Shown here: positions 1 to 64,000 of the stretch, piece by piece
Numbering within the stretch: position 1 is the first letter of the stretch
How the letters are laid out: every line of letters begins with the position of its first letter
Assembly (NCBI GenBank): GCA_964355135.1
Contig: CAYHCG010000006.1
Span: 9,453 to 73,452, forward strand
Direction of reading: 5' to 3'
Origin: Candidatus Woesearchaeota archaeon
GTDB taxonomy: Archaea > Nanobdellota > Nanobdellia > Pacearchaeales > GW2011-AR1
Length of the DNA stretch: 64,000 bases
The notes under the pieces: generated by a model
What the model was told of the DNA's origin: nothing
What the model saw: only the letters and a program-made list of their open reading frames with translations
Databases searched by the model: none
Translations under genes and position numbers: made by a program

Positions 1-1
1 A

Positions 2-1213
2 AGTGAAGAAAATATAGAAATTTATTCTTTGATAAGTGTCAGTATGACTCCTAGAGGCAAATTTTCACTTGCGGAGGGCCAGACGACTATCGAAGTTACT
101 GCCACTCCAGATGAAATCATACGATCAAGAACAGGATTCTTCAATTTTGAATATCAAATCAAAGGAGACGTATCTGGAATAATTAAAGATAATTTACTTA
201 TCAAGATTGTTGACTTAGCCGATGTGCTGGAAATAGAACCTGGGCCATTACATCCATCAAGTTCTCAAGCAACAGTTATTATCAGGAATAAAGAAAATAC
301 TCATTTAGAAAATGTTAAAATTGATTTCGATTCGCCTTTCTTTTCAGGTACACAGACGGTTTCTTTAGGGCCCTTTGAAGAAGTAGAAGTTAATTTGACT
401 GTAAATAAAGATAAGGAGAAGATTGTTGCTGGAGCTTATATTGTCTCAGCAAATATCAATGTTAAAGACGAGGAAACAAAGATAGAGGGAATTATTGATT
501 ATTTGGAATCCAGTGGCACTTCAGTTGATGAGTCTACTAAAGGAATAATTATCAAAGAGACCACCATAACAAAAACTAATCAGGGAAATACTCCTACAGA
601 AGCTACAATAGAAGTTGAAAAAGATATTATTTCTAGATTATTTACTTCTATGTCACTAGAGGCAGATAGTATAGAGAGAAATGGATTAATGATGAAATAT
701 TTATGGACTAGAAATCTTAATCCGGGAGAGAGCTTTACAATCCAGACCACAACAAATTATACTATTCCATTTATTTTGATTATTTTGATAGTTGCAGTAG
801 GCGTATTAGCTAAAGTGTATTCGCAGACTGCTGTTGTTTTGAAAAAGAGAGTAGCTTATGTAAAGACTAAAGGTGGTCAATTTGCCTTGAAAGTAAATAT
901 CCATGTTAAAGCAAAGAAACATGTTGATAATGTTCAATTAATTGATGTTTTGCCTAGAATGACAAAACTTTATGAAAACTTTGGAAAGAAACCTGATAAA
1001 ATTGATAAAGCAAGCAAGAGAGTTTACTGGAATATAGATAAATTGAGCGCAGGCGAAGAAAGAGTTTACTCTTATATTATTTATTCTGATTTAACTATAG
1101 TCGGAAGATTTGAATTGCCTGCCACTACTGCTGTTTATGAGAAAGACGGAAAGACTGCGGAATCCTGGTCGAATAGAACTTATTTTGTCGCTGAGACAAA
1201 TAAAGTTGATTAA
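2..1213 (+). CDS. 5'-truncated membrane protein with beta-rich N-terminal part, one TM helix and a DUF11-like C-terminal segment
   Basis: The frame is open from nt 2 to the listed TTG at 29, so the gene probably starts off-window. Hydrophobic stretch IPFILIILIVAVGVLAKVY. Segment VYWNIDKLSAGEERVYSY resembles DUF11-type repeats. Confidence 0.5.
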   Translation, partial: SEENIEIYSLISVSMTPRGKFSLAEGQTTIEVTATPDEIIRSRTGFFNFEYQIKGDVSGIIKDNLLIKIVDLADVLEIEPGPLHPSSSQATVIIRNKENTHLENVKIDFDSPFFSGTQTVSLGPFEEVEVNLTVNKDKEKIVAGAYIVSANINVKDEETKIEGIIDYLESSGTSVDESTKGIIIKETTITKTNQGNTPTEATIEVEKDIISRLFTSMSLEADSIERNGLMMKYLWTRNLNPGESFTIQTTTNYTIPFILIILIVAVGVLAKVYSQTAVVLKKRVAYVKTKGGQFALKVNIHVKAKKHVDNVQLIDVLPRMTKLYENFGKKPDKIDKASKRVYWNIDKLSAGEERVYSYIIYSDLTIVGRFELPATTAVYEKDGKTAESWSNRTYFVAETNKVD

Positions 1214-1261
1214 AATTATTTTTATAGTGACCTTTAAATAATTGTTTTAAATTATATAAAA

Positions 1262-1921
1262 ATGGGTGAACGTGCAACGAGAGTTTTAAAATGGATTTTT
1301 TGGATTTGGGTTGTACTAATGCTTTTATTACAGATTGCTAATCTTTTTATGAATGGGGTAAACAGGGGAACATTAATAATTTTCAGTGAATTTCTTATTT
1401 TTGTATGGTTTGGATTTATTTACTTTTTGAGAAAACCTTTATCTAAAATTATAAAGAAAATTCCTAATAAATATTTAAGGTTTGTAGTTGTCGGATATCT
1501 TTCTACGGTTGTTGCAGAACTTGTCTATATGTTTTCACATCCAATGCATAGAAATGTAGTGTGGGATCTTATCTTGACGGCGCCGTGGTATATACTCTGG
1601 ATGGCACTTTGGTTTAAAATATTAAAGAAATATGATTATAGTTTAGTTGAAGCATTTGTACTTGCAGGAGTTCATGGTCTTATCATAGAGGGTCTTTTGA
1701 ATAGTCCTTTGCTTGCATTAATGGGTCTGCCTTTATTCATAGCATTATATGGGTGTTTCTTTATTGTTCCTTATCTACTAATGAAAGATGAATTTAAAGG
1801 ACAAAAACATGCTAGTCTATGGAAGAAGATTAAGATGTCATTTGTTCCATTGATAGCATTTATAATAGGTTTTATATGGATATTTTCTTTAGTTAAAATA
1901 TTTGGTTTAACTTTACATTAG
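1262..1921 (+). CDS. multi-pass integral membrane protein, family not recognised
   Basis: 219-aa ORF with about six hydrophobic helices, e.g. WIFWIWVVLMLLLQIANLF and LIIFSEFLIFVWFGFIYFL. Confidence 0.5.
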   Translation: MGERATRVLKWIFWIWVVLMLLLQIANLFMNGVNRGTLIIFSEFLIFVWFGFIYFLRKPLSKIIKKIPNKYLRFVVVGYLSTVVAELVYMFSHPMHRNVVWDLILTAPWYILWMALWFKILKKYDYSLVEAFVLAGVHGLIIEGLLNSPLLALMGLPLFIALYGCFFIVPYLLMKDEFKGQKHASLWKKIKMSFVPLIAFIIGFIWIFSLVKIFGLTLH

Positions 1922-1962
1922 AAATCTAGGGAAATAATATAGAAATTAAAAATTACATAAAG

Positions 1963-2358
1963 TTAAATCTTAATCTTCTTAATTTCTTCAACTTTATTGA
2001 AATGGTGGTCTAAAGTTAGTATCTCTTTATTTTTAGTCGACAGAGCGGCTTGTAGAATTATAGAGTCTTCATAGTCCAGATTATATTTTTTCATCCATTT
2101 GGTTGCTTGAATCCTATCTTTTGAACTTATCTGATAAATAGTTAGGCCTTTGTATGATGAAAGACTCTTAATAAAAAGCCGAATAGAAGAAAGTTCTACA
2201 TTATTTCTATTCATTATTATAATTATAGAGTCTATAGTAAAATTAGTTAAGGCTGCTTCTTTTTTGCCTTCTTTTACTTCTTGGAGTATTTTCTTACATG
2301 CTTCTGTTTTCTCTTGATTAAGGAGTACCTCAAGAAAAATGTTTGCGTCTATTAGCAT
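1963..2358 (-). CDS. vapC: PIN-domain toxin (VapC-like)
   Basis: 131 aa. N-terminus MLIDANIFLEVLL with the conserved early Asp typical of PIN domains. It overlaps the upstream small gene by 29 nt. Confidence 0.7.
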   Translation of the reverse strand: MLIDANIFLEVLLNQEKTEACKKILQEVKEGKKEAALTNFTIDSIIIIMNRNNVELSSIRLFIKSLSSYKGLTIYQISSKDRIQATKWMKKYNLDYEDSIILQAALSTKNKEILTLDHHFNKVEEIKKIKI

Positions 2359-2611
2359 ATTTCTCCGTTAAGATTTTTCCAAAGCTGTGCTGCAATTCAA
2401 CAGATCCTTTTTTTACGTGTTTCATTAAACCAGCAATGGCATTCACAGGATCCTCTATTTCTTCCCCTTCGTTATAAGAAGATGCCCAACTGTTCATTGC
2501 TTCTTGAGCTGCGATGCTAATTGCTCCTTTTCTATAACCAAATTTTTTCATGGCTACCTTTCTGAAGTACTCTTCTATTTCATTTGAGACACTTATCTTC
2601 ATTTCTCCCAT
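2330..2611 (-). CDS. ribbon-helix-helix-like antitoxin partner of the PIN toxin
   Basis: 93 aa. N-terminal strand-helix pattern KISVSNEIEEYFRKVAMKKFG. Position and overlap are typical of VapB. Confidence 0.55.
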   Translation of the reverse strand: MGEMKISVSNEIEEYFRKVAMKKFGYRKGAISIAAQEAMNSWASSYNEGEEIEDPVNAIAGLMKHVKKGSVELQHSFGKILTEKYANRRKHFS

Positions 2612-2678
2612 AAGTACTTATGGGGGGAGGTTATTATATAAATCTTTTGTTAGTTTAGCCATTAATAAAAAATAAAAA

Positions 2679-4964
2679 TTAACCTGTGTATAGTGGACCG
2701 GTTTCTATACCTGCTTTGACTTTCTTAAGATAGTAATCTTCAATCTTCTTGTATCTTTGAGCGCTTTCTTTTGATACAGAGGCTTTTACTCTTGTTAATG
2801 CTTCTTCAAAGTCTCTTCTTGTAACTACCTTTGCATCTTTATCAGTTCTTAATGCATTTAACGCAGCTTCTCTGACTAATGATTCAATATCTGCTCCTAC
2901 GAAACCTTCAGTTAGTTTTACTAATTCTTCTGCATTTACATCTTTTGATACTGGAGTGTTTTTCATATGCACTTCAAGAATCTTCTTTCTGCTTTCTTCA
3001 TCTGGAATGTCTACCAAGATGACGCGATCGAATCTTCCTGGACGTAATAAAGCAGGATCTAACATATCAGGACGATTAGTTGCTCCAATGATTGTTACGT
3101 CTTTAAGACCTTCTAGACCATCGATTTCTGCAAGAAGTTGGTTTAAGACACGCTCGGTTACCTTTGTTCCATTGTCTACTCCTCTACGGCCTGCTAGAGC
3201 ATCTACTTCATCAAAGAATACAACACAGGGAGCGACTTGGCGGGCTCTTTCAAAGACCTTTCTTACGCCTTCTTCTGACTTTCCGACCCACATAGATAAC
3301 AATGAAGGGCCTTTAATATGTATGAAGTTGGCTTCTGATTCTTTTGCTACAGCTTTAGCTAATAATGTCTTACCCGTGCCTGGAGGACCGTAAAGTAATA
3401 TTCCTCTAGGCGCGCGGATGCCTAAACGAGTGAAACTTTCTGGATGTGTGATAGGCCATTCAACTGCCTCTTTTAGATCTTGTTTTGTTTTTTCTAAACC
3501 GCCGATTTCATTCCAGCCAATATTAGGAGTTTCGACAAAAACTTCTCTCATTGCACTTGGTCTTACTACTCTTAGAGCTTCTTCAAAATCTTCTGCGCGG
3601 ACAATGATTTTATCTAGAACTTCCTGAGGGACAGGTTCTTCTCCTTCTAGCTTTAATTCTGGAAGCATTTTTCTTAAGACCACCATTGCAGCTTCTTTAG
3701 TTAGTGATGATAAGTCTGCTCCTACAAAACCGTGAGTTTTTCCGGCTAATTTTTCTAAACTAACGTTTTTTGTTAACGGCATGTTTCTAGTGTGAATTTT
3801 TAAAATATCTAGACGAGCTTGTTTTGCCGGGACGGATATTTCTATTTCACGGTCAAATCTACCTGGTCTTCTCAAAGCAGGGTCTATAGAATTAACTCTG
3901 TTAGTTGCTCCGATGACTACTACTTTTCCTCTTGATTTTAAACCATCCATCATAGTTAAGAGTTGTGAGACGACACGCCTCTCAACTTCACCCTGAACTT
4001 CTTCTCTTTTAGGAGCTACTGCATCTATTTCATCAATGAAAATTATTGAAGGGGCATTTTTTTGAGCGTCTTCAAAAATATCTCTTATTTTCTTTTCGCT
4101 TTCTCCGTAGAACTTAGACATTACTTCTGGGCCGTTTAGTAGAATAAAATTGGCTTCTGTTTCATTCGCTACTGCTTTAGCTAATAATGTCTTACCCGTG
4201 CCTGGAGGACCGTGTAATAAAACTCCTTTTGGAGGGTCGATGCCAAGTTTTTCAAAAATTTCAGGATGTCTAAGAGGTAATTCTACCATTTCTCTTACTT
4301 TTTTTATTTCTTCTCTTAAGCCGCCAATGTCTTCATAGGTTACTTCCGGAAGAGCTTCATCTGAAACATCTACTGCTTTAGGACTTAACGTGACTTGCGT
4401 ATCTTCATTTATGAAACATCCTTGATTAGGAGTATTCGATACAACTACGAAACGGATTTGCTGGAACCCTGCGAATCCTGGGAAAGAACCCATGTCTTGT
4501 AAAAATTCTCCGAATAAATCAGGGAAGCCATTTGACATCATGTCTCTTCTTCTGTGCACTCCGCCTAAAGAAATAATATCTCCTTTTGTTATTGGTCTGC
4601 CTAGCAATCCATTTTTTAACATTTCAGGATCTGCATGAACTGTAATTCCTTGTTGGGCAGGAGCAATTGTAACTGATTTTGCAGGCTTAAGAACTCCTTT
4701 TTTGACAAAGACTTGTTCGCCTACTGAAACTTTTGCATTTTTTCTTATTAATCCATCTATTCTGATTATATTTTCCCCGACATCTGCAGGGTATGCTCTA
4801 TCGACTACTACGAAAGTTTCTCTGTTTCCTTTAACGGAGATTATATCTCCTCTAACTAAACTTAAAGATTTCATGAGCTGAGGGTCAATTCTGGCGACTC
4901 CTTTGTAAACGTCGTCCTGCAATGACTCAACTACTTTTAGCCTGATTTGATTTTCTTTTGCCAT
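2679..4964 (-). CDS. cdc48: Cdc48/VCP-type AAA+ ATPase (two AAA domains)
   Basis: 761 aa. Two Walker A motifs [15 protein letters not shown], two Walker B motifs ([16 protein letters not shown]), and a Cdc48-like N-domain (VARIDP...GDIISV). Confidence 0.95.
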
Positions 4965-5302
4965 TATTGGAATATTAAGCTCAACCTGCCGAAGTCTTCG
5001 AAGGATAATTTTACCACTTCGTTCATCTTTGCATGGTTTCTTTGATGGATGAAATCAACAATCTCCTTTGGAATGCTGACTGCATGACTGTTTCCTACCA
5101 TTCTTAGTTTAACTATATATACTTTACTTTTTATATGATTGTAGTGGTTATAATTACTTATATCTTCTGGGTGCATTATTCTTTCACCACATTTCTCGCA
5201 TTGTACTGCTCTGAGATGAAAACCTGATTTTTCGACGGTTATAGGAAGCATTCTTACGTCGCATTTCTCGCACATAATCTTTGCATCAAATATGTCTTTC
5301 AT
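4964..5302 (-). CDS. zinc-ribbon plus AbrB/SpoVT-like small protein, translationally coupled to cdc48
   Basis: Start moved to the internal ATG (MKDIF). Two CxxC pairs (CEKCD...CEKCGE). AbrB-like MVGNSHAVSIPKEIV. Its stop overlaps the cdc48 ATG (TAATG). Confidence 0.5.
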   Translation of the reverse strand: MKDIFDAKIMCEKCDVRMLPITVEKSGFHLRAVQCEKCGERIMHPEDISNYNHYNHIKSKVYIVKLRMVGNSHAVSIPKEIVDFIHQRNHAKMNEVVKLSFEDFGRLSLIFQ

Positions 5303-5317
5303 CTTGTAGCTCCTTTG

Positions 5318-5339
5318 TGTGTATACGTAATGTGTATAC
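5318..5339. promoter_or_regulatory. direct repeat TGTGTATAC x2 (13-nt spacing) upstream of the AbrB-like/cdc48 operon
   Basis: TGTGTATAC occurs at 5318-5326 and 5331-5339. Each copy contains the palindrome GTATAC. The repeats lie 16-37 nt upstream of the ATG at 5302 (minus strand). Confidence 0.35.
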
Positions 5340-5373
5340 TGAGGTTTATAAACGTTATGGATAAATAATTTGT

Positions 5374-6447
5374 ATGATGAAAAGTTATTTTGAAACACGA
5401 GTAGGCCACAACGAACATCTAAGAAGGCTACTAGCAGGTTCTAAAGAAAGATTTTATAAGGGCGTGACGGAAAGTCTTTTTCAAGTTGATTTTAATGGAG
5501 AAGTTTCTTTACTAAGAGATTCCGACAAAATGCAAAATATTGTTTATCTGGAAAAGATAAGAGCGGAAGCTGGCGTTTTTGCTCAAAGATACTACAACAC
5601 ATTTGTAAATCAGGCTAACATGTTCAGATTAAGCCGGAGAGACAGAGACTCTTGGAACAAATGGGCGGACAGGGTTAAACAAGTCACATGGGCTAGCAGA
5701 GATGTTACTCTTCCGGATGAATCAGAATTAACCCAAAGAGCGAATAAACTAAGAGTATGGCTAAATGACAATATTGTAAAGAGTTTTGAACAAAATATGG
5801 CTTTATATAAATTAATGGCTCCACATAATTTTTGTATTTCTCCTTTTGTTTCATCCGATTTGGAGAAATCGATGTCCGATAACTTTTTGGGAGGTCTGGG
5901 AGAGTATCGGGTAATTTCTGGGTGGCTAAAAAGCCCCCTATTAATTTATAGTTCGCCTGGATATAGGTTTGATTTAGGGATGTGGGTGAATCCAGATAGC
6001 AGATTAAAGTTAAAGATGTATTGCAAACATGAAACGGACGGATTATTGGATGTTTTAGATGTAGAGGCACAATTCAGAGGAGGCAGGTTTGAGGATATTG
6101 TACATTATGATATAAAAAAGAGAAATACTCTTATGAAAATTTCTAATGCTCATGTTGAACGGGGTGAAATAATTGATGAGAAGGATAGTATAGTAGATTT
6201 TGAGATGAGTGGGAATCCTAGGAGCGGTTCAGTTAAGACGAGAATGAGAACATTGGGAGGACAAGAAAGGATGGTTCTCACTGATTTAGATAGTGCTAAA
6301 AGACAAATATTTGTTGTAAAATATTGGGCCTCTAACCCCGTTATTGCCGGAGGCGAGTTATTGAAGAGAGGAATAGAAATTATCGAGAACGACGGAAGAT
6401 ATGAATCCTTGGTTGGACTAGCGAAAAAGAAAGTAAGCGCGAGATAA
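5374..6447 (+). CDS. hypothetical protein
   Basis: 357-aa ORF of normal composition with no motif recognised. Confidence 0.5.
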   Translation: MMKSYFETRVGHNEHLRRLLAGSKERFYKGVTESLFQVDFNGEVSLLRDSDKMQNIVYLEKIRAEAGVFAQRYYNTFVNQANMFRLSRRDRDSWNKWADRVKQVTWASRDVTLPDESELTQRANKLRVWLNDNIVKSFEQNMALYKLMAPHNFCISPFVSSDLEKSMSDNFLGGLGEYRVISGWLKSPLLIYSSPGYRFDLGMWVNPDSRLKLKMYCKHETDGLLDVLDVEAQFRGGRFEDIVHYDIKKRNTLMKISNAHVERGEIIDEKDSIVDFEMSGNPRSGSVKTRMRTLGGQERMVLTDLDSAKRQIFVVKYWASNPVIAGGELLKRGIEIIENDGRYESLVGLAKKKVSAR

Positions 6448-6512
6448 TATTTTTTTAAGTAAGTGATATATCCTAGGAAAAGATTAATATATTCTATCTT
6501 GTTGTAATCTAT

Positions 6513-6713
6513 ATGGATGGCTCCATTTATTTATCAGATTTAATAAGTACAGGTCCTGCAGAAGTCCCTAGAATAAGTGATGATGAGAGAAGGGATTTTT
6601 CTGAGAGGGTTAGAATGGAAATGGCAAGGCTAGGATTCGATAAGGCTAATGAATTGACTGAAAGATCAACTATATTGACTGGACAAGATTATAGGGCGTA
6701 TATTAATTATTAG
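6513..6713 (+). CDS. small hypothetical protein
   Basis: 66-aa ORF in an otherwise empty gap. There is no other support. Confidence 0.3.
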   Translation: MDGSIYLSDLISTGPAEVPRISDDERRDFSERVRMEMARLGFDKANELTERSTILTGQDYRAYINY

Positions 6714-6757
6714 GATTTTAAGATAAAGTTAAAATAGAGATTTATCTTGCTGATCTA

Positions 6758-7390
6758 ATGAAAAGTAGATTTAGATATCATGCATTGAAACTGTGTTTGT
6801 TGATGATAGTTATATTTGGAATACAATATTTCTCTAGCGGTTTTACAGAATTGTTTGTTTTAAATGAGGATGCATGGACCCAGCCTTGGAGGTTTTTGAC
6901 TTCGGTATTCTTGCACGGGGGGCTATTGCATTTGCTTTACAATATATTTGCGCTTGCATTGTTTGGAAGCATACTCGAGAGCATGGTTGGAGAAAAGAAA
7001 TTCTTGCTGGCGTTTTTTGTGACGGGAATACTTGCTAATTTGATATCTATTAATTTTTATTCTTCAAGTCTTGGGGCGAGTGGAGCGATCTTTGGAGTGC
7101 TGGGAGCTTTGGTTATTGTTAGACCACTGATGGTTGTATGGGCATTTGGGTTGCCTATGCCCATGTTTGTAGCGGGGATATTATGGGCAGTAGGAGATAT
7201 AATCGGAGCAGTAGGATTTTTGATTGGGAATCCTATGAATAACACTGGAAATATTGCGCATTTGTCTGGAATGTTTTTTGGTTTTATATTTGGCATGGTT
7301 TATAGAAGATATTTTAGACAAGTGAGAAACGTGAATGTTTCTATAGACGAAGGCGAAGTAAGGAATTGGGAAAGAAGTTGGATGAAATAG
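6758..7390 (+). CDS. rhomboid-family intramembrane serine protease
   Basis: Six hydrophobic helices. LHGGLLHLLYN motif, catalytic GASGAIFGVLG and a downstream AHLSGMFFG histidine. Confidence 0.8.
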   Translation: MKSRFRYHALKLCLLMIVIFGIQYFSSGFTELFVLNEDAWTQPWRFLTSVFLHGGLLHLLYNIFALALFGSILESMVGEKKFLLAFFVTGILANLISINFYSSSLGASGAIFGVLGALVIVRPLMVVWAFGLPMPMFVAGILWAVGDIIGAVGFLIGNPMNNTGNIAHLSGMFFGFIFGMVYRRYFRQVRNVNVSIDEGEVRNWERSWMK

Positions 7391-8245
7391 TTAGACGTCC
7401 TGTCTTGAATAAAGTAGGTAATCTAGATTGACACCTTTTCTTTGTGGATGGAATTTTGTTGGATACTTGTCATCTTCTTTTGGTTTCTCTCTAACAGGAA
7501 TGTGTCTTACGAATCCCCAGTCGCTTATTACATACACGGGCTGACCGTTTTCGTATTTAATTTTACTTCCACCTGAAGAGGCGTTTACTTGTTTGATTCT
7601 ATGTTGCAATTCAGTATGTTCTAACTCTTTCGGTTTGTAAGGATGCTTTTCTATGAATTGTTTTCTGACATCTTCACCAAAAACGTCAGAGCATATTTCA
7701 TCTGCTTGGCAGCCTGCAAGTACAAGACCGCGATGCAAATATGGTTTAAAGAAAGGCACGGCTGAACCTGAATGGCAGCTTGTGTTAACAAGAACGAAGG
7801 GAACGCTAGCGAATAATGGGGCGAAATCATAATAAGGCACGCGATTTTCTTTTTTATCTTGATTCATACATCCCTCTAGCCCATGGCCTTCATAAATAAC
7901 TACGGCATATCTACCAGGTACGCTTTCAACTGTGTCAAAGAAAACTTTTGTTCTCAACAAGAATTGTGATTTTTTCATGTCTCTTGCTGAAAAGCGATCA
8001 ATTTGGGCAGCAGGTATTGAAGTTTCTTCATGAAGATAATGCTTCCATTCATTGGCTTCGCGTTCAAACCTGTATTCATCTCCTTCGTGAGTTCCTGTTA
8101 TTAGTAATACAAAAGTATTTTCTCTATTCAAGCGTCTTGTTTTTTCGTCTTGGGGTATCTTTAAGGGGGCCTTTCTCATTATTCCTTTTACAGCTGGAGG
8201 TGTAGGTGTGTAGAAAGGAAAACTTTCTTGAATATTCGCGACCAT
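7391..8245 (-). CDS. hypothetical protein with clan-CD (legumain/caspase-like) His-Cys dyad pattern
   Basis: A hydrophobic strand then HG (VVIYEGHG), and 36 aa later a hydrophobic strand then Cys (FVLVNTSCHSG). Confidence 0.45.
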   Translation of the reverse strand: MVANIQESFPFYTPTPPAVKGIMRKAPLKIPQDEKTRRLNRENTFVLLITGTHEGDEYRFEREANEWKHYLHEETSIPAAQIDRFSARDMKKSQFLLRTKVFFDTVESVPGRYAVVIYEGHGLEGCMNQDKKENRVPYYDFAPLFASVPFVLVNTSCHSGSAVPFFKPYLHRGLVLAGCQADEICSDVFGEDVRKQFIEKHPYKPKELEHTELQHRIKQVNASSGGSKIKYENGQPVYVISDWGFVRHIPVREKPKEDDKYPTKFHPQRKGVNLDYLLYSRQDV

Positions 8246-8320
8246 AAAAATCCCATAAGTTACTAGTTTAAAAGTTTATTTATAGGAAAGTTTATATATC
8301 ATATTATAATACATTATAAT

Positions 8321-9070
8321 ATGGAAATGATAGTTAAACAGACTAGGGAAGTTGGAACATCTGCGGGTGTTTTACTGCCAAGGAGTTGGCTGAATAAACA
8401 GGTAGTGGTAACTCTTCTAAAACCTTCAACAGAAGAAATTATTAGAGATGTTATTGATATTTTATTAAAGGAGAGATTAAATTCTGAAGTAAAAGGCATT
8501 TATCTCTATGGTAGTTATGCTAGGGGAGATTATGATCCAAATAGCGATATAGACATTTTAGTACTTACTACAAAGAGCAATAAACTTATTAGATCGGGAA
8601 ATTATGAACTATTGATAGTCTCGGAAGACAATTTTTCTAAGAATTTGAACGAGAACCTTAATTATCTTGCTTTGCTTAGGGAAGTTGAAACTTTACTAAA
8701 TAGGGAGTTGATTGAGAATTATAAATCAAAGAAGATTAAATTTAATTCCAGAAAGCATCTGTTAGAAATAGGAAGTGTTGTCAAGATAAATAAGGGCACT
8801 GTAGAAATTTGTGGAAGTAATAGAAAGCAAGTACCTGATGGAGTAGTATATTCTATTGTTTTAAGGTTGAGGGAATTATCTCTCCTTAAAGACATTATTT
8901 CTCATAAGTCTTACTCTAAAAATGATTTTTCTAAATTAGTTGGGGAGAAAGCTTATTCTGCTTATTTAAGGGTCAAAAGGAATGAAAAAGAACTAAACAA
9001 TCTATCTGCGGAAGAAATAAATCCAATACTAAACATATCTGAAAAATGGCTAAAAGAATTAAAAGAGTAG
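8321..9070 (+). CDS. AbrB-like N-terminal domain fused to a MNT-type nucleotidyltransferase domain
   Basis: VGTSAGVLLPRSWLNKQVVV (swapped-hairpin-like) followed by GIYLYGSYARGDYDPNSDIDILVL (the GS...D.D nucleotidyltransferase motif). Confidence 0.7.
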   Translation: MEMIVKQTREVGTSAGVLLPRSWLNKQVVVTLLKPSTEEIIRDVIDILLKERLNSEVKGIYLYGSYARGDYDPNSDIDILVLTTKSNKLIRSGNYELLIVSEDNFSKNLNENLNYLALLREVETLLNRELIENYKSKKIKFNSRKHLLEIGSVVKINKGTVEICGSNRKQVPDGVVYSIVLRLRELSLLKDIISHKSYSKNDFSKLVGEKAYSAYLRVKRNEKELNNLSAEEINPILNISEKWLKELKE

Positions 9071-9303
9071 AGAAGGGAGTTGAAAGTCTCAAAGAGGAGA
9101 TAGAGACACACTTTAAGAAATTGGAAAACGATTTATTTGAGGGAAATATTGATAGAGGAAGATACCATGCGAAAGAAATTGATAAAAGTCTATTAAGGGC
9201 CTTAGAGATTAAACTTGGTATTTTAGGAATCAGAGACGATTCTTTAATGAAGTTTAAAGAAAGGTTGGAAAAAATTAAGAAAGATTTTGGATATATAGAA
9301 TAA
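9046..9303 (+). CDS. small helical/coiled-coil protein
   Basis: 85-aa charged helical ORF overlapping the end of the nucleotidyltransferase gene. No motif recognised. Confidence 0.35.
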   Translation: MAKRIKRVEKGVESLKEEIETHFKKLENDLFEGNIDRGRYHAKEIDKSLLRALEIKLGILGIRDDSLMKFKERLEKIKKDFGYIE

Positions 9304-9353
9304 CGTTTAAATAAAAAGTAAATGTTTTTAATATAAGGATAATATCCTGTTGT

Positions 9354-9746
9354 ATGGGTTCAAATAAAAGAGTAAAAATAGGAAAATCTAAAATTGTGGG
9401 GGCAGGAAGAGGAGTTTTTGCAGAACACTTAATCAAGAAAGGAGAGATAATTGAATATTGTCCAGTTCTTATTCTCCCAAAAAAAGATTATCCTATTGTT
9501 AAAAAGACACTTTTAAAAAATTACTATTTTATGTGGGGAAAGGTTACTTGCGGGATTTGTTTAGGTTTTGGTTCTCTCTATAATCATTCTTATGAACCAA
9601 ACGCAACATACAAGAAAGATATTAAAAAACAACTAATAAGGTTTTTCTCTATAAAGGATATTAAAAAAGGGAAGGAGATAACGGTCAACTATAATTATGG
9701 GAATTCCCAGAGTAAGAAAAAACTTTGGATAAAAGACATCAATTAA
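9354..9746 (+). CDS. SET-domain protein (lysine methyltransferase family)
   Basis: GAGRGVFA, NHSYEPNA (NHSCEPN-like) and ITVNYNYG motifs in a 130-aa protein. Confidence 0.8.
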   Translation: MGSNKRVKIGKSKIVGAGRGVFAEHLIKKGEIIEYCPVLILPKKDYPIVKKTLLKNYYFMWGKVTCGICLGFGSLYNHSYEPNATYKKDIKKQLIRFFSIKDIKKGKEITVNYNYGNSQSKKKLWIKDIN

Positions 9747-9808
9747 TCAAAACTTCCTTAATTAATGAAGGAGATTATGGATTTATAGAATAACGTTCGA
9801 ATCAAAAA

Positions 9809-9881
9809 TGCCCGATCCGGGATTCGAACCCGGGTTTAGGCCGCGAAAGGGCCTCGTGCTTGACCACTACACTAAACGGGC
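9809..9881 (-). tRNA. tRNA-Glu (anticodon UUC), no encoded CCA
   Basis: Hand-folded cloverleaf with acceptor GCCCGUU/AUCGGGC (one U-U mismatch) and D stem GUGU/GCAC. The anticodon stem is AGGCC/GGCCU with loop CUUUCGC. The T arm is CCGGG-UUCGAAU-CCCGG. Confidence 0.8.
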
Positions 9882-9979
9882 ATACACCTGTCAATAAAAG
9901 TTGTCTTTTAAATGTTGCTGTTTAACCGATCTTTAAAGGCAATAGAAAAACATAAAAACGCACTAAAAGTAGTATTAGT

Positions 9980-10921
9980 ATGGAACTAAAAGAAGCGCTA
10001 TGCGAAGAACTAATGAAGAAGAGCTATTCTGAACTGAAGGATGGAAGAAGAGTTTGGGATGTAGCAAATAGGAGTTTGCTCTACATGACTCCGGAATTAG
10101 TCAATACTTTCCTTAAAGTAAGAGAGCATCCTAGATATAAGAAGACTATTATTGAAATTGAAACTAAACTCTTAAAGCAAAATGCTGGAAAGTTTGCTAA
10201 AGAGCTAGAAAATACTCCTTTCAACTTGATTGATATGGGCTGTGAAGATGGGAGCAAGGCTAAAATATTTATTGAAGCCTTACAAGGAAAAGGAAATGTG
10301 AGATTCTGCTCTGTAAACGTAAGCAAGGCTCTTGCCGAGATGGCATCGAATAATTTAAAAAAGGCTGGCTTTAAGAACGTTACAGAATTTAAATCTCATG
10401 TTGCAGATTTCAAGTCTTTGTATGAAGTAGCTACAATGTTAAGAAGTGGAGATTATCAGAAGAACGCTATTTTACTGCTTGGATGGATCTTGTCAAGTTT
10501 TGAAATTCATGATTATTTATTTAACTTAAGCCAGGCAATGTTCAAAGGAGATATCCTTATGATAGGAAACGGCATAAGAATAGGAGAGAGATTTGTTAAT
10601 ATAGAAACTTACAGACATTCATTGTTCAAGGGATGGTTTGATCATTTAATAAGAGAACTCGGATTTAAAGAAAAAGAAGTAACGTATGATGCACGCTTTG
10701 CCAACGGAAGGGTTGAAGGATTTTATACACTAAAAGTAGGTAAAACTTTGACGTATAAAGGAAAGAAAATAGAATTGAGGAAAGGAGATGAGATAGTTGT
10801 TGCTTTCTTGTATAAGTATTTTGAGAAAGAACTTGAAGAATTCTGCAGAATGTACTTTAGAAGTGTTGAACTTGTTAAAGATGAAGATAGCGAATACGCT
10901 TTGATTATGTGCAGAAAGTAA
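9980..10921 (+). CDS. SAM-dependent methyltransferase, EgtD-like (Methyltransf_33-like) pattern
   Basis: LIDMGCEDGSKAKIFIEAL...RFCSVNVSKALAE parallels the ELGSGSS-K...LLEAL...Y.PVDIS pattern of histidine-specific methyltransferase-like proteins. Confidence 0.5.
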   Translation: MELKEALCEELMKKSYSELKDGRRVWDVANRSLLYMTPELVNTFLKVREHPRYKKTIIEIETKLLKQNAGKFAKELENTPFNLIDMGCEDGSKAKIFIEALQGKGNVRFCSVNVSKALAEMASNNLKKAGFKNVTEFKSHVADFKSLYEVATMLRSGDYQKNAILLLGWILSSFEIHDYLFNLSQAMFKGDILMIGNGIRIGERFVNIETYRHSLFKGWFDHLIRELGFKEKEVTYDARFANGRVEGFYTLKVGKTLTYKGKKIELRKGDEIVVAFLYKYFEKELEEFCRMYFRSVELVKDEDSEYALIMCRK

Positions 10922-10930
10922 AATTTGCCT

Positions 10931-11530
10931 ATGAAAAAATTATTAATTTTTGATTTTGATGGAGTACTTGAAGATACCTTCGACTGGAACTTTCGTGTTG
11001 CTAGGAAAAGGTATGCTAATTTAGATAAAGAGGAGTATAGGGGCTGGTTTGATGGAAATATCTATGAGCATCCTACTGTAAAAGCTGCAGGACCATTAAA
11101 TGTTATTGAATATTTTGAACAGTATAAAAAGGGTTTTGAGAGTAGGAAAGTAAAAAAGGAATTTACTGATATGCTTATTAAACTAAGAAGCAAGTATCAT
11201 TTAGTAATTATTTCTTCTATCGATGATGATATTATTAATCCATATTTAGAGAGAAATAAAATAAATCATCTTTTTGAAGAAGTCTGGGGGATAAAGAAAA
11301 AAACCAGCAAGGTTGAGAAATTCAAGGATTTTCTTAAGCTCTATAAGGTAAATAAGGACAAATGCTTGTTTATCACAGATACCTTAGGAGACATAAAAGA
11401 AGCTAACAAAGTCGGGATAAAAAGCATAGGAGTAACTTGGGGTTATCAAAACAAGGAAAGCCTGCTTAAGGGAAATCCTGTAAAAATTGTCGACTCTATT
11501 GAGGAATTAGAGAATTATCTACTGGCTTAA
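10931..11530 (+). CDS. HAD-superfamily hydrolase
   Basis: Motif I LLIFDFDGVLEDT. Downstream ISS and TDTLGDIKEANKVG motifs. Start set at the ATG at 10931. Confidence 0.8.
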   Translation: MKKLLIFDFDGVLEDTFDWNFRVARKRYANLDKEEYRGWFDGNIYEHPTVKAAGPLNVIEYFEQYKKGFESRKVKKEFTDMLIKLRSKYHLVIISSIDDDIINPYLERNKINHLFEEVWGIKKKTSKVEKFKDFLKLYKVNKDKCLFITDTLGDIKEANKVGIKSIGVTWGYQNKESLLKGNPVKIVDSIEELENYLLA

Positions 11531-11856
11531 TATATTCTAGCTGATTGAATCATTCTAGTGCCTGTGACTATGCCCCAGATCCAGGATATTAACATTAAAA
11601 CTCCGAAAGCAGCATAATAATAATAGAATTGTGGGAGATAATATGTATATGTGCCTATAGCGCCGATGAAGAATAGAATTATTTGCCAGACGCCTGCTTT
11701 TGTTTTTCCACCGATTAGACTGCCTAGCCCTGGAATAACTAGAAAGTTGAGTATTAAGGAGATTACTGCTAAACCCATAGAAGTATTATCCTTCTTCACA
11801 TCCTTGTGAGAAATTGTTGTAACTTTATACTTTGCTTTTTTTGATTTTTTTGCCAT
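11527..11856 (-). CDS. small membrane protein, TM2-domain-like
   Basis: Lys-rich N-terminus, then ISLILNFLVIPGLGSLIGGKTKAGVWQIILFFIG and a second helix ending WIWGIVTG. Confidence 0.5.
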   Translation of the reverse strand: MAKKSKKAKYKVTTISHKDVKKDNTSMGLAVISLILNFLVIPGLGSLIGGKTKAGVWQIILFFIGAIGTYTYYLPQFYYYYAAFGVLMLISWIWGIVTGTRMIQSARIY

Positions 11857-11918
11857 TTTCTCTCTTTTTTATAATTGAATTAAGAAAAAAGGATTTATAA
11901 ACCTGACGGGTTTTGTAT

Positions 11919-12230
11919 TTATTGTTTTTTCACAAATTTAAAATCTGGGAATGATTCTTCAAGACTTCCATTTTTTAATTTTGTTGCGAGATCACACTTT
12001 TTGGGATTTACTCTCAAGGTTAATGTGTTATCATGTTTGTCTCTTAAAGTTGTTTGGATAGTAAACCCTTCTCCTACGCTTTCATATCTCTTTCTTGATA
12101 AGCCGCCTTCGGTAACTTTTCCTTCAGTTGAAGAATAGCCCTGAGCTAATAAATATTCTCTGAAATCATCATGTACTTCGGCGACATACTCTGGATGATG
12201 CATGAAAAGTCTTGAGGCTTCTATTTTCAT
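11919..12230 (-). CDS. hypothetical protein
   Basis: 103-aa ORF with no motif recognised. Confidence 0.4.
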   Translation of the reverse strand: MKIEASRLFMHHPEYVAEVHDDFREYLLAQGYSSTEGKVTEGGLSRKRYESVGEGFTIQTTLRDKHDNTLTLRVNPKKCDLATKLKNGSLEESFPDFKFVKKQ

Positions 12231-12285
12231 TGGTTTATATTGAATAAATGGTTTTTAAGCATTGTTGCTTTACTTGAATTATATG

Positions 12286-12407
12286 TGATCTTGCTGGGAT
12301 TTGAACCCAGGACCCCCGCCTCTCTTCGACTTCTCGATGAGAATGTATGCTCTAATGAACATGCGTCATATAAGAGCGGTGCTCTAACCAGGCTGAGCTA
12401 CAAGATC
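12286..12407 (-). tRNA. intron-containing tRNA, anticodon read as UAU (tRNA-Ile); 47-nt intron at 37/38 (plus-strand 12322-12368)
   Basis: Hand fold with acceptor GAUCUUG/CAAGAUC (7 perfect bp), D arm GCUC...GAGC and T arm CUGGG-UUCAAAU-CCCAG. The anticodon stem CCGCU/GGCGG has mature loop CUUAUAA. The intron junctions sit in 3-nt bulges flanking a short helix (BHB-like). Confidence 0.75.
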
Positions 12408-12466
12408 AGAAATGGGGAGAAAATAAGATATTTAAAGTTTGGTTTTCTTGTTTTTATAGCTTATTT

Positions 12467-13717
12467 TCAATTAGAGTTGAATTCTAAGGTTTCTCTCATT
12501 TGAGGAAGATATTTTTTAGCTTCATTATCTAAGAATGCTATTGCTTGATCTCTTTTTGCATAGAGTCTTTGAGGTTCTCTAAGGAAGCCTCTTGTTTGGG
12601 GAACATTAGCAAAGAGTTTTTCTATATCTCCGTTATATACTCCTTTTAAGGCATCTTCATATAATGCTCTTTCCCAAAGAATTGAATGAGCTATTGTGCT
12701 CATGACCATAGTATAATCTACAGGAACCGAAACTGTTAGTGCATCTTTTTGTAGTTTGCCCCAACTTATTGCTTCTGAAGGAGGGCAGCTTGCAAGACTT
12801 CCTTCAGTTACGGGAGCGGTTGTAAATTGGACACCGATCTGATATTTTTTAGTTGGAATACATAAGATCTGTTCTAGAGCAGGTTCGGGCTGCAATAGAT
12901 AATTTTTAACTGCTCCTCCGCCGCATACAATATATGCCAATTCTCCATTTCCTTCATTTTCCTGACACCATTTATGGAATGCACAGAACTCATATACATC
13001 TTGCTGTAAATCAATTCTCATCTTAGGTTCTCTTCCTTCTAGTCTATCCATTAATGATAGTTTTACAGCATTAAGAAAAGTTGAACCGTCTGCTGGAGAT
13101 GGACAGAAGCCAGGCACATCATATGCAAATGCGGTTGCAGTTAATCCATGAGAGATATTTCTTTTTTCTTCCAGAGCATGCAGATATTTTCCAATATTGT
13201 TACGGTATTCTGTAGTTGTAAGGCTCTTTTGCATTTCGGGTTGATTAAGAACATGAGTCATGAATCTGTCTGTGTTAAATAAAACGCTTTCAGGGAAACC
13301 TATATCTGTAATTCTTATTATTTGAGCATCTCGGTATTCTCCGTCATCTCCTTGTATATCTACATCGTATATTTTTCTTTCGCCTTCTACTGCGTCATGA
13401 GCATCATGGTAAGAAATTGCATCAGATGCTGAAAAAGCGGAGATATATCCTTTTTCTAAAAATGGAACTAACCAGACTCTAGCGTAATCTGAAGCAGTGA
13501 TTGGTCCTGCTATTGCTGCAAAAATAGTATAATTGTCTCCAATTGCTTTTCTTATTAATTGATATGCTGTTCGGAGAAGCTTTCCTCCGAAAGCAGGATG
13601 TCCTCGCATCATAACTGTGTTCATACTTTCTCTTCCTGTTAGAGGTGTTCCTTGAGCAATACTGCCAAATAATTTTCTTTGATGTTCTTCTATTTCTCTT
13701 TCTAGATCAGCACTCAT
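12467..13717 (-). CDS. deoxyhypusine synthase family protein (divergent, long)
   Basis: IFAAIAGPITASD...GYISAFSASDAISYHD, VPGFCPSPADGSTF and CGGGAVKNY parallel the DHS motifs (G.t.n.isSG...vd.ivtTaG, iPvfCPa.tDGS, iGGGv.KH). Confidence 0.6.
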   Translation of the reverse strand: MSADLEREIEEHQRKLFGSIAQGTPLTGRESMNTVMMRGHPAFGGKLLRTAYQLIRKAIGDNYTIFAAIAGPITASDYARVWLVPFLEKGYISAFSASDAISYHDAHDAVEGERKIYDVDIQGDDGEYRDAQIIRITDIGFPESVLFNTDRFMTHVLNQPEMQKSLTTTEYRNNIGKYLHALEEKRNISHGLTATAFAYDVPGFCPSPADGSTFLNAVKLSLMDRLEGREPKMRIDLQQDVYEFCAFHKWCQENEGNGELAYIVCGGGAVKNYLLQPEPALEQILCIPTKKYQIGVQFTTAPVTEGSLASCPPSEAISWGKLQKDALTVSVPVDYTMVMSTIAHSILWERALYEDALKGVYNGDIEKLFANVPQTRGFLREPQRLYAKRDQAIAFLDNEAKKYLPQMRETLEFNSN

Positions 13718-13804
13718 TTTTTTATTTCCCTATTGTTATATTAAAGCATATGTATACTAAATGGAAATAATTAAATTTATTAAGTTTTATATGAATTTAG
13801 TATT

Positions 13805-14389
13805 ATGATAATTGGGGTAAGTGGGCCTATTGCGGCTGGGACAGATAGTGTGGCGGCCATATTAGTTGAACAAGGATTTAAGTGGTTTTCTTTTTCTGAT
13901 GTATTAAGAGAAGAGGCTAAACTGCGAGGACTAGAGATAAATAGGAAAGCTTTGCAAGATTTGGGAGATGAGTTGAGAAAAACCGGAGGGACTGGAGCTA
14001 TTGCTAAGAAAATAATGGAACAGTTTGTGGAAGGCGAAAACTATGTTGTAGGCAATATCAGAAACCCGGGAGAAGTAGAAGAATTAAAAAAATTAAATGA
14101 TTTTTTTCTTATTAAGGTTGATGCATCTTTAGAAATCAGATTTGAAAGAATTAAATCTCGCAAGAGAGATGATGACGTGCTTGACTTTTCTGAGTTTAAA
14201 AAAGTTGAAGAAAGAGACTTAGGAATTGGACAGGAAGAACATGGTCAGAGACATGCAGATGTTTTTGAATTGGCAGACTTTGAAATTATTAATGAAGGAA
14301 CAGAAGAAGATTTAAGAAAAGAGATAGAAGCTATTCTTTCATTAATAAAGAGAATGCAGCACGCAATGTCGAGAACTGAAAGTTCTTGA
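13805..14389 (+). CDS. P-loop nucleotide-kinase-like protein with degenerate Walker A
   Basis: MIIGVSGPIAAGTDS sits where GxxxxGK[ST] is expected. Kinase-like length and layout. Paralogous to 14503..15057. The last 8 codons and the stop lie inside the hairpin element. Confidence 0.5.
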   Translation: MIIGVSGPIAAGTDSVAAILVEQGFKWFSFSDVLREEAKLRGLEINRKALQDLGDELRKTGGTGAIAKKIMEQFVEGENYVVGNIRNPGEVEELKKLNDFFLIKVDASLEIRFERIKSRKRDDDVLDFSEFKKVEERDLGIGQEEHGQRHADVFELADFEIINEGTEEDLRKEIEAILSLIKRMQHAMSRTESS

Positions 14390-14465
14390 GCACAACAAAG
14401 ATGCAATCTTTGTGCCGTCAAAATATCAAATATTTTGAGGTGATCAAGATACGCATATCTTGACA
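14367..14465. repeat. four-hairpin palindromic element, copy A (MITE/REP-like)
   Basis: The element is TGTCGAGAAC..GTTCTTGA, GCACA(ACA)AAGA..TCTTTGTGC, TCAAAATAT..ATATTTTGA and TCAAGATA..TATCTTGA-CA. Its ends TGTCGAGA and TCTTGACA form an imperfect inverted repeat (one G-U position). A second copy lies at 32356..32453. Confidence 0.7.
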
Positions 14466-14502
14466 TATAAAGTTTTAAAAGCTAGGATTTTATCGTGATT
14501 TT

Positions 14503-15057
14503 ATGATACTAGGATTTACCGGGACACTTGTTTCTGGAAAAGGGACTGCATCTAAAATATTAAGAGACGAATACGGTATGCAGATTCTATCGTTTTCCGA
14601 CGAAGTAAGGAAATTTATTAATGAAGACCTTACAAATAGGGGGCCAGTTGATAGAGAAAAGATGCAGTTTTGGGGAAATGAAGTAAGAAGCCAGTATCGG
14701 ATAGATTTCTGGGAGGAACGACTTTTTCCACAGATAGAGAAGAGATATTCTCAAGTGGTTGATAGTTTCAAATACACTGATCAAATTAAAAATTTTATGA
14801 GTAAATATGATCCATTTATATTAATAGCTTTTGATGCTGACCCTGAACTAAGATTTAAATGGATGAGGGAGAGAAATAGACCTGGAGATCCAGAAACTTG
14901 GAACGAATTTCTTGAAGCTGATCGTGTTGATAAGGAAGGATATAAGGAAGGGATCGGACAAAATACAAAGGGATGTATGGAAATAGCGGATTATAAAATA
15001 TATAATAATGGAAGTATAGATGATTTAGCAAGAAAAGTAAGAGAGTTAATATTTTAG
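14503..15057 (+). CDS. P-loop nucleotide-kinase-like protein (dephospho-CoA/dNMP kinase-like)
   Basis: MILGFTGTLVSGKGTAS is Walker-A-like. 184 aa. Paralog of the upstream gene. Confidence 0.5.
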   Translation: MILGFTGTLVSGKGTASKILRDEYGMQILSFSDEVRKFINEDLTNRGPVDREKMQFWGNEVRSQYRIDFWEERLFPQIEKRYSQVVDSFKYTDQIKNFMSKYDPFILIAFDADPELRFKWMRERNRPGDPETWNEFLEADRVDKEGYKEGIGQNTKGCMEIADYKIYNNGSIDDLARKVRELIF

Positions 15058-15099
15058 GAAAATGGCTAAATTTATTAAGCATCACTTTTTTGAGTTGTT

Positions 15100-16293
15100 A
15101 TGTTAATAGGATTAGTTGGTAGGCCTAATACTGGAAAAAGCACATTATTCAAAGCAGCGACTTTGTCTGATATCTTAATTGCAAATTATCCTTTCGCAAC
15201 AATAAAGCCAAACCACGCGATGGGTTACGTTAAGATATTGGATCTTGCGCCTGATTTTGGAAAAGTAAGTAATCCTCGCGAAGGTTTTGTAAAAGACGGA
15301 GAAGGAGTAAAGGGCAAATGGAGATTTGTGCCTTTTGATTTGATTGATGTTGCAGGTTTAGTTGAAGGGGCTAGTGAAGGAAAAGGCTTAGGTAATGAAT
15401 TTCTAAATGATTTATCTGGAGCGAATGCATTTATTCAGGTTGTTGACATGTCCGGAGAGACAGATGCTGAAGGCAAGCCAACTGAAGGCCATTATCCTGG
15501 AAAAGATATCAGTGTGATTGAAAGGGAACTGGATTTGTGGTATAAAGGAATATTAACAAAAGTCTGGAAGACTTTTGCAAGGACTCTAGAGATGAAAAAA
15601 GAGAATTTTGCTGAAGCTATAGCAAAACAATTTTCAGGACTGAAAGTTAGTGCAGATGATGTAAAACATGTTGTTATCTATGCAAAGTTTGACGCAGAGA
15701 AACCAACACTGTGGAATGATGGAGAAGTTTTTAGATTTGCTAGGGAATTACGTAAATTTACAAAACCTATGATTATTGCAGCAAATAAAATGGACAGAGA
15801 AATGTCCAAGGAAAATCTGAAGAGACTTAAAGAGGATTATAATTATCCAATTGTTCCATGTTTTGCAGACGGAGAATTAGCTTTGCGGGAAGCGGACAGA
15901 GCAGGCCTTATCGAATATTTGCCTGGGGATAATGACTTTAAAATTTTGAAACAGTTAAACGAAAAACAAAGTGAAGCGCTAGAAAAAATAAGATTATTTC
16001 TTAAAGAATTTGGAAGTACGGGAGTGCAGGAAATTCTCAATAAAGTAGTATTTGATGTTTTGAAATATATTTCAATATTTCCTGCTGGAGATAAGTTAGC
16101 TGACTCTAAAGGAAATGTTTTACCTGATTGTTTTTTGATGCCCCCTAATTCAACCGCACTCGATTTTGCCTATAAATTACATAGCGATATAGGAAAGAAT
16201 TTTATTAAAGCAATTCATATTAAAAGTAAGAAAGCTGTGGGCAAAGATTATGTTCTACAGCATCGAGACGGGCTAGAAATTATGGTAAAATAA
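15100..16293 (+). CDS. Obg/YchF-family GTPase with C-terminal TGS-like domain
   Basis: G1 GLVGRPNTGKST, G2 YPFATIKPN, G3 DVAGLV, G4 ANKMD. C-terminal VLQHRDGLEIMV is TGS-like. Confidence 0.85.
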   Translation: MLIGLVGRPNTGKSTLFKAATLSDILIANYPFATIKPNHAMGYVKILDLAPDFGKVSNPREGFVKDGEGVKGKWRFVPFDLIDVAGLVEGASEGKGLGNEFLNDLSGANAFIQVVDMSGETDAEGKPTEGHYPGKDISVIERELDLWYKGILTKVWKTFARTLEMKKENFAEAIAKQFSGLKVSADDVKHVVIYAKFDAEKPTLWNDGEVFRFARELRKFTKPMIIAANKMDREMSKENLKRLKEDYNYPIVPCFADGELALREADRAGLIEYLPGDNDFKILKQLNEKQSEALEKIRLFLKEFGSTGVQEILNKVVFDVLKYISIFPAGDKLADSKGNVLPDCFLMPPNSTALDFAYKLHSDIGKNFIKAIHIKSKKAVGKDYVLQHRDGLEIMVK

Positions 16294-16327
16294 TAAGAAT
16301 TAAATATAGGAAATACATTTTTAACTC

Positions 16328-16483
16328 ATGAAAGATGGTTATCCTATTGATGCGAAAGCAAAGATTAAATCTAATGGGGAAGCAGATTTGTCAGAAATAT
16401 TTGGTTCTCTTAAACCTAAAAGAAAAATGTCTGGTCAGGAATTTAAAGATTTGGCTAGAGAAGGATGGAAAGATAATTTTTAA
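16328..16483 (+). CDS. possible 51-aa small protein
   Basis: An ATG..TAA ORF below the track cutoff (MKDGYPIDAKAK...AREGWKDNF). No further support. Confidence 0.2.
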   Translation: MKDGYPIDAKAKIKSNGEADLSEIFGSLKPKRKMSGQEFKDLAREGWKDNF

Positions 16484-16523
16484 TTTTGGCCGCTTATTCT
16501 AACGAAAAAATAGCTGCAATGGG

Positions 16524-16589
16524 TTGTGAGGCGCGAAGCGCCGAACGCGCTGGACATTCTGAATGTTATCTGCTTAAAAGTTCTCACAA
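16524..16589. ncRNA. candidate structured RNA (GC-rich three-way junction), strand unknown
   Basis: Closing stem TTGTGAG/CTCACAA encloses hairpins GGCGC-GAA-GCGCC (16530-16542) and ACATTC-T-GAATGT (16554-16566). It is a local GC island between convergent genes. Confidence 0.3.
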
Positions 16590-16636
16590 GGAGGATTAGG
16601 CGAAGCTAGATGCAAGATCTATTCTATTAAGAAAGA

Positions 16637-17395
16637 TTATTTCTCTGCAATTTTCCACAAATTATCAAAGTATTGTACAAAAGAATCCGCTGCCTCTTTA
16701 CTCTTTATTCTTATTACTAGTGGTTGCTCGTTGAGTATTATTATGGATACTACTTCTTTATAGATCATTATCTCACTTGGAGTGGATTGTTTTAGAAATC
16801 TTATCTCATAGTTCTTATTTTTCATAAAGAAATTGATTCTTTCTTTTCTATTTTTTACTCCTTCATTGAAGATAATTTTTGTAATTATTCCTTTTTTTGC
16901 TCTAGCTGTTGAATATTTTAAGAAGAATTCATCTGCTCTTTCCTCATTCTTCCCTATGTTTGCGCCGAATATATAATTTTCATCTCCCTTTTTACAGTCA
17001 TCTAATAGATCTTCAAAAACTGTTTTTAGGCCGTTCCATCCAGTAAAGACTTCTACATTAACTTTTTCATTATTATTTTGATAATTAGAAATAAGTTCTG
17101 GTAGCAATGAGTGAATTATCTCTTCTTCTTTTTTTATTTCACTTTCTTTTTGTTTTACAAAATCCAATAATCTATTAGGATTTGCAGCTTTAAAATGAGC
17201 AATGCCGTTTTTCTCTATTTTGGAAATAATACCTTTTTCTATAAGTCTATTGGTTATATCATATATATTTGACGGAGCTATTCTTGCTTCTTTTGCTAAG
17301 AGAGTTTTTGTGCTTTCTCCTATTTTTAATAATGCTCCGTACACTTTTATTTCCCCTTCTGTTAACCCTATTTTCTTTAAGTTATGTAATTGCAT
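16637..17395 (-). CDS. TrmB-family transcriptional regulator
   Basis: The N-terminal winged HTH LGLTEGEIKVYGALLKIGESTKTLLAKEARIAPSNIYDITNRLIEKGI is typical of TrmB. 252 aa. Confidence 0.85.
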   Translation of the reverse strand: MQLHNLKKIGLTEGEIKVYGALLKIGESTKTLLAKEARIAPSNIYDITNRLIEKGIISKIEKNGIAHFKAANPNRLLDFVKQKESEIKKEEEIIHSLLPELISNYQNNNEKVNVEVFTGWNGLKTVFEDLLDDCKKGDENYIFGANIGKNEERADEFFLKYSTARAKKGIITKIIFNEGVKNRKERINFFMKNKNYEIRFLKQSTPSEIMIYKEVVSIIILNEQPLVIRIKSKEAADSFVQYFDNLWKIAEK

Positions 17396-17537
17396 TATTT
17401 TAATTTGTAATTCTGCTATTTAATTCTTTCTAAGTAGTCCTGCACAAGGACACCTAAATTTAAGAATATATTATTTGCGTAGTTTATTATGAAAGAACAA
17501 AAAATTAACCTAGAAATGAAAGGAGACTTATATTACC

Positions 17538-18029
17538 ATGGCTGAAGATAGTGAGAATTCCCCTAGAACTTTCCTTATTTCACATTATATTGTCTTACCT
17601 GGAGCAGGTAACACAAGAATGCTCAGAGCGAGAATCCTAGGCGGAGATGCGAAAACAGTTATAGATCACGATACTAGAAAGTGGGGCGATGAAGCTCTTG
17701 ATTGCGGAGATATATTTGGATTGGTATGGCATCTTTCTGAGAATAAAATCATTTATAGAGATGAAGATATCATCCGGAGAGAAGGATTGGACATAGGCTC
17801 TTATAATAAAGACATATTGGAGTTAGTCGCAAAAGCACGAGGAAGAACTGGGCCTCCGCTCTATATTCCGACTCCTGAAGGTGAAATGGCGGCAGGGGAT
17901 TATCGGAATGGATATTATTATGCTCTTCCTGGAAGAGGTATGAGTGTTTTTAGAGATATGTTTTATGCGGCATCTCGAGGACGTAATCAATTTGGCTATT
18001 CACGTACAGATTCTAAGGATTTATTATAG
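17538..18029 (+). CDS. hypothetical protein
   Basis: 163-aa ORF with no motif recognised. Confidence 0.45.
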   Translation: MAEDSENSPRTFLISHYIVLPGAGNTRMLRARILGGDAKTVIDHDTRKWGDEALDCGDIFGLVWHLSENKIIYRDEDIIRREGLDIGSYNKDILELVAKARGRTGPPLYIPTPEGEMAAGDYRNGYYYALPGRGMSVFRDMFYAASRGRNQFGYSRTDSKDLL

Positions 18030-18054
18030 TAATATTTATAAAAAGTAAGAATTA

Positions 18055-18624
18055 GTGAAGGAAATGAAGACAAGAGAGGAAGCGCTGGCATTATTGAATG
18101 AATGGGTGAAGAGCGATAGTTTGAGAAAACATTCTTTGGCGGTTGCAGCTGCAATGGAAGGATACGCCACTAAATTTGATGTCGATCTTGATGATATTGA
18201 TGTATGGTGGATGACTGGCCTTTTGCATGATATGGATTATGAGAAATTTCCAGATATTAATGTGCATCCTATAATGGGTTGTAAGGAACTTCGAAAGAAA
18301 GAATATGACGAAAGAATTTTAGAAGCAATTTTAGGCCATAATTCAAAAACAGGAATAAAAAGATATAGTAAAATGGCTAAAGCACTTTTTGCTGTAGATG
18401 AATTATCTGGATTGATAACTGCTTTAGCGAAAGTGAGGCCTGATAATTTTGCAGGGATGAATGCAGACAGCGTAAGAAAGGTAATGAAGAAAACGGATTT
18501 TGCTGCTGCGATAAACCGGCAGGATATTGAACAAGGAATTGCAGAACTAGAAGTTAATGAGAATGAACATTTTGAACTAGTTATCTCTTCTCTGAATAAC
18601 GTTAAAGAGGATTTAGGATTTTAA
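18055..18624 (+). CDS. HD-domain phosphohydrolase
   Basis: H...HD pattern (LRKHSLAVAA...GLLHDMDYEK) in a 189-aa protein. Confidence 0.8.
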   Translation: MKEMKTREEALALLNEWVKSDSLRKHSLAVAAAMEGYATKFDVDLDDIDVWWMTGLLHDMDYEKFPDINVHPIMGCKELRKKEYDERILEAILGHNSKTGIKRYSKMAKALFAVDELSGLITALAKVRPDNFAGMNADSVRKVMKKTDFAAAINRQDIEQGIAELEVNENEHFELVISSLNNVKEDLGF

Positions 18625-18785
18625 TGTTTAGAAAAGCTTTTTAGAAATTTTTCTTCATATTGACTTAATATGCTCTCTTTTATTTCTTTTTGAGTTAACT
18701 TCTTTTTTAATTTTGGGCCACTAAAAAAATCTTCTATAAATTCTTCTATTTTGTCTTTTTTTAACTCCATTATCTTCTTATTCAT
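18621..18785 (-). CDS. possible 54-aa Lys/Glu-rich small protein
   Basis: Minus-strand ATG..TAA ORF (MNKKIMELKKDKIEEF...) filling the gap. Below the track cutoff. No other support. Confidence 0.2.
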   Translation of the reverse strand: MNKKIMELKKDKIEEFIEDFFSGPKLKKKLTQKEIKESILSQYEEKFLKSFSKH

Positions 18786-18836
18786 GGCTAATAATCAATT
18801 AACAAACTTTATAATCTTTTCATCTTTATCTCAAGA

Positions 18837-19052
18837 GTGATAATTAAAGTTAAAGTAAAACCCAATTCTAAAGAAGAAAAAGTTGAAAAGATATCTGAGA
18901 CAGAATACTATGTCGAACTCAAAGAAAAAGCTGAAGATGGAATGGCTAATGCGCGTTTGGTGAAACTACTTTGCAGGGAATTTGGCGTCGACTGGAGAGC
19001 AATAAAAATTAAAAACCCTAAATCTAAGGATAAATTAATTGAAATTAAATAA
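18837..19052 (+). CDS. DUF167/YggU-family small protein
   Basis: IKVKVKPNSKEEKV...DGMANARLVKLLCREFGV...IKIKNPKSKDKLIEI matches the DUF167 pattern (V.p.ak...G.AN..l...La..). Confidence 0.7.
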   Translation: MIIKVKVKPNSKEEKVEKISETEYYVELKEKAEDGMANARLVKLLCREFGVDWRAIKIKNPKSKDKLIEIK

Positions 19053-19058
19053 TTTTTA

Positions 19059-19487
19059 ATGAAATTGACAAGAAAAAAATATCTAAACAAAAGCAGAAGA
19101 CTAAAAGTTTCTGAGAGCGGGCAAAGATTATTATACAATTATTTTAGAATAAATACTGAGGAGTATTCTTTGAGGATAGGGGTTGTTTCCGAATGGGTTC
19201 CTTACGCTTGGGAAGAAAGAGAGCATGGAATTAGATTGATATCTAGGATCTCCGGTTCGGGTATTGAGTTTGCTGGAAGAAATGGGGGATTATTAAGAAT
19301 AGATGAATTATTAAGAACTCATGATAGAAATAGGACCATATGGAAATTAGAACTTGATTTGCATTTTAAATTTAGTCATTATGACTGTACTTTAGGATCT
19401 TTGCACGATTCCAAGTATTTTGCTTCTCTTTCAGCTCAAGGAAATGTAATGGTTACGGCGGACGATATGTTTATTACATCAACGTAA
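19059..19487 (+). CDS. hypothetical protein
   Basis: 142-aa ORF with no motif recognised. Confidence 0.4.
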   Translation: MKLTRKKYLNKSRRLKVSESGQRLLYNYFRINTEEYSLRIGVVSEWVPYAWEEREHGIRLISRISGSGIEFAGRNGGLLRIDELLRTHDRNRTIWKLELDLHFKFSHYDCTLGSLHDSKYFASLSAQGNVMVTADDMFITST

Positions 19488-19539
19488 AATAATTAAAGCC
19501 TTGAGCTAATTCAAGCTTAACCAACTCTAAAAAGAGACC

Positions 19540-19944
19540 ATGAAATATGAGGATGCGCTTGATTTGAAAGTGAGGATGATGGATATAGCAAGAACTTTGG
19601 AAATGGAACATATTGACTTGCAAAGAGTAGAATGTTTGAGAAGTTTTGGCTCATCTTCAAGGAGAACTATTGCGCGGTGCCATGCATTAGGAAAACTCAT
19701 GCAGAGTGCGATGAAAACTAAATCATTTTATGCGATTGAGTTTTTGGAAAGATTTGATAGAATGAGTAAAGCGGATCAGGACAAAGTTATAATCCACGAA
19801 TTAATGCATATTCCGAAAAGTTTTGGGGGAGGGTTTAGACATCATGATTTTGTTTGCGAGAAAAATGTGGACATAATGTATGAAAAGTTTGCTAGCTTAA
19901 AGTTTCCTAAACCTTTGAAAACTACAAAAAGTAAGTGGTGGTAA
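19540..19944 (+). CDS. small predicted zinc metallopeptidase (HExxH)
   Basis: The IIHELMHIPKSFGGGFRHHD motif in a 134-aa protein resembles the small archaeal predicted metallopeptidases. Confidence 0.6.
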   Translation: MKYEDALDLKVRMMDIARTLEMEHIDLQRVECLRSFGSSSRRTIARCHALGKLMQSAMKTKSFYAIEFLERFDRMSKADQDKVIIHELMHIPKSFGGGFRHHDFVCEKNVDIMYEKFASLKFPKPLKTTKSKWW

Positions 19945-20006
19945 ATTTTAGGTTTTTAGGATTTGTTTTGGGCGAAACATTTTAAATTTTAATACACGTG
20001 AGAAAT

Positions 20007-20111
20007 CTCCAATCTTTAGATTGGAGTTATTTGCTGTCGATTTTTCCCGGTTCTCCCCAAATCCCTAGCAAACTCCACACTTTAGTGTGGAGTACAAATC
20101 CGAAGGATTTG
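20007..20111. repeat. three short hairpins, two of them a covarying pair CTCCANNC-TTTA-GNNTGGAG
   Basis: CTCCAATC-TTTA-GATTGGAG at 20007-20026. CTCCACAC-TTTA-GTGTGGAG at 20073-20092. CAAATCC-GAA-GGATTTG at 20095-20111. Confidence 0.6.
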
Positions 20112-20343
20112 GTGATATAAAAGAAAAATGGAGTTTTAACTGCTAAATTACTACTTATTATGTATGATAATATAACATGTAATAAGTAAGAAAGTTGGCA
20201 TTTTAAGCAACATTTATAAAGCAAAAATAACACTAAATAAGTATATTTTGGGGTGTAAAAACAATGTTAAATTTAGGGGCGCAAATAATTAGAAATTCCG
20301 AATTTTTTAATTCAAAATATTTTTATTTAATCTTTAAGAAAAG

Positions 20344-20380
20344 GGCTGTCCAAACACCCCAAAATTGTTTCTGGACAGCC
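20344..20380 (+). promoter_or_regulatory. 9-bp stem hairpin in the leader of the giant gene, followed by a T-rich run and a GGAGG RBS
   Basis: GGCTGTCCA (20344-52) pairs with TGGACAGCC (20372-80), then TCTTTTCTT. GGAGG lies about 7 nt upstream of the ATG at 20411. Confidence 0.5.
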
Positions 20381-20410
20381 TCTTTTCTTATGTGGAAAGG
20401 GAGGTTTTAG

Positions 20411-23400
20411 ATGTCTGAAAAGCTTAAAAGATTTAAGGAAAGAAATAACAGTTTAGCTGAAAGAATATTTTTAGCCCAGAGATATAAAAAAGAAGTAATA
20501 GAAAAAGTACAAAAACTGGTCGCAAAGTTAAATTCTGGAGAAATAACTCGTAAAGATTATGATGAAAGTCTACAGAAAATATTTGGAGTTAGAACACCAA
20601 AAGAATGGCTAACTTATTATGATAATTACATAGAGACTTATGAAAGACAATTAAGTGAAAGCAATAGACAACTTAACAAAGAAAAACTAAAGAAAGCAGC
20701 ATTTGTTTTTGTGCCTATATTTTTAGTTTTATTTTCAGTTATCTTTTTTGTTTATTTCTCAGATAGAGCAATTACGGGATTGGCTGTGCAAAACAGTAAA
20801 GAAGTTTTTACACAAAACATTAATTCCGAATTTAGTTCTAGTGGAAGTTATACTTTTGAGGTTAAACAGAGTGGGAAACTAAATTGGGCTAAAGTTTCCG
20901 GCAATATTGAAGGGGAAGGAAATGTTAAAATTTACTTATTGGCAAACGGAGGTGAGATTTTAGTTTTAGATAGTACTGATTTAGAAGTTGAAGAAGTTGC
21001 TTTAACTGGAGGAGTCATTACTGGATTTAATGTTGAAGGTGCCGAGGACTCTGGAGGAGAGTCTTCTGATAGTTCAAGCGGCGGCTCTTCAGGCAGTCAA
21101 GCAAGTACAGGCGATGTAAGCTCAACTAGTGGAGGAAGTTCTGAAGCTCCTTCACCAACTTCAGAAAGTACTAGCGAAACAACTTCTAGTAGTGATTCAA
21201 GTGAAAGCGCTTCAAGTCCACCTTCTGAGAATACTGTGGAAACTCCTGCAACTACGGAAAGTGAAACTCCTGTTGAAAGTAATGAAGTTAGCAGTGGGAC
21301 AACCTCTGAAGAAGTAATTGCGGGAAATGAATCGCAAAATAATGAGGAAACTAATGCTACTGGCGGTGAACCAACTCAAGAGAACACTACAGTTTCAGGG
21401 CAAACAACAACTAAAGAAAAGAAAAAGAAATTCTCAGATTATTGCAAAGAGAGTTGCGATTTGTCTAATTTGGAATTGGACAGAGATAGTTATGAATTGA
21501 GAGTTGAAATAAATGGGGCGGTAAAATTAAATCTAGATAAGATAAGATATGAGATAGAATTTGAGAAGACAGGAGAAATTATAACAGAAGAAAATGAAAC
21601 TGTACAGAACGAAACAAAAGAAATTACTCCTGAAATTGAATTAAACGAGACTCTTCCTGAGCTAAACCTTACTAATGTAAGTTCTGCTCCATTAATATTA
21701 AAACAAATCCCTAATCTTGAAATAGAAGTTAATTCAAGCTTTAATTTGACTTTAAGTGATTACTTTCTAAATGCCGAAGATTATGATATTAATAAAGTTG
21801 AGAACATTACTTTTGATCTTGCTGGAGATAATCTAGAGATTCTTCCTGATAAGGGCTTTTTGGGGAACAGAACTGCTGAAATAATTGCAGAGAATTCTTT
21901 TGGCAAAAATGAAAGCAATGAGTTTACAATTAATGTTGTTGAAAACATGCCCAAAATAGGAAATGCTACATCTAATATCACAACTTTACAGTATAAGGCG
22001 GTTATCAACAGACCAACTAAGTGGATTAAGATTTTGAACGCAACAGGGGGAGACTTAACTATTGAGCTTCCTAAGGAAGCGGAAAATATAACTGTAAAAA
22101 CGGGAAGCGATGTTGGCCTGGCCCTACAGGAATATGAGGATTATGAAGGGCTGGTTGATGGGGCTGACAAAGAAGATTTAATTTCAGGAGGGATAACGGG
22201 GAATGTAGCATTAGATCTTAAAGAAGGGAAGGGCCTTATACCAAGGTTTATTGATTGGCTGAAGAACTTGTTTTCTAAGGGGATAACTGGTAGAGCAATT
22301 ACGGAGCAAACTCTTGAAGCGCAAATAACCGAGACTAGTGAAAACACCATAGTCGATGTTACAGATATTGTAAATCAGACTCAAACTGGGGAAGTTGCAA
22401 TAGAGTATTACACTCAAGGGCCGGCAGCTAGAGAAGAAAATTTGACTAATGGGAAGAGAGTGGTTGTTTCTGGAAAAGATGAATTAAACTTTACGGATAT
22501 TTTGGCATTTGCAGAAATTGAAGAAAAAGTAGAAGTTGCGGATAGCAGTACAATAAAAATTTATTGGAGGGAAAACGCGAGTTTTATTAATTTTAGTGTA
22601 GGAGATTTGGATGGAAATGGGAAAATAGATTATATTGAATGGATCGTTCCTCATTTAAGCAACCAGACTTATGATATCATACTCATCACCCATGCAGAAC
22701 ATCTTGATAGTAACAGGACATTTATTTCTGATATATATGAAAGTGTTAGGGAATTAGATGGAAATTGGTCGGAGAGTATTGTTGACGGAGAGTATGTTAG
22801 GGTTACTTTTGAGAAGAATTTGACTAATGTTAACGATATCACTGTTTATGCTAAAGGAATAAACGGAACTGGACAAATAGAGGTTTATGAGTTTAATGAC
22901 ACACGTTTACTTGCGACATTCACTGATATACTTAATGAGACTTATTATAAGATTTATTTGACAAACTTAAGTAACTCGAGTAATTATTCACAAGGAGTTT
23001 TTGATTTACGAATTTTAAATGCCTCAGTGGAATTTGATTTAATTATTGATCCAACTTTGACTTTAAATGCTACTGGTGGAACGGGAACAAATACAACTGT
23101 TGAGGCAGGAAACTTTACACATTTGAGCATTGGAAGCTCAACTATTGGATTTGTTAATAATACCAATGTTGTTGCTTATTATCCTTTTGATACTAATACT
23201 TCTTCAAATACTGCCTTTGATTATTCCGCGAATAATTTAGATGCTGGTTTTATTAATACGGGGCCAAGATATGATGCAGGATTACTTGGAAACTCTTATT
23301 ATTTCAATAATTCAGTTTGCTTGAACACAACAAACAGTGCAGCATGGAATGTTACTAATCAGGTAACTCTTTCTGCTTGGGTTTATAGAAATAATAGTGA

Positions 23401-26400
23401 TACGGGCAGTGACTCTATTTTTATGCGAGGAGGCTCAGTTGTAGCAAATACTGAAATTGGTCTTGGAGTATTTCAATCTGGACTTTTAAGATTACTTATA
23501 AAAAATACTACACAGACTAATGCTGGAACATGTAACAGCGGTTCTGCATTACCTACCTTTAATTGGACTCATATTGCAGCGACGTATAATGGAACAACGT
23601 CTGTACTCTATATCAATGGTGTTGCAGAAACTCCTTGTACAGTTACTACTGGGAATATTATCTTTGCTGGAAACTCTCCTAGTATTGGTTGCCTCAAAAC
23701 AACGGCACAAGCATTTAACAACAATTGGCAAGGATGGATAGACGACTTAATGTTTTTGAATACCACTTTAAATGCAACACAAATTTCCCAAATTTATAAT
23801 AATCAAAGCTTGAGATTATTTTCTCGCGGAGAGCAGATATTTTCTAATTTAAATGGCTCGGGTAGTGGGGCTGAAGAAGAAATTAATATAAGGATAAATG
23901 CGAGCATGAATTTTGGCAGTTCGATAAATGTATCTTTAGGGAATTCTTCTGGAGGAACTTATGTTTATGGAAACGAATATGCTTTTAGCAATAATGTTGC
24001 AAATAATATTCCTTTAGGGACTCCAAATAATTATTCTTTAAAGTTTATATTTTATGCAGGTAATTCTTCTGCAAACTCTTTTATATCTCCTACTTTAGAG
24101 AATTATATTCTTGCTGAAAGCATTTTAGTAGTTCCTTCATTGACTTTGAATGCCCCGGCCAATGCAAGTACATTTAAAGAGGGAATATTTAATATAACTC
24201 TGAATGCAACTATTTTAGATAATGCGGCGACGTCAGCATATATTTACGGAGTTAATTCTTCTAACACTGCGAACTTTTACAAACATGGATTATTGTATCA
24301 GGCATTTGGCTTAGTAAATGGAACTCAAATAACTTACAATTGGACTTCTCCCGTAACTGTTCCTGATGCTTCTACTGTTGTCTTGTATCATTTGGATAAT
24401 AATTCTGTTTATGGGGAAAACCAAACTAGGGCTTGGGATTATGTTTCTGGAAATGTTAATTTAACTGCTGTTGGAAATGCTTTTCCAAATGTAAGTGGGG
24501 GGAAATTTGCTGGGGGATGGACTTTTGATGGAAGTGGAGATTATTTGAATGATGCCTCAAATATTGGAGCTTTAAATGGTTATTATCAATCCGGAACATT
24601 TTCTGCATGGGTTAAGAGAGCGGGAGCGAGTTCGAATGGATATGAAACTATAATTCAGGAAGGAGATAATACCAATGGTTTTGTGATAACAAATAATTGC
24701 GGATGGGATAATATGACTCAGGTCGGAACAGTATACATCCCAGAATTTGATCCTGTTGTTGTAATAGCAGAAACACCTAATAGTATTATTTCTGATGGAA
24801 ATTGGCATTTGATTACAGGCGTTTTTGATAATATCATTGCATTTAAACAATATATTTATGTTGATGGAGTACTTAGGAGTTCTGCAAGTGTGGGGGCGCC
24901 TAGTGATAGTGTTAAAGGAGTAAAGGTGGGAGGAGTACTGTCTTCCGTAGGGCAGAGTTGTGACGGAAGTGCAAATGCTGGCTCATTCAATGGAAGCATT
25001 GATGAAGTTGGAATTTGGAATAGGAGTTTAAGCGCAACTGAGATAATGAGCATGTATAGATTAAATGCACCGAAGTATTTTTGGAAAGTAAATGTTACGG
25101 ATTCTGTTGGAAATAGTAATGAGAGTGAGACACGCGAGTTTTATGTGAATCCTCAGACTGTTCCTTATACTGCATTGAATGGGCCTGCGAACAGGTCTAT
25201 ATTTTGGAAAGATATATTTAACATTACTTTGAATGCGACTGGTTATGATAATGATGATAGTTTTACTATTGAGATTTACGGGGCGAATTCTACAAATGCC
25301 ACTCTCTTTTATAATTATGGATTACTTTATAGACAGCAGGGAGTCAGTAATAATACGGCAGTTAGTTATAATTGGACTAATTCACTTGTAGATCCGGATA
25401 TTTATCTATATGCAGATGCCTTGTATCATTTAGATAATAATTCCAGATTAGGGGAGAATGATACAAGAGTGATTGATTCTTATACTGGAGATGGCGATGC
25501 TTTTAATTTAACACCTGTAGGAAACGCATATCCAAATATGACGGGAGGAAAATTTGCAGGGGCTTGGGAATTTGACGGAAATGGAGATTTTCTAAATGGT
25601 TCAAACTCTTTGCGCCCTGCCGGTGATCCTTCTTTTTCTGCATGGGTACGGCGAGCAGGAAATAGTTCAACTGGATATGAAACTATTGTTCAGGATAATG
25701 CAGGAAGTGGAGGGTATTCTTTAACTGCCAGCTGTAATAATAGTTTATTAGCGTTTTCAGCATATGATGGTACTTTGTTTGCAAAAGCTTCAACATCTAA
25801 TTCTATTCTCTCTGATGGTCAGTGGCATCATGTTTTGGGCATTCATAGTTCTTCTTACTCTAAAATTCTTTTATATGTTGATGGAGTTTTAAAAGCAAAT
25901 GCAACTTCATCAGTAGCTGTTCCGATAAACGATCCACATAAATTAGTTATAGGGGGTCATGGGGCAGGAGATTATGGTAGTGGTCCAGGAGGGACATCTT
26001 GTGTCTTTGGCGGCTCTTCTAGTGCAGGTTCATTCAACGGAAGTATTGATGAAGTTGCAGTCTGGAATAGCGATGTTTTTCAAATAGACACTGGCAGCGG
26101 TTTACATCTTAATACTAGTAATTTATATAAACTTATTAAAGGAAAATATTATTGGAAAGCAAACATTACTGATTCCTTGGGGAATAATAATGAAAGCGAA
26201 ACTCGCGAATTCGTTGTTAGGGATACGCCTTATGTTTTAGTGAATTCAAATATGAATTGCACCGACTTAAAGACTGAGGCTGTAAATTATTATTATGGTT
26301 ATTCTTGCACTGCTTCTGGGTATTCTACTTGTGTTGGACTAAATGCAGATTTGAATATTACAAATGGAACTTTGAGTGTTCCTTCAAATTGTAACATTCA

Positions 26401-29299
26401 ATTTAATCAAAGCAGTAATGGGCAGTATAGTTTTATTATTGAAGGAACTGGGAAATTGAATTTGAGCGGGGGGAATATTACCTCATCTTCTTCAACAAGT
26501 AGATTCAATTTAACTTCTTCAGTTGGAGTTATCAATTATCCTGGAAGTTATGGGAACTTTAGTTCTGCGAATGTTGTGGGGAGCGCTAATTTCTCTGATT
26601 CAAGAATTAATTTTTACAATTTTAATATAACTGGGCGGATGATAATTCTGAATTCGACGGATATCGCAACTACAGGGTATTCTATTGGTAGCGGGGGTAG
26701 ACTTGATAGGCAGTGGAGGTTGAATGTTACTGTTTTGGCCTCTGGCGCAGTAGTTTCAGGAGCAAATGTAACTGCAAGGAATGTTTCATTAAATATATTT
26801 GATTCTAAATCCACAGGTTCTGATGGCGCAGCCTGGCTTAATCTTTCAGAGTATGTAGATACTGGTTCGGGTAAAATGCATCAAAATAATTATACGATTA
26901 ATGTTACGAAGAATGGATATTTTGCAAACAGTACCACTATTAATTTGACTAGTGATAGTAGCAAATTGATAACCCTTGGAACGTATGATACCATTGAAGT
27001 TTCAAGTACTGAAACTTTACATGACGTATTTGCAAGAATTAACGATGTAACAATTTTTAATAATCTGAGTTCTGCATCTAGACCTTGCAGATATGTTGCT
27101 AGTGCATCGATAAATATCACTAGCGGGCATTTGGTTATGGAAGGATGTACCTTGGAGATGAATAGTAGCTTAGATAGTACTTATAAATTAATAGTTGGAG
27201 GTGGTCGATTGACTGCTAATTACTCAAATATAACTAGATTCGGATCTAATAATTACGACTTTTACACTGCGTCATCTGCGGCGACGCAGGTTGTTTTGAA
27301 GAATAGTTTTGTTTCAAGAGCGGGACACTTAAATTCTCCAAATTTGAGAGGTTTGACTTTGAATACAAATAATGTGACTTTTATTAATAATACTTTAGTT
27401 GATGCAGATGTTGCAAATTTAGAATTAGGAGCAAATGGAATAGTTGTTGAAAAATCTTTATTTTTGGGTCCTTCTGGAGTTACTAATTATCCTATTTTTG
27501 TGAGTGCTAATGATTCTATCATTTTAGATTCAAATTTGTCTGGTTCAACTGAAGAAGATGTGAGATTATCTTCTAGAACAAACATTACTTTTTTAAATAC
27601 AAATTATACGGATGAGGGTTTGGAAGCTGGAGCAGTTAATGTTTCCTTATTCAAAAAATGGTATGCGGGTGTTAGGGTTATAAATTCCAGCGGTGGCGGG
27701 GTTGAGAATGTAAACGTTACATTCTATAACAATAGCGGGAGTTTAACTCAAAGTGCATTGACAAATTCTTCTGGAGATATAGATACGCAGAATGTGACTC
27801 AATATGTTTCTAATGGGACAAACAGATTTTATCACACAAATTACAATATTACTGCAACAAAAGTAGATGGCATAAATGGTACAATAAATGTTAACATAAC
27901 CCAGAGTACCAATTATACAATTAGTCTTTCAACTTCTACACCAACAGTAACTTTTGTTTCTAGTATAGGAAGTGTAAATCCTTTGGGCGCAAGCGTCAGG
28001 AATATTACTTTTAACTTTACTGTCCAGCACGGAGACGGAGGGGAATATATCAACATTACAAGTTCTAAGGCTAATTTTACTTACGGAACGGAACCAATTA
28101 GATTAAACGACACTTGTAACTTACTGACAGATCAAAATACATCCACTACTCGAAACTTTACTTGTACTATTGGAATGTGGTATTTTGACGTTGCTGGAGA
28201 TTGGAATGTAAGCATTTATGTTGCAGATACGAGAGGTAATTCTACAACAAATATAACTACATTTACTTATGCAACATTACAGGATTTTGTTGTTTCCCCG
28301 ACATTGGTCACATTTGGAACTATAAGTCCTATTGATGTCAATAAGACTCCCTCAAATGATCCTTGGATATTGAATAATACCGGAAATTATGATCCGGTAA
28401 ATATTTCTATAGTCGCATTAAACTTACATGGGGAGACGACACAGTCGGAGTTTGTAGGGGCAGGTAACTTTAGCGCGTCTAATAATACGAGCTCCCCACC
28501 TTCTCCTTTGGAATGTAGCGGAAATTCTTTAATTAACGGTACAAATGTGAACATAACTAATGCTATTTTACCTAGGGGAAATAATTCTCTGAATTATGTT
28601 AATTCGACAAGTGGGCAAGAACAGTTATATCTCTGCCTTAAACAAATTCCTTCTGCGCTTTCGCAGCAGACTTATTCCACAAGTGGAGCGGGGGCTTGGT
28701 CAATCAGGATTTTAGTTGGCGTCTTTGCAGTTGGAGGAGGAATAAACAGAAAGAGAAAAAAGAAGTCGAACAAGCATAATAATTTGCTGGAGCTTGATGC
28801 TGAAAACATACTCGAGGTGCTGGATAAAAGATTAAGAGAGACTTACGAATTAGGATTAAATGAGATATTAGATATTGCAAGGAAGAGAAATGCAAAGAAG
28901 GAAACCAATAGGGAAGTAAAGAAAGAAATAAAGATACCAATTGAGGTGTTCAGTCAGAAAATTGGAATTTCAGAATCAATCTGCAAGTATCTTAGGGATA
29001 ATCTCCATTTAAGATATAACGAAATCTCCAGAGTGGTAGGCAGAGATCAAAGAACTGTTTGGAATAATTATAGAAATGCAAATAAGAAGATGAATGAAGA
29101 AATTAAAGTCAATGAGAAAACCATGTATATTCCAATGAAGGCATTTTTGAATAATAAATTAAGTATGCTTGAAAGTGCAATCTTTTACCTTAGAGAAGAG
29201 AGATATAGAAATATAGAAATTGCTTCTATGCTTGGAAAGGATCCAAGAAACATTTGGACCATATATAATAGGGCGAAGAGAAAAACTAATGGTAATTAA
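20411..29299 (+). CDS. giant surface protein A (2962 aa)
   Basis: N-terminal ~95-aa cytoplasmic domain, then a TM (aa ~96-116, nt 20696-20758) and a Ser/Thr/Glu-rich linker. LamG/ConA-like motifs follow (WTHIAATYNGTTSVLYINGV; SFNGSIDEVGIWNRSLSATEI; GSIDEVAVWNS). After a beta-helix-like region (~26230-27900) and a terminal Ig-like module containing MWYFD come the hydrophobic segment AWSIRILVGVFAVGGGI (about 28694-28744), RKRKKK and the HTH tail. GGAGG RBS. Confidence 0.9.
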   Translation: MSEKLKRFKERNNSLAERIFLAQRYKKEVIEKVQKLVAKLNSGEITRKDYDESLQKIFGVRTPKEWLTYYDNYIETYERQLSESNRQLNKEKLKKAAFVFVPIFLVLFSVIFFVYFSDRAITGLAVQNSKEVFTQNINSEFSSSGSYTFEVKQSGKLNWAKVSGNIEGEGNVKIYLLANGGEILVLDSTDLEVEEVALTGGVITGFNVEGAEDSGGESSDSSSGGSSGSQASTGDVSSTSGGSSEAPSPTSESTSETTSSSDSSESASSPPSENTVETPATTESETPVESNEVSSGTTSEEVIAGNESQNNEETNATGGEPTQENTTVSGQTTTKEKKKKFSDYCKESCDLSNLELDRDSYELRVEINGAVKLNLDKIRYEIEFEKTGEIITEENETVQNETKEITPEIELNETLPELNLTNVSSAPLILKQIPNLEIEVNSSFNLTLSDYFLNAEDYDINKVENITFDLAGDNLEILPDKGFLGNRTAEIIAENSFGKNESNEFTINVVENMPKIGNATSNITTLQYKAVINRPTKWIKILNATGGDLTIELPKEAENITVKTGSDVGLALQEYEDYEGLVDGADKEDLISGGITGNVALDLKEGKGLIPRFIDWLKNLFSKGITGRAITEQTLEAQITETSENTIVDVTDIVNQTQTGEVAIEYYTQGPAAREENLTNGKRVVVSGKDELNFTDILAFAEIEEKVEVADSSTIKIYWRENASFINFSVGDLDGNGKIDYIEWIVPHLSNQTYDIILITHAEHLDSNRTFISDIYESVRELDGNWSESIVDGEYVRVTFEKNLTNVNDITVYAKGINGTGQIEVYEFNDTRLLATFTDILNETYYKIYLTNLSNSSNYSQGVFDLRILNASVEFDLIIDPTLTLNATGGTGTNTTVEAGNFTHLSIGSSTIGFVNNTNVVAYYPFDTNTSSNTAFDYSANNLDAGFINTGPRYDAGLLGNSYYFNNSVCLNTTNSAAWNVTNQVTLSAWVYRNNSDTGSDSIFMRGGSVVANTEIGLGVFQSGLLRLLIKNTTQTNAGTCNSGSALPTFNWTHIAATYNGTTSVLYINGVAETPCTVTTGNIIFAGNSPSIGCLKTTAQAFNNNWQGWIDDLMFLNTTLNATQISQIYNNQSLRLFSRGEQIFSNLNGSGSGAEEEINIRINASMNFGSSINVSLGNSSGGTYVYGNEYAFSNNVANNIPLGTPNNYSLKFIFYAGNSSANSFISPTLENYILAESILVVPSLTLNAPANASTFKEGIFNITLNATILDNAATSAYIYGVNSSNTANFYKHGLLYQAFGLVNGTQITYNWTSPVTVPDASTVVLYHLDNNSVYGENQTRAWDYVSGNVNLTAVGNAFPNVSGGKFAGGWTFDGSGDYLNDASNIGALNGYYQSGTFSAWVKRAGASSNGYETIIQEGDNTNGFVITNNCGWDNMTQVGTVYIPEFDPVVVIAETPNSIISDGNWHLITGVFDNIIAFKQYIYVDGVLRSSASVGAPSDSVKGVKVGGVLSSVGQSCDGSANAGSFNGSIDEVGIWNRSLSATEIMSMYRLNAPKYFWKVNVTDSVGNSNESETREFYVNPQTVPYTALNGPANRSIFWKDIFNITLNATGYDNDDSFTIEIYGANSTNATLFYNYGLLYRQQGVSNNTAVSYNWTNSLVDPDIYLYADALYHLDNNSRLGENDTRVIDSYTGDGDAFNLTPVGNAYPNMTGGKFAGAWEFDGNGDFLNGSNSLRPAGDPSFSAWVRRAGNSSTGYETIVQDNAGSGGYSLTASCNNSLLAFSAYDGTLFAKASTSNSILSDGQWHHVLGIHSSSYSKILLYVDGVLKANATSSVAVPINDPHKLVIGGHGAGDYGSGPGGTSCVFGGSSSAGSFNGSIDEVAVWNSDVFQIDTGSGLHLNTSNLYKLIKGKYYWKANITDSLGNNNESETREFVVRDTPYVLVNSNMNCTDLKTEAVNYYYGYSCTASGYSTCVGLNADLNITNGTLSVPSNCNIQFNQSSNGQYSFIIEGTGKLNLSGGNITSSSSTSRFNLTSSVGVINYPGSYGNFSSANVVGSANFSDSRINFYNFNITGRMIILNSTDIATTGYSIGSGGRLDRQWRLNVTVLASGAVVSGANVTARNVSLNIFDSKSTGSDGAAWLNLSEYVDTGSGKMHQNNYTINVTKNGYFANSTTINLTSDSSKLITLGTYDTIEVSSTETLHDVFARINDVTIFNNLSSASRPCRYVASASINITSGHLVMEGCTLEMNSSLDSTYKLIVGGGRLTANYSNITRFGSNNYDFYTASSAATQVVLKNSFVSRAGHLNSPNLRGLTLNTNNVTFINNTLVDADVANLELGANGIVVEKSLFLGPSGVTNYPIFVSANDSIILDSNLSGSTEEDVRLSSRTNITFLNTNYTDEGLEAGAVNVSLFKKWYAGVRVINSSGGGVENVNVTFYNNSGSLTQSALTNSSGDIDTQNVTQYVSNGTNRFYHTNYNITATKVDGINGTINVNITQSTNYTISLSTSTPTVTFVSSIGSVNPLGASVRNITFNFTVQHGDGGEYINITSSKANFTYGTEPIRLNDTCNLLTDQNTSTTRNFTCTIGMWYFDVAGDWNVSIYVADTRGNSTTNITTFTYATLQDFVVSPTLVTFGTISPIDVNKTPSNDPWILNNTGNYDPVNISIVALNLHGETTQSEFVGAGNFSASNNTSSPPSPLECSGNSLINGTNVNITNAILPRGNNSLNYVNSTSGQEQLYLCLKQIPSALSQQTYSTSGAGAWSIRILVGVFAVGGGINRKRKKKSNKHNNLLELDAENILEVLDKRLRETYELGLNEILDIARKRNAKKETNREVKKEIKIPIEVFSQKIGISESICKYLRDNLHLRYNEISRVVGRDQRTVWNNYRNANKKMNEEIKVNEKTMYIPMKAFLNNKLSMLESAIFYLREERYRNIEIASMLGKDPRNIWTIYNRAKRKTNGN
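28745..29296 (+). other. C-terminal tail of giant A with two sigma70-region-4/LuxR-like HTH units
   Basis: Unit 1 is about 28928-29092 (ISESICKYLRDNLHLRYNEISRVVGRDQRTVWNNYRNANKK). Unit 2 is about 29124-29290 (LSMLESAIFYLREERYRNIEIASMLGKDPRNIWTIYNRAKRK). Compare the sigma r4 pattern LS..E..V..L....G.S..EIA..LG.S..TV....hRA..KL. Confidence 0.65.
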
Positions 29300-29410
29300 T
29301 TAAGTGTAAATTAATTAAATATGGAAATTTAAAGTAAAAATATTTTCTGATAACCAATTAAACCTTATTAAAAATAATTAAAAGGTAAAACATTAATTAA
29401 CTTAAAGAAT

Positions 29411-30769
29411 TTATGCAAGTCTCTTTCTTTCTCTGCCTTGGTAAACTAAAGTTCCAGCTGTAAGAGTTAATAGTGCTAAGATTCCTGCTCCCCATGTTGA
29501 TACTGTTGGGATTGCTTGGTTATTTCCTTGATAAAGTTTATAAAATTCAGCGACATCAATTGGACCATTTGAATTAACCCAGAATACTTGTTTTTCTATG
29601 TCAGATAATTGCTCTCCATTTCTTTCTTTATCCAATGCTATTAACATAGCATTTTGGTCAACATCGTTAACTGTACCATCATTATTAGAGTCTCCAAATG
29701 GGGCAAATGCACCACAGTAGTGTCTTTCTGAACCATTAACAGTTACACACTTTCCATCTCCTATAAAAGGAGAACCAAAAAGAGGTCTTCTAGACCAGGT
29801 TACTTTTGCATCATTTGAATCTTCGCTTGCGACGTTGTTGCCTGCAGGCCAGACGTCCGATAAATATTGACCGTTCCATAAATATCCCGGAGCAGGATTA
29901 TTTGCAATGTTCATTTCTCCATTTCTGGAAGGAACTCCTGCTGATGCAACTCTCCCTTGGCTTCCAAGAATTGGCCCTGGGGTGCCGGTAAGAACGTTAT
30001 TTGGTACGGTTACTCCATTCATATCTATGTTAATATTTCCACCAAAACTGCCAAGACCCAAAACAATATTTTGACCAGAGGCAACGCTTCCGACAGTATA
30101 AAGTGGAGGTGAATATACAACTCCGGAAATTTGTTCAAAAGTATTGTTGCTGACTTGTGCCCAAGCTTTTTGATCATTGACTGCAGTACCGCTAGATTCA
30201 TCAAAGATTCCTCCTGCAAAAACTGCCCTTATGTAATTACTATCAACGATTACGGATGGAAGGGAGTTGGGACCGAAGACGTCTTTGTTCGTCCACTTAA
30301 TTCCTGTTTCGACATTTTGGATCGTGTTGCCTTGAATAATAATTGGATTAGAAGGATCAAAATTAGCATCAAGTGTTACTCCATGTTGTGCATTTTCCAT
30401 TATAAAACCATAACTTCCACTATTGATTGAATCTATCCTTAATGTTGTACCAGAGGTAACAGTCGCACCTCTCAATATTACGCTACCATCGGCAACTAAG
30501 TCAACTCCTTGATTGTTTAAATAAAATTTTGCACCTTGGACTTGGGGAAGTTGATAGGTTCCTGCGGCGAAATGGACGTCTTCGCCGGAGACGGCAGATG
30601 CGATTGTATTATTGATATCTGTATACGACATAGAATTATCAACGAATTTATCAGCATAAGCTTTTGTGCCTGCGAAATAAGAAGAACCGAGAGCTGCAGT
30701 AACGGCTAGATATTTACCAAGGTTACGACCGGTGCTCTTTACACTTTTTACGATATCGTTTAGTGCCAT
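29411..30769 (-). CDS. secreted parallel beta-helix protein with dockerin/EF-hand-like loop and PEP-CTERM-like C-terminal sorting signal
   Basis: Signal peptide ...AGTKAYA. Repetitive beta-helix-like segments (IQGNTIQNVETGIKW etc.). DSNNDGTVNDVDQNAMLIALD. C-terminus IPTVSTWGAGILALLTLTAGTLVYQGRERKRLA. Confidence 0.7.
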   Translation of the reverse strand: MALNDIVKSVKSTGRNLGKYLAVTAALGSSYFAGTKAYADKFVDNSMSYTDINNTIASAVSGEDVHFAAGTYQLPQVQGAKFYLNNQGVDLVADGSVILRGATVTSGTTLRIDSINSGSYGFIMENAQHGVTLDANFDPSNPIIIQGNTIQNVETGIKWTNKDVFGPNSLPSVIVDSNYIRAVFAGGIFDESSGTAVNDQKAWAQVSNNTFEQISGVVYSPPLYTVGSVASGQNIVLGLGSFGGNINIDMNGVTVPNNVLTGTPGPILGSQGRVASAGVPSRNGEMNIANNPAPGYLWNGQYLSDVWPAGNNVASEDSNDAKVTWSRRPLFGSPFIGDGKCVTVNGSERHYCGAFAPFGDSNNDGTVNDVDQNAMLIALDKERNGEQLSDIEKQVFWVNSNGPIDVAEFYKLYQGNNQAIPTVSTWGAGILALLTLTAGTLVYQGRERKRLA

Positions 30770-30949
30770 TTTAGTATGTGGTTTTTTTAGTATTTATACT
30801 TTGCTTATTTAGTTTATCCCAAACAACGTTTGCTTTGGATAGTTTAACTACTTTTAAGGGGTATATAAATCTTTCGCACCCTTTGAGAGTTATTAATTGT
30901 TTTGTAGGGAAACAGAAAAGCTTAAATACTGTTTTCTATTAAAACAATA

Positions 30950-32209
30950 ATGGAAGCAGTTTTTGAGGAATGGAAGGCATATGCGCAAAAGAAAGGGCTA
31001 AAACTTCGGAACGTAAGTTTAGATAGCATTAAGTCAAATTCTCAATTGAAAATTGTAGCTCTTACTGGATCAAGAAGGGCAGGGAAATCAAGTGTTTTAA
31101 TTTTATTTTACCAGATGCTTTTAAAAAGTGGAAATAAGGCCGCATATATTAATTTAGAAGATAGCCGTATAAAAAACAATAAAGATGTTTTAGATGATAT
31201 TCTTAAATGGTTTGGCGATGAAGGTTATTTGCTCTTAGATGAAATAACAAGCGTTAATGACTGGGAGGGATGGCTTGCAAGAAATCATGAAATGTTAAAA
31301 GGAAAGTTAAATATAATCACTAGCTCCTCAAGAAAAACACTTGCGAAACCTAGTAAACCTTTGCGCGGTAGAATGTTTTATTATGAATTATATCCTTTGT
31401 CATTTAATGAATTTTTACAATTTAAGGAATTAAATATAGAAAAAACTACTTCTGGAATTGGAAGAATAGAAAAAAATCTTGAAGAATATCTTATTTATGG
31501 AGGTTTTCCGGAAGCAGTTTTATTGGAAAATAAAACGGATAAAGTAAACTTATTAAATTCTTATTTTAGAGAAATAATTGGATTAGATGTTGCAGAAATA
31601 GCAAATGAGAAAGTTTCTACTGTTGAATTGTTTGGAAAATATGTTATTAGTTCTCCTTATTTTTCTGCTTCAAAATGTTTGAATTTTTTTAAAAGTTTAG
31701 GATATAAAATAGCAAAACAAACATTGCTTCATTTAGAACAACATTCCCAAGAGGGATATTTATTCTTTTTTGTCCCTATATTCTCTCATACAATGAAAGA
31801 CAGATCTCAGTATCCTAGGAAAGCTTATTCGGGTGATACTGGTTTTTTTTATTCAATAAATGGAAAAGTGGATTGGGGGAGATTATTCGAGAATTGTGTT
31901 TTTTTAACACTAAAGAAAAGGCTGTCTCAAAATCAGGAAATAAATTATTGGAAGAATTCTAAGGGAAATGAAGCAGATTTTATTATTAGGGAAGGTCTAA
32001 CGACAAAGGAAATTATTCAAGTTACTTATGAAATTGAGAATGAAAAGACAAAAGAGAGAGAGATTATAGGGCTTGTAGAATGTGCAAAAGAAGTAGGATT
32101 AAAAAAGGGCCTTATTATAACTAAGGATTACGAAGATAGTGAAGTCTTTAGCGGCATACATATAAAATTTATTCCTTTGTGGAAGTGGCTTCTGGAGGAT
32201 AAGGTCTGA
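30950..32209 (+). CDS. AAA-type ATPase of the COG1373/DUF4143 kind
   Basis: Walker A LTGSRRAGKSS, Walker B YLLLDEIT. The 419-aa length and C-terminal layout are typical of this family. Confidence 0.75.
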   Translation: MEAVFEEWKAYAQKKGLKLRNVSLDSIKSNSQLKIVALTGSRRAGKSSVLILFYQMLLKSGNKAAYINLEDSRIKNNKDVLDDILKWFGDEGYLLLDEITSVNDWEGWLARNHEMLKGKLNIITSSSRKTLAKPSKPLRGRMFYYELYPLSFNEFLQFKELNIEKTTSGIGRIEKNLEEYLIYGGFPEAVLLENKTDKVNLLNSYFREIIGLDVAEIANEKVSTVELFGKYVISSPYFSASKCLNFFKSLGYKIAKQTLLHLEQHSQEGYLFFFVPIFSHTMKDRSQYPRKAYSGDTGFFYSINGKVDWGRLFENCVFLTLKKRLSQNQEINYWKNSKGNEADFIIREGLTTKEIIQVTYEIENEKTKEREIIGLVECAKEVGLKKGLIITKDYEDSEVFSGIHIKFIPLWKWLLEDKV

Positions 32210-32229
32210 AAATAGGAGAAAATATAAAG

Positions 32230-32528
32230 ATGTGTTTATGTTACTATACTTATGAGGAAAAGTCTGCCAAAGATTATATGGAAGGCAAAATGACTATGAC
32301 TGAGGCAGCAAGAAAAGCAAGTTTAACGGTCTGGGAAATGGAAAAATATTTGATATGTCAAGAATTTTCAATTCTTGAGCACAACAAAAATTAAGGATTT
32401 TTGTGCCATCAAAATAAGAATTTTGAGGTGATCAAGATGCGCGCATCTTGACAGAAAAAGGTTACAAATCCGATTATTCTGTTGATGACTTAGAAAAAGA
32501 ATTAAATTTAATGGAAAGAAGGTTATAA
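32230..32528 (+). pseudogene. UPF0175-like small gene split by the four-hairpin element
   Basis: The 5' part (32230-32355) encodes ...MTEAARKASLTVWEMEKYLI. The 3' part (32454-32528) encodes EKGYKSDYSVDDLEKELNLMERRL*. The 98 nt between them (32356-32453) are the element, and removing them joins the two parts in frame. Confidence 0.5.
32356..32453. repeat. four-hairpin palindromic element, copy B
   Basis: Same hairpin order as copy A: TGTCAAGAATT..AATTCTTGA, GCACA(ACA)AAAAT..ATTTTTGTGC, TCAAAAT..ATTTTGA, TCAAGATGC..GCATCTTGA-CA. Substitutions relative to copy A are paired across the stems. Confidence 0.7.
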
Positions 32529-32572
32529 CAATGCGAGATAAACTTTAAATACGGGGTAGCTTTATAAGTGGA

Positions 32573-33553
32573 ATGAAAAAGGGGATAAAATGGAGGCATG
32601 TTGCTTTTCTAGGCGCTGCTTTGACTATGTTGTTTATTGTTGGAATGAGTTTTGCTTCTGCTGGAATTGTGGATTGGTTTGGGAAGGTGACTGGACACGC
32701 TACTTCACAAGATACTAACGTAACGGTTACAGTTTCTGGGACTACTGCTGTCACGATTGAAGTTTTGAACAGCACTCTAACGGGAGTTAATCCAACATCT
32801 GACAGCACGACTGCTGTTACCTTAACAGTTAGAGTTACCGATGCGGACGGGTATTTGGATATTAATACAACAAGCGTTCATGCTAACTTTACAAAGTCCG
32901 GAGAGGCCATAAGATCCAATAGTTCTTGCGTTGATCTTGCGCAGAATACGGCTACAGCTAAGAATTTTTCCTGTATCCTTTCTATGTGGTATTTTGACGG
33001 CAGCGGAATCTGGTCTATAACCGCTGCGGGAAGAGATTTAGGAAACACGACGCTAGTACAAAATACAACTAGTGTTTTTACATATGGCACTTTACAAGAA
33101 ATAAAAATGAGTCCTAATCAGATAACTTTTGCCTCTGTTGCGCAGGGAGCAGTCAATATAACTTCAGATAACGATCCTACTTTGATAAATAACAGCGGAA
33201 ACTATAATTTTGTAGGAGTCAATATCACTGCTGTAAATCTTAGGGGAGAAACTAATACTACTGTTTTCATCAATGTAGGTAATATTACAATAGGAAATAA
33301 TACTCATGCTTCGAATAAATATGAGTGCGATGTTGCTCCAGTTTTAGGTTCAAATGCTACCGCACTAGTGAATGGAACAACAGTTAATGTAAAGCACAGC
33401 GTTATTAGTAAGGGGAATAATTCTGTTAACGATGGGACAACTGGTCAGGAGCAGATTTATTATTGTTTTAGAACTATTCCAACAGGCATACTTTCACAAG
33501 CATATTCGACAGCTTATACAGGAGGAGCGTGGGTTGTTTCCGCGAATGTATAA
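32573..33553 (+). CDS. secreted Ig-like protein, stand-alone paralog of the terminal MWYFD module of the giants
   Basis: Signal peptide ...MSFASAG. NFSCILSMWYFDGSGIWSITAAGRD and GQEQIYYCFRTIP...AYST parallel giant A (NFTCTIGMWYFDVAGDWNVSIY; GQEQLYLCLKQIP...TYST). Confidence 0.8.
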   Translation: MKKGIKWRHVAFLGAALTMLFIVGMSFASAGIVDWFGKVTGHATSQDTNVTVTVSGTTAVTIEVLNSTLTGVNPTSDSTTAVTLTVRVTDADGYLDINTTSVHANFTKSGEAIRSNSSCVDLAQNTATAKNFSCILSMWYFDGSGIWSITAAGRDLGNTTLVQNTTSVFTYGTLQEIKMSPNQITFASVAQGAVNITSDNDPTLINNSGNYNFVGVNITAVNLRGETNTTVFINVGNITIGNNTHASNKYECDVAPVLGSNATALVNGTTVNVKHSVISKGNNSVNDGTTGQEQIYYCFRTIPTGILSQAYSTAYTGGAWVVSANV

Positions 33554-33554
33554 A

Positions 33555-34094
33555 ATGAATAAATATCGATTGCTTATCTTGCTCTGTGTATTGTCTGTAA
33601 TTGGCTTGAGTGTAAATGCTAATGCTGTCGGGATTGCATATAATGACTTTTTATGCCCGGATAGACCCATTATTCTATATGAAGGCGAAGAGAGAACTGT
33701 AAGCTTATGGCTACAGAATTCCAATGTCGAAGATGAAAAAGTCAGAGTAAAGATTCTTAACAATGAAGAAGGAATTATCGACATTAACGAAAAAGATTAT
33801 GTAGTAGAAGCTGGAACATATGATACTGAACTGAAGTTCAAGCTAAGAATTCCAGAAAATGTTTCACTAGGGACTCGCTATGATATGGTTCTTAATTTCT
33901 TAAATGTTCCAATGGAAGAAACTGGCGGAATAGCACTAACTACGGCAATGAATGTAAATGTCTGTGTCCAGGTTGGAGAATACGTCGCCACATCGCCTCC
34001 TCCAGGATTTAGTACAACTACATGGATTATCTTGGCGATAATAGCAGTAGTAATTTTAGCGGCAATTATAATTTTCATAAGAAAAAAGAAATAG
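33555..34094 (+). CDS. small secreted beta-sandwich protein with C-terminal TM and basic tail (family member 1)
   Basis: Start set at MNKYRLL. Signal peptide. CPDRP...NVCVQV Cys pair. C-terminus WIILAIIAVVILAAIIIFIRKKK. Paralogous to 34133.. and 40648... Confidence 0.75.
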   Translation: MNKYRLLILLCVLSVIGLSVNANAVGIAYNDFLCPDRPIILYEGEERTVSLWLQNSNVEDEKVRVKILNNEEGIIDINEKDYVVEAGTYDTELKFKLRIPENVSLGTRYDMVLNFLNVPMEETGGIALTTAMNVNVCVQVGEYVATSPPPGFSTTTWIILAIIAVVILAAIIIFIRKKK

Positions 34095-34132
34095 TTAAAC
34101 AGTTTTAAATATTGAAGAGGATTAGTTAGATT

Positions 34133-34690
34133 ATGAAGAGGAAAATTTTATTATGTCTCATTTTATTGTTGAGCTTGCTATTTGTAAGAAATGTCTTGGC
34201 ATTCGGTGTGGCTTATGCTGATTTTAGATGTCCTGACAATCCTCTAAAATTATTTCCGGGTCAGGAAAAGATAACTAGCCTATGGCTGCAAAACATGGCC
34301 GATGATGATGCAAGTGTCGCCGTTATTCTTAGAGAGGGCGCAGGCATAGCTGAAATGGAAACTCAAAATTACCTGGTCAAATCTAAAACAGAGGATACTA
34401 GCGTTCCTATCACTTTTAAAATTCCTGAAGATGAACCTATAGGTGCGAATCATACCGTTGTTATCGCTTTTGATACTATAATAGATGGAGAAAGCGGAGG
34501 AGTTGCTATCGGAACAGGAATGGACGTTAAAGTCTGTGTTCAGATTGTACCAGAGTATCCTGTTGAACTCTCTCCTGTGGATAAAGAAAGTGGGAAAGCA
34601 TGGTACTATGTGATTGGATTCGTGATTTTAGCTGCATTAATTGTAGTTTTTGTGGTAAGAAGAAAGAGGGCAAATAAGTCTTTGAGGTAA
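34133..34690 (+). CDS. small secreted beta-sandwich protein with C-terminal TM and basic tail (family member 2)
   Basis: Signal peptide. AYADFRCPDNP...GGVAIGTGMDVKVCVQIV aligns with the preceding gene. C-terminus YYVIGFVILAALIVVFVVRRKR. Confidence 0.75.
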   Translation: MKRKILLCLILLLSLLFVRNVLAFGVAYADFRCPDNPLKLFPGQEKITSLWLQNMADDDASVAVILREGAGIAEMETQNYLVKSKTEDTSVPITFKIPEDEPIGANHTVVIAFDTIIDGESGGVAIGTGMDVKVCVQIVPEYPVELSPVDKESGKAWYYVIGFVILAALIVVFVVRRKRANKSLR

Positions 34691-34824
34691 ATCATATAAA
34701 TTAAGCTCTAATTAATACAGAATAAGACAAATCTAATACGTTTTAATGGAGAAAAAGGCTTAAAATGGTAAGTTTTATATAGCATTTTTCATACAATATA
34801 AGCATAAGAGAGCTTAATATTGCA

Positions 34825-37800
34825 ATGACTGAAAAAATTGATTTTCTAAATGAGAAAAGAAAGGAATTACTGGAAAGAATTAATGTTGCGCAAAATTACA
34901 AAAAAGAAGTTGGCGAAAAAGTTCAGAAACTTGCAGCAAGATTTAGCATAGGAGAACTGAATTTTTTTGAGTATCATCAGGAACTGAAGAAAAATTTTGG
35001 AGATAAGTCGCCTGCTGATTGGATCGAGTACTATGACAAGTATATTGAAAAGTGCCGCACGGAGCTTAAAAAGTGCGGCGAAGAAATAAACGAGTTGAGA
35101 ATAAAAAAAGTTGCAAGATTTTCTCCTTTGATTTTGGTTATTTTTATCTTTGCACTAGTTCTTTATTATAATTTTAAAGATAGTTCTATCTTACTTTCAC
35201 CTTCCGAAATATTCACTGAAAAAATAAATTTTGTGGCTAGTGAAGATGGTTCATTTATGTTTGAGCCACAACAGGGAGGGAGACTTAGCAGTTTGAGAAT
35301 TTCAGGAGATATTAATGGAGGAGGAAATGTTAAAATTTATCTCCAAGCGAATGGAAATGAATTATTGATTTTAGATAGCGACGCTATAGGGTATAAAGGA
35401 ATAAGCGGGCTTGCAATAGAAGAATTCGATAGAGTTCTTGATGAAAATGAAAGTATTGAGAAAAATGCAACTATTTTAGTGGAAGAGAATATTGAAACTA
35501 TTGAAGTTAACGATAGTTTAGATGATATAGAAAATAAAACTGAAGCTAACTCAGAAATCAAAAAAGGATTTGTTAATTATTGCAATGAAACTTGTGATTT
35601 AGACAGTATTGATTTAGGAGACTCTTATGAAATAAAAATTGTGATAGGGGGAGAGGCCGAGGTTATAATTGAGGAGATTAACTATAAGATTACTAAGAAA
35701 GAGGTAAGAGAAGATATCGAAATAGAAACTCCTAGAAATGAGACAAATCAGACTGTAGTTAGAGATATAGAAAAAATTGAAAGAAAAAATGCACAAGGAA
35801 AAGAAGTAGTTGTGAAGAAAAAGCAAGGCGAGAAAAATATAATTGTAGAGACTACAGTTCCTATTGAGTGGAACGTGAAAGACGCAGGAAAAATCAGAGT
35901 AAGATGGAAAGAAGGAGGAGAAGAAATTAATTTTAATGGTGAAGATACAAATAATGACGGAATTATCGATAGTATTACTTGGGTTGTCAGTGATCTAGAA
36001 AGAGATCAAACTTATGAAATTATTGTGATCACAAAAGCAGAACATCTTGATACTGATAGAAGTTTTGTTAGTGATATTTACGATTTAGTTAAAGAGCAAG
36101 ATGGAGTTTGGAGTGAGAGTATTGGGGATGGAGAGTATGTAAGAGTTACTTTTGAAATCCCCCTTGATAGTACGAGAGATATAACACTCTGGTCTAGAAC
36201 GGTGAGTGGGAATCCTCGCGTTGAAGTGTATGAAACAAATGGAAATGTAACAGTTGCTTCATTTGAAAGTTTGAATGATGACGAATATAATAAGGTTTAT
36301 TTGACGGGACTTTCTGGAACACAAGAGACATTTGATTTGAGAGTTGTTGATGGTTCAATTGAACTCGATCATGTTATTGATCCTTATTTTTCTGATAAGG
36401 TTAAACTGTATTTTAATAATACTGCTACTCCAATTGGAGGAGCATGTCCTACTGGAAATAAAAAAATGGGAACTGCTGCACCCAACTCTGTTGTTATAAT
36501 CTGGCCTGGAGAGTTTGACAGCGGTGTTCCTGGGAATACGGATGCAGGGCAGTGGTATTCTGGGAGTGTTAACAGAGCAAATACGACATTATCTACTCAA
36601 ATTGCTAGCGCTACCCAGAGTTCAAGAAATTCAAATAGCTTCGGGCAGGGATGGATGTACGATGAGGATTTGACAGGACTGACTTTAGATGCAGGAAACT
36701 TTAGTTTTAATCTTTCTTTGATGGGTGGGCAGATGTCTGCAATAAACAGCGCAGAAAGGATCTTTGCCAGAATAAGTGTTGTTAATTGTAATGGTGGGAA
36801 TTTTAATTTAGTGCAAGATCTCACATCGACCAATATTGTTGGGGAAATAAGTCATACTGGGGGTCAAAACGGGTGGAAGGCAAATGAGGGAGGAAGAATA
36901 AACCATCCAGCTGTTTCTGCCGTCGTAAATGTCAATGTTAATTTTTCAACAAATCCTTATACATTCAAAAATGGGGAGATGTTGTTTATAGAATTGGGAT
37001 TTGGAGATGCTAGTAGCAACATTGATAGAACTATAGGATTGAGATACAATATTGCAAATTCTTTTGTTGTGACTCCTCCGTTTTTAGATAATACTCTGCC
37101 TTATGCTATTTTGAATGAACCTATGAATGACTCTAGATTTGTGGTAGGCGTATTTAACATTTCATTGAATGCAACAGTTGCTGATGAAACTATTTCTGAC
37201 TTGCTAAATGGGGAAATTTATGGGGTGAGAAACGGAAATGAGGCAGATTTTTACAAACATGGATTATTGAGTCGGAGATTTAATTTTACTAATGGAACGC
37301 AGGCGGTTTATAACTGGACTGCTCCTGTTGTAATTCCTGATGCTTCTACTGTTGTATTGTATCATTTAGATAATAATTCAAGATACGGAGAGAGTCAGAC
37401 CGAAGCAGTAGATTATGTTTCCGCGAATGTTAATTTAACTCCCGTCGGGAATGCTTTTCCTAATCAGACTAGCGGAAAGTTTGCAGGAGGGTGGGAATTT
37501 GACGGAAACGGAGACTACTTGGGTGATGCTTCCAATTTAGGGGCATTAAACGGAGTGGATAATGCAACTTTTGCTGCGTGGATAATGAGGGCTGGAGCAA
37601 GTTCTACGGGTCTAGAAGTTATTGTTCAGGAAGGTGGGCAGGGCAGAGGATTGGCACTGATTGCGAACTGCAACAATAACATGATGCAGTTTGGGGTAAA
37701 AGAAGGAGGCGTTTATTATGCTGCTAATGCATCTACTTTCTTGCTTAATGATGAGAACTGGCATCACTTGGCCGGAGTGTATGATGGGGATGCAGACACT

Positions 37801-39702
37801 ATTAAATTATATTTTGATGGTGTTTTAATGAATACTACTATTGCTACTACAGATATTGTAAATCCTGCTGTTGGAATAAGAGTTGGAGGAAGTGGTGGGG
37901 GAATTAGTCAGGGAACTTCATGCGCTTCTTCTAGTGTGGCAAGTTCATTTAATGGGACGATAGATGAAGTAGGAATATGGAATAGTAGCTTGACTGCTAG
38001 TGAAATAAAAGATCTTTATAGATTGAAAGTCGGAAAATATTATTGGAAAACTAACGTAACTGACCAGATTGGAAATAACAATGAAAGCGAGACAAGAGAA
38101 TTTACGGTAATTAATTCCCTACCTATTATATCTGATGTCAATGCAACGAACGTAACGCAGAACTTTGCAATGATCAACTGGACAACAGATTATGAGACTA
38201 ATAGTAGTGTTAATTTTGGCACGAATATGGCTTTGGGAACTAATATAAGTGAAAATATCTTAATCACAAAACATAATATTAGTCTAGCTGGTCTTTTATC
38301 AAATACACTTTATTTTTACAACGTAACTAGCTGCAGTTTTGATAATTTCTGTTCTACTAGCGGAACTTTTAATTTCACTACTTTAGCTTTATCTAATCAG
38401 GCTCCGGTTGTTAATTTTGTTAATTTTACGGATACAGGCGCTGTTCTGGGGGGAGTACAACCTGTTTTAATTAATTTCACTGTAAGCGACCAAAATGGTT
38501 TTGGAGATATAAATGACCCTAGTTCTAAAGTTGAAATTTACAATCTAAGCTTAACTGGCGCAGTAAGAGTAAATTCAACTTGCAGCGCAGTAGGTAATGT
38601 TGATGCAGATACAAGAAATTATAATTGCGTTGTTGGAATGTGGTATTTTGATCCTTATGGAATGTATACAGTGAACGTTACTATAAGAGATAATGCAGGG
38701 GCAAGAGCAGAGAATTCAAGCAGAGTTTTCCAGTTTATAGCTACTCCAGGATTTACTATGTCTCCTAATAGTATTAGTTGGCCTACCTTAAGTCCTGGGC
38801 AGAGCAATATACCGTCTATTGAAAATTTAACAATAAATAATACCGGAAACGTGGCTTTTTACAATGTTAGCATTACTGCTTTTAATCTAACTGGCGTAAC
38901 TGATTCAGGAAATTATATTCCTGCTATGAATTTCTGGGGCGGAGTAAGCTTTAACCAATGCAGCGCTCCTGCGACACAATTGAGAGACGATGGCAGCGTC
39001 AATATAAGTAACGCCTTTCTAAATACTGGGAATTTGTCTATTGGGGCAGGCGCGGGTCAGGAAGAAATATTTTTCTGCCTAGCTAGCGTTCCTGATCCTT
39101 TGCTCAAACAGACTTACTCTACTGAGGTTGGAAATCCCTGGCAAATTGAATTATTTACTGCAGCTTTGGTCTTGAGTGGATCAGTTGGCAGAAAGAGAAA
39201 AAGGAAAATAACTCTGGAAAATGAAGATTTACTTGAACTCTTGGGAGATAGGCTGGAAGAATTACTCGAATTAGTTAAGGCGAACAAATTAAGGGAAAAT
39301 AAGGTTGCAGAAAATAAAGAAATAGTTGTTCCTTTAGATATCTTTAAGCAAGAGGGCGGAGCTGCAGAGTCTTTATGCAAGTATCTTAAAGATAATAAAG
39401 GGATGAAGTTCAGCGAGATTGCGAGATTATTAAAAAGAGACAGAAGAACAATAAGCTTGAATTATAAGAATACGCAGACTAAAATACTGCCAGAGAATTT
39501 TGGCGAAAATGAATTTTACGTTCCTGTACGGATATTCTCCGATCGCAGACTAAGCATACTTGAGAGTCTTGTGTCATATCTAAGAAATAAGGGCTATAAG
39601 AATGTCGAAATTGCAAAAATGCTTGAGCGTGACCAGAGAAATGTCTGGACACTGCACTCCAGGGCAGCTAAAAAATTAAGAGTAGAAAATAAGAATATTT
39701 AA
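34825..39702 (+). CDS. giant surface protein B (1625 aa), paralog of A
   Basis: The N-terminal domain aligns with A (LERINVAQNYKKEVGEKVQKLAARF vs AERIFLAQRYKKEVIEKVQKLVAKL). TM at ~35113-35175. It carries the shared AEHLD module, a LamG unit (~37096-38109; ENWHHLAGVYDG...LYFDGVL; SFNGTIDEVGIWNSSLTASEI) and FN3 (INWTTDYETNSSVNFG...LYFYNVTS). It ends with the MWYFD Ig module, WQIELFTAALVLSGSVG + RKRKRK, and the tail. Confidence 0.9.
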   Translation: MTEKIDFLNEKRKELLERINVAQNYKKEVGEKVQKLAARFSIGELNFFEYHQELKKNFGDKSPADWIEYYDKYIEKCRTELKKCGEEINELRIKKVARFSPLILVIFIFALVLYYNFKDSSILLSPSEIFTEKINFVASEDGSFMFEPQQGGRLSSLRISGDINGGGNVKIYLQANGNELLILDSDAIGYKGISGLAIEEFDRVLDENESIEKNATILVEENIETIEVNDSLDDIENKTEANSEIKKGFVNYCNETCDLDSIDLGDSYEIKIVIGGEAEVIIEEINYKITKKEVREDIEIETPRNETNQTVVRDIEKIERKNAQGKEVVVKKKQGEKNIIVETTVPIEWNVKDAGKIRVRWKEGGEEINFNGEDTNNDGIIDSITWVVSDLERDQTYEIIVITKAEHLDTDRSFVSDIYDLVKEQDGVWSESIGDGEYVRVTFEIPLDSTRDITLWSRTVSGNPRVEVYETNGNVTVASFESLNDDEYNKVYLTGLSGTQETFDLRVVDGSIELDHVIDPYFSDKVKLYFNNTATPIGGACPTGNKKMGTAAPNSVVIIWPGEFDSGVPGNTDAGQWYSGSVNRANTTLSTQIASATQSSRNSNSFGQGWMYDEDLTGLTLDAGNFSFNLSLMGGQMSAINSAERIFARISVVNCNGGNFNLVQDLTSTNIVGEISHTGGQNGWKANEGGRINHPAVSAVVNVNVNFSTNPYTFKNGEMLFIELGFGDASSNIDRTIGLRYNIANSFVVTPPFLDNTLPYAILNEPMNDSRFVVGVFNISLNATVADETISDLLNGEIYGVRNGNEADFYKHGLLSRRFNFTNGTQAVYNWTAPVVIPDASTVVLYHLDNNSRYGESQTEAVDYVSANVNLTPVGNAFPNQTSGKFAGGWEFDGNGDYLGDASNLGALNGVDNATFAAWIMRAGASSTGLEVIVQEGGQGRGLALIANCNNNMMQFGVKEGGVYYAANASTFLLNDENWHHLAGVYDGDADTIKLYFDGVLMNTTIATTDIVNPAVGIRVGGSGGGISQGTSCASSSVASSFNGTIDEVGIWNSSLTASEIKDLYRLKVGKYYWKTNVTDQIGNNNESETREFTVINSLPIISDVNATNVTQNFAMINWTTDYETNSSVNFGTNMALGTNISENILITKHNISLAGLLSNTLYFYNVTSCSFDNFCSTSGTFNFTTLALSNQAPVVNFVNFTDTGAVLGGVQPVLINFTVSDQNGFGDINDPSSKVEIYNLSLTGAVRVNSTCSAVGNVDADTRNYNCVVGMWYFDPYGMYTVNVTIRDNAGARAENSSRVFQFIATPGFTMSPNSISWPTLSPGQSNIPSIENLTINNTGNVAFYNVSITAFNLTGVTDSGNYIPAMNFWGGVSFNQCSAPATQLRDDGSVNISNAFLNTGNLSIGAGAGQEEIFFCLASVPDPLLKQTYSTEVGNPWQIELFTAALVLSGSVGRKRKRKITLENEDLLELLGDRLEELLELVKANKLRENKVAENKEIVVPLDIFKQEGGAAESLCKYLKDNKGMKFSEIARLLKRDRRTISLNYKNTQTKILPENFGENEFYVPVRIFSDRRLSILESLVSYLRNKGYKNVEIAKMLERDQRNVWTLHSRAAKKLRVENKNI
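39190..39699 (+). other. C-terminal tail of giant B with two sigma70-region-4/LuxR-like HTH units
   Basis: Unit 1 is about 39321-39487 (AAESLCKYLKDNKGMKFSEIARLLKRDRRTISLNYKNTQTK). Unit 2 is about 39513-39677 (LSILESLVSYLRNKGYKNVEIAKMLERDQRNVWTLHSRAAKKL). Confidence 0.65.
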
Positions 39703-39740
39703 AAATACAAAAGTTGTATATCTACTAAGAGAAGAGGAAA

Positions 39741-40646
39741 GTGGTAAACAAAATTTCGTTATTTGTCAGCATAATTATTGTAATTGCCGTTGGGACTTTG
39801 GTATTCTTGCTTTTTGGAGCAGGGAATAATTTGATTAGATTCTCTCCTTCTCCTTTTAATGTGAGTGTGCAGGTTGGGAACTCTCCTCCTGTAGTTAACC
39901 TTGTCAGCTTTACTAATCAGCCGGCTGTCGTTGGCGGAGTACAACCTGTATTAATCAATTTTACGGTTAGGGATTCTAATTTAGTTACTGATTTAAATGA
40001 TTCAACTGCAAGAGTTGAAATATACAATCTAAGCTTAACTGGCGATGTACGAGTAAATTCAACTTGTGATGTTGTAGTAGACCTAGACGCAGACACAAGA
40101 AATTATAATTGCGCTGTTGGAATGTGGTATTTTGATCCTTATGGAATGTATACAGTGAACGTTACTATAAGAGATAATGCAGGGGCAAGAGCAGAGAATT
40201 CAAGCAGAATTTTCCAGTATATAGCTACTCCGAGCGCAGTTATTTATCCTAATGCATTGAGCTGGGATCCTATCGCTGTAGAGGATGTTGATAAGCCATC
40301 AAATAATGACCCTCTGATTTCAAATAATACTGGAAATGTTGATTTCAATACTTTGACTTTAACCGCCTTTAACTTGCCTGGGTCTATAACTTCTAATAAA
40401 TTTATTTATGCGGGCAACTTTAGCGTTAATGTTGCAGATAACTGCTTAGGCGGAGATATGATGGCAAATAATACAGGCGTTGGTTTAAGTGGGGGAGCAT
40501 TATTAATTGGTAACTTATCTAGTGGGGGAGGAATTGCGCAAGAAAATCTCTATTTCTGCATAAAGGCAATCAATTCTGATACTCCTGCGGAAACATTTTC
40601 ATCATCAAACACGGGAGGAATTGCGTGGAATCTTGATTTTAGCTAA
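39741..40646 (+). CDS. secreted/anchored Ig-like protein, paralog of the terminal MWYFD module of giant B
   Basis: GTG start. N-terminal hydrophobic MVNKISLFVSIIIVIAVGTLVFLLF. GGVQPVLINFTV...RNYNCAVGMWYFDPYGMYTVNVTIRDNAGARAENSSR is nearly identical to giant B. Confidence 0.8.
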   Translation: MVNKISLFVSIIIVIAVGTLVFLLFGAGNNLIRFSPSPFNVSVQVGNSPPVVNLVSFTNQPAVVGGVQPVLINFTVRDSNLVTDLNDSTARVEIYNLSLTGDVRVNSTCDVVVDLDADTRNYNCAVGMWYFDPYGMYTVNVTIRDNAGARAENSSRIFQYIATPSAVIYPNALSWDPIAVEDVDKPSNNDPLISNNTGNVDFNTLTLTAFNLPGSITSNKFIYAGNFSVNVADNCLGGDMMANNTGVGLSGGALLIGNLSSGGGIAQENLYFCIKAINSDTPAETFSSSNTGGIAWNLDFS

Positions 40647-40647
40647 T

Positions 40648-41220
40648 ATGAACAATAAAATAATAACTTGGGCAGGGTATTTTTTGGTATTCTTAAGTGT
40701 ACTAATATTAATTGCTAGAGTAGATTCTTTAGGAGCAGCAATTGAATGCGCGCCAAGAACTCCTTGTACAATGTATGCGGGAGAGGAGAGAATATTCAAT
40801 ATTCCTTTGCAGTCTTCTCCAGGAGAGGGAGATACCAGGGTAAGATTTGAGTTGATAGATAATGCGGGAGGAATTGCCGAAATTGTTGGAGATAGTGAAT
40901 TTGCGGTCCCTGCTGGTAGTACAGATGTCAATGCTCGCTTAAGAATTAAGATTAGAGAAGATGCGACTACAGTAGAGCATATCAATGTGATTATAAAATT
41001 CAGTGAAATCCCTGCTGAGAGTGATGGGCAAGTAGGCCTGTCTCCAAGTTTTACTATGCCCTTTGCTATTACTGTGGGGGGAGTGGTCCCTCCAGTAGCA
41101 GTTGAAAAGAAGGAAGGTTTTGGCGCAGGTGGAGCTTTCTTTTTGGCAGTTATGCTAGTACTAGTTGTTTTAGTAGCTATTACATTTGTTTTGGTCAAGA
41201 ATAAAAAAGAGTTAAACTAA
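40648..41220 (+). CDS. small secreted beta-sandwich protein with C-terminal TM and basic tail (family member 3)
   Basis: Start set at MNNKIITW. The AGGIAEIVGDSEF... layout parallels 33555 and 34133. C-terminus FFLAVMLVLVVLVAITFVLVKNKK. Confidence 0.7.
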   Translation: MNNKIITWAGYFLVFLSVLILIARVDSLGAAIECAPRTPCTMYAGEERIFNIPLQSSPGEGDTRVRFELIDNAGGIAEIVGDSEFAVPAGSTDVNARLRIKIREDATTVEHINVIIKFSEIPAESDGQVGLSPSFTMPFAITVGGVVPPVAVEKKEGFGAGGAFFLAVMLVLVVLVAITFVLVKNKKELN

Positions 41221-41311
41221 AAGCTATAGTTTTTCATGTTTTTAATAGAATTTATAACAATATTTAAATACTATAAAACACTACAAAACATAGTAAAAAA
41301 CAATATTGACA

Positions 41312-41551
41312 ATGGTAAAGGCGACAATAGAAATTCCGGAACGAGAAGATAGAATATTGAATATAGTTAAAGGTAAATATGGATTTAAGAATAAAACAGA
41401 AGCTTTGATTTTTATTGTAGCCGATTATGAAAAGAGTTTAGAACCTCAACTTAGACCCCAATATCTGAAGAAACTTAAAAAAATAGACAAGCAAAAAGGC
41501 ATCCCCTTTAACAACATTGAAGAGTTAAGAAATATGATTGAGAAGGATTAA
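41312..41551 (+). CDS. small antitoxin-like protein upstream of the RelE/ParE-like gene
   Basis: 80 aa (MVKATIEIPEREDRILNIVKGKYGF...). Ends 1 nt before the toxin ATG. Confidence 0.5.
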   Translation: MVKATIEIPEREDRILNIVKGKYGFKNKTEALIFIVADYEKSLEPQLRPQYLKKLKKIDKQKGIPFNNIEELRNMIEKD

Positions 41552-41552
41552 A

Positions 41553-41828
41553 ATGTATAATTATGAGATCAAACCCAATCTTGGGGCAATTCTTAAAAAA
41601 TTATCTAAAAAAGACAAAGTTCAATATTTAGCTCTTATGAATAAAATTCAGGAAATTATTAACTCTGGAAATATTGAGCATTATAAAAATCTCAAATATG
41701 ATTTAAGCGCATTCAAAAGGGTTCATGTGATGGGAAGTTTTGTATTGATTTTCAAGTATGATAAGAAAAATAACATTATTTCTTTCGAAGACTATGATCA
41801 TCATGATGTTATTTATGGAAAGAGATGA
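41553..41828 (+). CDS. RelE/ParE-family toxin-like protein
   Basis: About 91 aa. The layout with the KRVHVMGSFVLIFKYDKKNNIISFEDYDHHDVIY C-terminus is typical of RelE/ParE-fold toxins. Confidence 0.6.
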   Translation: MYNYEIKPNLGAILKKLSKKDKVQYLALMNKIQEIINSGNIEHYKNLKYDLSAFKRVHVMGSFVLIFKYDKKNNIISFEDYDHHDVIYGKR

Positions 41829-41860
41829 ACAATTATAAAGTCTAAAATACAGAGAATATT

Positions 41861-42304
41861 ATGAAGAAGTTGGATAAAATTGACAAAAAGATTGTTAATT
41901 TTATGAAATTAATTGGTTTGCCTTTTTTAAGGATATCACTAGCAGTTATTTTTATATGGTTTGGAATACTCAAACCGCTTCATTTGAGCACTGCAAATGA
42001 ACTTGTTACCAATACTGTCTACTGGGTAGATCCTTCCTGGTTTATCCCCTTTTTAGGATGGTGGGAAGTGCTCATAGGCGTTTGTTTATTGTATAAGCCT
42101 TTACTGCGATTTGGAATATTTATAATGTTTTTACAGATGATCGGGACTTTTCTTCCTCTTGTTTTACTTCCAGATATGATATATATAAAATTTCCATTTG
42201 TTTTGACACTCGAGGGACAGTATATCATTAAGAATTTAGTGTTAATTGCTGCCGCCATAGTGATAGGAAGTCATGTTAGAGATAAACAAGGAAAAAAGTT
42301 ATAA
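41861..42304 (+). CDS. four-helix membrane protein (DUF417/DoxX-like by eye)
   Basis: 147 aa with four hydrophobic helices (LRISLAVIFIWFGILKP...). Confidence 0.5.
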   Translation: MKKLDKIDKKIVNFMKLIGLPFLRISLAVIFIWFGILKPLHLSTANELVTNTVYWVDPSWFIPFLGWWEVLIGVCLLYKPLLRFGIFIMFLQMIGTFLPLVLLPDMIYIKFPFVLTLEGQYIIKNLVLIAAAIVIGSHVRDKQGKKL

Positions 42305-42320
42305 AGATACAATTGTGTAG

Positions 42321-44258
42321 ATGAAGATGATTAATAATAAGGGTTTGAGTAGCGCAGTCATTATTACTCTTAGCGTTTTGCTAGTTATCGGCGCTACGGT
42401 TATAGTTTGGGAATTTATAGGGCCGGTTATAAAACATTTACGAGGGATAAATACTTTTTCTCCGACAGGCAATCTTTCTAGCGAGACTTCGGGAGACTGT
42501 ACATTAACAGAAGCAAACTGGAATAATGATAGTGGCCTAGAGGGAGAAACTCTTGGAATGAGTGTTGAAGGCGAGAATTGTGAAGGCAAAGAAATAACGT
42601 TTAGAGTTTTTGAAGGGGATTCTTCTAATGGGGATGATGATGTCAACCTTGCTCCTTCGCCTGATAAAGCGATATTTATCAATGGAAAAGCCGAGACTGT
42701 GTGGGTAGCTGAGTGGCAGGCTGACTGTAATGGATTATGCAATCCCCCTGAATACTTTTTTGAAGCTTCTCTATCTGAGCAAAAAATAGAAAGCAATTTA
42801 ATTGAAATCGGAAGGACAGAGGGAGACTTGTCCCCTTTAGAAGACTGCAAGACTATAAAGTATCACGGGGATGGAAGAGTGGACATTGTAATATTTGCCG
42901 AGGAGACCATTGCTAACCAATATGCAGAACACATGCTTAGCTTTTCTCCTTTAAATGAAAATAGAGGCGCATTTAACTTTTATTATATTGATGATTATAC
43001 TCCAGATTGTGAAATTTACAAGGGTATTGCTTTGTTATGCAGATCGAAAGAAATGGTAAAGAGAGCTGCATCCTGTCCTAATGATTATATTATGGTTGTT
43101 GAAAGTCATCCTAGCTATGTAAGAAGCTCTGCCTTTATGAATGTGATGAGTATTAATTCTAATTTACCTCCTGCAGAGGTTGTTCAGCATGAATTTGGAC
43201 ATGTTTTTGCTGCATTGGCTGAGGAATATACCCCAGCTATCTTGCCTAAAAACTCTAAAAATTGCGTTGAGAGTTGTGACGAATTTAACGTTAAGGATGG
43301 TTGTTATCAGGGATGTTCAAAAGGAGAGTTTTATAGATCGATAGAAAACGGTGTAATGAGAACATTATCTTCTAATGATTTTGGTATTTTTAACAAAAAA
43401 CTAATTTTAGAAAGATTAGAAGACTCTGTTTCTTCAAGTGTGCCAATAACCGGGGGAGTAATATTGGATCCTAGTGCATGCAATCAAGAAAATTATTATC
43501 TAATTGAGGGAAAATATGACGCCAGTACAAATGAGTTAGACTTGCATAAGGCGACTCTTCAACCTGGCTGCGCGGGTACTAATGGATATGGTGATGTTGA
43601 ATATACTATCATTGAAGACGGAGACGATATAATCGTGGAAGGAAGTTTTAATCCGGTATATATTTTTAGCGATGGAATTGGAGAAGAAGGAGTTAACGGA
43701 GAAATTGAGGGCGATACTTTCGTAAATGAAAAAGAGTTTTACTTGAAAATTCCTAAGCCTGCTACAAATGGAACTAATCTAACTATTTATCCTCCTCAGG
43801 GCGGAGGACCAAGCGGGACATGCTTCTTGCCTGATACGATGATTATTACCCCAAGTGGAAATAAAATGATCAAAGATATTAAAGAAGGAGATGTAGTAGT
43901 AAGTTATAATGAAGCAACTGGCGAGAGGGAAAACAACGCAGTAACAAAAGTATTCAGACATCAAACTGACTCTTACTTAATTATCAATGGTAAATTGAAG
44001 GTGACCGCAGAACATCCTATGATGGTTAATGGAATATGGCAGGAGATTGGCAAGGCTAGAGTAGGAGATGCGTTACAGACTGCAGATGGGCAGCATGTCG
44101 TATACTCGATAGAAGACGTAGAAGAAAGTGTTGAAGTATTCAATTTAGAAGTTGAACGTGATCACACTTATTATGCAGAAGGGTACTTAGCGCATAATAA
44201 GGGGCCTGGAGGGTTAAGCACTCATTTAACTGTAGGTGAGGACGAGTACATTCTTTAA
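42321..44258 (+). CDS. signal-anchored zinc metalloprotease (HEFGHVFAALAEEY, M64-like by eye) with C-terminal Hint domain
   Basis: N-terminal hydrophobic AVIITLSVLLVIGATVIVW. HExxH plus EEY. C-terminal CFLPDT...TAEHP...YLAHN. Confidence 0.85.
   Translation: MKMINNKGLSSAVIITLSVLLVIGATVIVWEFIGPVIKHLRGINTFSPTGNLSSETSGDCTLTEANWNNDSGLEGETLGMSVEGENCEGKEITFRVFEGDSSNGDDDVNLAPSPDKAIFINGKAETVWVAEWQADCNGLCNPPEYFFEASLSEQKIESNLIEIGRTEGDLSPLEDCKTIKYHGDGRVDIVIFAEETIANQYAEHMLSFSPLNENRGAFNFYYIDDYTPDCEIYKGIALLCRSKEMVKRAASCPNDYIMVVESHPSYVRSSAFMNVMSINSNLPPAEVVQHEFGHVFAALAEEYTPAILPKNSKNCVESCDEFNVKDGCYQGCSKGEFYRSIENGVMRTLSSNDFGIFNKKLILERLEDSVSSSVPITGGVILDPSACNQENYYLIEGKYDASTNELDLHKATLQPGCAGTNGYGDVEYTIIEDGDDIIVEGSFNPVYIFSDGIGEEGVNGEIEGDTFVNEKEFYLKIPKPATNGTNLTIYPPQGGGPSGTCFLPDTMIITPSGNKMIKDIKEGDVVVSYNEATGERENNAVTKVFRHQTDSYLIINGKLKVTAEHPMMVNGIWQEIGKARVGDALQTADGQHVVYSIEDVEESVEVFNLEVERDHTYYAEGYLAHNKGPGGLSTHLTVGEDEYIL
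43821..44198 (+). other. Hint (intein/Hedgehog-type) domain, 126 aa, followed by a 19-aa tail
   Basis: Cys1 in GT|CFLPDTMIITP (block A), KVTAEHPMMV (block B TxxH), VFNLEVERDHTYYAEGYLAHN (blocks F/G, terminal HN). The +1 residue is Lys. Confidence 0.8.
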
Positions 44259-44292
44259 ATGTAAATTTTAAATAGATAGCTTATTGTTTAGT

Positions 44293-45951
44293 ATGATGAA
44301 AAAGAGGATTTGCATAGGGTTTTTAGTTTTGGTATTTTTTTCTATGTTAACTGTCAAGGCTGAAACTGCATTTTCTCCACAGTTTAATGTCACGGTTAGT
44401 GTGGTTGGGTTACCTAGTCTTGTTGTTGAAAGTCCTCGCAATGAAACTTATTTTTCAAATGAATCATTAAAATTGAGGGTTTTAAGCAATGGAGACTTAA
44501 TTTGGCACAATCTAGATAATGGATTTAATTTTACTTACAACGGAGAAATCGATCTAGCTGCTACAGAAGGGGGACATGTTTTACATGTTTTTGCAAATAA
44601 TAGTTACGGGACTAGTAAGAAGAACGTTAGTTTTAATGTCAATTTAAGTCTCTTTAGAATTATATATGGGGAGTATAATGGCTCCTTTAAAGGAAATTCG
44701 ACTGATTTTAATGGTTTTAGTTTTAATCAAATACAGAATTTAGGCGGAATAATCTTAGAAAATACAAATTATGGGAAAATAACTTTCTTAGAAAACGTGA
44801 ACTTAACAGCGGATGCTAATGAATCGGATAAGACATTGAATCTGGATGCTTATAGTGAACTTAGTTTTAATAAAATTGAACTGGATACTCAAAACTTGCC
44901 TAATTTTAACAAGGGCGCAACTTTGATTTTTTACAATTTACCCTTTACGAATCCTAGAATTTTATTAAATGGGGCTGAGTGTCCTTTAACTGTTTGTACC
45001 TTATTAAGTTATAGTGGGGGAACCTTAGTATTTAATGCAAACTCTTTAGGGAGCTTTTCCATTGAAGAGGTTGTTGCACCTATAGATAATTCTGGGACGG
45101 GTACTTCTGGAGGGGGCGGAAGTTCGGGCGGAAGCTTTGGAAGCGTTTTAGTGAGAAATGAGTTTTCTATAGATAAAGAAAATATAGCTTTATCCCTAAA
45201 AAAGAGCACTGCGAGAAGAGAGCAGTTTATCATAGAAAATACCGCTAATAAAGATTTGAACATAAAGATAACTCATAATCTGGGCGATTTCTTAAGGTTG
45301 AATGAAAAAGAATTTATCCTTAAAAAGGGAGAGAAGAAAATTATTTTGGCTGATTTTCTGGTTCTAGAAGACAAGAAAGAGGATATTTATCTTGGTAAAA
45401 TAATTGTATCGAGTCAAAGTACTACAAAGGAAGTTCTTGTCGCAATTGAAGTTGAATCTAGAAACCCCTTATTTGATATTAAAGTATCGATTCCAGAAGA
45501 TTATCTGAAAATTAAGCCGGGAGGGGAACTCGTTGCAGAAGTTAGCTTATTGAATATAGAAAGAGTTGGAATAGTCGATACAGAGATAAATTACATAATT
45601 AAGGATAGTGAAGACAACATTGTTCTAAATGAACATGAAACTGTGGCTGTGGAAACTCAATCAAGTTTTGTGAAGAAATTTAGGCTAGCAGGAACTCTCA
45701 AAGAAGGAGAATATGTATTGTATGCTAATGTAGCTTACTCTGGACAAGTAGGGAGTAGCAGCGCATTTTTTATGATTGACAAGGGCAAAGAAATTTCTCC
45801 ACGGTTAGCGTATATTTTAATTTTGTTGATTGTCTTGCTTACACTTATCTTATTTATTATAAAACGTCGTAAAAAAGATGATCAAAATCCTCCAAATAAA
45901 AAACAAGGAAGAAGGAGAAAGTTTTACTCTTCAACATTAAATAAAGATTGA
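44293..45951 (+). CDS. secreted beta-rich protein with Gly-rich linker and C-terminal TM plus basic tail
   Basis: Signal peptide FLVLVFFSMLTVKAET. Linker GTGTSGGGGSSGGSFGS. C-terminus LAYILILLIVLLTLILFIIKRRKK. The C-terminal half resembles 61584..62786. Confidence 0.7.
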   Translation: MMKKRICIGFLVLVFFSMLTVKAETAFSPQFNVTVSVVGLPSLVVESPRNETYFSNESLKLRVLSNGDLIWHNLDNGFNFTYNGEIDLAATEGGHVLHVFANNSYGTSKKNVSFNVNLSLFRIIYGEYNGSFKGNSTDFNGFSFNQIQNLGGIILENTNYGKITFLENVNLTADANESDKTLNLDAYSELSFNKIELDTQNLPNFNKGATLIFYNLPFTNPRILLNGAECPLTVCTLLSYSGGTLVFNANSLGSFSIEEVVAPIDNSGTGTSGGGGSSGGSFGSVLVRNEFSIDKENIALSLKKSTARREQFIIENTANKDLNIKITHNLGDFLRLNEKEFILKKGEKKIILADFLVLEDKKEDIYLGKIIVSSQSTTKEVLVAIEVESRNPLFDIKVSIPEDYLKIKPGGELVAEVSLLNIERVGIVDTEINYIIKDSEDNIVLNEHETVAVETQSSFVKKFRLAGTLKEGEYVLYANVAYSGQVGSSSAFFMIDKGKEISPRLAYILILLIVLLTLILFIIKRRKKDDQNPPNKKQGRRRKFYSSTLNKD

Positions 45952-45997
45952 TTAGAGAATTAGCAACTTTTAAATATTTATTAAATCTGCTCCAACT

Positions 45998-47416
45998 ATG
46001 AAAAAGGGGACTATTATTTTATTTATATCTCTATTGTTTATTTTCTCTATTTTCAATGTTAGCGCAGGGATATTTGATTCTATAACTGGGAGAGCAACAA
46101 CACAGCACACCAATGTTTCTGTGACTATAAGTGGCGCTCCATCTTTGGGAAGTATTGAAAATCTAATTCTCGCATGTGAAAGTTCCTCTTTGTCTTATAA
46201 ATTTAATGCAACCGACAGTCCTTCAGAAATACTAAGCTTTTCTCTAAGCAGCTCTGATCCATTTTTTGTGCAGACATTTTCTTCAACAACTAATTCTAGC
46301 AATGTAATCTATACGGGAGAATTATTTTCGACTACACTAGTCAAAAGCCAGGCAGCTCTGAATTATTCTAGAACGATTTTTGTTACTGATGGAACTTTCA
46401 GCGATAGCAAGGCGATCAATATTAGCGTTATTGAAATTAACAATGCTCCTTCGATGACTGCTATAGCGACTCAGAGCGTTAATGTGAGCGGGGGGAGCGT
46501 TAATTTCTATTATAAGGTAAACGTTAGCGATACAGAGAATGGGAATCAGGATTCAGGAAATATATCATTTAATTCAACTTTTACCTCTGGCGCAGAACTA
46601 TTCAATATAAGTGCTGCAGGAATAATTAATAAAACTTTTACTAGCGCAGATGTTGGAAGTTATTCTATACGGGTTTGCGCAACAGACTTGGGAATTCCTA
46701 GTTCACGAAGACATCCAAATATAACTTATTGCGGTCAGGGAGATGGAACTAATAGTTCGGATTGTGAGAGTTTTACTTTGACCATTAGCCAGACTTCTTC
46801 CAGTTCTTCACCTAGCTCGAGTTCTGCTGGCGGAAGTAGTAGCGGAGGCGGAGGAATTTCCTGTTTATCAAAGTGGGGTTGTAAAGAATGGGGCACTTGC
46901 CAAAATGCCTTTGCGGCTTTGCAAAGTGGTATTTTAACCGGAGAGGATTATAGAATAATAGACGCATATTGCATTCTTAATGGATGGGAAGACGAAGAAA
47001 GGTGTGGATTTACAGAAAGGACATGCATCGATGTCAATTCTTGCAATAACGATCAGAGTAAACCCCTTGAAGTTGGAGCATGCTTTTATACACAAGACCC
47101 CTCATGCACAGACGGAATAAAGAACTGTCATTCGGAACAGTGCGAGTTTTTAGTCGATTGTGGTGGCCCTTGTGGAGCTTGCGCAACTTGTTCTGATGCC
47201 GTGCGAAATCAGGGAGAGGAAGGGATAGATTGCGGAGGACCATGTCCCGATCTTTGTATTGCTTTTGCTTCTCCGGGTGACTCTATTTTTGAACCTTTTA
47301 AGAATTTTGACAAAATGAGAGTTGCAGTCATTGGATTAGTCTTGAGCATATTTTCTGCTTTGTTTATAGTTCTAGCCATAAAACTTGCTAGAGTTATGAA
47401 GTTAAGCAGAGGTTAA
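45998..47416 (+). CDS. secreted protein with cadherin-like repeats, Ser-rich linker, Cys-rich CGGPC modules and C-terminal TM
   Basis: Signal peptide ...FNVSAG. VIEINNAPSMTAI (cadherin-like DxNDxAP position). SSSSSPSSSSAGGSSSGGGG. DCGGPCGAC and DCGGPCPDLC. C-terminus VAVIGLVLSIFSALFIVLAIKLARV. Confidence 0.7.
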   Translation: MKKGTIILFISLLFIFSIFNVSAGIFDSITGRATTQHTNVSVTISGAPSLGSIENLILACESSSLSYKFNATDSPSEILSFSLSSSDPFFVQTFSSTTNSSNVIYTGELFSTTLVKSQAALNYSRTIFVTDGTFSDSKAINISVIEINNAPSMTAIATQSVNVSGGSVNFYYKVNVSDTENGNQDSGNISFNSTFTSGAELFNISAAGIINKTFTSADVGSYSIRVCATDLGIPSSRRHPNITYCGQGDGTNSSDCESFTLTISQTSSSSSPSSSSAGGSSSGGGGISCLSKWGCKEWGTCQNAFAALQSGILTGEDYRIIDAYCILNGWEDEERCGFTERTCIDVNSCNNDQSKPLEVGACFYTQDPSCTDGIKNCHSEQCEFLVDCGGPCGACATCSDAVRNQGEEGIDCGGPCPDLCIAFASPGDSIFEPFKNFDKMRVAVIGLVLSIFSALFIVLAIKLARVMKLSRG

Positions 47417-47736
47417 TTAATTGTTTGTATATAAAGTATATCTACTTTATAGAACAATAGTTATTTTATACGAAATGAATTCGTCTAAAATAAGAATTCA
47501 TGAGAAACTTGCTTTCGAATGAATTACTATCTGTGCTTAAGCACCTATGCGCGAATAGCGCATTAACTTGTTGTATATAAAGTATATCTACTTTATAGGA
47601 ATTTAGCTATTTTGTTTGAAGCATCAAGATGCAATACATCTTGAACGAAGTGAATTCGTATAAAATAAGAATTTATTCAAAATTTACTTTTGAACTAAAT
47701 TACTAAATGTGCGTAAGCACTTTGTCTAACAAGGCA
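47414..47736. repeat. tandemly duplicated intergenic unit (~147 and ~170 nt) rich in hairpins
   Basis: TGTATATAAAGTATATCTACTTTATAG is identical at 47425-47451 and 47571-47597, and each unit ends GCATTAA(A)C. Hairpins are GTGCTTAAGCAC / GTGCGTAAGCAC, ATGCGC-GAATA-GCGCAT, and in unit 2 TCAAGATG-CAATA-CATCTTGA. Confidence 0.7.
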
Positions 47737-50634
47737 TTAAACAATATCTGAACCTGGAGGAAGAGGCCCCTTGTTATGAACTAAAAAGTCTTCTGCGAAG
47801 TAATTGTGGTTGTTTTCAACTTGTAGATTGAATACTTCTACACTGTTTTTTATTTGCTTTATGGAAAATATTGTTTCTTCTCCATTGTTCAATGTTCTGA
47901 TATTATCTCCTATATTTGCTGAACCTATTTCTTGCCATTGATTATTGACAAATATAGGATGATTTGGAGTAACTTTGAGTTTTCCATTAATAATTAAATA
48001 AGATTCGGTCTGATGTTTGAATACTTTAGTAACTTTGTTACTTTCCATCTTATTGCTTACTTCATTATAACTTACTACTACGTCTCCTTCTTTAATGTCT
48101 TTTATCATTGCTTTTCCATTTTCTGTGGAAATCATAGTATCGGGCAAGAAACAAGCTCCCGAAGTAGGAGGATTTCTTACACAAGTGCCCCATTGACAAG
48201 ATGAATTACAAATCTTAGTTCCTGCTGCTCCATAACCTGCATCGCAATTCGTTTTCTTTCCTATAGGTTCACATTGTTCTCCCGCATCAATTATTCCATT
48301 GTTGCAACCTGCTGGGAAAGTAATTACTAATTGAGGTGTTGGATAAGTTGCATAATTCCCATCTGCGGGATGATAATTAATTTGTAAAATTGCATCCGTC
48401 CCAGGAACAAGGCCTGTAATATCATAACCTCCTCTAATGCCTAATACTGTCCAGGCGTTACCTCCTCTATTTATCCAGGATAATTCGGATAATGCCAAAT
48501 TGTTTATTCCACTAGAACCTTGGAAGATCGGAACTGAAATTGGGGATAGGGTTGTAAATTTGCTATAATCGCTCATTCCAAAGTTTGGAGGGGCCAACAG
48601 ATCAATTTTTGCAAGCTTTATATAATTTAAGCTGGAAGGTGAAGCGTTTGCTGACATAACAGATTGATGTATTTCTACTTTTGCAGATTGTATATTAATT
48701 GTTGTTGGGATAAGAGAAGTTTTAAATGGTAAGATGATTCTAGTAATTTCATTGTTATTGGTGAGAGTTTGTGCGTTTCTTAATTGCATGAGGGGTAAAG
48801 AACTATATTGATTGACATATGATCCTGCGGATAATGCTCTTAAGTTATCGAAACCTCCATTGTTTCCATTTATAGATTCGGCTCTGATGAACCCATCTAA
48901 GGAAACTGAAGGGATTTTTATTGTACAAGTTGTAGAGGTACATACAGTATTAATTTTACAATCATTTTTACAATAATCGGCATTGTTAGTATTGCTATCA
49001 TCACATTGCTCGCTCAAATAATTGAAGTATCCGTCTCCGCAAGTGTTATTGACACAATTATTACGGCAATTATCCCCGTTATTTGTGTTGCCATCATCAC
49101 ATTGTTCTCCTATTTCTAAAACTCCATTAGAGCAAGATGCTGGAGTCTGACCTGTACAATCTGAATTACATTGAAGAGGGTCGCCATTTAAAGAAAGGCC
49201 ATCATCACAAATTTCTTGACCATTTATTTTTCCATCACCGCAGGATTGTATTGGATTACAAGTATGGATGTTAGTGCATTGTAAGTTGCAATCTGCTGTC
49301 CCCAAGTAGCCTTGTTGATTATAACAAGAAGTACTTCCCCCATCACAAAACTCATTTAAATCTAGACGTCCATTTGAGCATGAGGGCCCTCTACACAAAT
49401 CTCCCAAGATATTGCAATCGCCAAAACCACACGGATCATTACTACATGCAACTAAATCTGAATTATAGTCTTCACATTTGTTTTTATTTAAACATGTGTT
49501 TGGATTGTTAGTAATAACACAATTATTTGAACAAGCATCATTATCAATTTGATTTCCATCATCACATTCTTCATATCCATAATTAAGAATTCCTCCTAAA
49601 CCTTTGCCATTAGGAGTTTGCAAGACTGAATCTCCGCAATAGGTTAAGGCGCAGGATTCATTACATTGATCAAAGTTAGCATTAACTCCAGAATCATCAC
49701 ATTCTTCTGGAGTTTCTAAAACTCCATTGCCACAACCAGGAGATAAAGTATAAACTACCTTTAAATTAGGATGAAAAGAGGTTTGAGGGTAATTTGAAGA
49801 TGTGAAACTAAACATTATATCTTCTCTATTATCCGATTGAGTTCCTCCTAATAGGTCTCTGCCAGTTATTAATCCTATATTTGTAAATCCGATTTTATTA
49901 ATCTTTGTTAGACCAAAATCGTTAAATGGAAGATCTAAAAATTGTCCAATATATCCATCTAATAATATTCTATCTGTCGAGTCTATTATTTCTGAATTAA
50001 ATTTATTAAAGTCTGAATTTGTTAGTGATTGGGGATTTGATGGATTGGCTTCTACAAGGGTTATAAAATTATTTGATTCGGTAGAATAATAATAGTGGAA
50101 TGTTGGTTTAATAGATAACGTGGATGATTGAATTAATGCATTTTTTGGAATTAGTTTTGTGTCAAATGATAAAAGAGATCTATATAATTCGGATGATATT
50201 GCAGAAGAAGAAAATATTCTTGATTCTGCATTTAATGAAGTACTCATTTTTGATACAAGATTTGAAGTTGGAGAATTTCTTAAATCGTTAAAATTATTAG
50301 TTAACATAGATTTTTGGAAAGTTGAATCTTCAGGGAGGGAATTTAAATTTGATTCGCAATGGTTTTCGGTTGGATTAAAGGTGTCAGTGGGTGCGCATTT
50401 AATGTCTCCAGAGATGTTTACTATTAGATAATTTTCATTTGCTTCCAGAGTTGTGATTGTAATTCCATTTGCAGAGTCTGTGAATGTTTGTTCCAGAAGA
50501 AGAGCTGCGGTGAGTAAATTTCCTCCGATTTGTGTTGGCAGGGTGAGATCAAGAAGTTGTGTATCTCCACCATCAACGTCTTTTTTCCATTGTATTCGAG
50601 CACCCTCATAACTGTAAGGAAGGTAGTCTCCCAT
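47737..50634 (-). CDS. C-terminal portion (965 aa) of a frameshift-split surface protein: Cys-rich CGDG..EECDDGN repeats plus terminal Hint domain
   Basis: At least five repeats of the type CGNGVLETPEECDDSG...C / CGDGKINGQEICDDG...C (Myxococcus-type Cys-rich repeat pattern). C-terminal Hint domain. The frame stays open upstream of the listed ATG to 50679. Confidence 0.75.
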   Translation of the reverse strand: MGDYLPYSYEGARIQWKKDVDGGDTQLLDLTLPTQIGGNLLTAALLLEQTFTDSANGITITTLEANENYLIVNISGDIKCAPTDTFNPTENHCESNLNSLPEDSTFQKSMLTNNFNDLRNSPTSNLVSKMSTSLNAESRIFSSSAISSELYRSLLSFDTKLIPKNALIQSSTLSIKPTFHYYYSTESNNFITLVEANPSNPQSLTNSDFNKFNSEIIDSTDRILLDGYIGQFLDLPFNDFGLTKINKIGFTNIGLITGRDLLGGTQSDNREDIMFSFTSSNYPQTSFHPNLKVVYTLSPGCGNGVLETPEECDDSGVNANFDQCNESCALTYCGDSVLQTPNGKGLGGILNYGYEECDDGNQIDNDACSNNCVITNNPNTCLNKNKCEDYNSDLVACSNDPCGFGDCNILGDLCRGPSCSNGRLDLNEFCDGGSTSCYNQQGYLGTADCNLQCTNIHTCNPIQSCGDGKINGQEICDDGLSLNGDPLQCNSDCTGQTPASCSNGVLEIGEQCDDGNTNNGDNCRNNCVNNTCGDGYFNYLSEQCDDSNTNNADYCKNDCKINTVCTSTTCTIKIPSVSLDGFIRAESINGNNGGFDNLRALSAGSYVNQYSSLPLMQLRNAQTLTNNNEITRIILPFKTSLIPTTINIQSAKVEIHQSVMSANASPSSLNYIKLAKIDLLAPPNFGMSDYSKFTTLSPISVPIFQGSSGINNLALSELSWINRGGNAWTVLGIRGGYDITGLVPGTDAILQINYHPADGNYATYPTPQLVITFPAGCNNGIIDAGEQCEPIGKKTNCDAGYGAAGTKICNSSCQWGTCVRNPPTSGACFLPDTMISTENGKAMIKDIKEGDVVVSYNEVSNKMESNKVTKVFKHQTESYLIINGKLKVTPNHPIFVNNQWQEIGSANIGDNIRTLNNGEETIFSIKQIKNSVEVFNLQVENNHNYFAEDFLVHNKGPLPPGSDIV
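47773..48153 (-). other. Hint domain, 127 aa, followed by an 11-aa tail
   Basis: GA|CFLPDTMISTE, KVTPNHPIFV, VFNLQVENNHNYFAEDFLVHN. The +1 residue is Lys (KGPLPPGSDIV). Close paralog of 43821..44198 at the DNA level too. Confidence 0.8.
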
Positions 50635-51821
50635 TGGAGGATGAGTGAGGGGAGGGCTGAAGCATCTGTTCCAATCGGCCTACGATATTCTATGCTATAA
50701 AATGATCCGTCTTGGAGGGGTATTTTGATCATCTTTGTTCCATTTGAAATTTCTATAGGTTCTATAGTATAATTCCCTTGTTTTGGATTATAATTCTGAA
50801 TTTGACTTTCTTTCAACCAACCAATGCTCTCTTTATGTAAAACATTAAAATGGCCTTTATTGCCCGCAACCCCCATTACATCTAATGAATCGCCATAAAC
50901 TGATGATGAACAAGGGCCTTGTGAAGGGAGATTATTATTACACCACCATCCGTTTGCATGCTGTAAACCAAGATTATGCCCAAATTCATGTGCAAGAACT
51001 CCATTATCTATATTTTCTGGCTTCATAACTAATGAAGTGGATAACCAAATTTTTGTATCTTGGAGATTAAACTCAGGAATTCCGATATTAGCAATCCCTT
51101 CTAAATTATTTCCACAAATTCCTTCTTCGAAGATGATTATTAATCTTGTGTAGGATTCTATGTTTATATTATTGTTCTGGAAGAACTGGGAATTTCTCAT
51201 ATCAGTTGGATTACAATAAATTTCATTTGCACTAGCCTGCGTCCAATCTAAAACCTCTCCAGTTAGCCATGCCCTATTATAAGAAACTTCTTTTATCCAT
51301 GAATTTAGAGAGTCAGGGTTTGTTAAATCGAATATATTTGCTATGATTTGTTCACGAGTAAGTGGGGGGGCAGATGTTCTAAAAATGGGGACAATTAGGG
51401 TTTTTTGTTCACCCAGATTAAAGTTTCCCCTGTTGTTGACTGAAGCAACATTAGCTTCATTTGATAGTATTTTTAGATAACCTGATTGACTTATAGAAAT
51501 TATTCTTAATCCTTGATCTACCTCTCCAAAAATTTCAATGTCTTTTCCAGAAATTAATTCTTTTGGTATTTTTGGGTAGTTGAAATTATCAATTATTTCA
51601 TATTTGAAGATACCTGAATGGATATAGTATTTAATTGTGTAAGTAAGGTCGATATTTTCTACAATTACAACTTCTGATTTACCATTTAGAGTCATAGGAG
51701 ATAAAGATATTGATGGTTCTTGCAAGAAATTGTTGACTATTGGAGCTAAGATAAATATTAATATGCCGATAAAAATTAGAATGGACAAGTAAGCGATTCT
51801 GCTGTTCACTCTTTTTTTCAT
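50424..51821 (-). CDS. N-terminal portion of the same split gene: signal-anchored metzincin-type zinc metalloprotease
   Basis: N-terminal IAYLSILIFIGILIFILAPIV. HEFGHNLGLQH fits HExxHxxGxxH exactly. Sensible sequence stops near ...IEYRRPIGTDASALPS (~50650). The remaining ~70 codons look out of frame. Confidence 0.7.
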   Translation of the reverse strand: MKKRVNSRIAYLSILIFIGILIFILAPIVNNFLQEPSISLSPMTLNGKSEVVIVENIDLTYTIKYYIHSGIFKYEIIDNFNYPKIPKELISGKDIEIFGEVDQGLRIISISQSGYLKILSNEANVASVNNRGNFNLGEQKTLIVPIFRTSAPPLTREQIIANIFDLTNPDSLNSWIKEVSYNRAWLTGEVLDWTQASANEIYCNPTDMRNSQFFQNNNINIESYTRLIIIFEEGICGNNLEGIANIGIPEFNLQDTKIWLSTSLVMKPENIDNGVLAHEFGHNLGLQHANGWWCNNNLPSQGPCSSSVYGDSLDVMGVAGNKGHFNVLHKESIGWLKESQIQNYNPKQGNYTIEPIEISNGTKMIKIPLQDGSFYSIEYRRPIGTDASALPSLILQWETTFLTVMRVLEYNGKKTLMVEIHNFLISPCQHKSEEIYSPQLFFWNKHSQTLQMELQSQLWKQMKII

Positions 51822-51876
51822 ATATTTTATAGATTTTTATTGTTTTTAATAGTTTTGTTTTATCGAATTTAGATAT

Positions 51877-51965
51877 GGATAACTGTATTGTTTAGATGAC
51901 AGATTTTCGGCAGTTGTCCATTAGAGAACTGCGTACAAAATGTCATGTAACTTACACAGTTATCC
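51877..51965. promoter_or_regulatory. 89-nt nested inverted repeat (three helices) in the divergent region upstream of giant C
   Basis: GGATAACTGT (51877-86) pairs with ACAGTTATCC (51956-65). ATGACAGATTTT (51896-907) pairs with AAAATGTCAT (51937-46). GCAGTT (51910-15) pairs with AACTGC (51927-32). Confidence 0.5.
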
Positions 51966-52103
51966 CTATATTAATTGAACATTTTTACTGAATGAATTAA
52001 AAAAATTGTAGGAGAACTGATTAATTTGATAAGTTCTGTTTAGAAATGCTTATATAGCTGTTTTTTCTAATTTCTTTGTTTAAAAATTGAGGTTGTCCTA
52101 CAC

Positions 52104-55100
52104 GTGGTTCATAAGAAGTACAAATGGAAAAATGGCAAGAAGTATGGTCCTTATTATTATGAAAATAAAAGGGTTGGAGATAAAGTTGTTACGACATATT
52201 TAGGAAGACATCACAAATTAGAGAGTAAAAATGAAGATAAGAATGTAGGAGAACTGACTGTAACAAGTAAGAAAAATTACTTTTTTATCTTGGGGATAAT
52301 ATTAATTATTGGATTTTCTTTTGTCTTTTATTTTATTGGCAAAGGGGTCTTTTTTTCACCTGATTTTAAAGCGATTGAGATTAATTTAGATAAGGAAAAT
52401 TATAATGCGGGAGAACAGCTTAAGGGAAATGTATTATTAAATTTAAGACAAGGAGAGTTGATTCCTATTGATTCTAAAGTGATGATTACTTTTGAGGGGA
52501 TTGAAAAGGAGATAAGTGTAGGGGAAAATGTCGGAGTTGATAAAAATAAGGGAACTTATTATTTAACTAATGGTGAATTAATTGGAAGTGGGGAAGGATA
52601 TGGAATTGCAGGAACAAAAGAGATTTATCCTGAAATCGAGTTTGAGTTAATTTTAACTGAAACTAATGGGGGAGAGGTTAATGCAGATAGTGAAGAAAAT
52701 GTTAGTGATGGTGTGATTGGGGGTGGGGGAGATGGTGAAAGTAGTGGGGGTGGGAATGAAGGACCAGCGATAGAGGAAAATACTGGAGAAACTCTACCTG
52801 AGAATGAAGAAGGTCAAATTCCAATAGTTAGTGAAGAGACTCCTCAAACTCAGACGGAACCGGAAGAAGCCCCTACAGGAGAGGTAACACTGGAAAGTGT
52901 ACAACCTGAAACGGGGAATAGTGAAACAGTTCAAGAGACTACACAAGAAGCGACTGTTTCAGATACTGCAGAAAGCAGTTCTGATAATGGGGGAGATAGT
53001 TCACCCAGTGGAGAAAGCAGTGGGGGAACAGAAAGTGGAGGAGGAGAAGTCAATGGGGGAGAAGTAAGTTTATCTCCAAATGAAGAAATCATATCTGGAA
53101 AAGTTAGAAAGGGAGAAGACTTTATTTATGAAATAAAAGAAGGGCAACTTGTAAAGGTAAAAGAGGGAAGTGTAAAAGTAAATGGTGAAAGTGTTGAAGA
53201 TAATCTAGTGGAGTTGAAAATTGAGGATGGGAAGGTAATTGTCTCTACAACATATGCTGAGATTGAAGAGGGTTTTGGAGAGGAATTTTTGGGAGATGAG
53301 TTTTTAGAAATTAGGATAAATATTGATGAACTAGGATTTATTGTAAATGAAGAAGGAAGTTTGGATGTAGGTTTAATTATAGGAGAAAGAGAGGTCTTGA
53401 AAACAACGAAGGAAATAATACTCAGAGAAGTAAACGAGAGTATTATTAATCAGAGTGAATTAATTGAGACACCAATTAATGAGGCCATAATAAATCAGAC
53501 CATAGTTAATGAAACCATTTTGAATGAGACTATAATTGAGACAAATGTTAGTAATTTAACTGGATATGGTGCAATATTAGGGCAACCGGTTAAATGGGTT
53601 AAGAGAGTTGAAGTATTGACTGGGGAAACTGCAGTAAAATTTGATGTTCCAAAGAGTGCTGAAAAATTAATTGCTAAGAAACGTGATAATAGGGGAAGAG
53701 AAGTGGAAATAGAAGATTTTGAAAAGGGTGAAATAAAGAAATTTGAATTTGAGGGTGAAGTGGATTCTGGGAAGAAGGATGATGTAAAAAGTGAACTAAA
53801 TGATTCAATTATTAATGAGACAATTGTTGAAGAAAACAAAGATGATAATATTTTGGATGAAAATAAGAATATTGGAACAGGGAATGAAGAGAATGAAAAT
53901 GTAGGAATTGGAAATGGTGAAAATATTGATTCTATTGTTGAACCTGAAATATCTTTATCTCCAGAGATAGTTGAGGGTAAAGAAATTAATGTTAATGTTC
54001 CTATAAATGCTTTAGAAGTTGTTTTGGAATATGAGACGCCCGCTCCTTATGCAATTGAGGAAGAGACTTCTAAGGGCAAGATTGTAAATGTTATTGGACC
54101 TAACGATGTACATTATGAAAATGTTTTGATATTTACAAATTTAAATGAAGGTTTGAATATAATTGATTCATCTAAAATTAGGATAATCTGGAAAGAAACA
54201 GGACAGGTGATAAATGTATTAAATGCAAACGATACGAATAATAATAGTATAATAGATTATATCCAGTTTGTTGCTCCGAGCTTGAGTAATCAGACTTTTG
54301 AGATTATTGTGATTACGAAAGCTGAACATCTTGATCAAAATAGAAGTTTCATTAATGATATTTTTGATAGTGTTAAAGCTCAAGATGGAATTTGGAGTGA
54401 GATAATAAATGATGGAGAGTATGTAAGAGTAACTTTTGAAATTCCTCTAGATAAAACAAGAGATATTACCTTATGGCCTAGAACTGTAAGTGGAATTTCG
54501 AGAGTTGAAGTATATGAAATTGATGGGAACACAACTGTTGCTTCATTTGAAAGTTTGAATGATAATGAATATAATAAAGTATATTTGACAGGACTTGCAG
54601 ATGGTGTAAGTCAGGATACTTTTGATTTGAAAGTTATGGGGGGAAGTGTGGAACTGGATCATGTGATTGATCCGCAGCCTAGCGGAGCTACAAGATCTTG
54701 CAATATGAATGGGTCTGCTTCAAGTACTGGAGTAAAATGTTTAAATGGAGCTGCTGGAAAGAATGAAGATTGGACTAACGGGACTATTGATTCTTGTATA
54801 GACAAAACTAGCACACCAACAGTATATGTCAGGGATATGTGGGTAAATGACTCAAATATTAAATCAGGAGATAGTGTCAATGTTAGTTGTAGTTTTGTGG
54901 GTGGAGGTTCAACAAGATTGGCATCGTTTTTTTATAACGATGGAGTAAGTGGATGGATTAATACAAGCTCTTTTCTCTATGGGACTGGATCTGGTAATAT
55001 TAATATTACCCATCCTATTAAAATTGCAAATAAATCAGGAATTCATTATTTTAGATGCTGGATATCCAGCGATAGTACTTCTTGTAATACTACTACTCCT

Positions 55101-58100
55101 TGCTGTGGAAATTCAATGGCAGATAATGATGATTTTTCATTTAGTGCATGCGGAACTGCAGGCGTCGCTACCTCCTCACTTAGTAATTGTTGTCCTGGAT
55201 TGATTGCTATTCATAATGGAACAAATTTAGTTTGTGGGACTGAAAGTGATTGTTCAAGCTACCCGAAAAGATATTGTCAGAATGCGACCGGAGACTATGG
55301 AATATGTGTTAATTATAATGCAACGGGATCGCTAATAACTGGAGTTTGCGATACTGTTGCTCCTGTTGCTTCGAATTCAAGTTCTGAAGCATTTTTATCT
55401 TGTGTTGCGGATAAATGGAGGAATTGTGATAACACTTTAATAGGGATAGGATTTTCTAATGATGGTATTTGTGTCGATAATGATGTATGTTCAATTTTAA
55501 GTGTTGGGGGGAAGAATGATACTGATAAGCAACCCGATACTTTAGTTGCGAATATAAGTTGTACAGACACAGACTATGGGTGCTTTAATTCATCCTATGA
55601 TGGAAGAACTTGTGTCGGAATTCCAATAACTCCCGTATCTTCTCCAGAACCTTCAAAAATTGGAATAATTGCTGGAAATAAAAGCGGGGGGGCTGGAGGA
55701 AATGGTGATGATGCTTCGCCTTGTTGTTATCAAGATACCTTCTTTGTTTTTGATGGAACAGGGGATCATATCTATGGTAGAAATGAAAGTGATTCTACAC
55801 CATATGAAGGATGTGGATATAATTTTCCTAAAGATGGATTAACTTGTGTGAATTATAGGCAATACGCTAATTGGGACGGTATAAATGATACAGATATTGG
55901 AGTTTCTGTAAACTCTACTTCTTGTGAATTGGGACTTGTAAGTAAAAACAGTTCTGGGAATTATTTGAATACATGTTCTGGGAATGAAAATGGAACATGT
56001 GATACTGATATAACTCTTAGCGGATATGTTCCTGATGGGACATGTTATAATACAAATGGTCAGGGAGTACAATGTGAGACAGATGACGCAAATGGCTCTA
56101 CGACAACAACAAATTGTATTTATAATGGGGAAATACTTCCTCATGGACAGACTGGGAATTATACTGCTGGGGGAAATGCGAGTATTTTATGTGCGAACAG
56201 TAATTTGTATTATTGTGTATATCAAGCTGATTTATCTCCGACTGTGGGGATAAATAGAACTAATAATTGTGATCCTGTTCCTGGAACTAATTTAATTTGT
56301 CAGAATGCGGGAGTTACTAAAGGGCTATGGCTTACTACGATATTTGATGGGGCTTCTTGTACTTGCAGTAAGGGAACTGAATGCAGCAGCGGCTTATGTG
56401 AAGAATTATCTGGACAAGGATATTGTAGGGGTAGTTGTAATTTTGCAGGCAATATGTGTTCTAATAATAGTCAGAGTTATTTGGTTGGGGGTACATGCAC
56501 GGACTTTGATGGATGTATTATGGGGCCTATTTATAAAAGCACTTCTCTTGTTTTACGTCCAGGGTGTACTAGTGGGAATGCAGGCGTGAATATATGTGAT
56601 AATAACGGAACTGGAGGATTTATTGTGGAAGGAATATGTACTAATAATGGTAGTGGATTTGGAGTTTGTGACACAAATGATACTTACTTTGATGATGAAG
56701 CAGGAATTTATTATGCAAATGTTCAAGTGAATATGACTAATTATACTTCCGAATTGAATAATGGGGGAGGATTCGGGGATAGTTGTGATAATAATGTCAG
56801 TAATGGGCTTTATAGTGCAGTTGGGATGGCTGTAAGTAATCTTGGAAATATGACCTTGACCTGCAATGCATTTAGCAGAACGGTTATGATAAATGCGACA
56901 AATTCATTATATGTTGGGAATTGCAGCCTTGGTGGTGGAGAGAGGTGCGATAATTCTACGGGACTCTTGGGGGGCAGTATAAGTGATTCATTTTTTGCTA
57001 ATGGAATATGTGTAAATAATTCAGATGTTGCTCATTGTTCAACAACTACTGCCGCAAGAAATAATTATACAAATGGGTCTTTATATGGGGCTAGTTTAAT
57101 TTATTCATCTAGTTGCACTTTTTTGGCAAATAATTCTCAATGTGATTTAGACGTAAGTGATTCATATTTTAATTTTACCAATAATACTGGAACAACTTCG
57201 GGAGTTTGTTATTCTGGAAGTTGTGTTCAATGCGGGCAATTTGAGATTGCGCCTACTCAATGTTCTGGCGGAATAGATGACGATTGTGATGGGTTAATTG
57301 ATAGTAATGATCCTAATTGTCAGCCCCCAATTGTAACTATAAATTTCCCTACTAATAGAACTTATTTTTCGAGTAATTTGCATCTGAGCTTTAATGTTTC
57401 ATTAAACATAGATACAGGTAGCGTTAGATATAGTTTAGATGGGGGAATAAATAACAAAACAATGTATAATTCAAGTGGGGGGATGATTGGGCGATATTTC
57501 AATGCGACAAATAGTTCTATTGCGGACGGTAATTATACTTTCAGAGTGTACGCTAACGACAGTTGGGGCAACAAGAACGAAACAGCGAAAGTTAATTTTA
57601 CATTTGAGAATACTGATTTGACGGGATGCAAGAATTTGACTTATGCAGGGCAGACTTACAGACTTATTGGAGATATTCAAACAACTTCAACATGCTTTAA
57701 TATTCTGGCCAATAACATTACTTTAGATGGAAATGGAATGAGCATTGTTTATGGGAATCAGTCTGGAGGTACATATTATGGTGTTACTGCGAACAATTTT
57801 AATGATTTAATAATAAAGAATTTGAGCGTAAGTAGGGGAACTTCTGCAGGGTCTAATGATTTAAGATATGGGATCTACTTAATTAGGTCGACAAATTATT
57901 TAGTTAAAGATATCAAAGCCAATAATAATTATTATGGGATTTATTTAAATGACCCTTCTTTAGGGTTCAGTTCTTACTCGAATTTAAACAACATCATTGC
58001 AAATAATAATTCAATTGGTATTAATGTCCGGAAAATACATTCACTTAACTTTAATAATATTGTCGCGAATAATAATAGCAATAGGGCGATTTATGTTCAG

Positions 58101-61100
58101 GATGCATCTTACAATATTTTTAATAATTTAATTGCAAATTATAATAATATAAGTGTAGAGTTCCGTGAACTCAGCCAGTATTCACAATTTAACACCATTA
58201 ACACTTTTGATTTCAATTATAACAAGAAGGGGATTGTTTTGGTTTCAAGTTATGGTAATACAATATCGAATGGGAGAATAAACTCTACTTCAGGAAATGC
58301 TGTAGAGGTATTTACGTCTAGTGTTTCTTTTGCTAATTACTTAAGTAACGTAGCTATTTCAAATACTAACTTTAGTTTTTATGACTTAAAGGTTTCAGTA
58401 CCTGATATAGGGGAGCTTTCTCTCAATAATATGCCTCATATCGGGAATTACAGTTTTGATGCAGGAGGCAACCTTATTACTATAAATAATTCATTTGGTG
58501 AAATTAAATTCCTGAATGGAATAACTGGATCTGGAACTAATTTAACTGCAGATGTGCGGATTGGGAATAACTCTGCAACAGTAATGAGTAATATAAATCC
58601 TGGGCTTAATAGAAGTGCAAATATTACTTTATATGGAATTGGAGAAAGAGGATTTGTCAGTCCAGTATTATTGAGAGACAGCCTTAACTGTGGGAATAGT
58701 TGTAACAACTTTACGGCTTTGAATGCTTCAGAAGTTAGATTTAATGTAACAGGATGGACTGATTATTCCATAGGGGAAGAGGTTTACCTTTCAGATTGTG
58801 GAGTTTTGAACGTAGCTAATAGATATTACAGGCTATTAAATAATATCACTACGACGGGAACTTGCTTTATCATCAATGCCACAAATGTTACTTTAGATGG
58901 ACAGGGTAAAAAGATAATTTATGGAGACCAACTAGGTTCTTCGTTTTATGGGGTCATTTCAAATGGGTATAATAATACTATTGTTAAGAATGTTACCATA
59001 AGCAGAGGCAGTCTTTCTCTTTCTAGTAATACGAGATATGGAATTTATTATTTGAATAATATTAATGGTAGAATAGAATATGTTAATACAAGTTCTAATC
59101 TTCGCGGAATATCTCTTTCAACTAGCTCAAATAATTCTATTCTTAATAATATTGCAAATAGTAATGCCTTACGTGGAATTTTGATTTCTGGAGGATCTAA
59201 TAATTCCCTTATAAATAATACTGTAAATAATAATGGCCAGGTAGGAATAGAAACTGCTTCGAGGAGCAAATTTATAAATAATACTGTAAATAATCATTCT
59301 TTATATGGAATTTACGTAACCGGAAGTTATAACAGTTTAATTTTGAATACTATAAATAATTCTAATTTAGGCATTTATATTTTGGGGGGTAATAATAATA
59401 TTACTAATAACACCCTGATTTTCAATAATGATGGAATAACTATTGGTGCTTCATCGTCTAATAATAGGCTAGAGAATAATTTATTTGTTTCAAATAATTT
59501 TGGAATTAGGTTAATTTCAGATTCGGTTACAAATATGATTACTGGAGGAATAATAAATAACTCTAGAAATAATGCAATAGATATAGGTCCATCTTCAAAC
59601 GACAATAATTTTACTAATATTAGTATTCTAAGCACGAACAAGTCATTTTATGATATAAGATTTAATAGCGCAGGTATAAATGGAAATTATCTAATTGATA
59701 TGCCTCACATTGGGAATTATAGTTTTGCTGGTGCGGGAGGAACGGTTTACTTCAAAAATTCTCAATATGGAGAAATAAGATTTTTGAGTGCGATTAATGG
59801 AAGCGGGACGAATTTGAGTAACGATGTGAGGATTGGAAATAATTCTGTGACTGTGTTGAGCAATAATAATCCTGGATTGAATAGAAGTGCGGATATTACA
59901 CTTTATGGAATAGGTAACAGGGGCTTTACCAATCCAACCATGCTAAGAAATGGAGTGAACTGTGGAAATATTTGTCGCAATTTTACGGCATTGAATGCAC
60001 CAGAGGTTAGATTTAATGTTACTTCCTGGACGAATTATTCAATTGGAAATAGCACTAATTCTGCACCTAATGATCCTTTGACGAAAATAAATTCAACTGA
60101 TGGAAGCAATAGGACAAAACAGGACTTACATTGCTTTGATAGATTGCTTGATGTAGATAATAACACGATGAATGTGAGCGTTGTTTGGTATAATAATTCG
60201 ATATTTAAATTCCAATTTGATTATAATAATAGTTATATGAATGGAACACTGTTTAATGCAACACTTGGACATTTTAATACAACAAAAGGAGAAAACTGGA
60301 GCTGTGCCTTGAGATTGTACGATGGACAACTTTATTCTGCTTGGAGGAATTCTACGAATTTGACGATACTAAATTCTTTGCCTAATGCTACGTTACTTTT
60401 ACCTACAAATAATAATTATACCATAGACAGGACTCCGGTATTCAACTGGAGTATTTTAGATGACGATGGAGATGTTGTAAGTTCACACTTTAATTTGAGT
60501 TGTTATTCGGGATGCTCATTAGATAACCGGAGCGTTATGGTTGGAGGAGGGCAGAATGCTTCTTATGAAATAGTGGGAGATTTACAATATCTAGTTGACG
60601 ATACTTATTATTATAACTGGAGTGTTAGAGCAAATGACAGTGTTGGTTTTGGAAACTGGGCTAGCGACTATAGACTCAATATACAGTCTTATGTCGCTAT
60701 CAATTTAACTAGGGATTATATCAATTTTGGAAGCATTACAATTGGGACTAATGATACAACGGACGACTCTCCGCTGCCATTTTTGCTTAAAAATATAGGG
60801 AACGTATTTGTAAACGTGAGTATAAATGCCTCTGATTTATGGATTAGCGCAGTAAATCCTACTCCTTATTATCAATTTAAAGTTGATAATTATGCTGGTC
60901 AAGCTGGAGCATTCAACTGGGCTGCTTCCACTACATCGTTTACGAGCGTGCCTAACCGCACAATAGTGCCTAGAATCATGAGCGGCTTTAATTATACGGA
61001 TACTAGAAATACTGCAGAGATTGATGTCAATATTACTGTTCCTCCAGGAGAAGGAGCAGGAGTGAAAAGCTCAATAATAACTTTTGTGGCAAGCAGAACA

Positions 61101-61103
61101 TGA
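52104..61103 (+). CDS. giant surface protein C (2999 aa)
   Basis: GTG start with a GAGGT about 10 nt upstream. A basic N-terminus (KKYGPYYYENKRVGDKVVTTYLG) and a TM (FFILGIILIIGFSFVFYFIG) are followed by a Gly/Ser/Glu linker. It shares the AEHLD module (54225-54674). It also has a long Cys-rich region with a DDDCDGLID motif, two tandem beta-helix units and terminal Ig-like domains. No C-terminal hydrophobic segment or HTH tail. Confidence 0.9.
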   Translation: MVHKKYKWKNGKKYGPYYYENKRVGDKVVTTYLGRHHKLESKNEDKNVGELTVTSKKNYFFILGIILIIGFSFVFYFIGKGVFFSPDFKAIEINLDKENYNAGEQLKGNVLLNLRQGELIPIDSKVMITFEGIEKEISVGENVGVDKNKGTYYLTNGELIGSGEGYGIAGTKEIYPEIEFELILTETNGGEVNADSEENVSDGVIGGGGDGESSGGGNEGPAIEENTGETLPENEEGQIPIVSEETPQTQTEPEEAPTGEVTLESVQPETGNSETVQETTQEATVSDTAESSSDNGGDSSPSGESSGGTESGGGEVNGGEVSLSPNEEIISGKVRKGEDFIYEIKEGQLVKVKEGSVKVNGESVEDNLVELKIEDGKVIVSTTYAEIEEGFGEEFLGDEFLEIRINIDELGFIVNEEGSLDVGLIIGEREVLKTTKEIILREVNESIINQSELIETPINEAIINQTIVNETILNETIIETNVSNLTGYGAILGQPVKWVKRVEVLTGETAVKFDVPKSAEKLIAKKRDNRGREVEIEDFEKGEIKKFEFEGEVDSGKKDDVKSELNDSIINETIVEENKDDNILDENKNIGTGNEENENVGIGNGENIDSIVEPEISLSPEIVEGKEINVNVPINALEVVLEYETPAPYAIEEETSKGKIVNVIGPNDVHYENVLIFTNLNEGLNIIDSSKIRIIWKETGQVINVLNANDTNNNSIIDYIQFVAPSLSNQTFEIIVITKAEHLDQNRSFINDIFDSVKAQDGIWSEIINDGEYVRVTFEIPLDKTRDITLWPRTVSGISRVEVYEIDGNTTVASFESLNDNEYNKVYLTGLADGVSQDTFDLKVMGGSVELDHVIDPQPSGATRSCNMNGSASSTGVKCLNGAAGKNEDWTNGTIDSCIDKTSTPTVYVRDMWVNDSNIKSGDSVNVSCSFVGGGSTRLASFFYNDGVSGWINTSSFLYGTGSGNINITHPIKIANKSGIHYFRCWISSDSTSCNTTTPCCGNSMADNDDFSFSACGTAGVATSSLSNCCPGLIAIHNGTNLVCGTESDCSSYPKRYCQNATGDYGICVNYNATGSLITGVCDTVAPVASNSSSEAFLSCVADKWRNCDNTLIGIGFSNDGICVDNDVCSILSVGGKNDTDKQPDTLVANISCTDTDYGCFNSSYDGRTCVGIPITPVSSPEPSKIGIIAGNKSGGAGGNGDDASPCCYQDTFFVFDGTGDHIYGRNESDSTPYEGCGYNFPKDGLTCVNYRQYANWDGINDTDIGVSVNSTSCELGLVSKNSSGNYLNTCSGNENGTCDTDITLSGYVPDGTCYNTNGQGVQCETDDANGSTTTTNCIYNGEILPHGQTGNYTAGGNASILCANSNLYYCVYQADLSPTVGINRTNNCDPVPGTNLICQNAGVTKGLWLTTIFDGASCTCSKGTECSSGLCEELSGQGYCRGSCNFAGNMCSNNSQSYLVGGTCTDFDGCIMGPIYKSTSLVLRPGCTSGNAGVNICDNNGTGGFIVEGICTNNGSGFGVCDTNDTYFDDEAGIYYANVQVNMTNYTSELNNGGGFGDSCDNNVSNGLYSAVGMAVSNLGNMTLTCNAFSRTVMINATNSLYVGNCSLGGGERCDNSTGLLGGSISDSFFANGICVNNSDVAHCSTTTAARNNYTNGSLYGASLIYSSSCTFLANNSQCDLDVSDSYFNFTNNTGTTSGVCYSGSCVQCGQFEIAPTQCSGGIDDDCDGLIDSNDPNCQPPIVTINFPTNRTYFSSNLHLSFNVSLNIDTGSVRYSLDGGINNKTMYNSSGGMIGRYFNATNSSIADGNYTFRVYANDSWGNKNETAKVNFTFENTDLTGCKNLTYAGQTYRLIGDIQTTSTCFNILANNITLDGNGMSIVYGNQSGGTYYGVTANNFNDLIIKNLSVSRGTSAGSNDLRYGIYLIRSTNYLVKDIKANNNYYGIYLNDPSLGFSSYSNLNNIIANNNSIGINVRKIHSLNFNNIVANNNSNRAIYVQDASYNIFNNLIANYNNISVEFRELSQYSQFNTINTFDFNYNKKGIVLVSSYGNTISNGRINSTSGNAVEVFTSSVSFANYLSNVAISNTNFSFYDLKVSVPDIGELSLNNMPHIGNYSFDAGGNLITINNSFGEIKFLNGITGSGTNLTADVRIGNNSATVMSNINPGLNRSANITLYGIGERGFVSPVLLRDSLNCGNSCNNFTALNASEVRFNVTGWTDYSIGEEVYLSDCGVLNVANRYYRLLNNITTTGTCFIINATNVTLDGQGKKIIYGDQLGSSFYGVISNGYNNTIVKNVTISRGSLSLSSNTRYGIYYLNNINGRIEYVNTSSNLRGISLSTSSNNSILNNIANSNALRGILISGGSNNSLINNTVNNNGQVGIETASRSKFINNTVNNHSLYGIYVTGSYNSLILNTINNSNLGIYILGGNNNITNNTLIFNNDGITIGASSSNNRLENNLFVSNNFGIRLISDSVTNMITGGIINNSRNNAIDIGPSSNDNNFTNISILSTNKSFYDIRFNSAGINGNYLIDMPHIGNYSFAGAGGTVYFKNSQYGEIRFLSAINGSGTNLSNDVRIGNNSVTVLSNNNPGLNRSADITLYGIGNRGFTNPTMLRNGVNCGNICRNFTALNAPEVRFNVTSWTNYSIGNSTNSAPNDPLTKINSTDGSNRTKQDLHCFDRLLDVDNNTMNVSVVWYNNSIFKFQFDYNNSYMNGTLFNATLGHFNTTKGENWSCALRLYDGQLYSAWRNSTNLTILNSLPNATLLLPTNNNYTIDRTPVFNWSILDDDGDVVSSHFNLSCYSGCSLDNRSVMVGGGQNASYEIVGDLQYLVDDTYYYNWSVRANDSVGFGNWASDYRLNIQSYVAINLTRDYINFGSITIGTNDTTDDSPLPFLLKNIGNVFVNVSINASDLWISAVNPTPYYQFKVDNYAGQAGAFNWAASTTSFTSVPNRTIVPRIMSGFNYTDTRNTAEIDVNITVPPGEGAGVKSSIITFVASRT

Positions 61104-61591
61104 TTAAAAATAAAAAAGTAATCGCAATGGATTTGATTTTAATAGTGGGAACTTTTGTAGTTTTATTTGGAATATTTTCTTTTTACTCTAGTAAACCAAT
61201 AGCTTTATCTCCTAGTGATGGATTTGAGACTAAGAATACCTTTGTTTTATTTGAATTTGAAAATGCGGAATCAATCTTAATAGACGACAATTCCCAATTT
61301 AGTTCTCCAACAACCTATTATGTAAAGGATAATTTTGTTATAAACTTGAAGCCGGGAATTTACTATTGGAAACTGGAAGGAGAAAAAGAATTAAGACAAT
61401 TTACTATTGAATCGGAAGTAAGTCTGAAGTTAAGAGATAATGGCGAAAGATATGAAATTGTTAATGCAGGCAATGAAAACTTGGAAGTCGATGTCTATGA
61501 ATTCGGAGAACTAAAAGAGAATGTTGTCTTAGATGTTTATAGCAGTCAGGAAACAAATGGGGATGCATTTGTTGGGAGGCAGAATGATTAG
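61100..61591 (+). CDS. signal-anchored small beta-rich protein, start overlaps the giant C stop (ATGA)
   Basis: N-terminal TM MDLILIVGTFVVLFGIFSF. GIYYWKLEG resembles the KYYWK strand that ends the LamG-containing units of A and B. Confidence 0.6.
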   Translation: MIKNKKVIAMDLILIVGTFVVLFGIFSFYSSKPIALSPSDGFETKNTFVLFEFENAESILIDDNSQFSSPTTYYVKDNFVINLKPGIYYWKLEGEKELRQFTIESEVSLKLRDNGERYEIVNAGNENLEVDVYEFGELKENVVLDVYSSQETNGDAFVGRQND

Positions 61592-62786
61592 AAAGGCTAT
61601 TTTATTGCTTATTTTGGTTTTGTTGACTGCTAAAGTTATGGCCTTAGGAATAACTCCTGGAAGGATGACCTTTGATTATGAGCCTGGACTAGAAAAGAAA
61701 GTAGACTTTTCCGTGGTTAATAATGAAAAGAAAGATGTACAATTCGTTATTTTAGTAAATGGGGAATTTAATCAGAGTATCTCACTTAGCGAGGTTTCCT
61801 TTACGATGTCTGCGAATGAGGAAAGTAAGGCACTAAGTTATACTCTAAAGATGCCGCAGGATTTGTCTCCTGGATTACATACTACCGAGATACAGGTATT
61901 GCAACTTGGCGAAAAATCTTCTAGCGGCGACTCCTTTGTGGGAGGTTTAGTGGGGGTTGCAACGCAGCTGTATGTCAATGTTCCTTATCCTGGAAAATAC
62001 GCAGAAGGAGAACTAAATATTGTAGCGGAGGATAGCGGGAAAATTACTTTTGCAATGCCTATAATTAATAGGGGAGGCCTGGATTTAGTAAGGGTCAAGG
62101 GAGTAGTTGATATTTATTCTTCACTAAATGAGAAAATTACTAGTGTAAATACTAATGAAATTTCATTAAGTAGCAAGGAGAGAAATGAAATTGCCGCTAC
62201 CTGGGATTCTTCTAAAGCATTGCCTGGCCCATATAGGGCTGTTGTGAGTGTATTGTATGATGAGAGAGTACTAGCTTTGGAAAAAGAATTCAATGTAGGA
62301 ACTAAAAAATTAAAGGTGGAAGATCTAGCGGTAAATGATTTTTCTCTAGGCGACATAGCTAAATTTGAAATCCTTGTAGAAAATACTTGGAGTGAGAGGA
62401 TAACTGATGTATATGCAGAGATGGTAGTCTATAATGAAGATAGAGAAAAAATGGCAGAGTTCAAGTCTGCGGATTATGATATAGGTCCTCTGAGCAAAGG
62501 TTTAATTGTTGCCTTTTGGGACACTAAAGGAGTAAAAGAAGGCACTTATGATTCTTCTCTGTTCCTTAAATATGGGGAGAATTCAGAACAAAGGGACTTG
62601 AAACTGGATATAAGCGATACAACCATTAATATCATCGGTTTTGGTTATACTTTGAGAGCTAGCTCTAAAGATGAAGAGGGACTATTGAGTACAACTAATA
62701 TACTAATTGGAGCTATAGTATTATTGATTATTATTAATTTGGCTTGGTTTACGTTCTTAAGGAAGAAATTTGTGAAAAAGAAATGA
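61584..62786 (+). CDS. secreted multi-beta-sandwich protein with C-terminal TM plus basic tail
   Basis: Start set at MIRKAILLLILVLLTAKVMA with a GGGAGG RBS. C-terminus ILIGAIVLLIIINLAWFTFLRKKFVKKK. Overlaps the upstream stop. Confidence 0.7.
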   Translation: MIRKAILLLILVLLTAKVMALGITPGRMTFDYEPGLEKKVDFSVVNNEKKDVQFVILVNGEFNQSISLSEVSFTMSANEESKALSYTLKMPQDLSPGLHTTEIQVLQLGEKSSSGDSFVGGLVGVATQLYVNVPYPGKYAEGELNIVAEDSGKITFAMPIINRGGLDLVRVKGVVDIYSSLNEKITSVNTNEISLSSKERNEIAATWDSSKALPGPYRAVVSVLYDERVLALEKEFNVGTKKLKVEDLAVNDFSLGDIAKFEILVENTWSERITDVYAEMVVYNEDREKMAEFKSADYDIGPLSKGLIVAFWDTKGVKEGTYDSSLFLKYGENSEQRDLKLDISDTTINIIGFGYTLRASSKDEEGLLSTTNILIGAIVLLIIINLAWFTFLRKKFVKKK

Positions 62787-62787
62787 C

Positions 62788-63069
62788 TTAGATAAAACTT
62801 ACAACTCCCTTTGCCAATAAAAGAAAAGTTGGGATCCAGAGAAGAATGGAAGGAAGTGTAAAGAATATTGCAAATATAAGCAGGAGTGAGGAAAATAAGT
62901 CAACTACGCTTAACATATCTCCTGTTATTATGAAAAGGCCTTTGGCAAATAACAATCCTGCTGCAAATAACATAAGTTGCAGCGGGAGGCTTGCCCCAAA
63001 TATAAGCATAAGGAATACAATTGCTGAGATAAGATCAATTGCTCCTAGGATTTTAACAAATACCATCAT
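62788..63069 (-). CDS. small three-helix membrane protein
   Basis: 93 aa, almost entirely hydrophobic helices. Confidence 0.5.
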   Translation of the reverse strand: MMVFVKILGAIDLISAIVFLMLIFGASLPLQLMLFAAGLLFAKGLFIITGDMLSVVDLFSSLLLIFAIFFTLPSILLWIPTFLLLAKGVVSFI

Positions 63070-63207
63070 GAATGCAGAAAATATGATTATTTATTGCTTT
63101 TGTTTTAAGACGATTTTATTTTTGTTACTATCAACGTAGAAAAAATTCTGCGAAAGATTTATAAAGCATTTGTAATTATGATATATTAGTTTTAAAAAGA
63201 GAGAAAG

Positions 63208-63420
63208 ATGGATAAACAAAAAGCGGCTGTGATTCTTTTGGTTATTGCTATAGTCATGTCTGCTATATCTGTAGTTATCAGTATTTCAAGTTTCTCTCAA
63301 CTAGAGCCAATGGGCGGTTCAACTAATAAGATTACTAATTACTTTTATACCACCGGCGCAAGTCAGAGTAGTGGTGGTGGGGAAATCGGAATAACTATCC
63401 TTCCTCCTGAGGGTCCATAA
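63208..63420 (+). CDS. small N-terminally anchored protein
   Basis: MDKQKAAVILLVIAIVMSAISVVISI then a Gly/Ser-rich segment. 70 aa. Confidence 0.4.
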   Translation: MDKQKAAVILLVIAIVMSAISVVISISSFSQLEPMGGSTNKITNYFYTTGASQSSGGGEIGITILPPEGP

Positions 63421-63422
63421 AA

Positions 63423-64000
63423 ATGGTAAATGAAAAGAGTTTAATGATTGTTGCGGTTATTGCCGTTATTGTTTCTGCTGTAGCAATGATGGTTGCTGTG
63501 ATAAATGCGGGCAATGTCAATAATTGGGTTCTAGGACTTTCTCCTGGGAACACTACAAATCAAACTTATGGTACTGTTAACGTTACTATAGTTCAAAATT
63601 TAGTTATAAACTTTTCTAGCGATAAAATTATTTGGGGAAGAGGAAGTGTAAATGCAGGTGAGACAAGCGCCATTTTAGATAGCGCTCAAAGCGTAACTGC
63701 TGTTAATGGAAATTGGAATAGAAGCGTTATGACTATTGGAGCTACGCCGGGAGAAGGTGACGGAGCTACTACCCCTCAGGGTTTTGTTTTACAGAATATA
63801 GGAAATATCAATGCACATCTTTATTTGAGAACTGATAAGGACGCTACACAGTTCCTTGGTCCTAGCACAAACCCTGTTTATCAGTACAATGTGTCAAATG
63901 CTGGAGGATGCGCAGTTGCTAATCAGACATTGTCTGCCCCGGGTTATGGTTCATACTTTGATGTCAACACAACAAACCCTGGTACTAAAGTTTGTAATCA
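63423..64000 (+). CDS. 3'-truncated signal-anchored Ig-like surface protein
   Basis: The frame is open from the ATG at 63423 to the window end. The N-terminus MVNEKSLMIVAVIAVIVSAV resembles that of 39741 (MVNKISLFVSIIIVIAVG). FVLQNIGNINAHLYL resembles FLLKNIGNVFVNVSI at the end of giant C. Confidence 0.6.
   Translation, partial: MVNEKSLMIVAVIAVIVSAVAMMVAVINAGNVNNWVLGLSPGNTTNQTYGTVNVTIVQNLVINFSSDKIIWGRGSVNAGETSAILDSAQSVTAVNGNWNRSVMTIGATPGEGDGATTPQGFVLQNIGNINAHLYLRTDKDATQFLGPSTNPVYQYNVSNAGGCAVANQTLSAPGYGSYFDVNTTNPGTKVCN

Follow-up and report, generated by a model that had tools for sequence, protein, structure and literature searches.

A conserved surface-protein cassette of DPANN archaea encodes a giant membrane protein, a free copy of its Ig module and small anchored proteins

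Why should the gene of a giant surface protein be accompanied by a separate copy of one of its own modules and by genes for small membrane-anchored proteins? The question is raised by a 64,000-nt stretch of DNA (hereafter the window) of Candidatus Woesearchaeota archaeon, a tiny groundwater archaeon (contig CAYHCG010000006.1, GCA_964355135.1; positions 9,453–73,452 of the forward strand). A preliminary description of the window had read this order as a repeated cassette; coordinates, paralogy and synteny show that it is indeed a real, repeated and evolutionarily conserved unit. The window holds two copies of a hitherto undescribed surface-protein cassette, which is present in this archaeon and in many relatives among the Woese-, Pace- and Nanoarchaeota (DPANN archaea). 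Its four parts are a giant membrane protein, whose ectodomain is lectin-like (LamG) and rich in Ig domains, a secreted protein that duplicates the giant's membrane-nearest Ig module, one or two small anchored proteins and, usually, an anchored protein of ~560 aa with several β-sandwiches. The evidence supports a surface or membrane location for all of these products, which probably build a cell-surface attachment or sensing complex. Three elements were absent from the preliminary description: two tandem HTH domains at the cytoplasmic end of the giants, a conserved fourth gene, and gene conversion that involves the giant genes and their stand-alone copies. The giants and their parts are as follows.

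20411–29299, plus strand: giant A, 2962 aa (open reading frame; own HMMs igmod, E 2e-121, and hthtail, E 5e-62)
27887–28705, plus strand: Ig module of giant A, aa 2493–2765, two-domain "MWYFD" module, membrane-proximal (BLASTP, own HMM)
28709–28765, plus strand: hydrophobic stretch and polybasic cluster of giant A, ILVGVFAVGGGINRKRKKK, a putative stop-transfer membrane segment
28922–29284, plus strand: tandem sigma-70-region-4/LuxR-type HTH tail of giant A (HMM and Pfam matches)
34825–39702, plus strand: giant B, 1625 aa, with the architecture of A (Pfam, BLASTP, own HMMs)
38356–39147, plus strand: Ig module of giant B, aa 1178–1441 (BLASTP, own HMM)
39151–39207, plus strand: short hydrophobic and polybasic segment of giant B, LFTAALVLSGSVGRKRKRK (conservation among giants)
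39316–39675, plus strand: tandem HTH tail of giant B (Sigma70_r4_2, 28.2 bits against a cut-off of 25.7, scanned alone)

Giant A consists of a cytoplasmic N-terminal region of ~95 aa, a membrane segment (aa 96–114), a LamG-rich ectodomain, the Ig module, the hydrophobic/polybasic segment and the HTH tail. Laminin_G_3 matches above threshold place both giants with the LamG/concanavalin-A-like lectins (A, E 3e-43 over three stretches; B, E 2e-19). The Ig module had been taken for the terminal module of the giants. It is the last extracellular module but not the terminus: beyond it lie the hydrophobic/polybasic segment, kept in 26 of 26 giants, and ~160–180 residues with two HTH domains. The hydrophobic stretch between Ig module and polybasic cluster extends only ~8–14 residues past the last β-strand, short for a membrane helix, whereas the anchors of the small family described below span ~20. 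We infer that this short segment crosses the membrane, which would place both ends of the giants in the cytoplasm.

All 18 HTH-family members scanned matched PF08281 (best E 3.7e-12), which assigns them to the sigma-70 region 4/LuxR-GerE type, and the best PDB match of the tail was RNA polymerase sigma-H. Pfam scans of these 18 proteins found no sigma region 2, only region-4-type matches in two tandem copies; a single member matched Sigma70_ECF (E 1.4e-3). The tail has 399 relatives, and the best 120 listed are mostly ~170 aa long and lack a membrane segment. Stand-alone HTH-pair genes lie immediately upstream of, or overlap, giant genes in at least 11 loci. The HTH pair is fused to the giant in the window and encoded separately, just upstream of the giant, in other lineages. 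At one such split locus (L040), the giant stops exactly at the end of its Ig module and lacks a membrane segment at the C-terminus. An HTH-pair gene is likewise found before giants lacking the Ig module (L037, L050).

Downstream of the giants lie the accessory genes of the two copies.

32573–33553, plus strand: Ig1, 326 aa, signal peptide and stand-alone giant Ig module (paralogue of the A module; orthologue in relative L009 63% identical)
33555–34094, plus strand: s1, 179 aa (182 aa if begun at 33546), signal peptide, PapD-like β-sandwich, membrane segment, KKK tail (BLASTP, own HMM)
34133–34690, plus strand: s2, 185 aa, the modelled small-family protein (AF2 pLDDT 78; Foldseek matches PapD-like/ASH/MSP and WxLIP)
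39741–40646, plus strand: Ig2, 301 aa, N-terminal helix or signal, aa 27–50 disordered, two complete β-sandwiches (AF2 pLDDT 86.7)
40648–41220, plus strand: s3, 190 aa, divergent small-family member (BLASTP, own HMM)

In cassette B, giant B is followed after 38 nt by Ig2 and this after 1 nt by s3, exactly the succession of giant, 301-aa Ig copy and ~190-aa small protein described before. For cassette A, the order Ig1, s1, s2 and the paralogy with the A module also hold, but Ig1 does not directly follow giant A: a minus-strand gene (29411–30769) and an AAA_14/DUF4143 ATPase gene (30950–32209) intervene. The same interruption is seen in L009.

BLASTP bears out the derivation of the stand-alone Ig proteins from the giants' own module: Ig1 is 40% identical to residues 2497–2765 of A (E 1e-53) and Ig2 53% identical to residues 1186–1434 of B (E 2e-76). 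The Ig genes are intact: they encode signal peptides, and their Cys pairs are conserved. Their products carry no anchor of their own and would be secreted after cleavage at a predicted SA/G-type site. In the AF2 model of Ig2, both domains are complete at pLDDT >90, with no strand missing. Foldseek returned only generic tandem Ig/FnIII matches for this model. The best of them, Vibrio cholerae RbmA (E 2e-4, TM 0.2–0.26), reflects generic fold similarity with no sequence relation. Like Ig2, RbmA is a secreted two-domain β-sandwich protein (tandem FnIII); it is a biofilm scaffold that dimerises and bridges cell surfaces.

The small proteins define a family of their own: ~170–200 aa, signal peptide, one β-sandwich with a PGE-x7-LQN core, C-terminal membrane segment and basic tail, and a gene that directly follows one for an Ig module. 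Their proposed kinship proved significant, with 41% identity between s1 and s2 (E 2e-34), 27% between s1 and s3 (E 2e-15) and family-HMM matches of 4e-42 to 5e-57 for s1–s3. Profile searches retrieved at least 1,121 clusters (50% identity) at E ≤1e-10 and 1,457 at E ≤1e-3; lengths among the best 150 listed clusters are 152–271 aa, mostly 170–200 aa. A Pfam scan gave no match for s1–s3, and the family has no Pfam model. Among the features ascribed to these proteins, the alignment bears out the signal peptide, GG(I/V)A, the membrane segment near the C-terminus and the Lys/Arg tail. Two Cys residues, the early one and that of V-C-V-Q, are lineage-specific and absent from the family consensus. Foldseek matched the s2 model to the PapD-like domain of CEP192 (E 3e-5), Enterococcus faecium WxLIP (9i1y/9i25; E ~1e-4, TM 0.5) and the chaperone-usher chaperones CsuC, Caf1M, FimC and FaeE (E ~4e-4), all at the level of a generic β-sandwich with modest TM-scores. 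The model portrays the small protein as a single PapD-/WxLIP-like β-sandwich, predicted to be anchored in the membrane through its C-terminal helix and Lys/Arg tail. The suggestion that these proteins were built from the giant's terminal domain did not hold, since hhalign against the Ig module gave nothing and the family is unrelated to it.

Giant module and stand-alone copy have also exchanged sequence.

38631–38724, plus strand: 94-nt conversion tract in giant B, over the MWYFD region, identical to 40115–40208
40115–40208, plus strand: its partner copy in Ig2 (sequence identity; independent unitigs)

The tract lies inside ~145 nt at 98% identity (38603–38747). Independent unitigs break exactly at the B/Ig2 repeat, which is thus confirmed in independent assemblies. 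Exact tracts between giant and stand-alone gene measure 329 nt in L011 and 326 nt in L019; third-codon identity is 100% within such tracts, against 30–45% in their flanks. Moreover, when compared with the 45 other module sequences, the stand-alone copy matches its cognate giant module best in 11 of 17 cassettes. These patterns, read from the sequences, point clearly to gene conversion and concerted evolution of the two copies.

Gene order in relatives, which had been named as a check, is conserved in dozens of them. From 44 DPANN loci retrieved on the giant side, 23 giants with Ig module and HTH tail could be evaluated, and 21 have an Ig and/or small-family gene behind them, usually 20–60 nt away (Woese-, Pace- and Nanoarchaeota genomes). 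In 80 independent metagenome loci chosen only by the small-family motif, the small gene is directly preceded (−30 to +200 nt; a 21-nt overlap is often seen) by an Ig-module gene in 71 of 77 evaluable cases and by another small gene in three more. Upstream of 41 evaluable stand-alone Ig genes, we found an HTH-ending giant in 23, a small gene in eight and another Ig gene in seven. The synteny of giant, Ig and small genes is far beyond chance. Departures occur. Behind three giants (L007, L020, L026) comes a small gene but no Ig gene, and tandem Ig-small arrays stand without an adjacent giant (L096, L132). Accessory genes can also be lost: in L001, whose giant is the nearest relative of giant A (66% identical), Ig1 is missing and s1 is truncated.

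Further downstream in the window lie the fourth gene and a third giant.

44284–45951, plus strand: fourth cassette gene, 555 aa, signal peptide, β-sandwich domains, membrane segment, basic tail (homologues behind the small gene elsewhere)
52104–62786, plus strand: giant C (52104–61103), c1 (61100–61591) and c2 (61584–62786) (HMM scans, hhalign)

The fourth gene has a weak PapD-like match (Cep192_D6). Inserted genes have displaced it ~3 kb from s3 in the window; in 54 of the 87 cases that could be evaluated, a homologue stands directly behind the small gene. Giant C and its two followers had been counted as a further instance of the cassette, which our scans contradict: own HMMs found neither Ig module nor HTH tail in giant C, c1 matched nothing, and only the first domain of c2 remotely resembles the small family (hhalign 89%, E 2e-6). 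The group is a looser analogue. Against Pfam WxLIP_HBD, c2 scored 26.1 bits, below the cut-off of 28.9.

What might such a cassette do? In Gram-positive bacteria, WxL/WxLIP (Csc) clusters encode a large protein whose N-terminal domains mediate binding and whose C-terminus is a module X, a small protein made of X alone, and a conserved Ig-like protein that binds X and is anchored by a C-terminal membrane helix (PMC10599100; PDB 9i1y, 9i25). The window cassette follows the same cluster logic; the s2 model also matches WxLIP in fold, and c2 comes close to the WxLIP_HBD threshold. However, its shared module is a tandem Ig pair without WxL domain or W-x-L motifs, and no WxL-type match came from scanning Ig1, Ig2, A and B against Pfam. 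WxLIP combines DUF916 (PGBD), DUF3324 (HBD) and a C-terminal membrane helix, whereas s1–s3 have one domain and a membrane segment; the cassette giant, in turn, is predicted to be membrane-anchored at both ends and bears cytoplasmic HTH domains. No sequence homology between the cassette and WxL/WxLIP was detectable, and the likeness is at the fold level only. To our knowledge, archaea have no peptidoglycan, the binding target of WxL systems.

We favour, with some reservation, a model in which the giant, Ig and small products of the cassette form a surface attachment or sensing complex that is linked to transcription through the HTH pair. The small anchored protein and the free Ig protein, whose genes abut or overlap, would form a 1:1 complex that keeps the Ig protein at the membrane. 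The free Ig protein would pair with its homologue in the giant, the juxtamembrane module, and the three together would be the base of the complex, comparable to WxLIP on Gram-positive surfaces. Recurrent gene conversion would keep module and neighbouring copy alike. The HTH pair could connect the giant to transcription either tethered, as in the window, or as a separate partner gene, as in the split loci.

Some of the same observations could be read as a fibre assembled by donor-strand exchange, the Ig proteins being polymerising pilin-like subunits, the small protein an anchored chaperone and the giant an adhesin or fibre base, as FimH is to FimA/FimC. The likeness to chaperone-usher pili (PapD/FimC, FimH) lies in the chaperone matches of the PapD-like s2 and in the homology of the adhesin's last module to a separately encoded subunit; the N-terminal extension of the Ig proteins, conserved yet disordered in the monomer model, and the tandem Ig-small arrays would also fit. 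We nevertheless consider a fibre decidedly improbable: donor-strand exchange needs an incomplete Ig fold whereas both Ig2 domains are predicted complete, the s2 model shows one sandwich and then a membrane helix, not a two-domain soluble chaperone, the giant is predicted to be anchored at both ends, and the spacing and number of the genes point to a 1:1 ratio, not a catalytic chaperone. The cassette contains no usher-like gene, and archaea, as far as we know, have no outer membrane. It is highly unlikely that the stand-alone Ig gene serves mainly as conversion donor or acceptor that diversifies the giant module for antigenic or host-range variation, instead of encoding a structural partner. 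Clear tracts in several species and the first rank of the cognate copy agree with that idea, but conversion homogenises both copies, each giant has one donor only, the module is the membrane-proximal and least exposed part of the giant, and the Ig genes are intact and tightly coupled to the small gene. Alternatively, the Ig, small and fourth genes might encode a surface complex of their own, such as a wall- or S-layer-associated scaffold, merely parked beside giants whose HTH tail is an ordinary regulator fusion with no sensing role. Ig-small pairs without an adjacent giant, the 18 of 41 Ig genes with another upstream neighbour, the loss of Ig1 beside a retained giant in L001 and the HTH-pair genes before giants without Ig module all speak for this arrangement; we think it unlikely, since the Ig protein is paralogous to, and recombines with, the module of the giant itself, and the accessory genes so regularly follow module-bearing giants at short distance.

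A bolder version of the favoured model, which we regard as unlikely too, casts the cassette as a signalling device by which episymbiotic DPANN archaea sense contact. The giant would be the receptor, its lectin-rich ectodomain engaging the host surface; the HTH pair would be held at the membrane and activated or released on contact, and the Ig paralogue and PapD-like anchor would form a regulatory collar, with gene conversion keeping the pairing surfaces of collar and module matched. Fused HTH pairs would be tethered covalently, and split ones held by the giant's N-terminal cytoplasmic domain in anti-sigma-like fashion. Were it true, the cassette would be the archaeal counterpart of sigma/anti-sigma or Notch-type transmembrane signalling, with giant adhesins as its building blocks. 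ECF sigma/transmembrane anti-sigma pairs of the FecI–FecR type are cell-surface signalling systems, and the split loci resemble them: a sigma-70-region-4-type HTH gene lies immediately upstream of, often overlapping, the gene of a protein that spans the membrane once, with an N-terminal domain of ~95 aa in the cytoplasm and a large domain outside. Yet the cassette regulator has two region-4-like HTHs and no region 2, the window pair is fused to the giant's C-terminus via a putative second membrane segment, and no known anti-sigma domain was recognised. We know of no sigma factors in archaea. ToxR and CadC are membrane-bound one-component regulators, and Notch-type regulators are released proteolytically; the cassette shares with them a DNA-binding-type domain that is linked covalently to the membrane and to an extracellular domain for sensing or adhesion, but differs in its HTH type, giant ectodomain and C-terminal position of the tail, whose cleavage and DNA binding are putative. 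Nanohaloarchaeota reportedly possess very large multi-domain (including LamG-like) surface proteins, named SPEARE by Hamm and colleagues in 2019 and said to have been proposed for host contact. They too are giant LamG-like surface proteins of host-dependent nano-sized archaea, with different domain sets. We are aware of no report of an HTH tail, stand-alone module copy or PapD-like partner for SPEARE-type DPANN giants.

Two smaller features of the window concern an N-terminal motif and a candidate promoter element. After its signal peptide, Ig1 carries an ITGxAT motif that recurs on proteins with their own anchor, among them the following.

45998–47416, plus strand: 472-aa anchored surface protein with the post-signal ITGxAT N-terminal motif of Ig1 (homologue at the same position in L010)

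We therefore rejected a specific role of the motif as a docking peptide for proteins that lack an anchor. Finally, the 134-nt spacer upstream of giant B contains a TATA-like box of archaeal type, TTTTATATA.

The gene order that the preliminary description had read from the window, namely a giant surface protein gene, a stand-alone copy of its two-domain 'MWYFD' Ig module and one or more small genes, is clearly conserved in relatives, as examined from both the giant side and the small-gene side. The open reading frames lie where they had been placed, and the genes concerned are as follows.

19540-19944 (+), PhageMetallopep-family protein (E 1e-17), ~470 nt upstream of giant A
20411-29299, giant A
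29411-30769 (-), 452-aa secreted protein carrying a dockerin-like Asp/Asn loop and anchored C-terminally by a hydrophobic segment and RERKR
30950-32209, AAA_14/DUF4143 ATPase, between giant A and Ig1
32573-33553, Ig1, stand-alone Ig protein
33555-34094 and 34133-34690, s1 and s2, small family
34825-39702, giant B
39741-40646, Ig2, stand-alone Ig protein
40648-41220, s3, small family
41306-41828 (+), two small overlapping genes encoding 81 aa (DUF2683-like match) and 96 aa
42321-44258 (+), PT-HINT/Hint protein
44284-45951, fourth cassette gene, 555 aa, with signal peptide, beta-sandwich domains, membrane segment and basic tail
45998-47416, 472-aa protein
47737-50634 (-), PT-HINT/Hint protein
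52104-61103, giant C
61100-61591 and 61584-62786, c1 and c2, behind giant C

For the giant-side sample, alignment of giant C-termini retrieved 44 loci from species-representative genomes, which were scanned with purpose-built HMMs for the Ig module, the small family and the tail. An Ig and/or small-family gene follows 21 of the 23 evaluable giants bearing module and tail, usually after a gap of 20-60 nt. Variant orders comprise a small gene alone behind the giant (loci L007, L020 and L026), giant, small, Ig, small (L023), and giant, Ig, small, small (L030, L009 and window cassette A). For the small-gene side, 80 metagenome loci were collected with a degenerate DNA pattern of the small-family core PGE-x7-LQNMVG, and Ig and giant genes were not consulted. 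The gene directly before the small gene carries the Ig module in 71 of 77 evaluable cases (67 stand-alone, 1 partial, 3 giants), the remaining predecessors being three other small genes and three of another kind; an overlap of 21 nt between Ig and small gene is common. The predecessors of 41 evaluable stand-alone Ig genes are 23 HTH-ending giants, eight small genes (tandem pairs), seven Ig genes and three others. In all, roughly 90 cassettes were gathered. Loss of the accessory genes is possible: in L001, whose giant is the nearest to A (66% identity), Ig1 is missing and s1 is truncated. All cassette relatives found belong to Woesearchaeota, Pacearchaeota or Nanoarchaeota and come from metagenome-assembled or single-cell genomes.

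All-against-all BLASTP bore out the proposed origin of the stand-alone Ig proteins, Ig1 matching residues 2497-2765 of A (40% identity, E 1e-53) and Ig2 residues 1186-1434 of B (53%, E 2e-76). The module had been taken for the terminus of both giants; in fact, a short hydrophobic stretch, a polybasic cluster and ~160-180 more residues come after it. In cassette A, Ig1 is indeed followed by s1 and s2, but A and Ig1 are separated by the minus-strand gene at 29411-30769 and the ATPase gene at 30950-32209, an interruption that recurs in L009. The 29411-30769 protein has a counterpart (49% identical) at the equivalent interrupting position in L001, and weaker relatives in L009 and L012.

The giant's own module is the best match of the stand-alone Ig protein in 11 of 17 cassettes (among 45 other module sequences), with identities of 51-79% to the cognate module and about 40-48% to other stand-alone copies. 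This is explained by exact tracts that codon-level comparison reveals. In the window, 94 nt are identical between 38631-38724 and 40115-40208, inside about 145 nt at 98%, and third-codon identity is 100% in the tract and 30-45% in its flanks; exact tracts of 329 nt and 326 nt occur in L011 and L019. Unitigs assembled independently from at least three sequencing runs break exactly at the window repeat and the depth of the repeat unitig is raised, so that the repeat is truly two-copy and not an assembly artefact. These patterns of identity reflect recurrent gene conversion between the giant module and its adjacent copy. The older pairs (A/Ig1, L009, L014 and L021) are without tracts, and their Ig genes act as mutual orthologues (Ig1 vs L009, 63%).

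That the small proteins form one family was confirmed by BLASTP (s1 vs s2, 41%, E 2e-34; s1 vs s3, 27%, E 2e-15). Of the features ascribed to them, the signal peptide, C-terminal hydrophobic helix (~20 residues in s1-s3, behind a beta-rich core) and Lys/Arg tail hold, but the cysteines are not conserved in the wider family. A word-indexed search gave four outside relatives and made the family look rare; an exhaustive HMM search exposed this as a limit of sensitivity, returning 1,457 clusters at 50% identity, 1,121 of them at E<=1e-10. The best 150 clusters listed are 152-271 aa long, mostly 170-200 aa, with full-length matches. A Pfam scan found no model for the family. The AlphaFold model of s2 (pLDDT 78) begins with a signal helix and ends with a membrane helix; between them lies a single beta-sandwich of seven to eight strands. 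In Foldseek searches against the PDB, the sandwich falls among PapD-like/ASH/MSP domains, with matches to the CEP192 PapD-like domain (E 3e-5), Enterococcus faecium WxLIP (E about 1e-4, TM 0.5) and chaperone-usher chaperones (E about 4e-4). The suggestion that the subunits derive from the giant's own module thus applies to the paralogues Ig1 and Ig2 but not to the small family, for which homology to the Ig module was rejected (hhalign, 41% over 19 columns). The fourth-gene protein was likewise considered as a small-family relative; the match is weak (58%).

Giant C had been described as heading an equivalent cassette; it carries neither Ig module nor HTH tail, and c1 is unrelated to the small family (28%, signal region only). 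The one remote likeness to the small family is in the first domain of c2 (hhalign, 89%, E 2e-6), and c2 scores 26.1 bits against Pfam WxLIP_HBD, for which the cut-off is 28.9. An N-proximal ectodomain region is common to the three giants (A aa 528-881, B aa 283-544, C aa 488-882; 35-53% identity, E 1e-59 to 2e-69). C otherwise differs from A and B; it has Cys-rich stretches, and its Asn-rich repeats (NNITLDG…) resemble those of a right-handed beta-helix.

In the Ig2 model (pLDDT 86.7), a helix at the N-terminus and a disordered region (aa 27-50) precede two complete beta-sandwiches; its structural matches in the PDB are of a generic tandem Ig/FnIII kind, RbmA, integrin legs and mastigonemes among them. 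Most of the stand-alone Ig proteins combine a typical signal-peptidase site (…SA|G-Φ-x-D-W…) with the lack of any further anchor, and should thus be soluble in mature form unless something holds them. In 54 of 87 evaluable cases, the gene directly behind the small gene is a homologue of the fourth gene. In the window, the fourth gene lies 3 kb past s3, across the gene pair at 41306-41828, a DoxX-like membrane protein and an M64/PT-HINT protein; the pair and the DoxX-like gene are insertions. The 472-aa protein encoded next has a homologue at the matching position in L010. The functional unit therefore extends past the stretch first delimited. A post-signal motif, …ITG[KRE]AT…N[IV][ST]V, is common to stand-alone Ig proteins, the fourth-gene family and the 472-aa protein (window 32573-32700 and 45998-46120; L010, L011, L022, L087, L129 and others) and is sometimes repeated (ITGKAITGKAT). 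A variant, …[FL][AS]P.Q.N[VL][ST]V, occurs in cassette B in both Ig2 and the 44284 protein, and likewise in both genes of L013, which hints that leader type co-varies within a cassette. By eye, both cassettes that combine this rarer type with a fourth gene (window B and L013) look concordant; a regular expression scored the window pair only, and on so few cases the covariation is suggestive.

Giants A and B consist of an N-terminal cytoplasmic domain of ~95 aa, a membrane segment (aa 96-114), a LamG-rich ectodomain (Laminin_G_3; A E 3e-43, B E 2e-19), the Ig module, the short hydrophobic/polybasic segment and a tail of two tandem sigma-70-region-4/LuxR-type HTH copies. In B, the module lies at aa 1178-1441, the short segment at aa 1443-1461 and the HTH pair at aa 1498-1617. 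PF08281 is matched by 18 of 18 tail-family members (best E 3.7e-12; B tail 28.2 bits, cut-off 25.7), and a PDB sequence search with the HTH profile returned sigma-H alone (E 0.005). The HTH pair is far commoner free-standing, with 399 relatives, the best 120 of which are mostly ~170 aa long; in the loci examined, these proteins have no membrane segment. In at least 11 loci, the HTH gene lies immediately upstream of the giant gene, often overlapping it. L040 is fully split into HTH gene, giant, stand-alone Ig gene and small gene; its giant has the N-terminal cytoplasmic domain and membrane segment of A and B; the Ig module is its very last part, and a C-terminal anchor is absent. Because the free form is cytoplasmic, we infer that the fused tail must be cytoplasmic too, and that the short hydrophobic/polybasic segment must therefore cross the membrane, for which it would be unusually short. 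In L031, L033, L037, L038, L041, L049 and L050, a stand-alone HTH-pair gene directly precedes a giant in which the Ig module was undetected and behind which no Ig or small genes lie, several of these giants being cut by the locus end; the HTH-giant link is thus broader than the cassette. The 1627-aa giant of L037 has an HTH gene on either side, and giants in L016 (5210-11821) and L028 have the HTH-pair tail twice in succession, so that four HTH domains follow the membrane segment.

We rate the cassette among surface-adhesin clusters with dedicated anchoring partners. Its layout and logic match those of Gram-positive WxL clusters, in which a large protein with a C-terminal module X, a small X-only protein and a membrane-anchored Ig-like WxLIP that binds X jointly build a surface complex (PMC10599100). 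By analogy, the small protein may anchor the otherwise soluble Ig protein, a proposal that draws on the PapD/WxLIP-like fold of the small protein, on the pairing of Ig and small genes, which is near-obligatory and often involves overlap, and on the Ig protein being the sole anchorless cassette product. The Ig protein, in turn, may pair with its homologue in the giant, the juxtamembrane module. Through the HTH pair, the giant would be coupled to gene regulation, the pair acting in tethered form, in released form or in an anti-sigma-like sequestration system; in regulator-receptor adjacency, the cassette is like a sigma/anti-sigma operon. We lean, with moderate confidence, towards this complex model.

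Other readings are disfavoured. A donor-strand pilus system sits poorly with complete Ig folds, an anchored small protein of one domain and the absence of an usher. Conversion that homogenises the copies, together with full-length and coupled Ig genes, argues against a variation cassette. An independent accessory unit merely parked beside giants retains some probability but is not favoured, because the accessory Ig protein is paralogous to the giant and its gene recombines with it. Membership of WxL/WxLIP, chaperone-usher or ECF sigma/anti-sigma systems was also considered; for each, a defining feature was tested and was not found in the cassette.

DPANN archaea are tiny and mostly uncultivated, and presumably live attached to other microbes. 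For their recognition of hosts and attachment to them, the cassette offers concrete, widespread and previously unannotated candidate machinery; in the literature on DPANN giant surface proteins, LamG and WxLIP, we found no description of it. The cassette defines three protein families without a Pfam model, one of more than 1,000 sequence clusters, and reveals giant surface proteins wired to DNA-binding domains. It also suggests two testable pairings, of the Ig protein with the small anchor and with the giant module, and provides a clean natural case of concerted evolution between a domain within a giant gene and a neighboring stand-alone copy.

The window, archaeal by its CDC48 ATPase, deoxyhypusine synthase and intron-containing tRNA, has a G+C content of ~35% and was found in several groundwater metagenome runs. 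With the lineages of the cassette relatives, this identifies the source as a DPANN archaeon of groundwater. A 122-nt tRNA at 12286-12407 (-), matched by Rfam at 56 bits and unreported by ARAGORN, is presumably of the intron-containing archaeal type. Upstream of giant A (about 20000-20115) lie three consecutive short perfect palindromes, CTCCAATCTTTAGATTGGAG, CTCCACACTTTAGTGTGGAG and CAAATCCGAAGGATTTG. As possible HTH operators, no convincing shared DNA motif was found upstream of A, Ig1, B and C; one 11-mer, TACAAATCCGA, is common to A and Ig1 (at 32463). The gene pair at 41306-41828 looks like a toxin-antitoxin pair, and the equivalent cassette of L001 has inserted HEPN/NTase and DUF4258/DUF2283 pairs. 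The two PT-HINT/Hint proteins flanking the cassette resemble polymorphic-toxin-like or autoprocessing surface proteins; their C-terminal domains share 64% identity over 133 aa, and one has a weak peptidase M64 match, the other DUF4215 repeats.

Follow-up and report, generated by a model that had tools for sequence, protein, structure and literature searches.

Giant surface proteins of DPANN Nanoarchaeota with a double helix-turn-helix tail may act as membrane-tethered regulators of their own genes

Introduction

Why should a giant archaeal surface protein end in a tandem of helix-turn-helix (HTH) units? The question is raised by two genes, here called giants A and B, that lie on a stretch of 64,000 nucleotides (the window) from a contig of a Candidatus Woesearchaeota archaeon. 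Most DPANN Nanoarchaeota have yet to be cultured, and their genomes are tiny. Their giant surface proteins are prime candidates for host contact and have so far been treated as passive adhesins or enzymes. A search of the accessible literature found no paper on the architecture that links such a giant to a double-HTH (dHTH) module, or on the 18-bp promoter motif described below. Coordinates refer to the window; giants A and B with their protein features, and the 301-aa paralog described below, lie on its plus strand.

Results

The open reading frame of giant B (34825..39702) encodes 1625 aa and was found to hold, each in its place, all of the features listed in a previous sequence-only reading of this DNA, including the N-terminal domain that aligns with giant A and the transmembrane (TM) helix. 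The N-terminal domain (N-domain, aa 1-95, 34825..35109), which is predicted to be cytoplasmic, is a helical hairpin whose last helix continues into the membrane; its AlphaFold model (pLDDT 90.8) has helices at residues 2-41, 47-58 and 63-124. TM1 (FSPLILVIFIFALVLYYNF, aa 99-117, 35119..35175) has a hydropathy of 2.37 and a basic N-terminal flank, in keeping with an N-in orientation. Residues 1-185 of giant B align with residues 1-188 of giant A at 43% identity (E=2e-42). Since word-indexed homolog searches with the N-domain as query gave only 1 and 4 matches, an exhaustive profile search was needed, and this recovered 818 cluster representatives, 254 of them at E<=1e-10. The representatives have in common a specific aromatic signature (W66/Y69/Y70/D71/Y73/I74); the N-terminal similarity is thus not a matter of coiled-coil bias, a possibility that the sequence-only reading had itself raised. 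Comparison with known partner domains gave no similarity to anti-sigma or other domains, the model being that of a generic helical hairpin, and no NCBIfam or Pfam match of the anti-sigma kind (RsgI_N, ZAS and others) was obtained. Likewise, Foldseek against the PDB returned nothing significant for the N-domain, only generic coiled-coil hairpins at E>=0.1. Matches of the tail HMM inside N-domains were apparent only and were discarded as noise (i-Evalue >0.4).

The ectodomain of giant B (aa 118-1438, 35176..39138), as outlined by Pfam matches and by HSPs collinear with giants A and C, is made of a post-TM beta domain, a TKAEHLD domain common to A and C, a LamG domain, an FN3-like module (aa 1106-1186, 38140-38382, a weak match) and a membrane-proximal double Ig-like module that carries the MWYFD sequence at aa 1272-1276. 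The LamG domain (aa 904-1062, 37534-38010) scored 70.5 bits with Laminin_G_3 (PF13385, concanavalin A-like lectin/glucanase; gathering cutoff 27.6), and the same model gave 147.8 bits across three copies in giant A. A 301-aa paralog of the double Ig module (52% identity, E=1e-85) is encoded at 39741..40646 and stops at a W-x-L strand (AWNLDFS, then the stop codon). Giant A (2962 aa, 20411..29299) has like ends, with its N-domain at 20411-20695, TM1 at 20696-20758, hydrophobic segment at 28697-28747, polybasic run at 28748-28765, HTH1 at 28928-29092 and HTH2 at 29123-29287. It was suggested in the sequence-only reading that the termini of the two giants are conserved while the ectodomain has been swapped. 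In the pairwise alignment the identity of B to A was 43% over residues 1-185, 44% over 319-520, 53% over the LamG region (744-1095) and 36% over 1165-1617, so that LamG is the most similar segment and the ends are not better kept than the middle. Giants A and B are collinear paralogs over most of the length of B, and a swapped ectodomain is therefore overstated within the window. Across the wider family the proposal does hold, as ectodomain length varies (total protein length ranges from about 1,080 to >3,450 aa) and both ends are still recognisable.

As was also proposed, the MWYFD module of giant B is followed by a short hydrophobic segment, WQIELFTAALVLSGSVG (aa 1439-1455, 39139..39189), presumed to be a stop-transfer sequence or a second membrane crossing, and by the polybasic run RKRKRK (aa 1456-1461, 39190..39207). 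The first six residues of the segment, WQIELF, still belong to the Ig-like module before it, of which they make the final beta strand, and the segment is short and weak, lying below the Kyte-Doolittle 19-residue threshold of 1.4. The junction, which can be written as YST-x4-5-W-x-I-(R/K), 8-13 hydrophobic residues and (R/K)5-10, is conserved in 67 family members, with a modal length of 12-14 aa from the conserved Trp to the polybasic run and usually an Arg or Lys within. Since the other surface proteins of the window have C-terminal anchors of 20-24 residues, so short and often charged a segment is not assured to make a true membrane crossing; a few members, such as the fused protein at locus L019, do have a near-canonical segment of about 20 uncharged residues. 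Tail-less paralogs terminate at the last strand of the Ig module (W-x-I), and in systems where giant and regulator are split the giant stops exactly at this strand, the hydrophobic and polybasic segment being present only where a tail follows. Frameshifting or slippage at the polybasic codons was considered as a source of tail-less giants, and is unsupported because the longest A-run there is only 5-6 nt.

The tail itself starts with a linker helix (aa 1462-1499, 39208..39321; residues 28-57 of the AlphaFold tail model, pLDDT about 70) and continues with HTH unit 1 (aa 1500-1554, 39322..39486), of the sigma-region-4/LuxR type, and HTH unit 2 (aa 1564-1618, 39514..39678), both modelled at pLDDT >90. 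The recognition helices are RDRRTIS and RDQRNVWTLHSRA, respectively. The two units are internal repeats (46% identity, E=4e-10), and each is opened, as the sequence-only reading had pointed out, by an (I/V)P-x3-F element, which forms a short beta strand in the model. Throughout the family the recognition helices are unusually invariant, R100 and T104 being fully so. Single units superpose on the C-terminal domain of EsrB at 1.3 Å and on region 4 of SigR at 1.9 Å over 46 residues, as well as on RcsB; only these single-unit superpositions are informative for the fold, as Foldseek with the whole two-unit tail gave no significant match in the PDB (E>=0.02). At the sequence level the units matched the HTHs of Tfx, EnfR (PDB 8hnp), ECF sigma factors and RcsB, with weak Pfam HTH_23/HTH_38 matches for unit 1 and a Sigma70_r4_2 match at E=7e-4 for unit 2, and neither unit reached the curated cutoff of any HTH model in Pfam or NCBIfam. 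Sigma70_r4_2 scored 19.7-21.4 bits against the tail (cutoff 25.7), and in searches for sigma domains only region-4 models, all below cutoff, matched the dHTH, with no region 2 found. A full-length match to the Tfx family (TIGR00721) was likewise not obtained, the score being 29 bits vs 60.25 and confined to profile positions 14-50 of 137.

A tail profile built on an alignment of six tails recovered 260 relatives in the GTDB genome set. Among the best 80 of these (79 loci) nearly all were labelled DPANN Nanoarchaeota and three had other bin labels, which suggests that the architecture belongs to a large family restricted to DPANN Nanoarchaeota (Pacearchaeota/Woesearchaeota). Co-occurrence of the two ends in related genomes, which had been put forward as a check on their linkage, was borne out at the fetched genome loci: an N-domain was present in 37 of 41 complete tail-bearing giants, and a tail in 48 of 69 long (>=1000 aa) N-domain proteins, most of the remainder being cut at contig ends. 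At several loci (L002, L003, L043, L047, L069, L065) a soluble dHTH gene lies directly upstream of, and overlaps, the gene for an N-domain giant. The link between dHTH and giant persists when the genes are split, and fused and split forms together provide supporting evidence of the Rosetta-stone kind. At locus L017 a stop codon lies between giant and dHTH, and some standalone dHTH proteins (L001, P0012) have their own N-terminal TM helix and polybasic run. The view that the two ends make one functional unit stands in that they co-occur both fused and split; it does not extend to L070, L071, L074, L077 and L081, where the giant is preceded by a dHTH gene and has a short N-terminus and TM helix in place of the N-domain, which is dispensable there.

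In dozens of genomes the TATA box of giant-family genes has an 18-bp motif, ATACATACATAATAAGTA, on its flanks; roughly one helical turn (about 10 bp) separates the two conserved blocks of this motif, ACAxA and TAAGTA. The motif at family promoters is new here. A PWM seeded from family promoters was scanned across whole loci and the result then checked by a motif-first search. In 1.17 Mb the scan gave 135 matches vs 7-11 (about 9) expected from Markov simulations, and 109 of the 135 (81%), at 46 loci, precede a family gene in the same orientation by no more than 260 nt. At least one site was found in 36/40 promoters and at least two in 29/40; 82/85 sites are co-oriented with the gene, and the favoured places are against the ATG and some 51 nt upstream, sites being spaced by 51-56 nt. 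In the motif-first control, 97 exact 17-mer matches were found in 596 Gb of genomes, of which 23 precede an N-domain or dHTH gene by 1-210 nt. The sequence-only reading did not include the conserved promoter motif, which is the strongest functional clue.

The two best matches of the window lie upstream of giants A and B, and the PWM scan placed none at giant C or at any other gene of the 64 kb. In the giant B promoter the putative TATA box TTTTATATA (34773..34781, plus strand) is placed with respect to the motif just as the TTTATAAG boxes are in related promoters, and an operator-like copy, TTTCATACAATATAAGCA (34787..34804, plus strand; PWM 13.8, second-best in the window), is found between it and the ATG; a weaker copy lies upstream at 34690-34707. 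The promoter region of giant A (20152..20243) holds one copy on the minus strand (TATCATACATAATAAGTA, 20152-20169) and one on the plus strand (AATAACACTAAATAAGTA, 20226-20243), with PWM scores of 22.0, the best of the window, and 11.1, and a TATA box at 20213-20220. Proteins with the HTH1 variant RDRRTI(S/G), namely giant B and those of L008 and L004, pair with a TAAGC variant of the motif, and those with NRS(N/S)KTIW pair with CTTATATAATAAGA(T/A). Motif variants would thus seem to track recognition-helix variants, through few independent events, since the covariation comes from two or three clades. The 5' leader of giant A ('class 2', roughly 165 nt) contains a stem-loop and U-run (20335..20390, plus strand; MFE -27.2 kcal/mol, z=-3.4), and single-sequence folds gave equivalent hairpins with different stem sequences in 7/8 related leaders. 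When the class-2 leaders were aligned with MAFFT, RNAalifold yielded no consensus fold, because the stems differ in sequence and position.

On which side of the membrane the tail lies was addressed by composition. Family-wide, ectodomains have 4.3 N-glycosylation sequons per 100 aa, 2.2 times what shuffled sequences predict, and they alone are enriched; N-domains have 0.36 per 100 aa and tails 0.59. Lys and Arg together make up 23.4% of the N-domain, 23.4% of the tail and 5.3% of the ectodomain. These values agree with the earlier suggestion that N-domain and tail share one side of the membrane, and the tail is probably cytoplasmic.

Discussion

We put the probability at roughly 0.55 that giants A and B are Nanoarchaeota-specific bitopic 'hairpin' surface proteins that double as membrane-tethered, autoregulatory transcription factors. 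In such a protein the helical hairpin and TM1 would keep the N-terminus in the cytoplasm, the glycosylated, adhesin-like ectodomain of 1,000-3,300 aa (LamG, Ig-like, FN3 and beta-helix modules) would stand outside the cell, and the short stop-transfer segment with its polybasic clamp would return the chain inward, so as to hold the tandem sigma-region-4/LuxR-type HTH units at the cytoplasmic face of the membrane. There the pair may bind ATACATACATAATAAGTA as a bipartite 18-bp operator, with copies on both sides of the TATA box of its own gene and the proximal one between TATA box and start codon. A site between TATA box and start codon is the classic position for an archaeal repressor, and repression is the predicted sign of the regulation; the N-domain might act as a docking partner of the tail. 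Since the conserved motif is found in the giants' own promoters, the surface protein probably regulates its own gene from the membrane. Production of the giant would then be fed back on its own promoter, possibly coupled to cell-surface events such as host contact, and in related genomes the same regulator is a separate, soluble protein whose gene lies immediately upstream of that of the giant.

Several other explanations have to be weighed. The fusion might be an artefact of assembly or annotation, in which a giant gene was wrongly joined to a separate regulator gene; split versions do exist and a stop codon parts the two at L017, but the frame is continuous in giants A and B and the fusion recurs, with a conserved junction, in >60 independent MAG contigs from many studies, because of which this explanation is effectively refuted. 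A type II protein with a single N-terminal anchor and an extracellular tail, whose hydrophobic/polybasic segment and HTH pair bind extracellular DNA or anionic polymers or act as an effector inserted into or across the host membrane, is highly improbable. A hydrophobic segment too short for a canonical TM helix, and followed by a polybasic run as in membrane-active or cell-penetrating peptides, would suit such a role, as would the life style of these archaea, described as thought to be nucleotide-scavenging episymbionts (PMC8204110). The tail, however, lacks the sequon enrichment of the ectodomain and resembles the cytoplasmic N-domain in composition, standalone dHTH proteins have no signal peptide, and a cognate-looking motif is present in the organism's own promoters. 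Furthermore, 5-10 Lys/Arg in a row strongly promote stop-transfer by the positive-inside rule. It is rather improbable, too, that another factor binds the motif and that the tail does something at the membrane other than regulate, for example by tethering the chromosome or its own locus there to help so long a protein to be exported co-translationally, or by mediating protein-protein interactions. The tail is stoichiometric with a structural surface protein, its binding to the motif is a prediction, and the invariance of R100 and T104 could point to a conserved partner and not to an operator that diversifies; yet the motif is specific to dHTH-associated genes, its variants follow those of the recognition helix, and the soluble dHTH genes in giant operons look like ordinary dedicated regulators.

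An unlikely alternative is borrowed from the SigI/RsgI and ECF sigma/anti-sigma pairs of Clostridium thermocellum and its relatives. By this analogy the dHTH would be the active regulator, and the N-domain and/or the tether an inhibitory 'anti-factor'. Once a ligand or a host surface is bound by the ectodomain, a change of conformation or intramembrane proteolysis would set the dHTH free. The logic in both systems would be to couple surface sensing to transcription, and in both the gene of a small regulator with a sigma-4 unit lies immediately upstream of one for a protein that has a cytoplasmic N-domain, one TM helix and, outside the cell, carbohydrate-binding modules, LamG being of this type in the giants. 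N-domain and dHTH are found together both in cis and in trans, helix-destabilising Gly, Ser and Pro abound in the short hydrophobic segment, and a rhomboid gene is present in the window (6758-7390). Against this, the N-domain resembles no anti-sigma domain in sequence or fold, RsgI_N and ZAS included, several of the giants linked to a dHTH lack it, no protease is a constant neighbour, and the regulator is mostly fused to the C-terminus of the sensor. The dHTH also consists of two region-4-like repeats with no sigma region 2, and archaeal RNA polymerase works with TBP and TFB, not with sigma factors. A related route, speculative and in our view also unlikely, would make the giant a Notch-like host-contact receptor subject to regulated intramembrane proteolysis: once the ectodomain is bound or pulled, the short, helix-poor segment would lie open to an intramembrane protease such as the rhomboid of the window, the freed tail would act on the ATACATACATAATAAGTA operators, and the N-terminal hairpin would retain or gate the tail. 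Both of these proposals bear on Castelle et al. (2021), part of which describes sigma-70-annotated genes in Woesearchaeota for which anti-sigma factors were not found (PMC8204110).

The autoregulatory hairpin protein that we favour has close counterparts in the transmembrane transcription regulators (TTRs), one-component proteins such as ToxR, CadC, TcpP and the archaeal ArnR/ArnR1 (PMC10269533, PMC6396743), which unite a membrane anchor, an extracytoplasmic part and an HTH in one polypeptide and presumably act from the membrane. The definition given for TTRs, a TM region and a DNA-binding domain, both predicted (PMC10269533), describes giant B as well: TM1 is crossed by an unbroken AlphaFold helix, and the tail qualifies by fold (1.3-1.9 Å superposition), with Pfam/NCBIfam HTH scores under the cutoffs. 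Like the giants, the archaeal TTR examples concern the cell surface, regulating surface structures (PMC10269533, PMC6396743), and neither DPANN nor Nanoarchaeota turned up in a text search of the TTR survey. In contrast to the giants, known TTRs are small, and classic ToxR/CadC proteins carry the DNA-binding domain N-terminally, before a single TM helix. In the giants the module is C-terminal, is a tandem sigma-4/LuxR-like pair and lies beyond a second hydrophobic segment of unusual shortness; outside the cytoplasm there is an adhesin-like part of 1,000-3,300 aa, and the target is apparently the protein's own promoter.

For the separate parts of the protein other families offer partial parallels. 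The junction has the tripartite look of PGF-CTERM/archaeosortase signals or of plain TM anchors with Lys/Arg, in that the ectodomain closes with a conserved motif (YST..G.W.I), then a hydrophobic stretch and then clustered basic residues, but in giant B the segment is internal, with about 165 aa (164) beyond it and not at the extreme C-terminus, its hydrophobic stretch is half the usual length and the PGF motif is absent from it. Should the 12-14-residue segment truly span the membrane, it would be a natural extreme case among stop-transfer sequences. The HTH units have their best sequence matches in Tfx, EnfR and RcsB and their best folds in the C-terminal domains of EsrB, RcsB and EvgA (LuxR/FixJ, GerE-type) and in SigR region 4, whereas the scores are far below cutoffs, only the ~40-aa HTH core matches and the (I/V)P-x3-F joining strand is absent from these families. 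As in Tc3 transposase, CENP-B and the paired domain, two HTHs per chain could read adjacent major grooves, which would fit a bipartite 18-bp site; Tc3 and CENP-B were among the weak fold matches to the tail (TM about 0.2-0.3), but the sequences are unrelated, and how the two units of the tail are set to one another is not established.

Giants that carry, or are genetically coupled to, a tandem-HTH regulator with an operator in their own promoters offer a concrete circuit for these archaea, consisting of a protein, a DNA site and a predicted geometry of repression. If the proteolytic route were true, it would be the first proposed mechanism by which physical contact of a DPANN episymbiont with its host is turned into gene regulation, and it would explain the Woesearchaeota 'sigma factors without anti-sigma factors'. 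The dHTH family is the likely identity of the sigma-70-annotated genes of Woesearchaeota (PMC8204110), which would be sigma-4-like regulators tied to surface giants and not sigma factors.

Architecture of giant B and its paralogs

The window is archaeal, with a G+C content of about 35%, and giant B (34825-39702, 1625 aa) is surrounded by a cluster of surface-protein genes; the other two giants, A and C, lie at 20411-29299 (2962 aa) and 52104-61103 (2999 aa). An intron-containing tRNA gene was also found at 12286-12407, since its 122 nt match the full tRNA model; ARAGORN made no call at this position.

All the features that a sequence-only reading had listed for B were found in it. Residues 1-185 aligned with residues 1-188 of A (43% identity, E=2e-42), and TM1, the first membrane helix, which follows the helical N-terminal domain (N-domain), occupies aa 99-117. 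The middle contains one LamG unit (Pfam Laminin_G_3, aa 904-1062, 70.5 bits), of which Pfam finds three copies in A, and a weak FN3-like Pfam match. MWYFD, in the membrane-proximal double Ig-like module (MWYFD module), was mapped to aa 1272-1276, and WQIELFTAALVLSGSVG to aa 1439-1455, followed by RKRKRK. The tail, or C-terminal double HTH (dHTH), consists of two HTH-like units (aa 1500-1554 and 1564-1618), each beginning with (I/V)P-x3-F, which are internal repeats of one another (46% identity, E=4e-10). The proposal that A and B have swapped ectodomains did not hold, as the two are collinear paralogs across most of B; pairwise identity was highest in LamG (53%), with 43% at the N-terminus and 36-38% in the Ig module and tail.

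The C-terminal hydrophobic segment of B is weak, and its start, WQIELF, is the final strand of the Ig-like module before it. Two tail-less paralogs of 326 aa (32573-33553) and 301 aa (39741-40646), each composed of a hydrophobic stretch at the N-terminus (signal or anchor) and a copy of the double Ig-like MWYFD module, terminate in a W-x-I strand exactly at this last strand (the WQIELF position). A 29-aa stretch of the 301-aa paralog is 100% identical to B, suggesting a recent duplication or gene conversion. Giant C has a 260-aa domain in common with B (B 283-544, 53% identity); it starts with a KYGPYYY-type basic N-terminus and a TM helix, has no N-domain, tail or promoter motif, and can usefully serve as a negative control for the motif within the window.

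Co-occurrence of the two ends and split systems

A search with the tail matched only short proteins of 119-211 aa, standalone dHTH proteins, two of which bear the JGI name "sigma24 family protein". In their genomic contexts the dHTH genes lie directly 5' of giant genes and overlap them, and at one such locus (L002) the giant of 1494 aa has the full architecture from N-domain through polybasic run to dHTH. A tail profile recovered 260 relatives among GTDB species representatives; the labels of the best 80 (79 loci) are nearly all Pacearchaeota, Woesearchaeota or Nanoarchaeota, and the few others are probably mis-binned. Over these 79 loci and the window, 37 complete fused giants carry the N-domain and four have none detectable (two with a divergent helical N-terminus and TM helix, two apparently broken); another 27 are truncated 5', and 15 dHTH genes stand alone. 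The N-domain profile, searched exhaustively, gave 818 representatives; among the best 150, 69 proteins reach 1000 aa or more and 48 of these have the tail, most of the tail-less long proteins stopping at contig edges. The two terminal domains thus co-occur strongly in related genomes. The idea that they act as one unit can be kept in part: the ends are conserved together as a unit and probably share one side of the membrane, but the N-domain is not obligatory.

Standalone dHTH genes nearly always precede a large surface-protein gene. At L002, L003, L043, L047, L069 and L065 (the last divergent) the partner carries the N-domain, and at L070, L071, L074, L077 and L081 it lacks the N-domain, and only a short N-terminus and a TM helix stand ahead of the same post-TM beta domain. 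Split-system N-domain giants stop exactly at the W-x-I strand (L047 ...GAWTIQVI*, L065 ...NSWTITVN*); hence the hydrophobic and polybasic segment is present only where a tail comes after it, as would be expected of a segment that serves to bring the tail back through the membrane. At L002 the standalone dHTH gene (2555-3091) lies directly 5' of a giant with its own dHTH tail (3081-7565); the two hardly differ in HTH unit 1, whereas unit 2 has diverged.

Topology and predicted structure

The density of N-x-S/T sequons, taken over 38 complete proteins, is 4.3 per 100 aa for the ectodomains, 2.2x the shuffle expectation, and 0.36 for N-domains (0.74x) and 0.59 for tails (0.87x). Lys and Arg make up 23.4% of both N-domain and tail, compared with 5.3% of the ectodomains. 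Together these values support a cytoplasmic location for both ends. A concern for this topology is the length of the second segment, as the conserved Trp is typically only 12-14 residues from the polybasic run (usually W-T-I-(R/K), then 8-10 hydrophobic residues); ordinary C-terminal anchors of window proteins have 20-24. In translocon assays very short hydrophobic stretches with basic flanks can serve as stop-transfer or TM segments, and 5-10 consecutive Lys/Arg residues act as a strong signal for cytoplasmic retention. The segment is longer in a few members (L019 has about 20 uncharged residues), and two standalone dHTH proteins, L001 and P0012, carry a TM helix of their own at the N-terminus, accompanied in L001 by a polybasic run.

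In the tail model (mean pLDDT 79, >90 in both HTH units) a linker helix of 30 residues precedes two units, each made of a strand, a short helix and three further helices. Single units superposed on LuxR-type C-terminal domains (EsrB, 1.3 A over 52 residues; also RcsB and EvgA) and on sigma region 4 (SigR, 1.9 A over 46 residues); the best sequence matches, all under cutoffs, were to the HTH of Tfx, EnfR (PDB 8hnp), ECF sigma factors and RcsB, and the fold search returned no structure matching the whole two-unit arrangement. The tail is thus predicted to be a tandem sigma-4/LuxR-like DNA-binding module. That it is itself a sigma factor was rejected, because region 2 is missing. The N-domain was modelled as a helical hairpin (pLDDT 90.8), the last helix of which runs on into TM1; with only generic coiled-coil hairpins matched in the fold search, the domain appears to be a new juxtamembrane domain without recognisable relatives. 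Two tandem N-domain copies stand ahead of the TM helix in P0034, P0017, P0019, P0023, P0025 and P0026, a notable doubling given the two HTH units of the tail.

A conserved promoter motif

A motif newly recognised here, ATACATACATAATAAGTA, is common to the upstream regions of family genes in many genomes. Its conserved blocks, positions 3-7 (ACAxA) and 13-18 (TAAGTA), are one helical turn apart, which would suit two tandem HTH units. When both strands of all 83 sources (1.17 Mb) were scanned with a PWM, 135 matches were obtained, versus 7-11 in Markov-1 simulations; 109 of the 135, at 46 loci, share the strand of a family gene and fall at most 260 nt 5' of it, and the remainder are mostly found 300-600 nt ahead of long-leader giants. 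At least one site was found in 36/40 promoters and at least two in 29/40, and 82/85 sites point the same way as the gene. Sites lie preferentially against the ATG and about 51 nt upstream (spacing 51-56 nt), with a TTTATAAG-type TATA box between the paired sites; in some promoters 5-7 sites form an array, spaced 20 or 32 nt apart. In a motif-first control, 23 of 97 exact 17-mer matches in 596 Gb of genomes lay 1-210 nt 5' of an N-domain or dHTH gene, and none of those in genomes with bacterial species-level labels was upstream of such a gene. One match that does precede an N-domain or dHTH gene is on a contig binned as Patescibacteria (L089), which is probably mis-binned.

Within the 64-kb window the best match (20152-20169, score 22.0) is upstream of A and the second-best (34787-34804, score 13.8) lies between the TATA box and ATG of B, and no motif was found 5' of giant C or of other surface genes. 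The HTH1 sequence RDRRTI(S/G) (window B, L008, L004) pairs with the motif variant TAAGC, and NRS(N/S)KTIW (L070, L074) with CTTATATAATAAGA(T/A), so that motif variants appear to follow recognition-helix variants.

Leaders and neighbouring genes

Long A-type giants have a 5' leader of roughly 150-300 nt with a strong stem-loop of 11-17 bp (window 20335-20390; L013 2070-2131; L012 741-783; L016 2575-2616; L021 1794-1854; L024 1530-1589; L031 5941-5986; L033 1758-1817), upstream of which lies the putative operator pair. The stem sequence varies between genomes, the loop often contains CACAC(C)C, and a U-run follows 3', in some with a GGAGG Shine-Dalgarno-like element just before the ATG; such leader hairpins may act as attenuators or have a stabilising role. 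Further upstream of A's promoter, the intergenic region 20000-20120 contains two hairpins with an identical loop sequence, ctccaatCTTTAgattggag and ctccacaCTTTAgtgtggag, and after both a third inverted repeat (aaatcc...ggattt). The hairpins had no Rfam match at gathering thresholds and may represent an unannotated small RNA.

Proteins of roughly 180-200 aa that form one family adjoin the giants (window 33561-34094, 34133-34690 and 40621-41220; L002 143-727, in a distant genome). They have a signal peptide, an ordinary C-terminal anchor of 20-24 aa and a basic tail, and may be partner subunits of the giants' surface structure. HINT domains are usually found ahead of a toxin or cargo in polymorphic toxin systems; in two secreted Pretoxin-HINT proteins of the window (42321-44258, plus strand; 47737-50634, minus strand) the domain is terminal with almost nothing after it, and one of the two additionally matches an M64-like peptidase. 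A candidate for cleaving the giants' short hydrophobic segment is a rhomboid intramembrane protease encoded at 6758-7390 (Pfam Rhomboid, E=4e-27), but its gene does not adjoin those of the giants, and archaea commonly have rhomboids.

Proposed mechanism and relation to known systems

In the best-supported reading, the dHTH would be a regulator devoted to the promoter of its own giant, acting from a membrane tether or, where the genes are split, as a soluble protein. Archaeal repressors usually act between the TATA box and the start codon, and since the proximal site occupies this position, negative autoregulation is most likely. The distal site could add cooperativity or activation, and surface events might modulate the regulator through proteolytic release or through the N-domain.

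Our literature search found no description of the giant/dHTH architecture or of the promoter motif. Castelle et al. 2021 (PMC8204110) described sigma-70-annotated genes in Woesearchaeota without anti-sigma partners, and these are probably standalone dHTH proteins. Bacteria and archaea have an established class of transmembrane transcription regulators (PMC10269533), and the archaeal members ArnR and ArnR1 control surface structures (PMC6396743). Unlike these known regulators, the giant family has a C-terminal tandem HTH, a giant adhesin-like ectodomain, an unusual second membrane segment and an identifiable, predicted self-operator. Judged from its sequences, the giant/dHTH family would thus be a kind of transmembrane transcription regulator with a newly recognised, conserved candidate operator.

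Follow-up and report, generated by a model that had tools for sequence, protein, structure and literature searches.

BIL/PT-HINT domains have been described mainly from bacteria, and what they do physiologically, other than release toxins, is to our knowledge still poorly understood. The Hog domains of Hedgehog proteins are not known to carry the His-Asn C-terminal cleavage motif, and Hedgehog-type transfer is not known to require cleavage or ligation at that end. DPANN archaea are thought to live attached to hosts, and a role in attachment to hosts is attributed to the surface proteins of DPANN archaea and of candidate-phyla bacteria. In what follows we take the Pfam family PT-HINT (PF07591) to be equivalent to the type A bacterial intein-like (BIL) domain. 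The signature of a type A BIL is Cys1, TxxH, His-Asn and a non-nucleophilic +1 residue; type A BILs without a +1 nucleophile splice by aminolysis, with cleavage the dominant outcome (PMC4031507). In polymorphic toxin (PT) systems, the toxin domain directly follows the HINT peptidase; archaea seldom have PT systems of the classical type (PMC3482391).

Here we describe a Hint-bearing metalloprotease encoded in a window of 64,000 nucleotides (the whole stretch of DNA that was analysed, from a Candidatus Woesearchaeota archaeon); its Hint adds an archaeal case to a domain type already known, and the system is not Hedgehog-like. A literature search for Hint, PT-HINT or intein-like domains linked with DPANN, Woesearchaeota or Patescibacteria found nothing relevant. 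On balance, we favor the reading that this is an anchored extracellular M64-like protease which acquired a shuffled type A BIL in its tail, and that this domain excises itself after export.

Results

An identical 645-aa protein is encoded on each of the five contigs examined, and at least two of these loci come from different samples, which rules out an assembly artefact for the Hint-bearing ORF (Table 1). The contigs stem from groundwater of the Hainich aquifer. An earlier reading of this DNA from the letters alone (the sequence-only reading) had proposed an archaeal origin and an exported zinc metalloprotease. Both proposals are upheld, export as a prediction. The window also has genes for CDC48, deoxyhypusine synthase and TrmB, and the named homologues of the protease are from Pacearchaeota, Woesearchaeota or Nanoarchaeota; all of the sequence-level statements of the earlier reading (ORF, anchor, motif, Hint limits and tail) hold as well.

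Table 1. Features of the Hint-bearing protease gene and of the second Hint (window positions).
Feature	Residues (aa)	Position (nt)	Strand	Basis or remark
Whole gene: 645-aa exported M64-like metalloprotease (predicted), intein-like domain in C-terminal tail	1-645	42321..44258	+	ORF list and translation
N-terminal hydrophobic anchor helix (predicted)	7-40	42339..42440	+	AF2; pLDDT >90 over aa 11-30
N-terminal beta-sandwich	61-164	42501..42812	+	AF2 strands; only in long subfamily (P0002-P0006)
M64-like zinc metallopeptidase catalytic domain	177-371	42849..43433	+	Motif, PF09471, family profile
Zinc motif HEFGHVFAALAEEY	290-303	43188-43229	+	HEFGH...EEY type
C-terminal beta-sandwich	391-490	43491..43790	+	AF2 strands; conserved in family alignment, common to all members
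Gly/Pro-rich linker PPQGGGPSGT	491-500	43791..43820	+	N-terminal flank of Hint; predicted scissile bond Thr500-Cys501
Hint, type A BIL / PT-HINT (126 aa)	501-626	43821..44198	+	PF07591, 2lwy, AF2/Foldseek
Block B of Hint, Thr562-Ala-Glu-His565 (TAEH)	562-565	44004-44015	+	
+1 Lys627 and 19-aa tail (Lys627 included) KGPGGLSTHLTVGEDEYIL, then TAA stop	627-645	44199..44255	+	Translation
Second, paralogous Hint		47773..48153	-	tblastn E = 1e-53; 63% aa, 70% nt identity; PT-HINT 40.2 bits
ORF that ends in the second Hint (large M6-like protease/DUF4215 surface protein)		47737-50634	-	

The N-terminal signal anchor and the metalloprotease domain that had been claimed are borne out by a predicted AF2 helix and an invariant zinc motif. 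At the anchor, NNKG/LSSAVIITLSVLLVIG looks similar to a class III (pilin-like) signal of archaea, whose cleavage motif is [KR][GA]/[LIF][ST]: KG/LS is followed by a hydrophobic helix, and the pattern [KR][GA][LI][SGN] plus hydrophobic residues is also found in the homologues P0002, P0004, P0006 and P0177. Scans of N-terminal peptides with Pfam/NCBIfam pilin N-terminal HMMs gave no match for the window protein and just sub-threshold BasC matches for two homologues, P0006 (E = 0.007) and P0177 (E = 0.02), so that this putative class III signal stays a lead.

Within the zinc motif, H290, E291, H294, E302 and Y303 are invariant in an alignment of 55 homologues, 47 of which match PF09471 at E <= 1e-3; the window protein scores 22.5-23.6 bits against this model, under the cut-off of 26. 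The profile of the protease family matches the M64 structures 3p1v and 4df9 at the motif HEFGHxFxxLAxEY (E = 1.5e-5). Foldseek with a model of the N-terminal 500 aa returned immunoglobulin matches to the two beta-sandwiches only (Ig-like only for the N-terminal one) and nothing on the catalytic domain, so that the M64 assignment is made from sequence profiles alone. Most of the protease homologues of ~367 aa align over only about half of the query.

The Hint begins at GT/CFLPDT (the slash marks the bond before Cys1) and ends at YLAHN, with Cys501 in block A and His625-Asn626 in block G. The claim of a complete 126-aa Hint with Cys1, TAEH and HN, followed by a +1 Lys and a 19-aa tail, is confirmed by the translation, by PT-HINT and by the solved BIL domain 2lwy, which is the best sequence match (E = 8e-12). 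PT-HINT, for which a Pfam check of the C-terminal region had been proposed, lies well above its cut-off of 27.7 bits, both in the full protein (54.4 bits, E = 2e-14) and in the isolated domain (58.2 bits). Pfam Intein_splicing (PF14890) reaches 27.8 bits with the full protein and 33.6 with the isolated domain (cut-off 35.8), and the Hog Hint model (PF01079) appears with the isolated domain only, at 15.7 bits (cut-off 29.7). Hint_2 and Vint score below their cut-offs with the full protein, and of the NCBIfam models intein_Nterm is below (18.1 vs 24.5) and intein_Cterm above (21 vs 15.6 bits).

The AF2 model of the Hint (pLDDT 89, pTM 0.82) has 61 Foldseek matches in the PDB at E <= 0.001. The best 50 of these 61 are all BILs, inteins, Hedgehog or Vint, each with probability 1.00; the BIL domains 6y75/6tmm and 2lwy, together with inteins, stand at the top and Hedgehog (1at0) at rank 34. 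Both flanks are modelled with low confidence: pLDDT is <50 for aa 491-495 of the linker in the Hint model (its first five residues) and for aa 495-500 in the model of the N-terminal part, and the tail is modelled as disordered (block-mean pLDDT about 50). Every sequence feature of a type A BIL is present (Cys1, TxxH, His625-Asn626, and no Cys, Ser or Thr at +1), and sequence and model together identify the domain as one of the type A BIL / PT-HINT kind with its catalytic residues intact.

None of the about 120 protease homologues in which a Hint was looked for carries one. P0004 and P0006 are positional orthologues with the same gene order and no Hint, and the gene downstream of the protease, for a conserved 555-aa surface protein, is also present in the Hint-less loci. 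When the Hint is deleted, the protein aligns collinearly, right to its stop codon, with the C-terminal ends of P0002 and P0004, which have no Hint; in P0002, PPTGGTG aligns with the linker, and a Cys falls near the position that matches the +1 residue. The 19-aa tail aligns with the tail of P0002 with a Smith-Waterman score of 34 (shuffles 15.4 +/- 3.5, p = 0.0008), a similarity that spans ~17 residues and is significant against P0002 only (P0004, p = 0.12). From about GGLSTH onward, the tail thus aligned appears to be the native C-terminus of the host protease. The Hint, whose location is a variable Gly-rich tail and whose presence is sporadic among protease homologues, is embedded in the protease's own sequence there and seems to have been gained only in this lineage. 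The picture of a terminal module appended to the protease is refuted by the position within the tail, the P0002-like residues that follow and the absence of the Hint from P0004 and P0006.

Around the Hint we looked for direct repeats and for an insertion scar, and none spanned its boundaries. Nor did a donor copy turn up when one was searched for: several relatives are about equally distant (57-67%), the second Hint of the window among them. With a GC content of 0.384 for the Hint and 0.381 for the cargo, nothing points to a recent arrival from a foreign source: the composition of the Hint has ameliorated to that of the host gene.

A word-indexed search with the Hint alone gave one relative, and an exhaustive representative search gave a wider set. 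The closest Hints (57-67% identity), the second one of the window included, terminate unrelated DPANN surface cargos, for instance an M6-like protease and proteins with Cys-rich repeats; subtilases and pilin-like proteins are terminated by more distant Hints, and the tails after related Hints are 3-30 aa long. The 20 closest relatives all have the same catalytic residues. Among 248 related copies, Cys1 is found in 246 and HN in 245 (99% each), so the loss of the catalytic Cys and Asn in homologues, which the sequence-only reading had named as a possible refutation, was not found. Lys occupies the +1 position in 85% of these copies, and Ser, Thr or Cys in 3%; in a second set of Hint relatives, +1 Lys stands at 63%.

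The second Hint of the window terminates a large surface protein and runs on, after HN, into KGPLPPGSDIV. It is kept in the orthologues P0162 and L008, with a conservation of 65-68% compared with 58-60% for the cargo, and is, by these alignments, maintained and not decaying across three genomes. The Hint of the protease, too, is one copy of a module that is shuffled between surface proteins of DPANN archaea and CPR bacteria, at whose C-termini it sits.

Discussion

The analysis shows the domain identity, the intact catalytic residues, the position in the tail, the absence from orthologues and the shuffling; the processing and its products we infer from established BIL/intein chemistry. After export and folding, Cys501 would carry out an N-to-S acyl shift to give a thioester at Thr500-Cys501, and Asn626 would cyclise with the help of His625, cutting the Asn626-Lys627 bond. 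The thioester could then be hydrolysed, yielding a protease that ends at Thr500, a free Hint and a free 19-aa peptide, or it could be attacked by the freed amine of Lys627, which would rejoin the protease to its native tail. In both cases the Hint would have removed itself and the mature protease would be kept on the cell by its N-terminal helix. The outcome would be a surface enzyme with a matured or heterogeneous C-terminus, rather than toxin release or Hedgehog-type lipidation.

BIL-type self-excision after export, either by cleavage or by amine-mediated ligation, is thus what we regard as most likely. The sequence-only reading had considered splicing unlikely, and it was right that a +1 nucleophile is missing; its conclusion was too strict, since type A BILs still splice by aminolysis, with cleavage dominant (PMC4031507). 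Its suggestion that the protease is released does not stand: release is unlikely because the sole hydrophobic anchor is N-terminal, and a cut at Thr500-Cys501 would shed the Hint instead. Self-removal of a domain at a C-terminal site needs N-terminal cleavage alone, and the conservation of His-Asn (99%) and of Lys (85%) exceeds that explanation, which hints at a reaction more specific than simple self-removal needs.

A rival explanation, which takes up the idea of the sequence-only reading, is Hedgehog-like or sortase-like transfer: an external nucleophile (the amine or hydroxyl of a lipid head group, an envelope polymer or a host-cell protein) would attack the Cys501 thioester and tether the C-terminus of the protease. 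In its favour stand the thioester chemistry, which Hints have in common, the strong conservation of the catalytic residues and the repeated occurrence of the module at the very C-terminus of DPANN surface proteins; the closest solved fold, Tetrahymena BIL2, places its N-terminal cargo on lysine epsilon-amines as isopeptides (PMC8616854). Covalent attachment of the C-terminus is possible chemistry, and speculative for this protein. The protease already has an N-terminal anchor, its Hint-less orthologues evidently work without such tethering, and from the conservation of His-Asn one would expect the C-terminal bond to be cleaved or ligated; a sterol- or adduct-recognition region is lacking, with the disordered 19-aa tail alone after the Hint, the Hog model is under its cut-off and Hedgehog is structurally distant, all of which leaves transfer unlikely. 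The likeness to Hedgehog that had been proposed is for the same reasons superficial only (15.7 vs 29.7 bits for PF01079, 1at0 at rank 34, no room for sterol recognition, His-Asn present). A bolder reading, which we hold to be a long shot of about the same standing, is that the +1 Lys Hints, marked by the nearly fixed Lys (85% of the 248 copies) together with the 99% conserved Cys1 and His-Asn, form a distinct clade on the surface proteins of DPANN archaea and CPR bacteria and act as ATP-independent amine ligases; the thioester could be resolved by the epsilon-amine of Lys+1 (an isopeptide branch) or by an envelope or host amine (sortase-like anchoring). BIL2, the clade's nearest structural relative, carries out such a reaction on ubiquitin-like cargo. 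If this were true, ultra-small episymbionts would have in the clade a general means of covalent surface display or of attachment to hosts.

Equally improbable, in our estimate, is a Hint that is catalytically silent, folding without processing and being retained at the end of the protease for a structural, adhesive or spacing role. Some natural BILs are indeed inefficient, and one from Magnetospirillum spliced only after mutation of its +1 residue (PMC4031507), but the residues for both cleavage steps are all present here and 99% conserved in the 248 copies, which is not as expected for a Hint freed from catalytic constraint. Far less probable is a canonical mini-intein, a selfish element that restores its host protein by standard four-step splicing: the +1 Lys makes the branched-ester step impossible, Ser, Thr or Cys being found there in just 3% of related copies, Intein_splicing stays below its cut-off (27.8-33.6 vs 35.8 bits), 126 aa leave no room for a homing endonuclease, and the site lies outside any conserved active-site motif, in a tail that is disordered and not conserved and belongs to a surface protein that is not essential. 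These points outweigh, in our view, the intein-like site within host sequence, the orthologues without a Hint, the intein_Cterm score (21 vs 15.6 bits) and the Cys of P0002 near the +1 position. Least probable of all is a pre-toxin Hint of the kind known from the PT systems of bacteria, which would set free a toxin at the C-terminus, even with PT-HINT as the best Pfam model and a Nanoarchaeota relative that NCBI names "polymorphic toxin-type HINT domain-containing protein," for the Hint is followed by 19 disordered residues alone, which resemble the tail of the Hint-less P0002, there is neither a toxin domain after it nor an adjacent immunity gene, and the downstream 555-aa surface-protein gene is the same as in Hint-less loci. 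As identities, polymorphic toxin, canonical intein and Hedgehog were rejected on the features tested (no toxin or immunity gene, +1 Lys and the Hog score, respectively).

The same surface protease, in the same neighbourhood, carries a Hint in this genome and none in two related genomes, and this comparison offers a clean system for the effect of a type A BIL on its host protein. The architecture "cargo, Hint, HN/K, short tail" is recurrent in DPANN archaea and candidate-phyla bacteria, and a small, cysteine-only Hint that may ligate via an amine would be useful in protein engineering. The Hint-bearing protease is no evidence for Hedgehog-like signalling or lipidation in archaea.

Comparison With Known Systems

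The protease part shares the zinc site HEFGHxFxxLAxEY with the M64 family (IgA peptidase; Bacteroides 3p1v and 4df9), from which it differs as a distant archaeal branch: many of its cysteines are conserved, a membrane helix stands at its N-terminus, and it has additional beta-sandwiches. With Hedgehog/Hog (PF01079, 1at0) the protein shares the order of cargo then Hint near the C-terminus, a Gly-x-Cys-Phe-like site, a thioester-forming Cys1 and TxxH; unlike Hedgehog, its Hint lacks a sterol-recognition region and is embedded in a tail, with the host C-terminus after it.

The top structural match is the BIL2 of the Tetrahymena thermophila BUBL protein (6y75/6tmm; E = 8.5e-12, TM-score 0.78; sequence E = 1e-6), which shares Cys1 and the terminal Asn with our Hint and whose deposited structure is a C1A-N143A mutant. 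In BUBL, ubiquitin-like domains stand on either side of BIL2, which joins the one before it to epsilon-amines of lysines (PMC8616854), whereas the Hint described here has a protease as its cargo, a disordered 19-aa tail downstream and just 25-28% identity to BIL2.

A close parallel is the type A BIL of Clostridium thermocellum (2lwy), with the same Hint fold, Cys1, TxxH and terminal His-Asn, likewise without Cys, Ser or Thr at +1, and among the best fold matches (target-normalised TM-score 0.85, rmsd 1.7 A). As in type A BILs generally, the domain lies in a variable, non-conserved region of a secreted protein, and is about 130 aa long with no endonuclease; a thioester would be expected to form and the Asn to cyclise, in which case cleavage would dominate and splicing by aminolysis could occur (PMC4031507). 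It differs from the type A BILs in its archaeal (DPANN) host, which is not bacterial, in its sub-clade, where Lys is all but fixed at +1 (85%), and, since it sits 19 aa from the C-terminus of the protease, in having no downstream domain to release.

Protease Cargo and C-Terminal Hint Domain

The sequence-only reading had described a Hint domain with Cys1, TxxH, terminal His-Asn, a +1 Lys and a 19-aa tail at the end of a metalloprotease, and its bounds and each of these features proved exact: the protein ends ...PPQGGGPSGT / CFLPDT...TAEH...YLAHN / KGPGGLSTHLTVGEDEYIL, followed by the stop. The matches to Pfam PT-HINT (54.4 bits, E = 2e-14; gathering score 27.7) and to the solved bacterial intein-like domain (BIL) 2lwy (by sequence, E = 8e-12) are far above chance level, and an AlphaFold2 model of aa 491-645, made from 56 sequences, has a mean pLDDT of 89, with the 19-aa tail disordered. 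The same protein occurs on five contigs examined, with places from different samples among them, and it is therefore no assembly chimera.

Positions of features in the window and in the target protein
Feature	Position	Strand	Remarks
Giant ORF	20411-29299	+	2962 aa
Giant ORF	34825-39702	+	1625 aa; LamG/Laminin_G_3 domain
Two small genes directly upstream of target	41306-41828	+	overlapping; 81 aa (DUF2683-like) and 96 aa
Target ORF	42321-44258	+	645 aa (ORF list, translation)
Hydrophobic N-terminal segment	aa 7-40		helix in structure model
Protease motif HEFGHVFAALAEEY	aa 290-303
Target Hint	43821-44198 (aa 501-626)	+	126 aa
Second Hint surface protein	47737-51821	-	M6-like metalloprotease, DUF4215 Cys-rich repeats, PT-HINT
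11-aa tail after second Hint	47737-47772	-
ORF with DUF4215 repeats and C-terminal PT-HINT	47737-50634	-
Second Hint	47773-48153	-	C-terminus of ORF 47737-50634
ORF with M6-like metalloprotease part	50424-51821	-
Frame switch	between 50619 and 50661
Giant ORF	52104-61103	+	2999 aa

A search with the N-terminal 490 aa found about 120 homologues, nearly all from Pacearchaeota, Woesearchaeota or Nanoarchaeota MAGs and most of them about 367 aa long. Residues H290, E291, H294, E302 and Y303 are invariant in 55 homologues, a family profile matches the zinc motif of M64 structures 3p1v and 4df9, and Pfam Peptidase_M64 is matched by 47/55 sampled homologues; the target itself falls slightly under that cut-off (22.5-23.6 vs 26 bits), and we therefore name the putative protease “M64-like.” Genes for CDC48, deoxyhypusine synthase, TrmB and a YGR210-type GTPase also lie in the window, so its DNA is archaeal.

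In the full-length target, PT-HINT was the sole Hint-superfamily Pfam model above threshold; when the domain was scored alone, Hint_2 and Vint also narrowly passed. Scores across full protein and isolated domain were 54.4-58.2 bits for PT-HINT (cut-off 27.7), 25-29.9 for Hint_2 (28.4) and 23.6-27.7 for Vint (27). The closest structural neighbor of the model was Tetrahymena BUBL BIL2 (6y75/6tmm; E about 1e-11), followed by the Clostridium thermocellum BIL 2lwy (target-normalised TM-score 0.85, rmsd 1.7 A) and then by mini-inteins. Type A BILs are defined by Cys1, TxxH and a C-terminal His-Asn without a +1 Cys/Ser/Thr (PMC4031507); the target Hint has this whole set, including a non-nucleophile at +1, and is therefore a type A BIL/PT-HINT domain.

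Placement Within the Host Tail

Among the about 120 cargo homologues, a Hint was sought and was absent from all besides the target. The gene order of the locus (giant LamG protein, ~296-aa protein, ~190-aa protein, small genes, M64-like protease, ~555-aa protein, ~472-aa protein, other Hint-bearing proteins) recurs in two related genomes, a groundwater contig (L002) and a locus in the Woesearchaeota MAG GCA_964358765.1 (L034), and the syntenic proteases (P0004, P0006) are each 545 aa long, without the Hint. Once aa 501-626 are removed, the alignment of the target with homologues P0002 and P0004, which lack the Hint, is collinear up to the stop codon; the window reads ...TIYPPQGGGPSGT^KGPGGLSTHLTVGEDEYIL (Hint site as ^) and P0002 ...TIIPPTGGTGCGN---GGCQTHVGLNDF-LPV. 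The 19-aa tail scores 34 (Smith-Waterman) against the P0002 tail, vs 15.4 +/- 3.5 in 5000 shuffles (p = 0.0008); against the P0004 tail alone, p = 0.12. Comparison with the tails of other Hint proteins gave no resemblance.

The target Hint is no end module but is embedded in the tail of the host protein itself; the parsimonious reading is that it was gained in the target lineage only, within a Gly-rich linker. Added modules are frequent at the C-terminus of the M64-like family: homologues P0005, P0081, P0084, P0093, P0098 and P0120 bear Cys-rich extensions, dockerin domains, extra Ig-like domains or transmembrane tails, which is consistent with the Hint having been acquired there. The gain does not look recent: GC is 0.384 in the Hint and 0.381 in the cargo. 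A search for repeats flanking the Hint found none.

Relatives of the Hint

The target-type Hint is a conserved module that is shuffled among cargos. In an exhaustive search, 15,762 representative proteins reached E <= 1e-3, of which 116 reached E <= 1e-30. The closest Hints, at 57-67% identity, are terminal on unrelated cargos and are followed by HN/K and 7-14 residues; more distant ones, with tails of 3-36 aa, end further cargo types. Cargos include Cys-rich DUF4215-repeat proteins, an M6-like protease, subtilases, bacterial type IV pilin-like proteins and one archaeal pilin-like protein. Among 248 complete copies within the 150 best matches, and in an independent set (67-76 copies scored), Cys1 was found in 246/248 and 67/67, His-Asn in 245/248 and 76/76, +1 Lys in 212/248 (85%) and 48/76 (63%), and +1 Ser/Thr/Cys in 7/248 and 3/76. 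A scan of species-representative genomes placed the clade in Woesearchaeota, Aenigmatarchaeota and one Methanosarcinales MAG, and, on the bacterial side, in many Patescibacteria (CPR), in Omnitrophota and Planctomycetes, and in some Gammaproteobacteria MAGs. After the Hint, the four copies from DPANN or unclassified archaea have 1-14 aa left, and the Methanosarcinales copy has 339 aa.

Other arrangements also occur. Many bacterial relatives (loci L016, L017, L019-L032; CPR/Patescibacteria and other bacterial MAGs) carry a same-clade Hint mid-ORF, in ORFs of at least ~1600-1700 aa whose upstream ends often lie beyond the locus edge; with their conserved, near-repeated flanks (...GAEKGG/C...HN/xEKGGG...F.DTAYWNP...SFKLPD), these look like true intein-style insertions in one conserved host family. 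A type IV pilin-like N-terminus is joined to a C-terminal Hint of the target's clade in P0249, P0252, P0275, P0277, P0279 and P0177; the bacterial ones are labeled PulG or have the N-methylation motif of prepilins (PF07963), and P0177 has an archaeal-looking KRG/LS signal, to which the target N-terminus (NNKG/LSSAVIITL...) looks similar. A large set of relatives (P0123, P0127, P0133, P0141, P0152 and others) has 3-5 tandem Hints, each ending HN/KGGGG..., after which come Gly/Ser-rich linkers and 400-500 aa of C-terminal sequence containing hydrophobic stretches.

The Second Hint Protein and Its Neighborhood

The second Hint of the window, which is among the closest relatives of the target Hint (63% identical), is kept in both syntenic genomes. 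Across the orthologues its conservation (65-68%) exceeds that of its cargo (58-60%), a pattern in favor of purifying selection. The window copy of this M6-like/Hint gene carries a frameshift (pseudogene, assembly error or recoding), because two different frames are needed to align the orthologue P0162 (1386 aa). Near-identical 11-aa tails follow HN (KGPLPPGSDIV, KGVLPPGTDIQ, KGPLPPGLDIQ) in the window's 965-aa protein, in the unrelated P0146/L007 and in the L008 orthologue of the first; such a tail may move together with the Hint or hold a small signal, and the target tail has only KGP in common with it.

The three giant ORFs flank the locus. The region between about 34.8 and 51.8 kb looks like a surface-protein island, and two other DPANN genomes share its gene order. 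In the slot of the window's two small genes, L002 has a VapB/PIN toxin-antitoxin pair (5081-5751) and L034 has neither pair.

Predicted Processing and Alternatives

By established intein/BIL chemistry (PMC4031507), Cys501 would form a thioester from the peptide bond between Thr500 and Cys501, Asn626 would cyclize and cut ahead of Lys627, and the thioester would be resolved by hydrolysis, the dominant outcome in the type A BILs studied (PMC4031507); alternatively, the freed +1 amine could attack the thioester and rejoin the flanks. Because the sole membrane anchor is N-terminal and the C-terminal tail is short, acidic and disordered, such processing would probably shed the Hint and keep the protease on the cell, and not release the protease as had been proposed. 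Self-shedding does not fully explain the strong conservation of His-Asn and Lys+1 before so few residues. A silent, structural Hint is doubtful in view of the conserved catalytic residues.

Transfer of the cargo to an external nucleophile, Hedgehog-like or sortase-like, is chemically possible, with a precedent in BIL2, which makes K(epsilon)-isopeptides (PMC8616854), but it is unlikely here, as the sequence indicates no acceptor. A Hedgehog-type module, the layout read from the sequence earlier, was rejected: Hedgehog Hint scored 15.7 bits under a cut-off of 29.7, Hedgehog 1at0 came down at rank 34, and Hedgehog-specific features are absent. A canonical intein was likewise rejected and is very improbable, with Lys in place of the +1 nucleophile and Intein_splicing at 27.8-33.6 bits (cut-off 35.8). 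In polymorphic toxin systems the HINT peptidase lies directly ahead of the toxin domain (PMC3482391); such an assignment is scarcely credible, since these systems are rare in archaea (PMC3482391) and neither toxin nor immunity feature is present.

The preferred reading, self-shedding of the Hint, leaves the nearly fixed +1 Lys of the clade without explanation, and an amine-ligating or surface-anchoring role for the clade seems improbable. The locus offers a natural Hint-plus/Hint-minus comparison. The domain type is already known, one Nanoarchaeota relative being labeled “polymorphic toxin-type HINT domain-containing protein” at NCBI; among the papers searched, none described such domains (Hint or BIL) on surface proteins of DPANN or CPR organisms. 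The target is a new archaeal example of a type A BIL/PT-HINT domain and no Hedgehog-like system.
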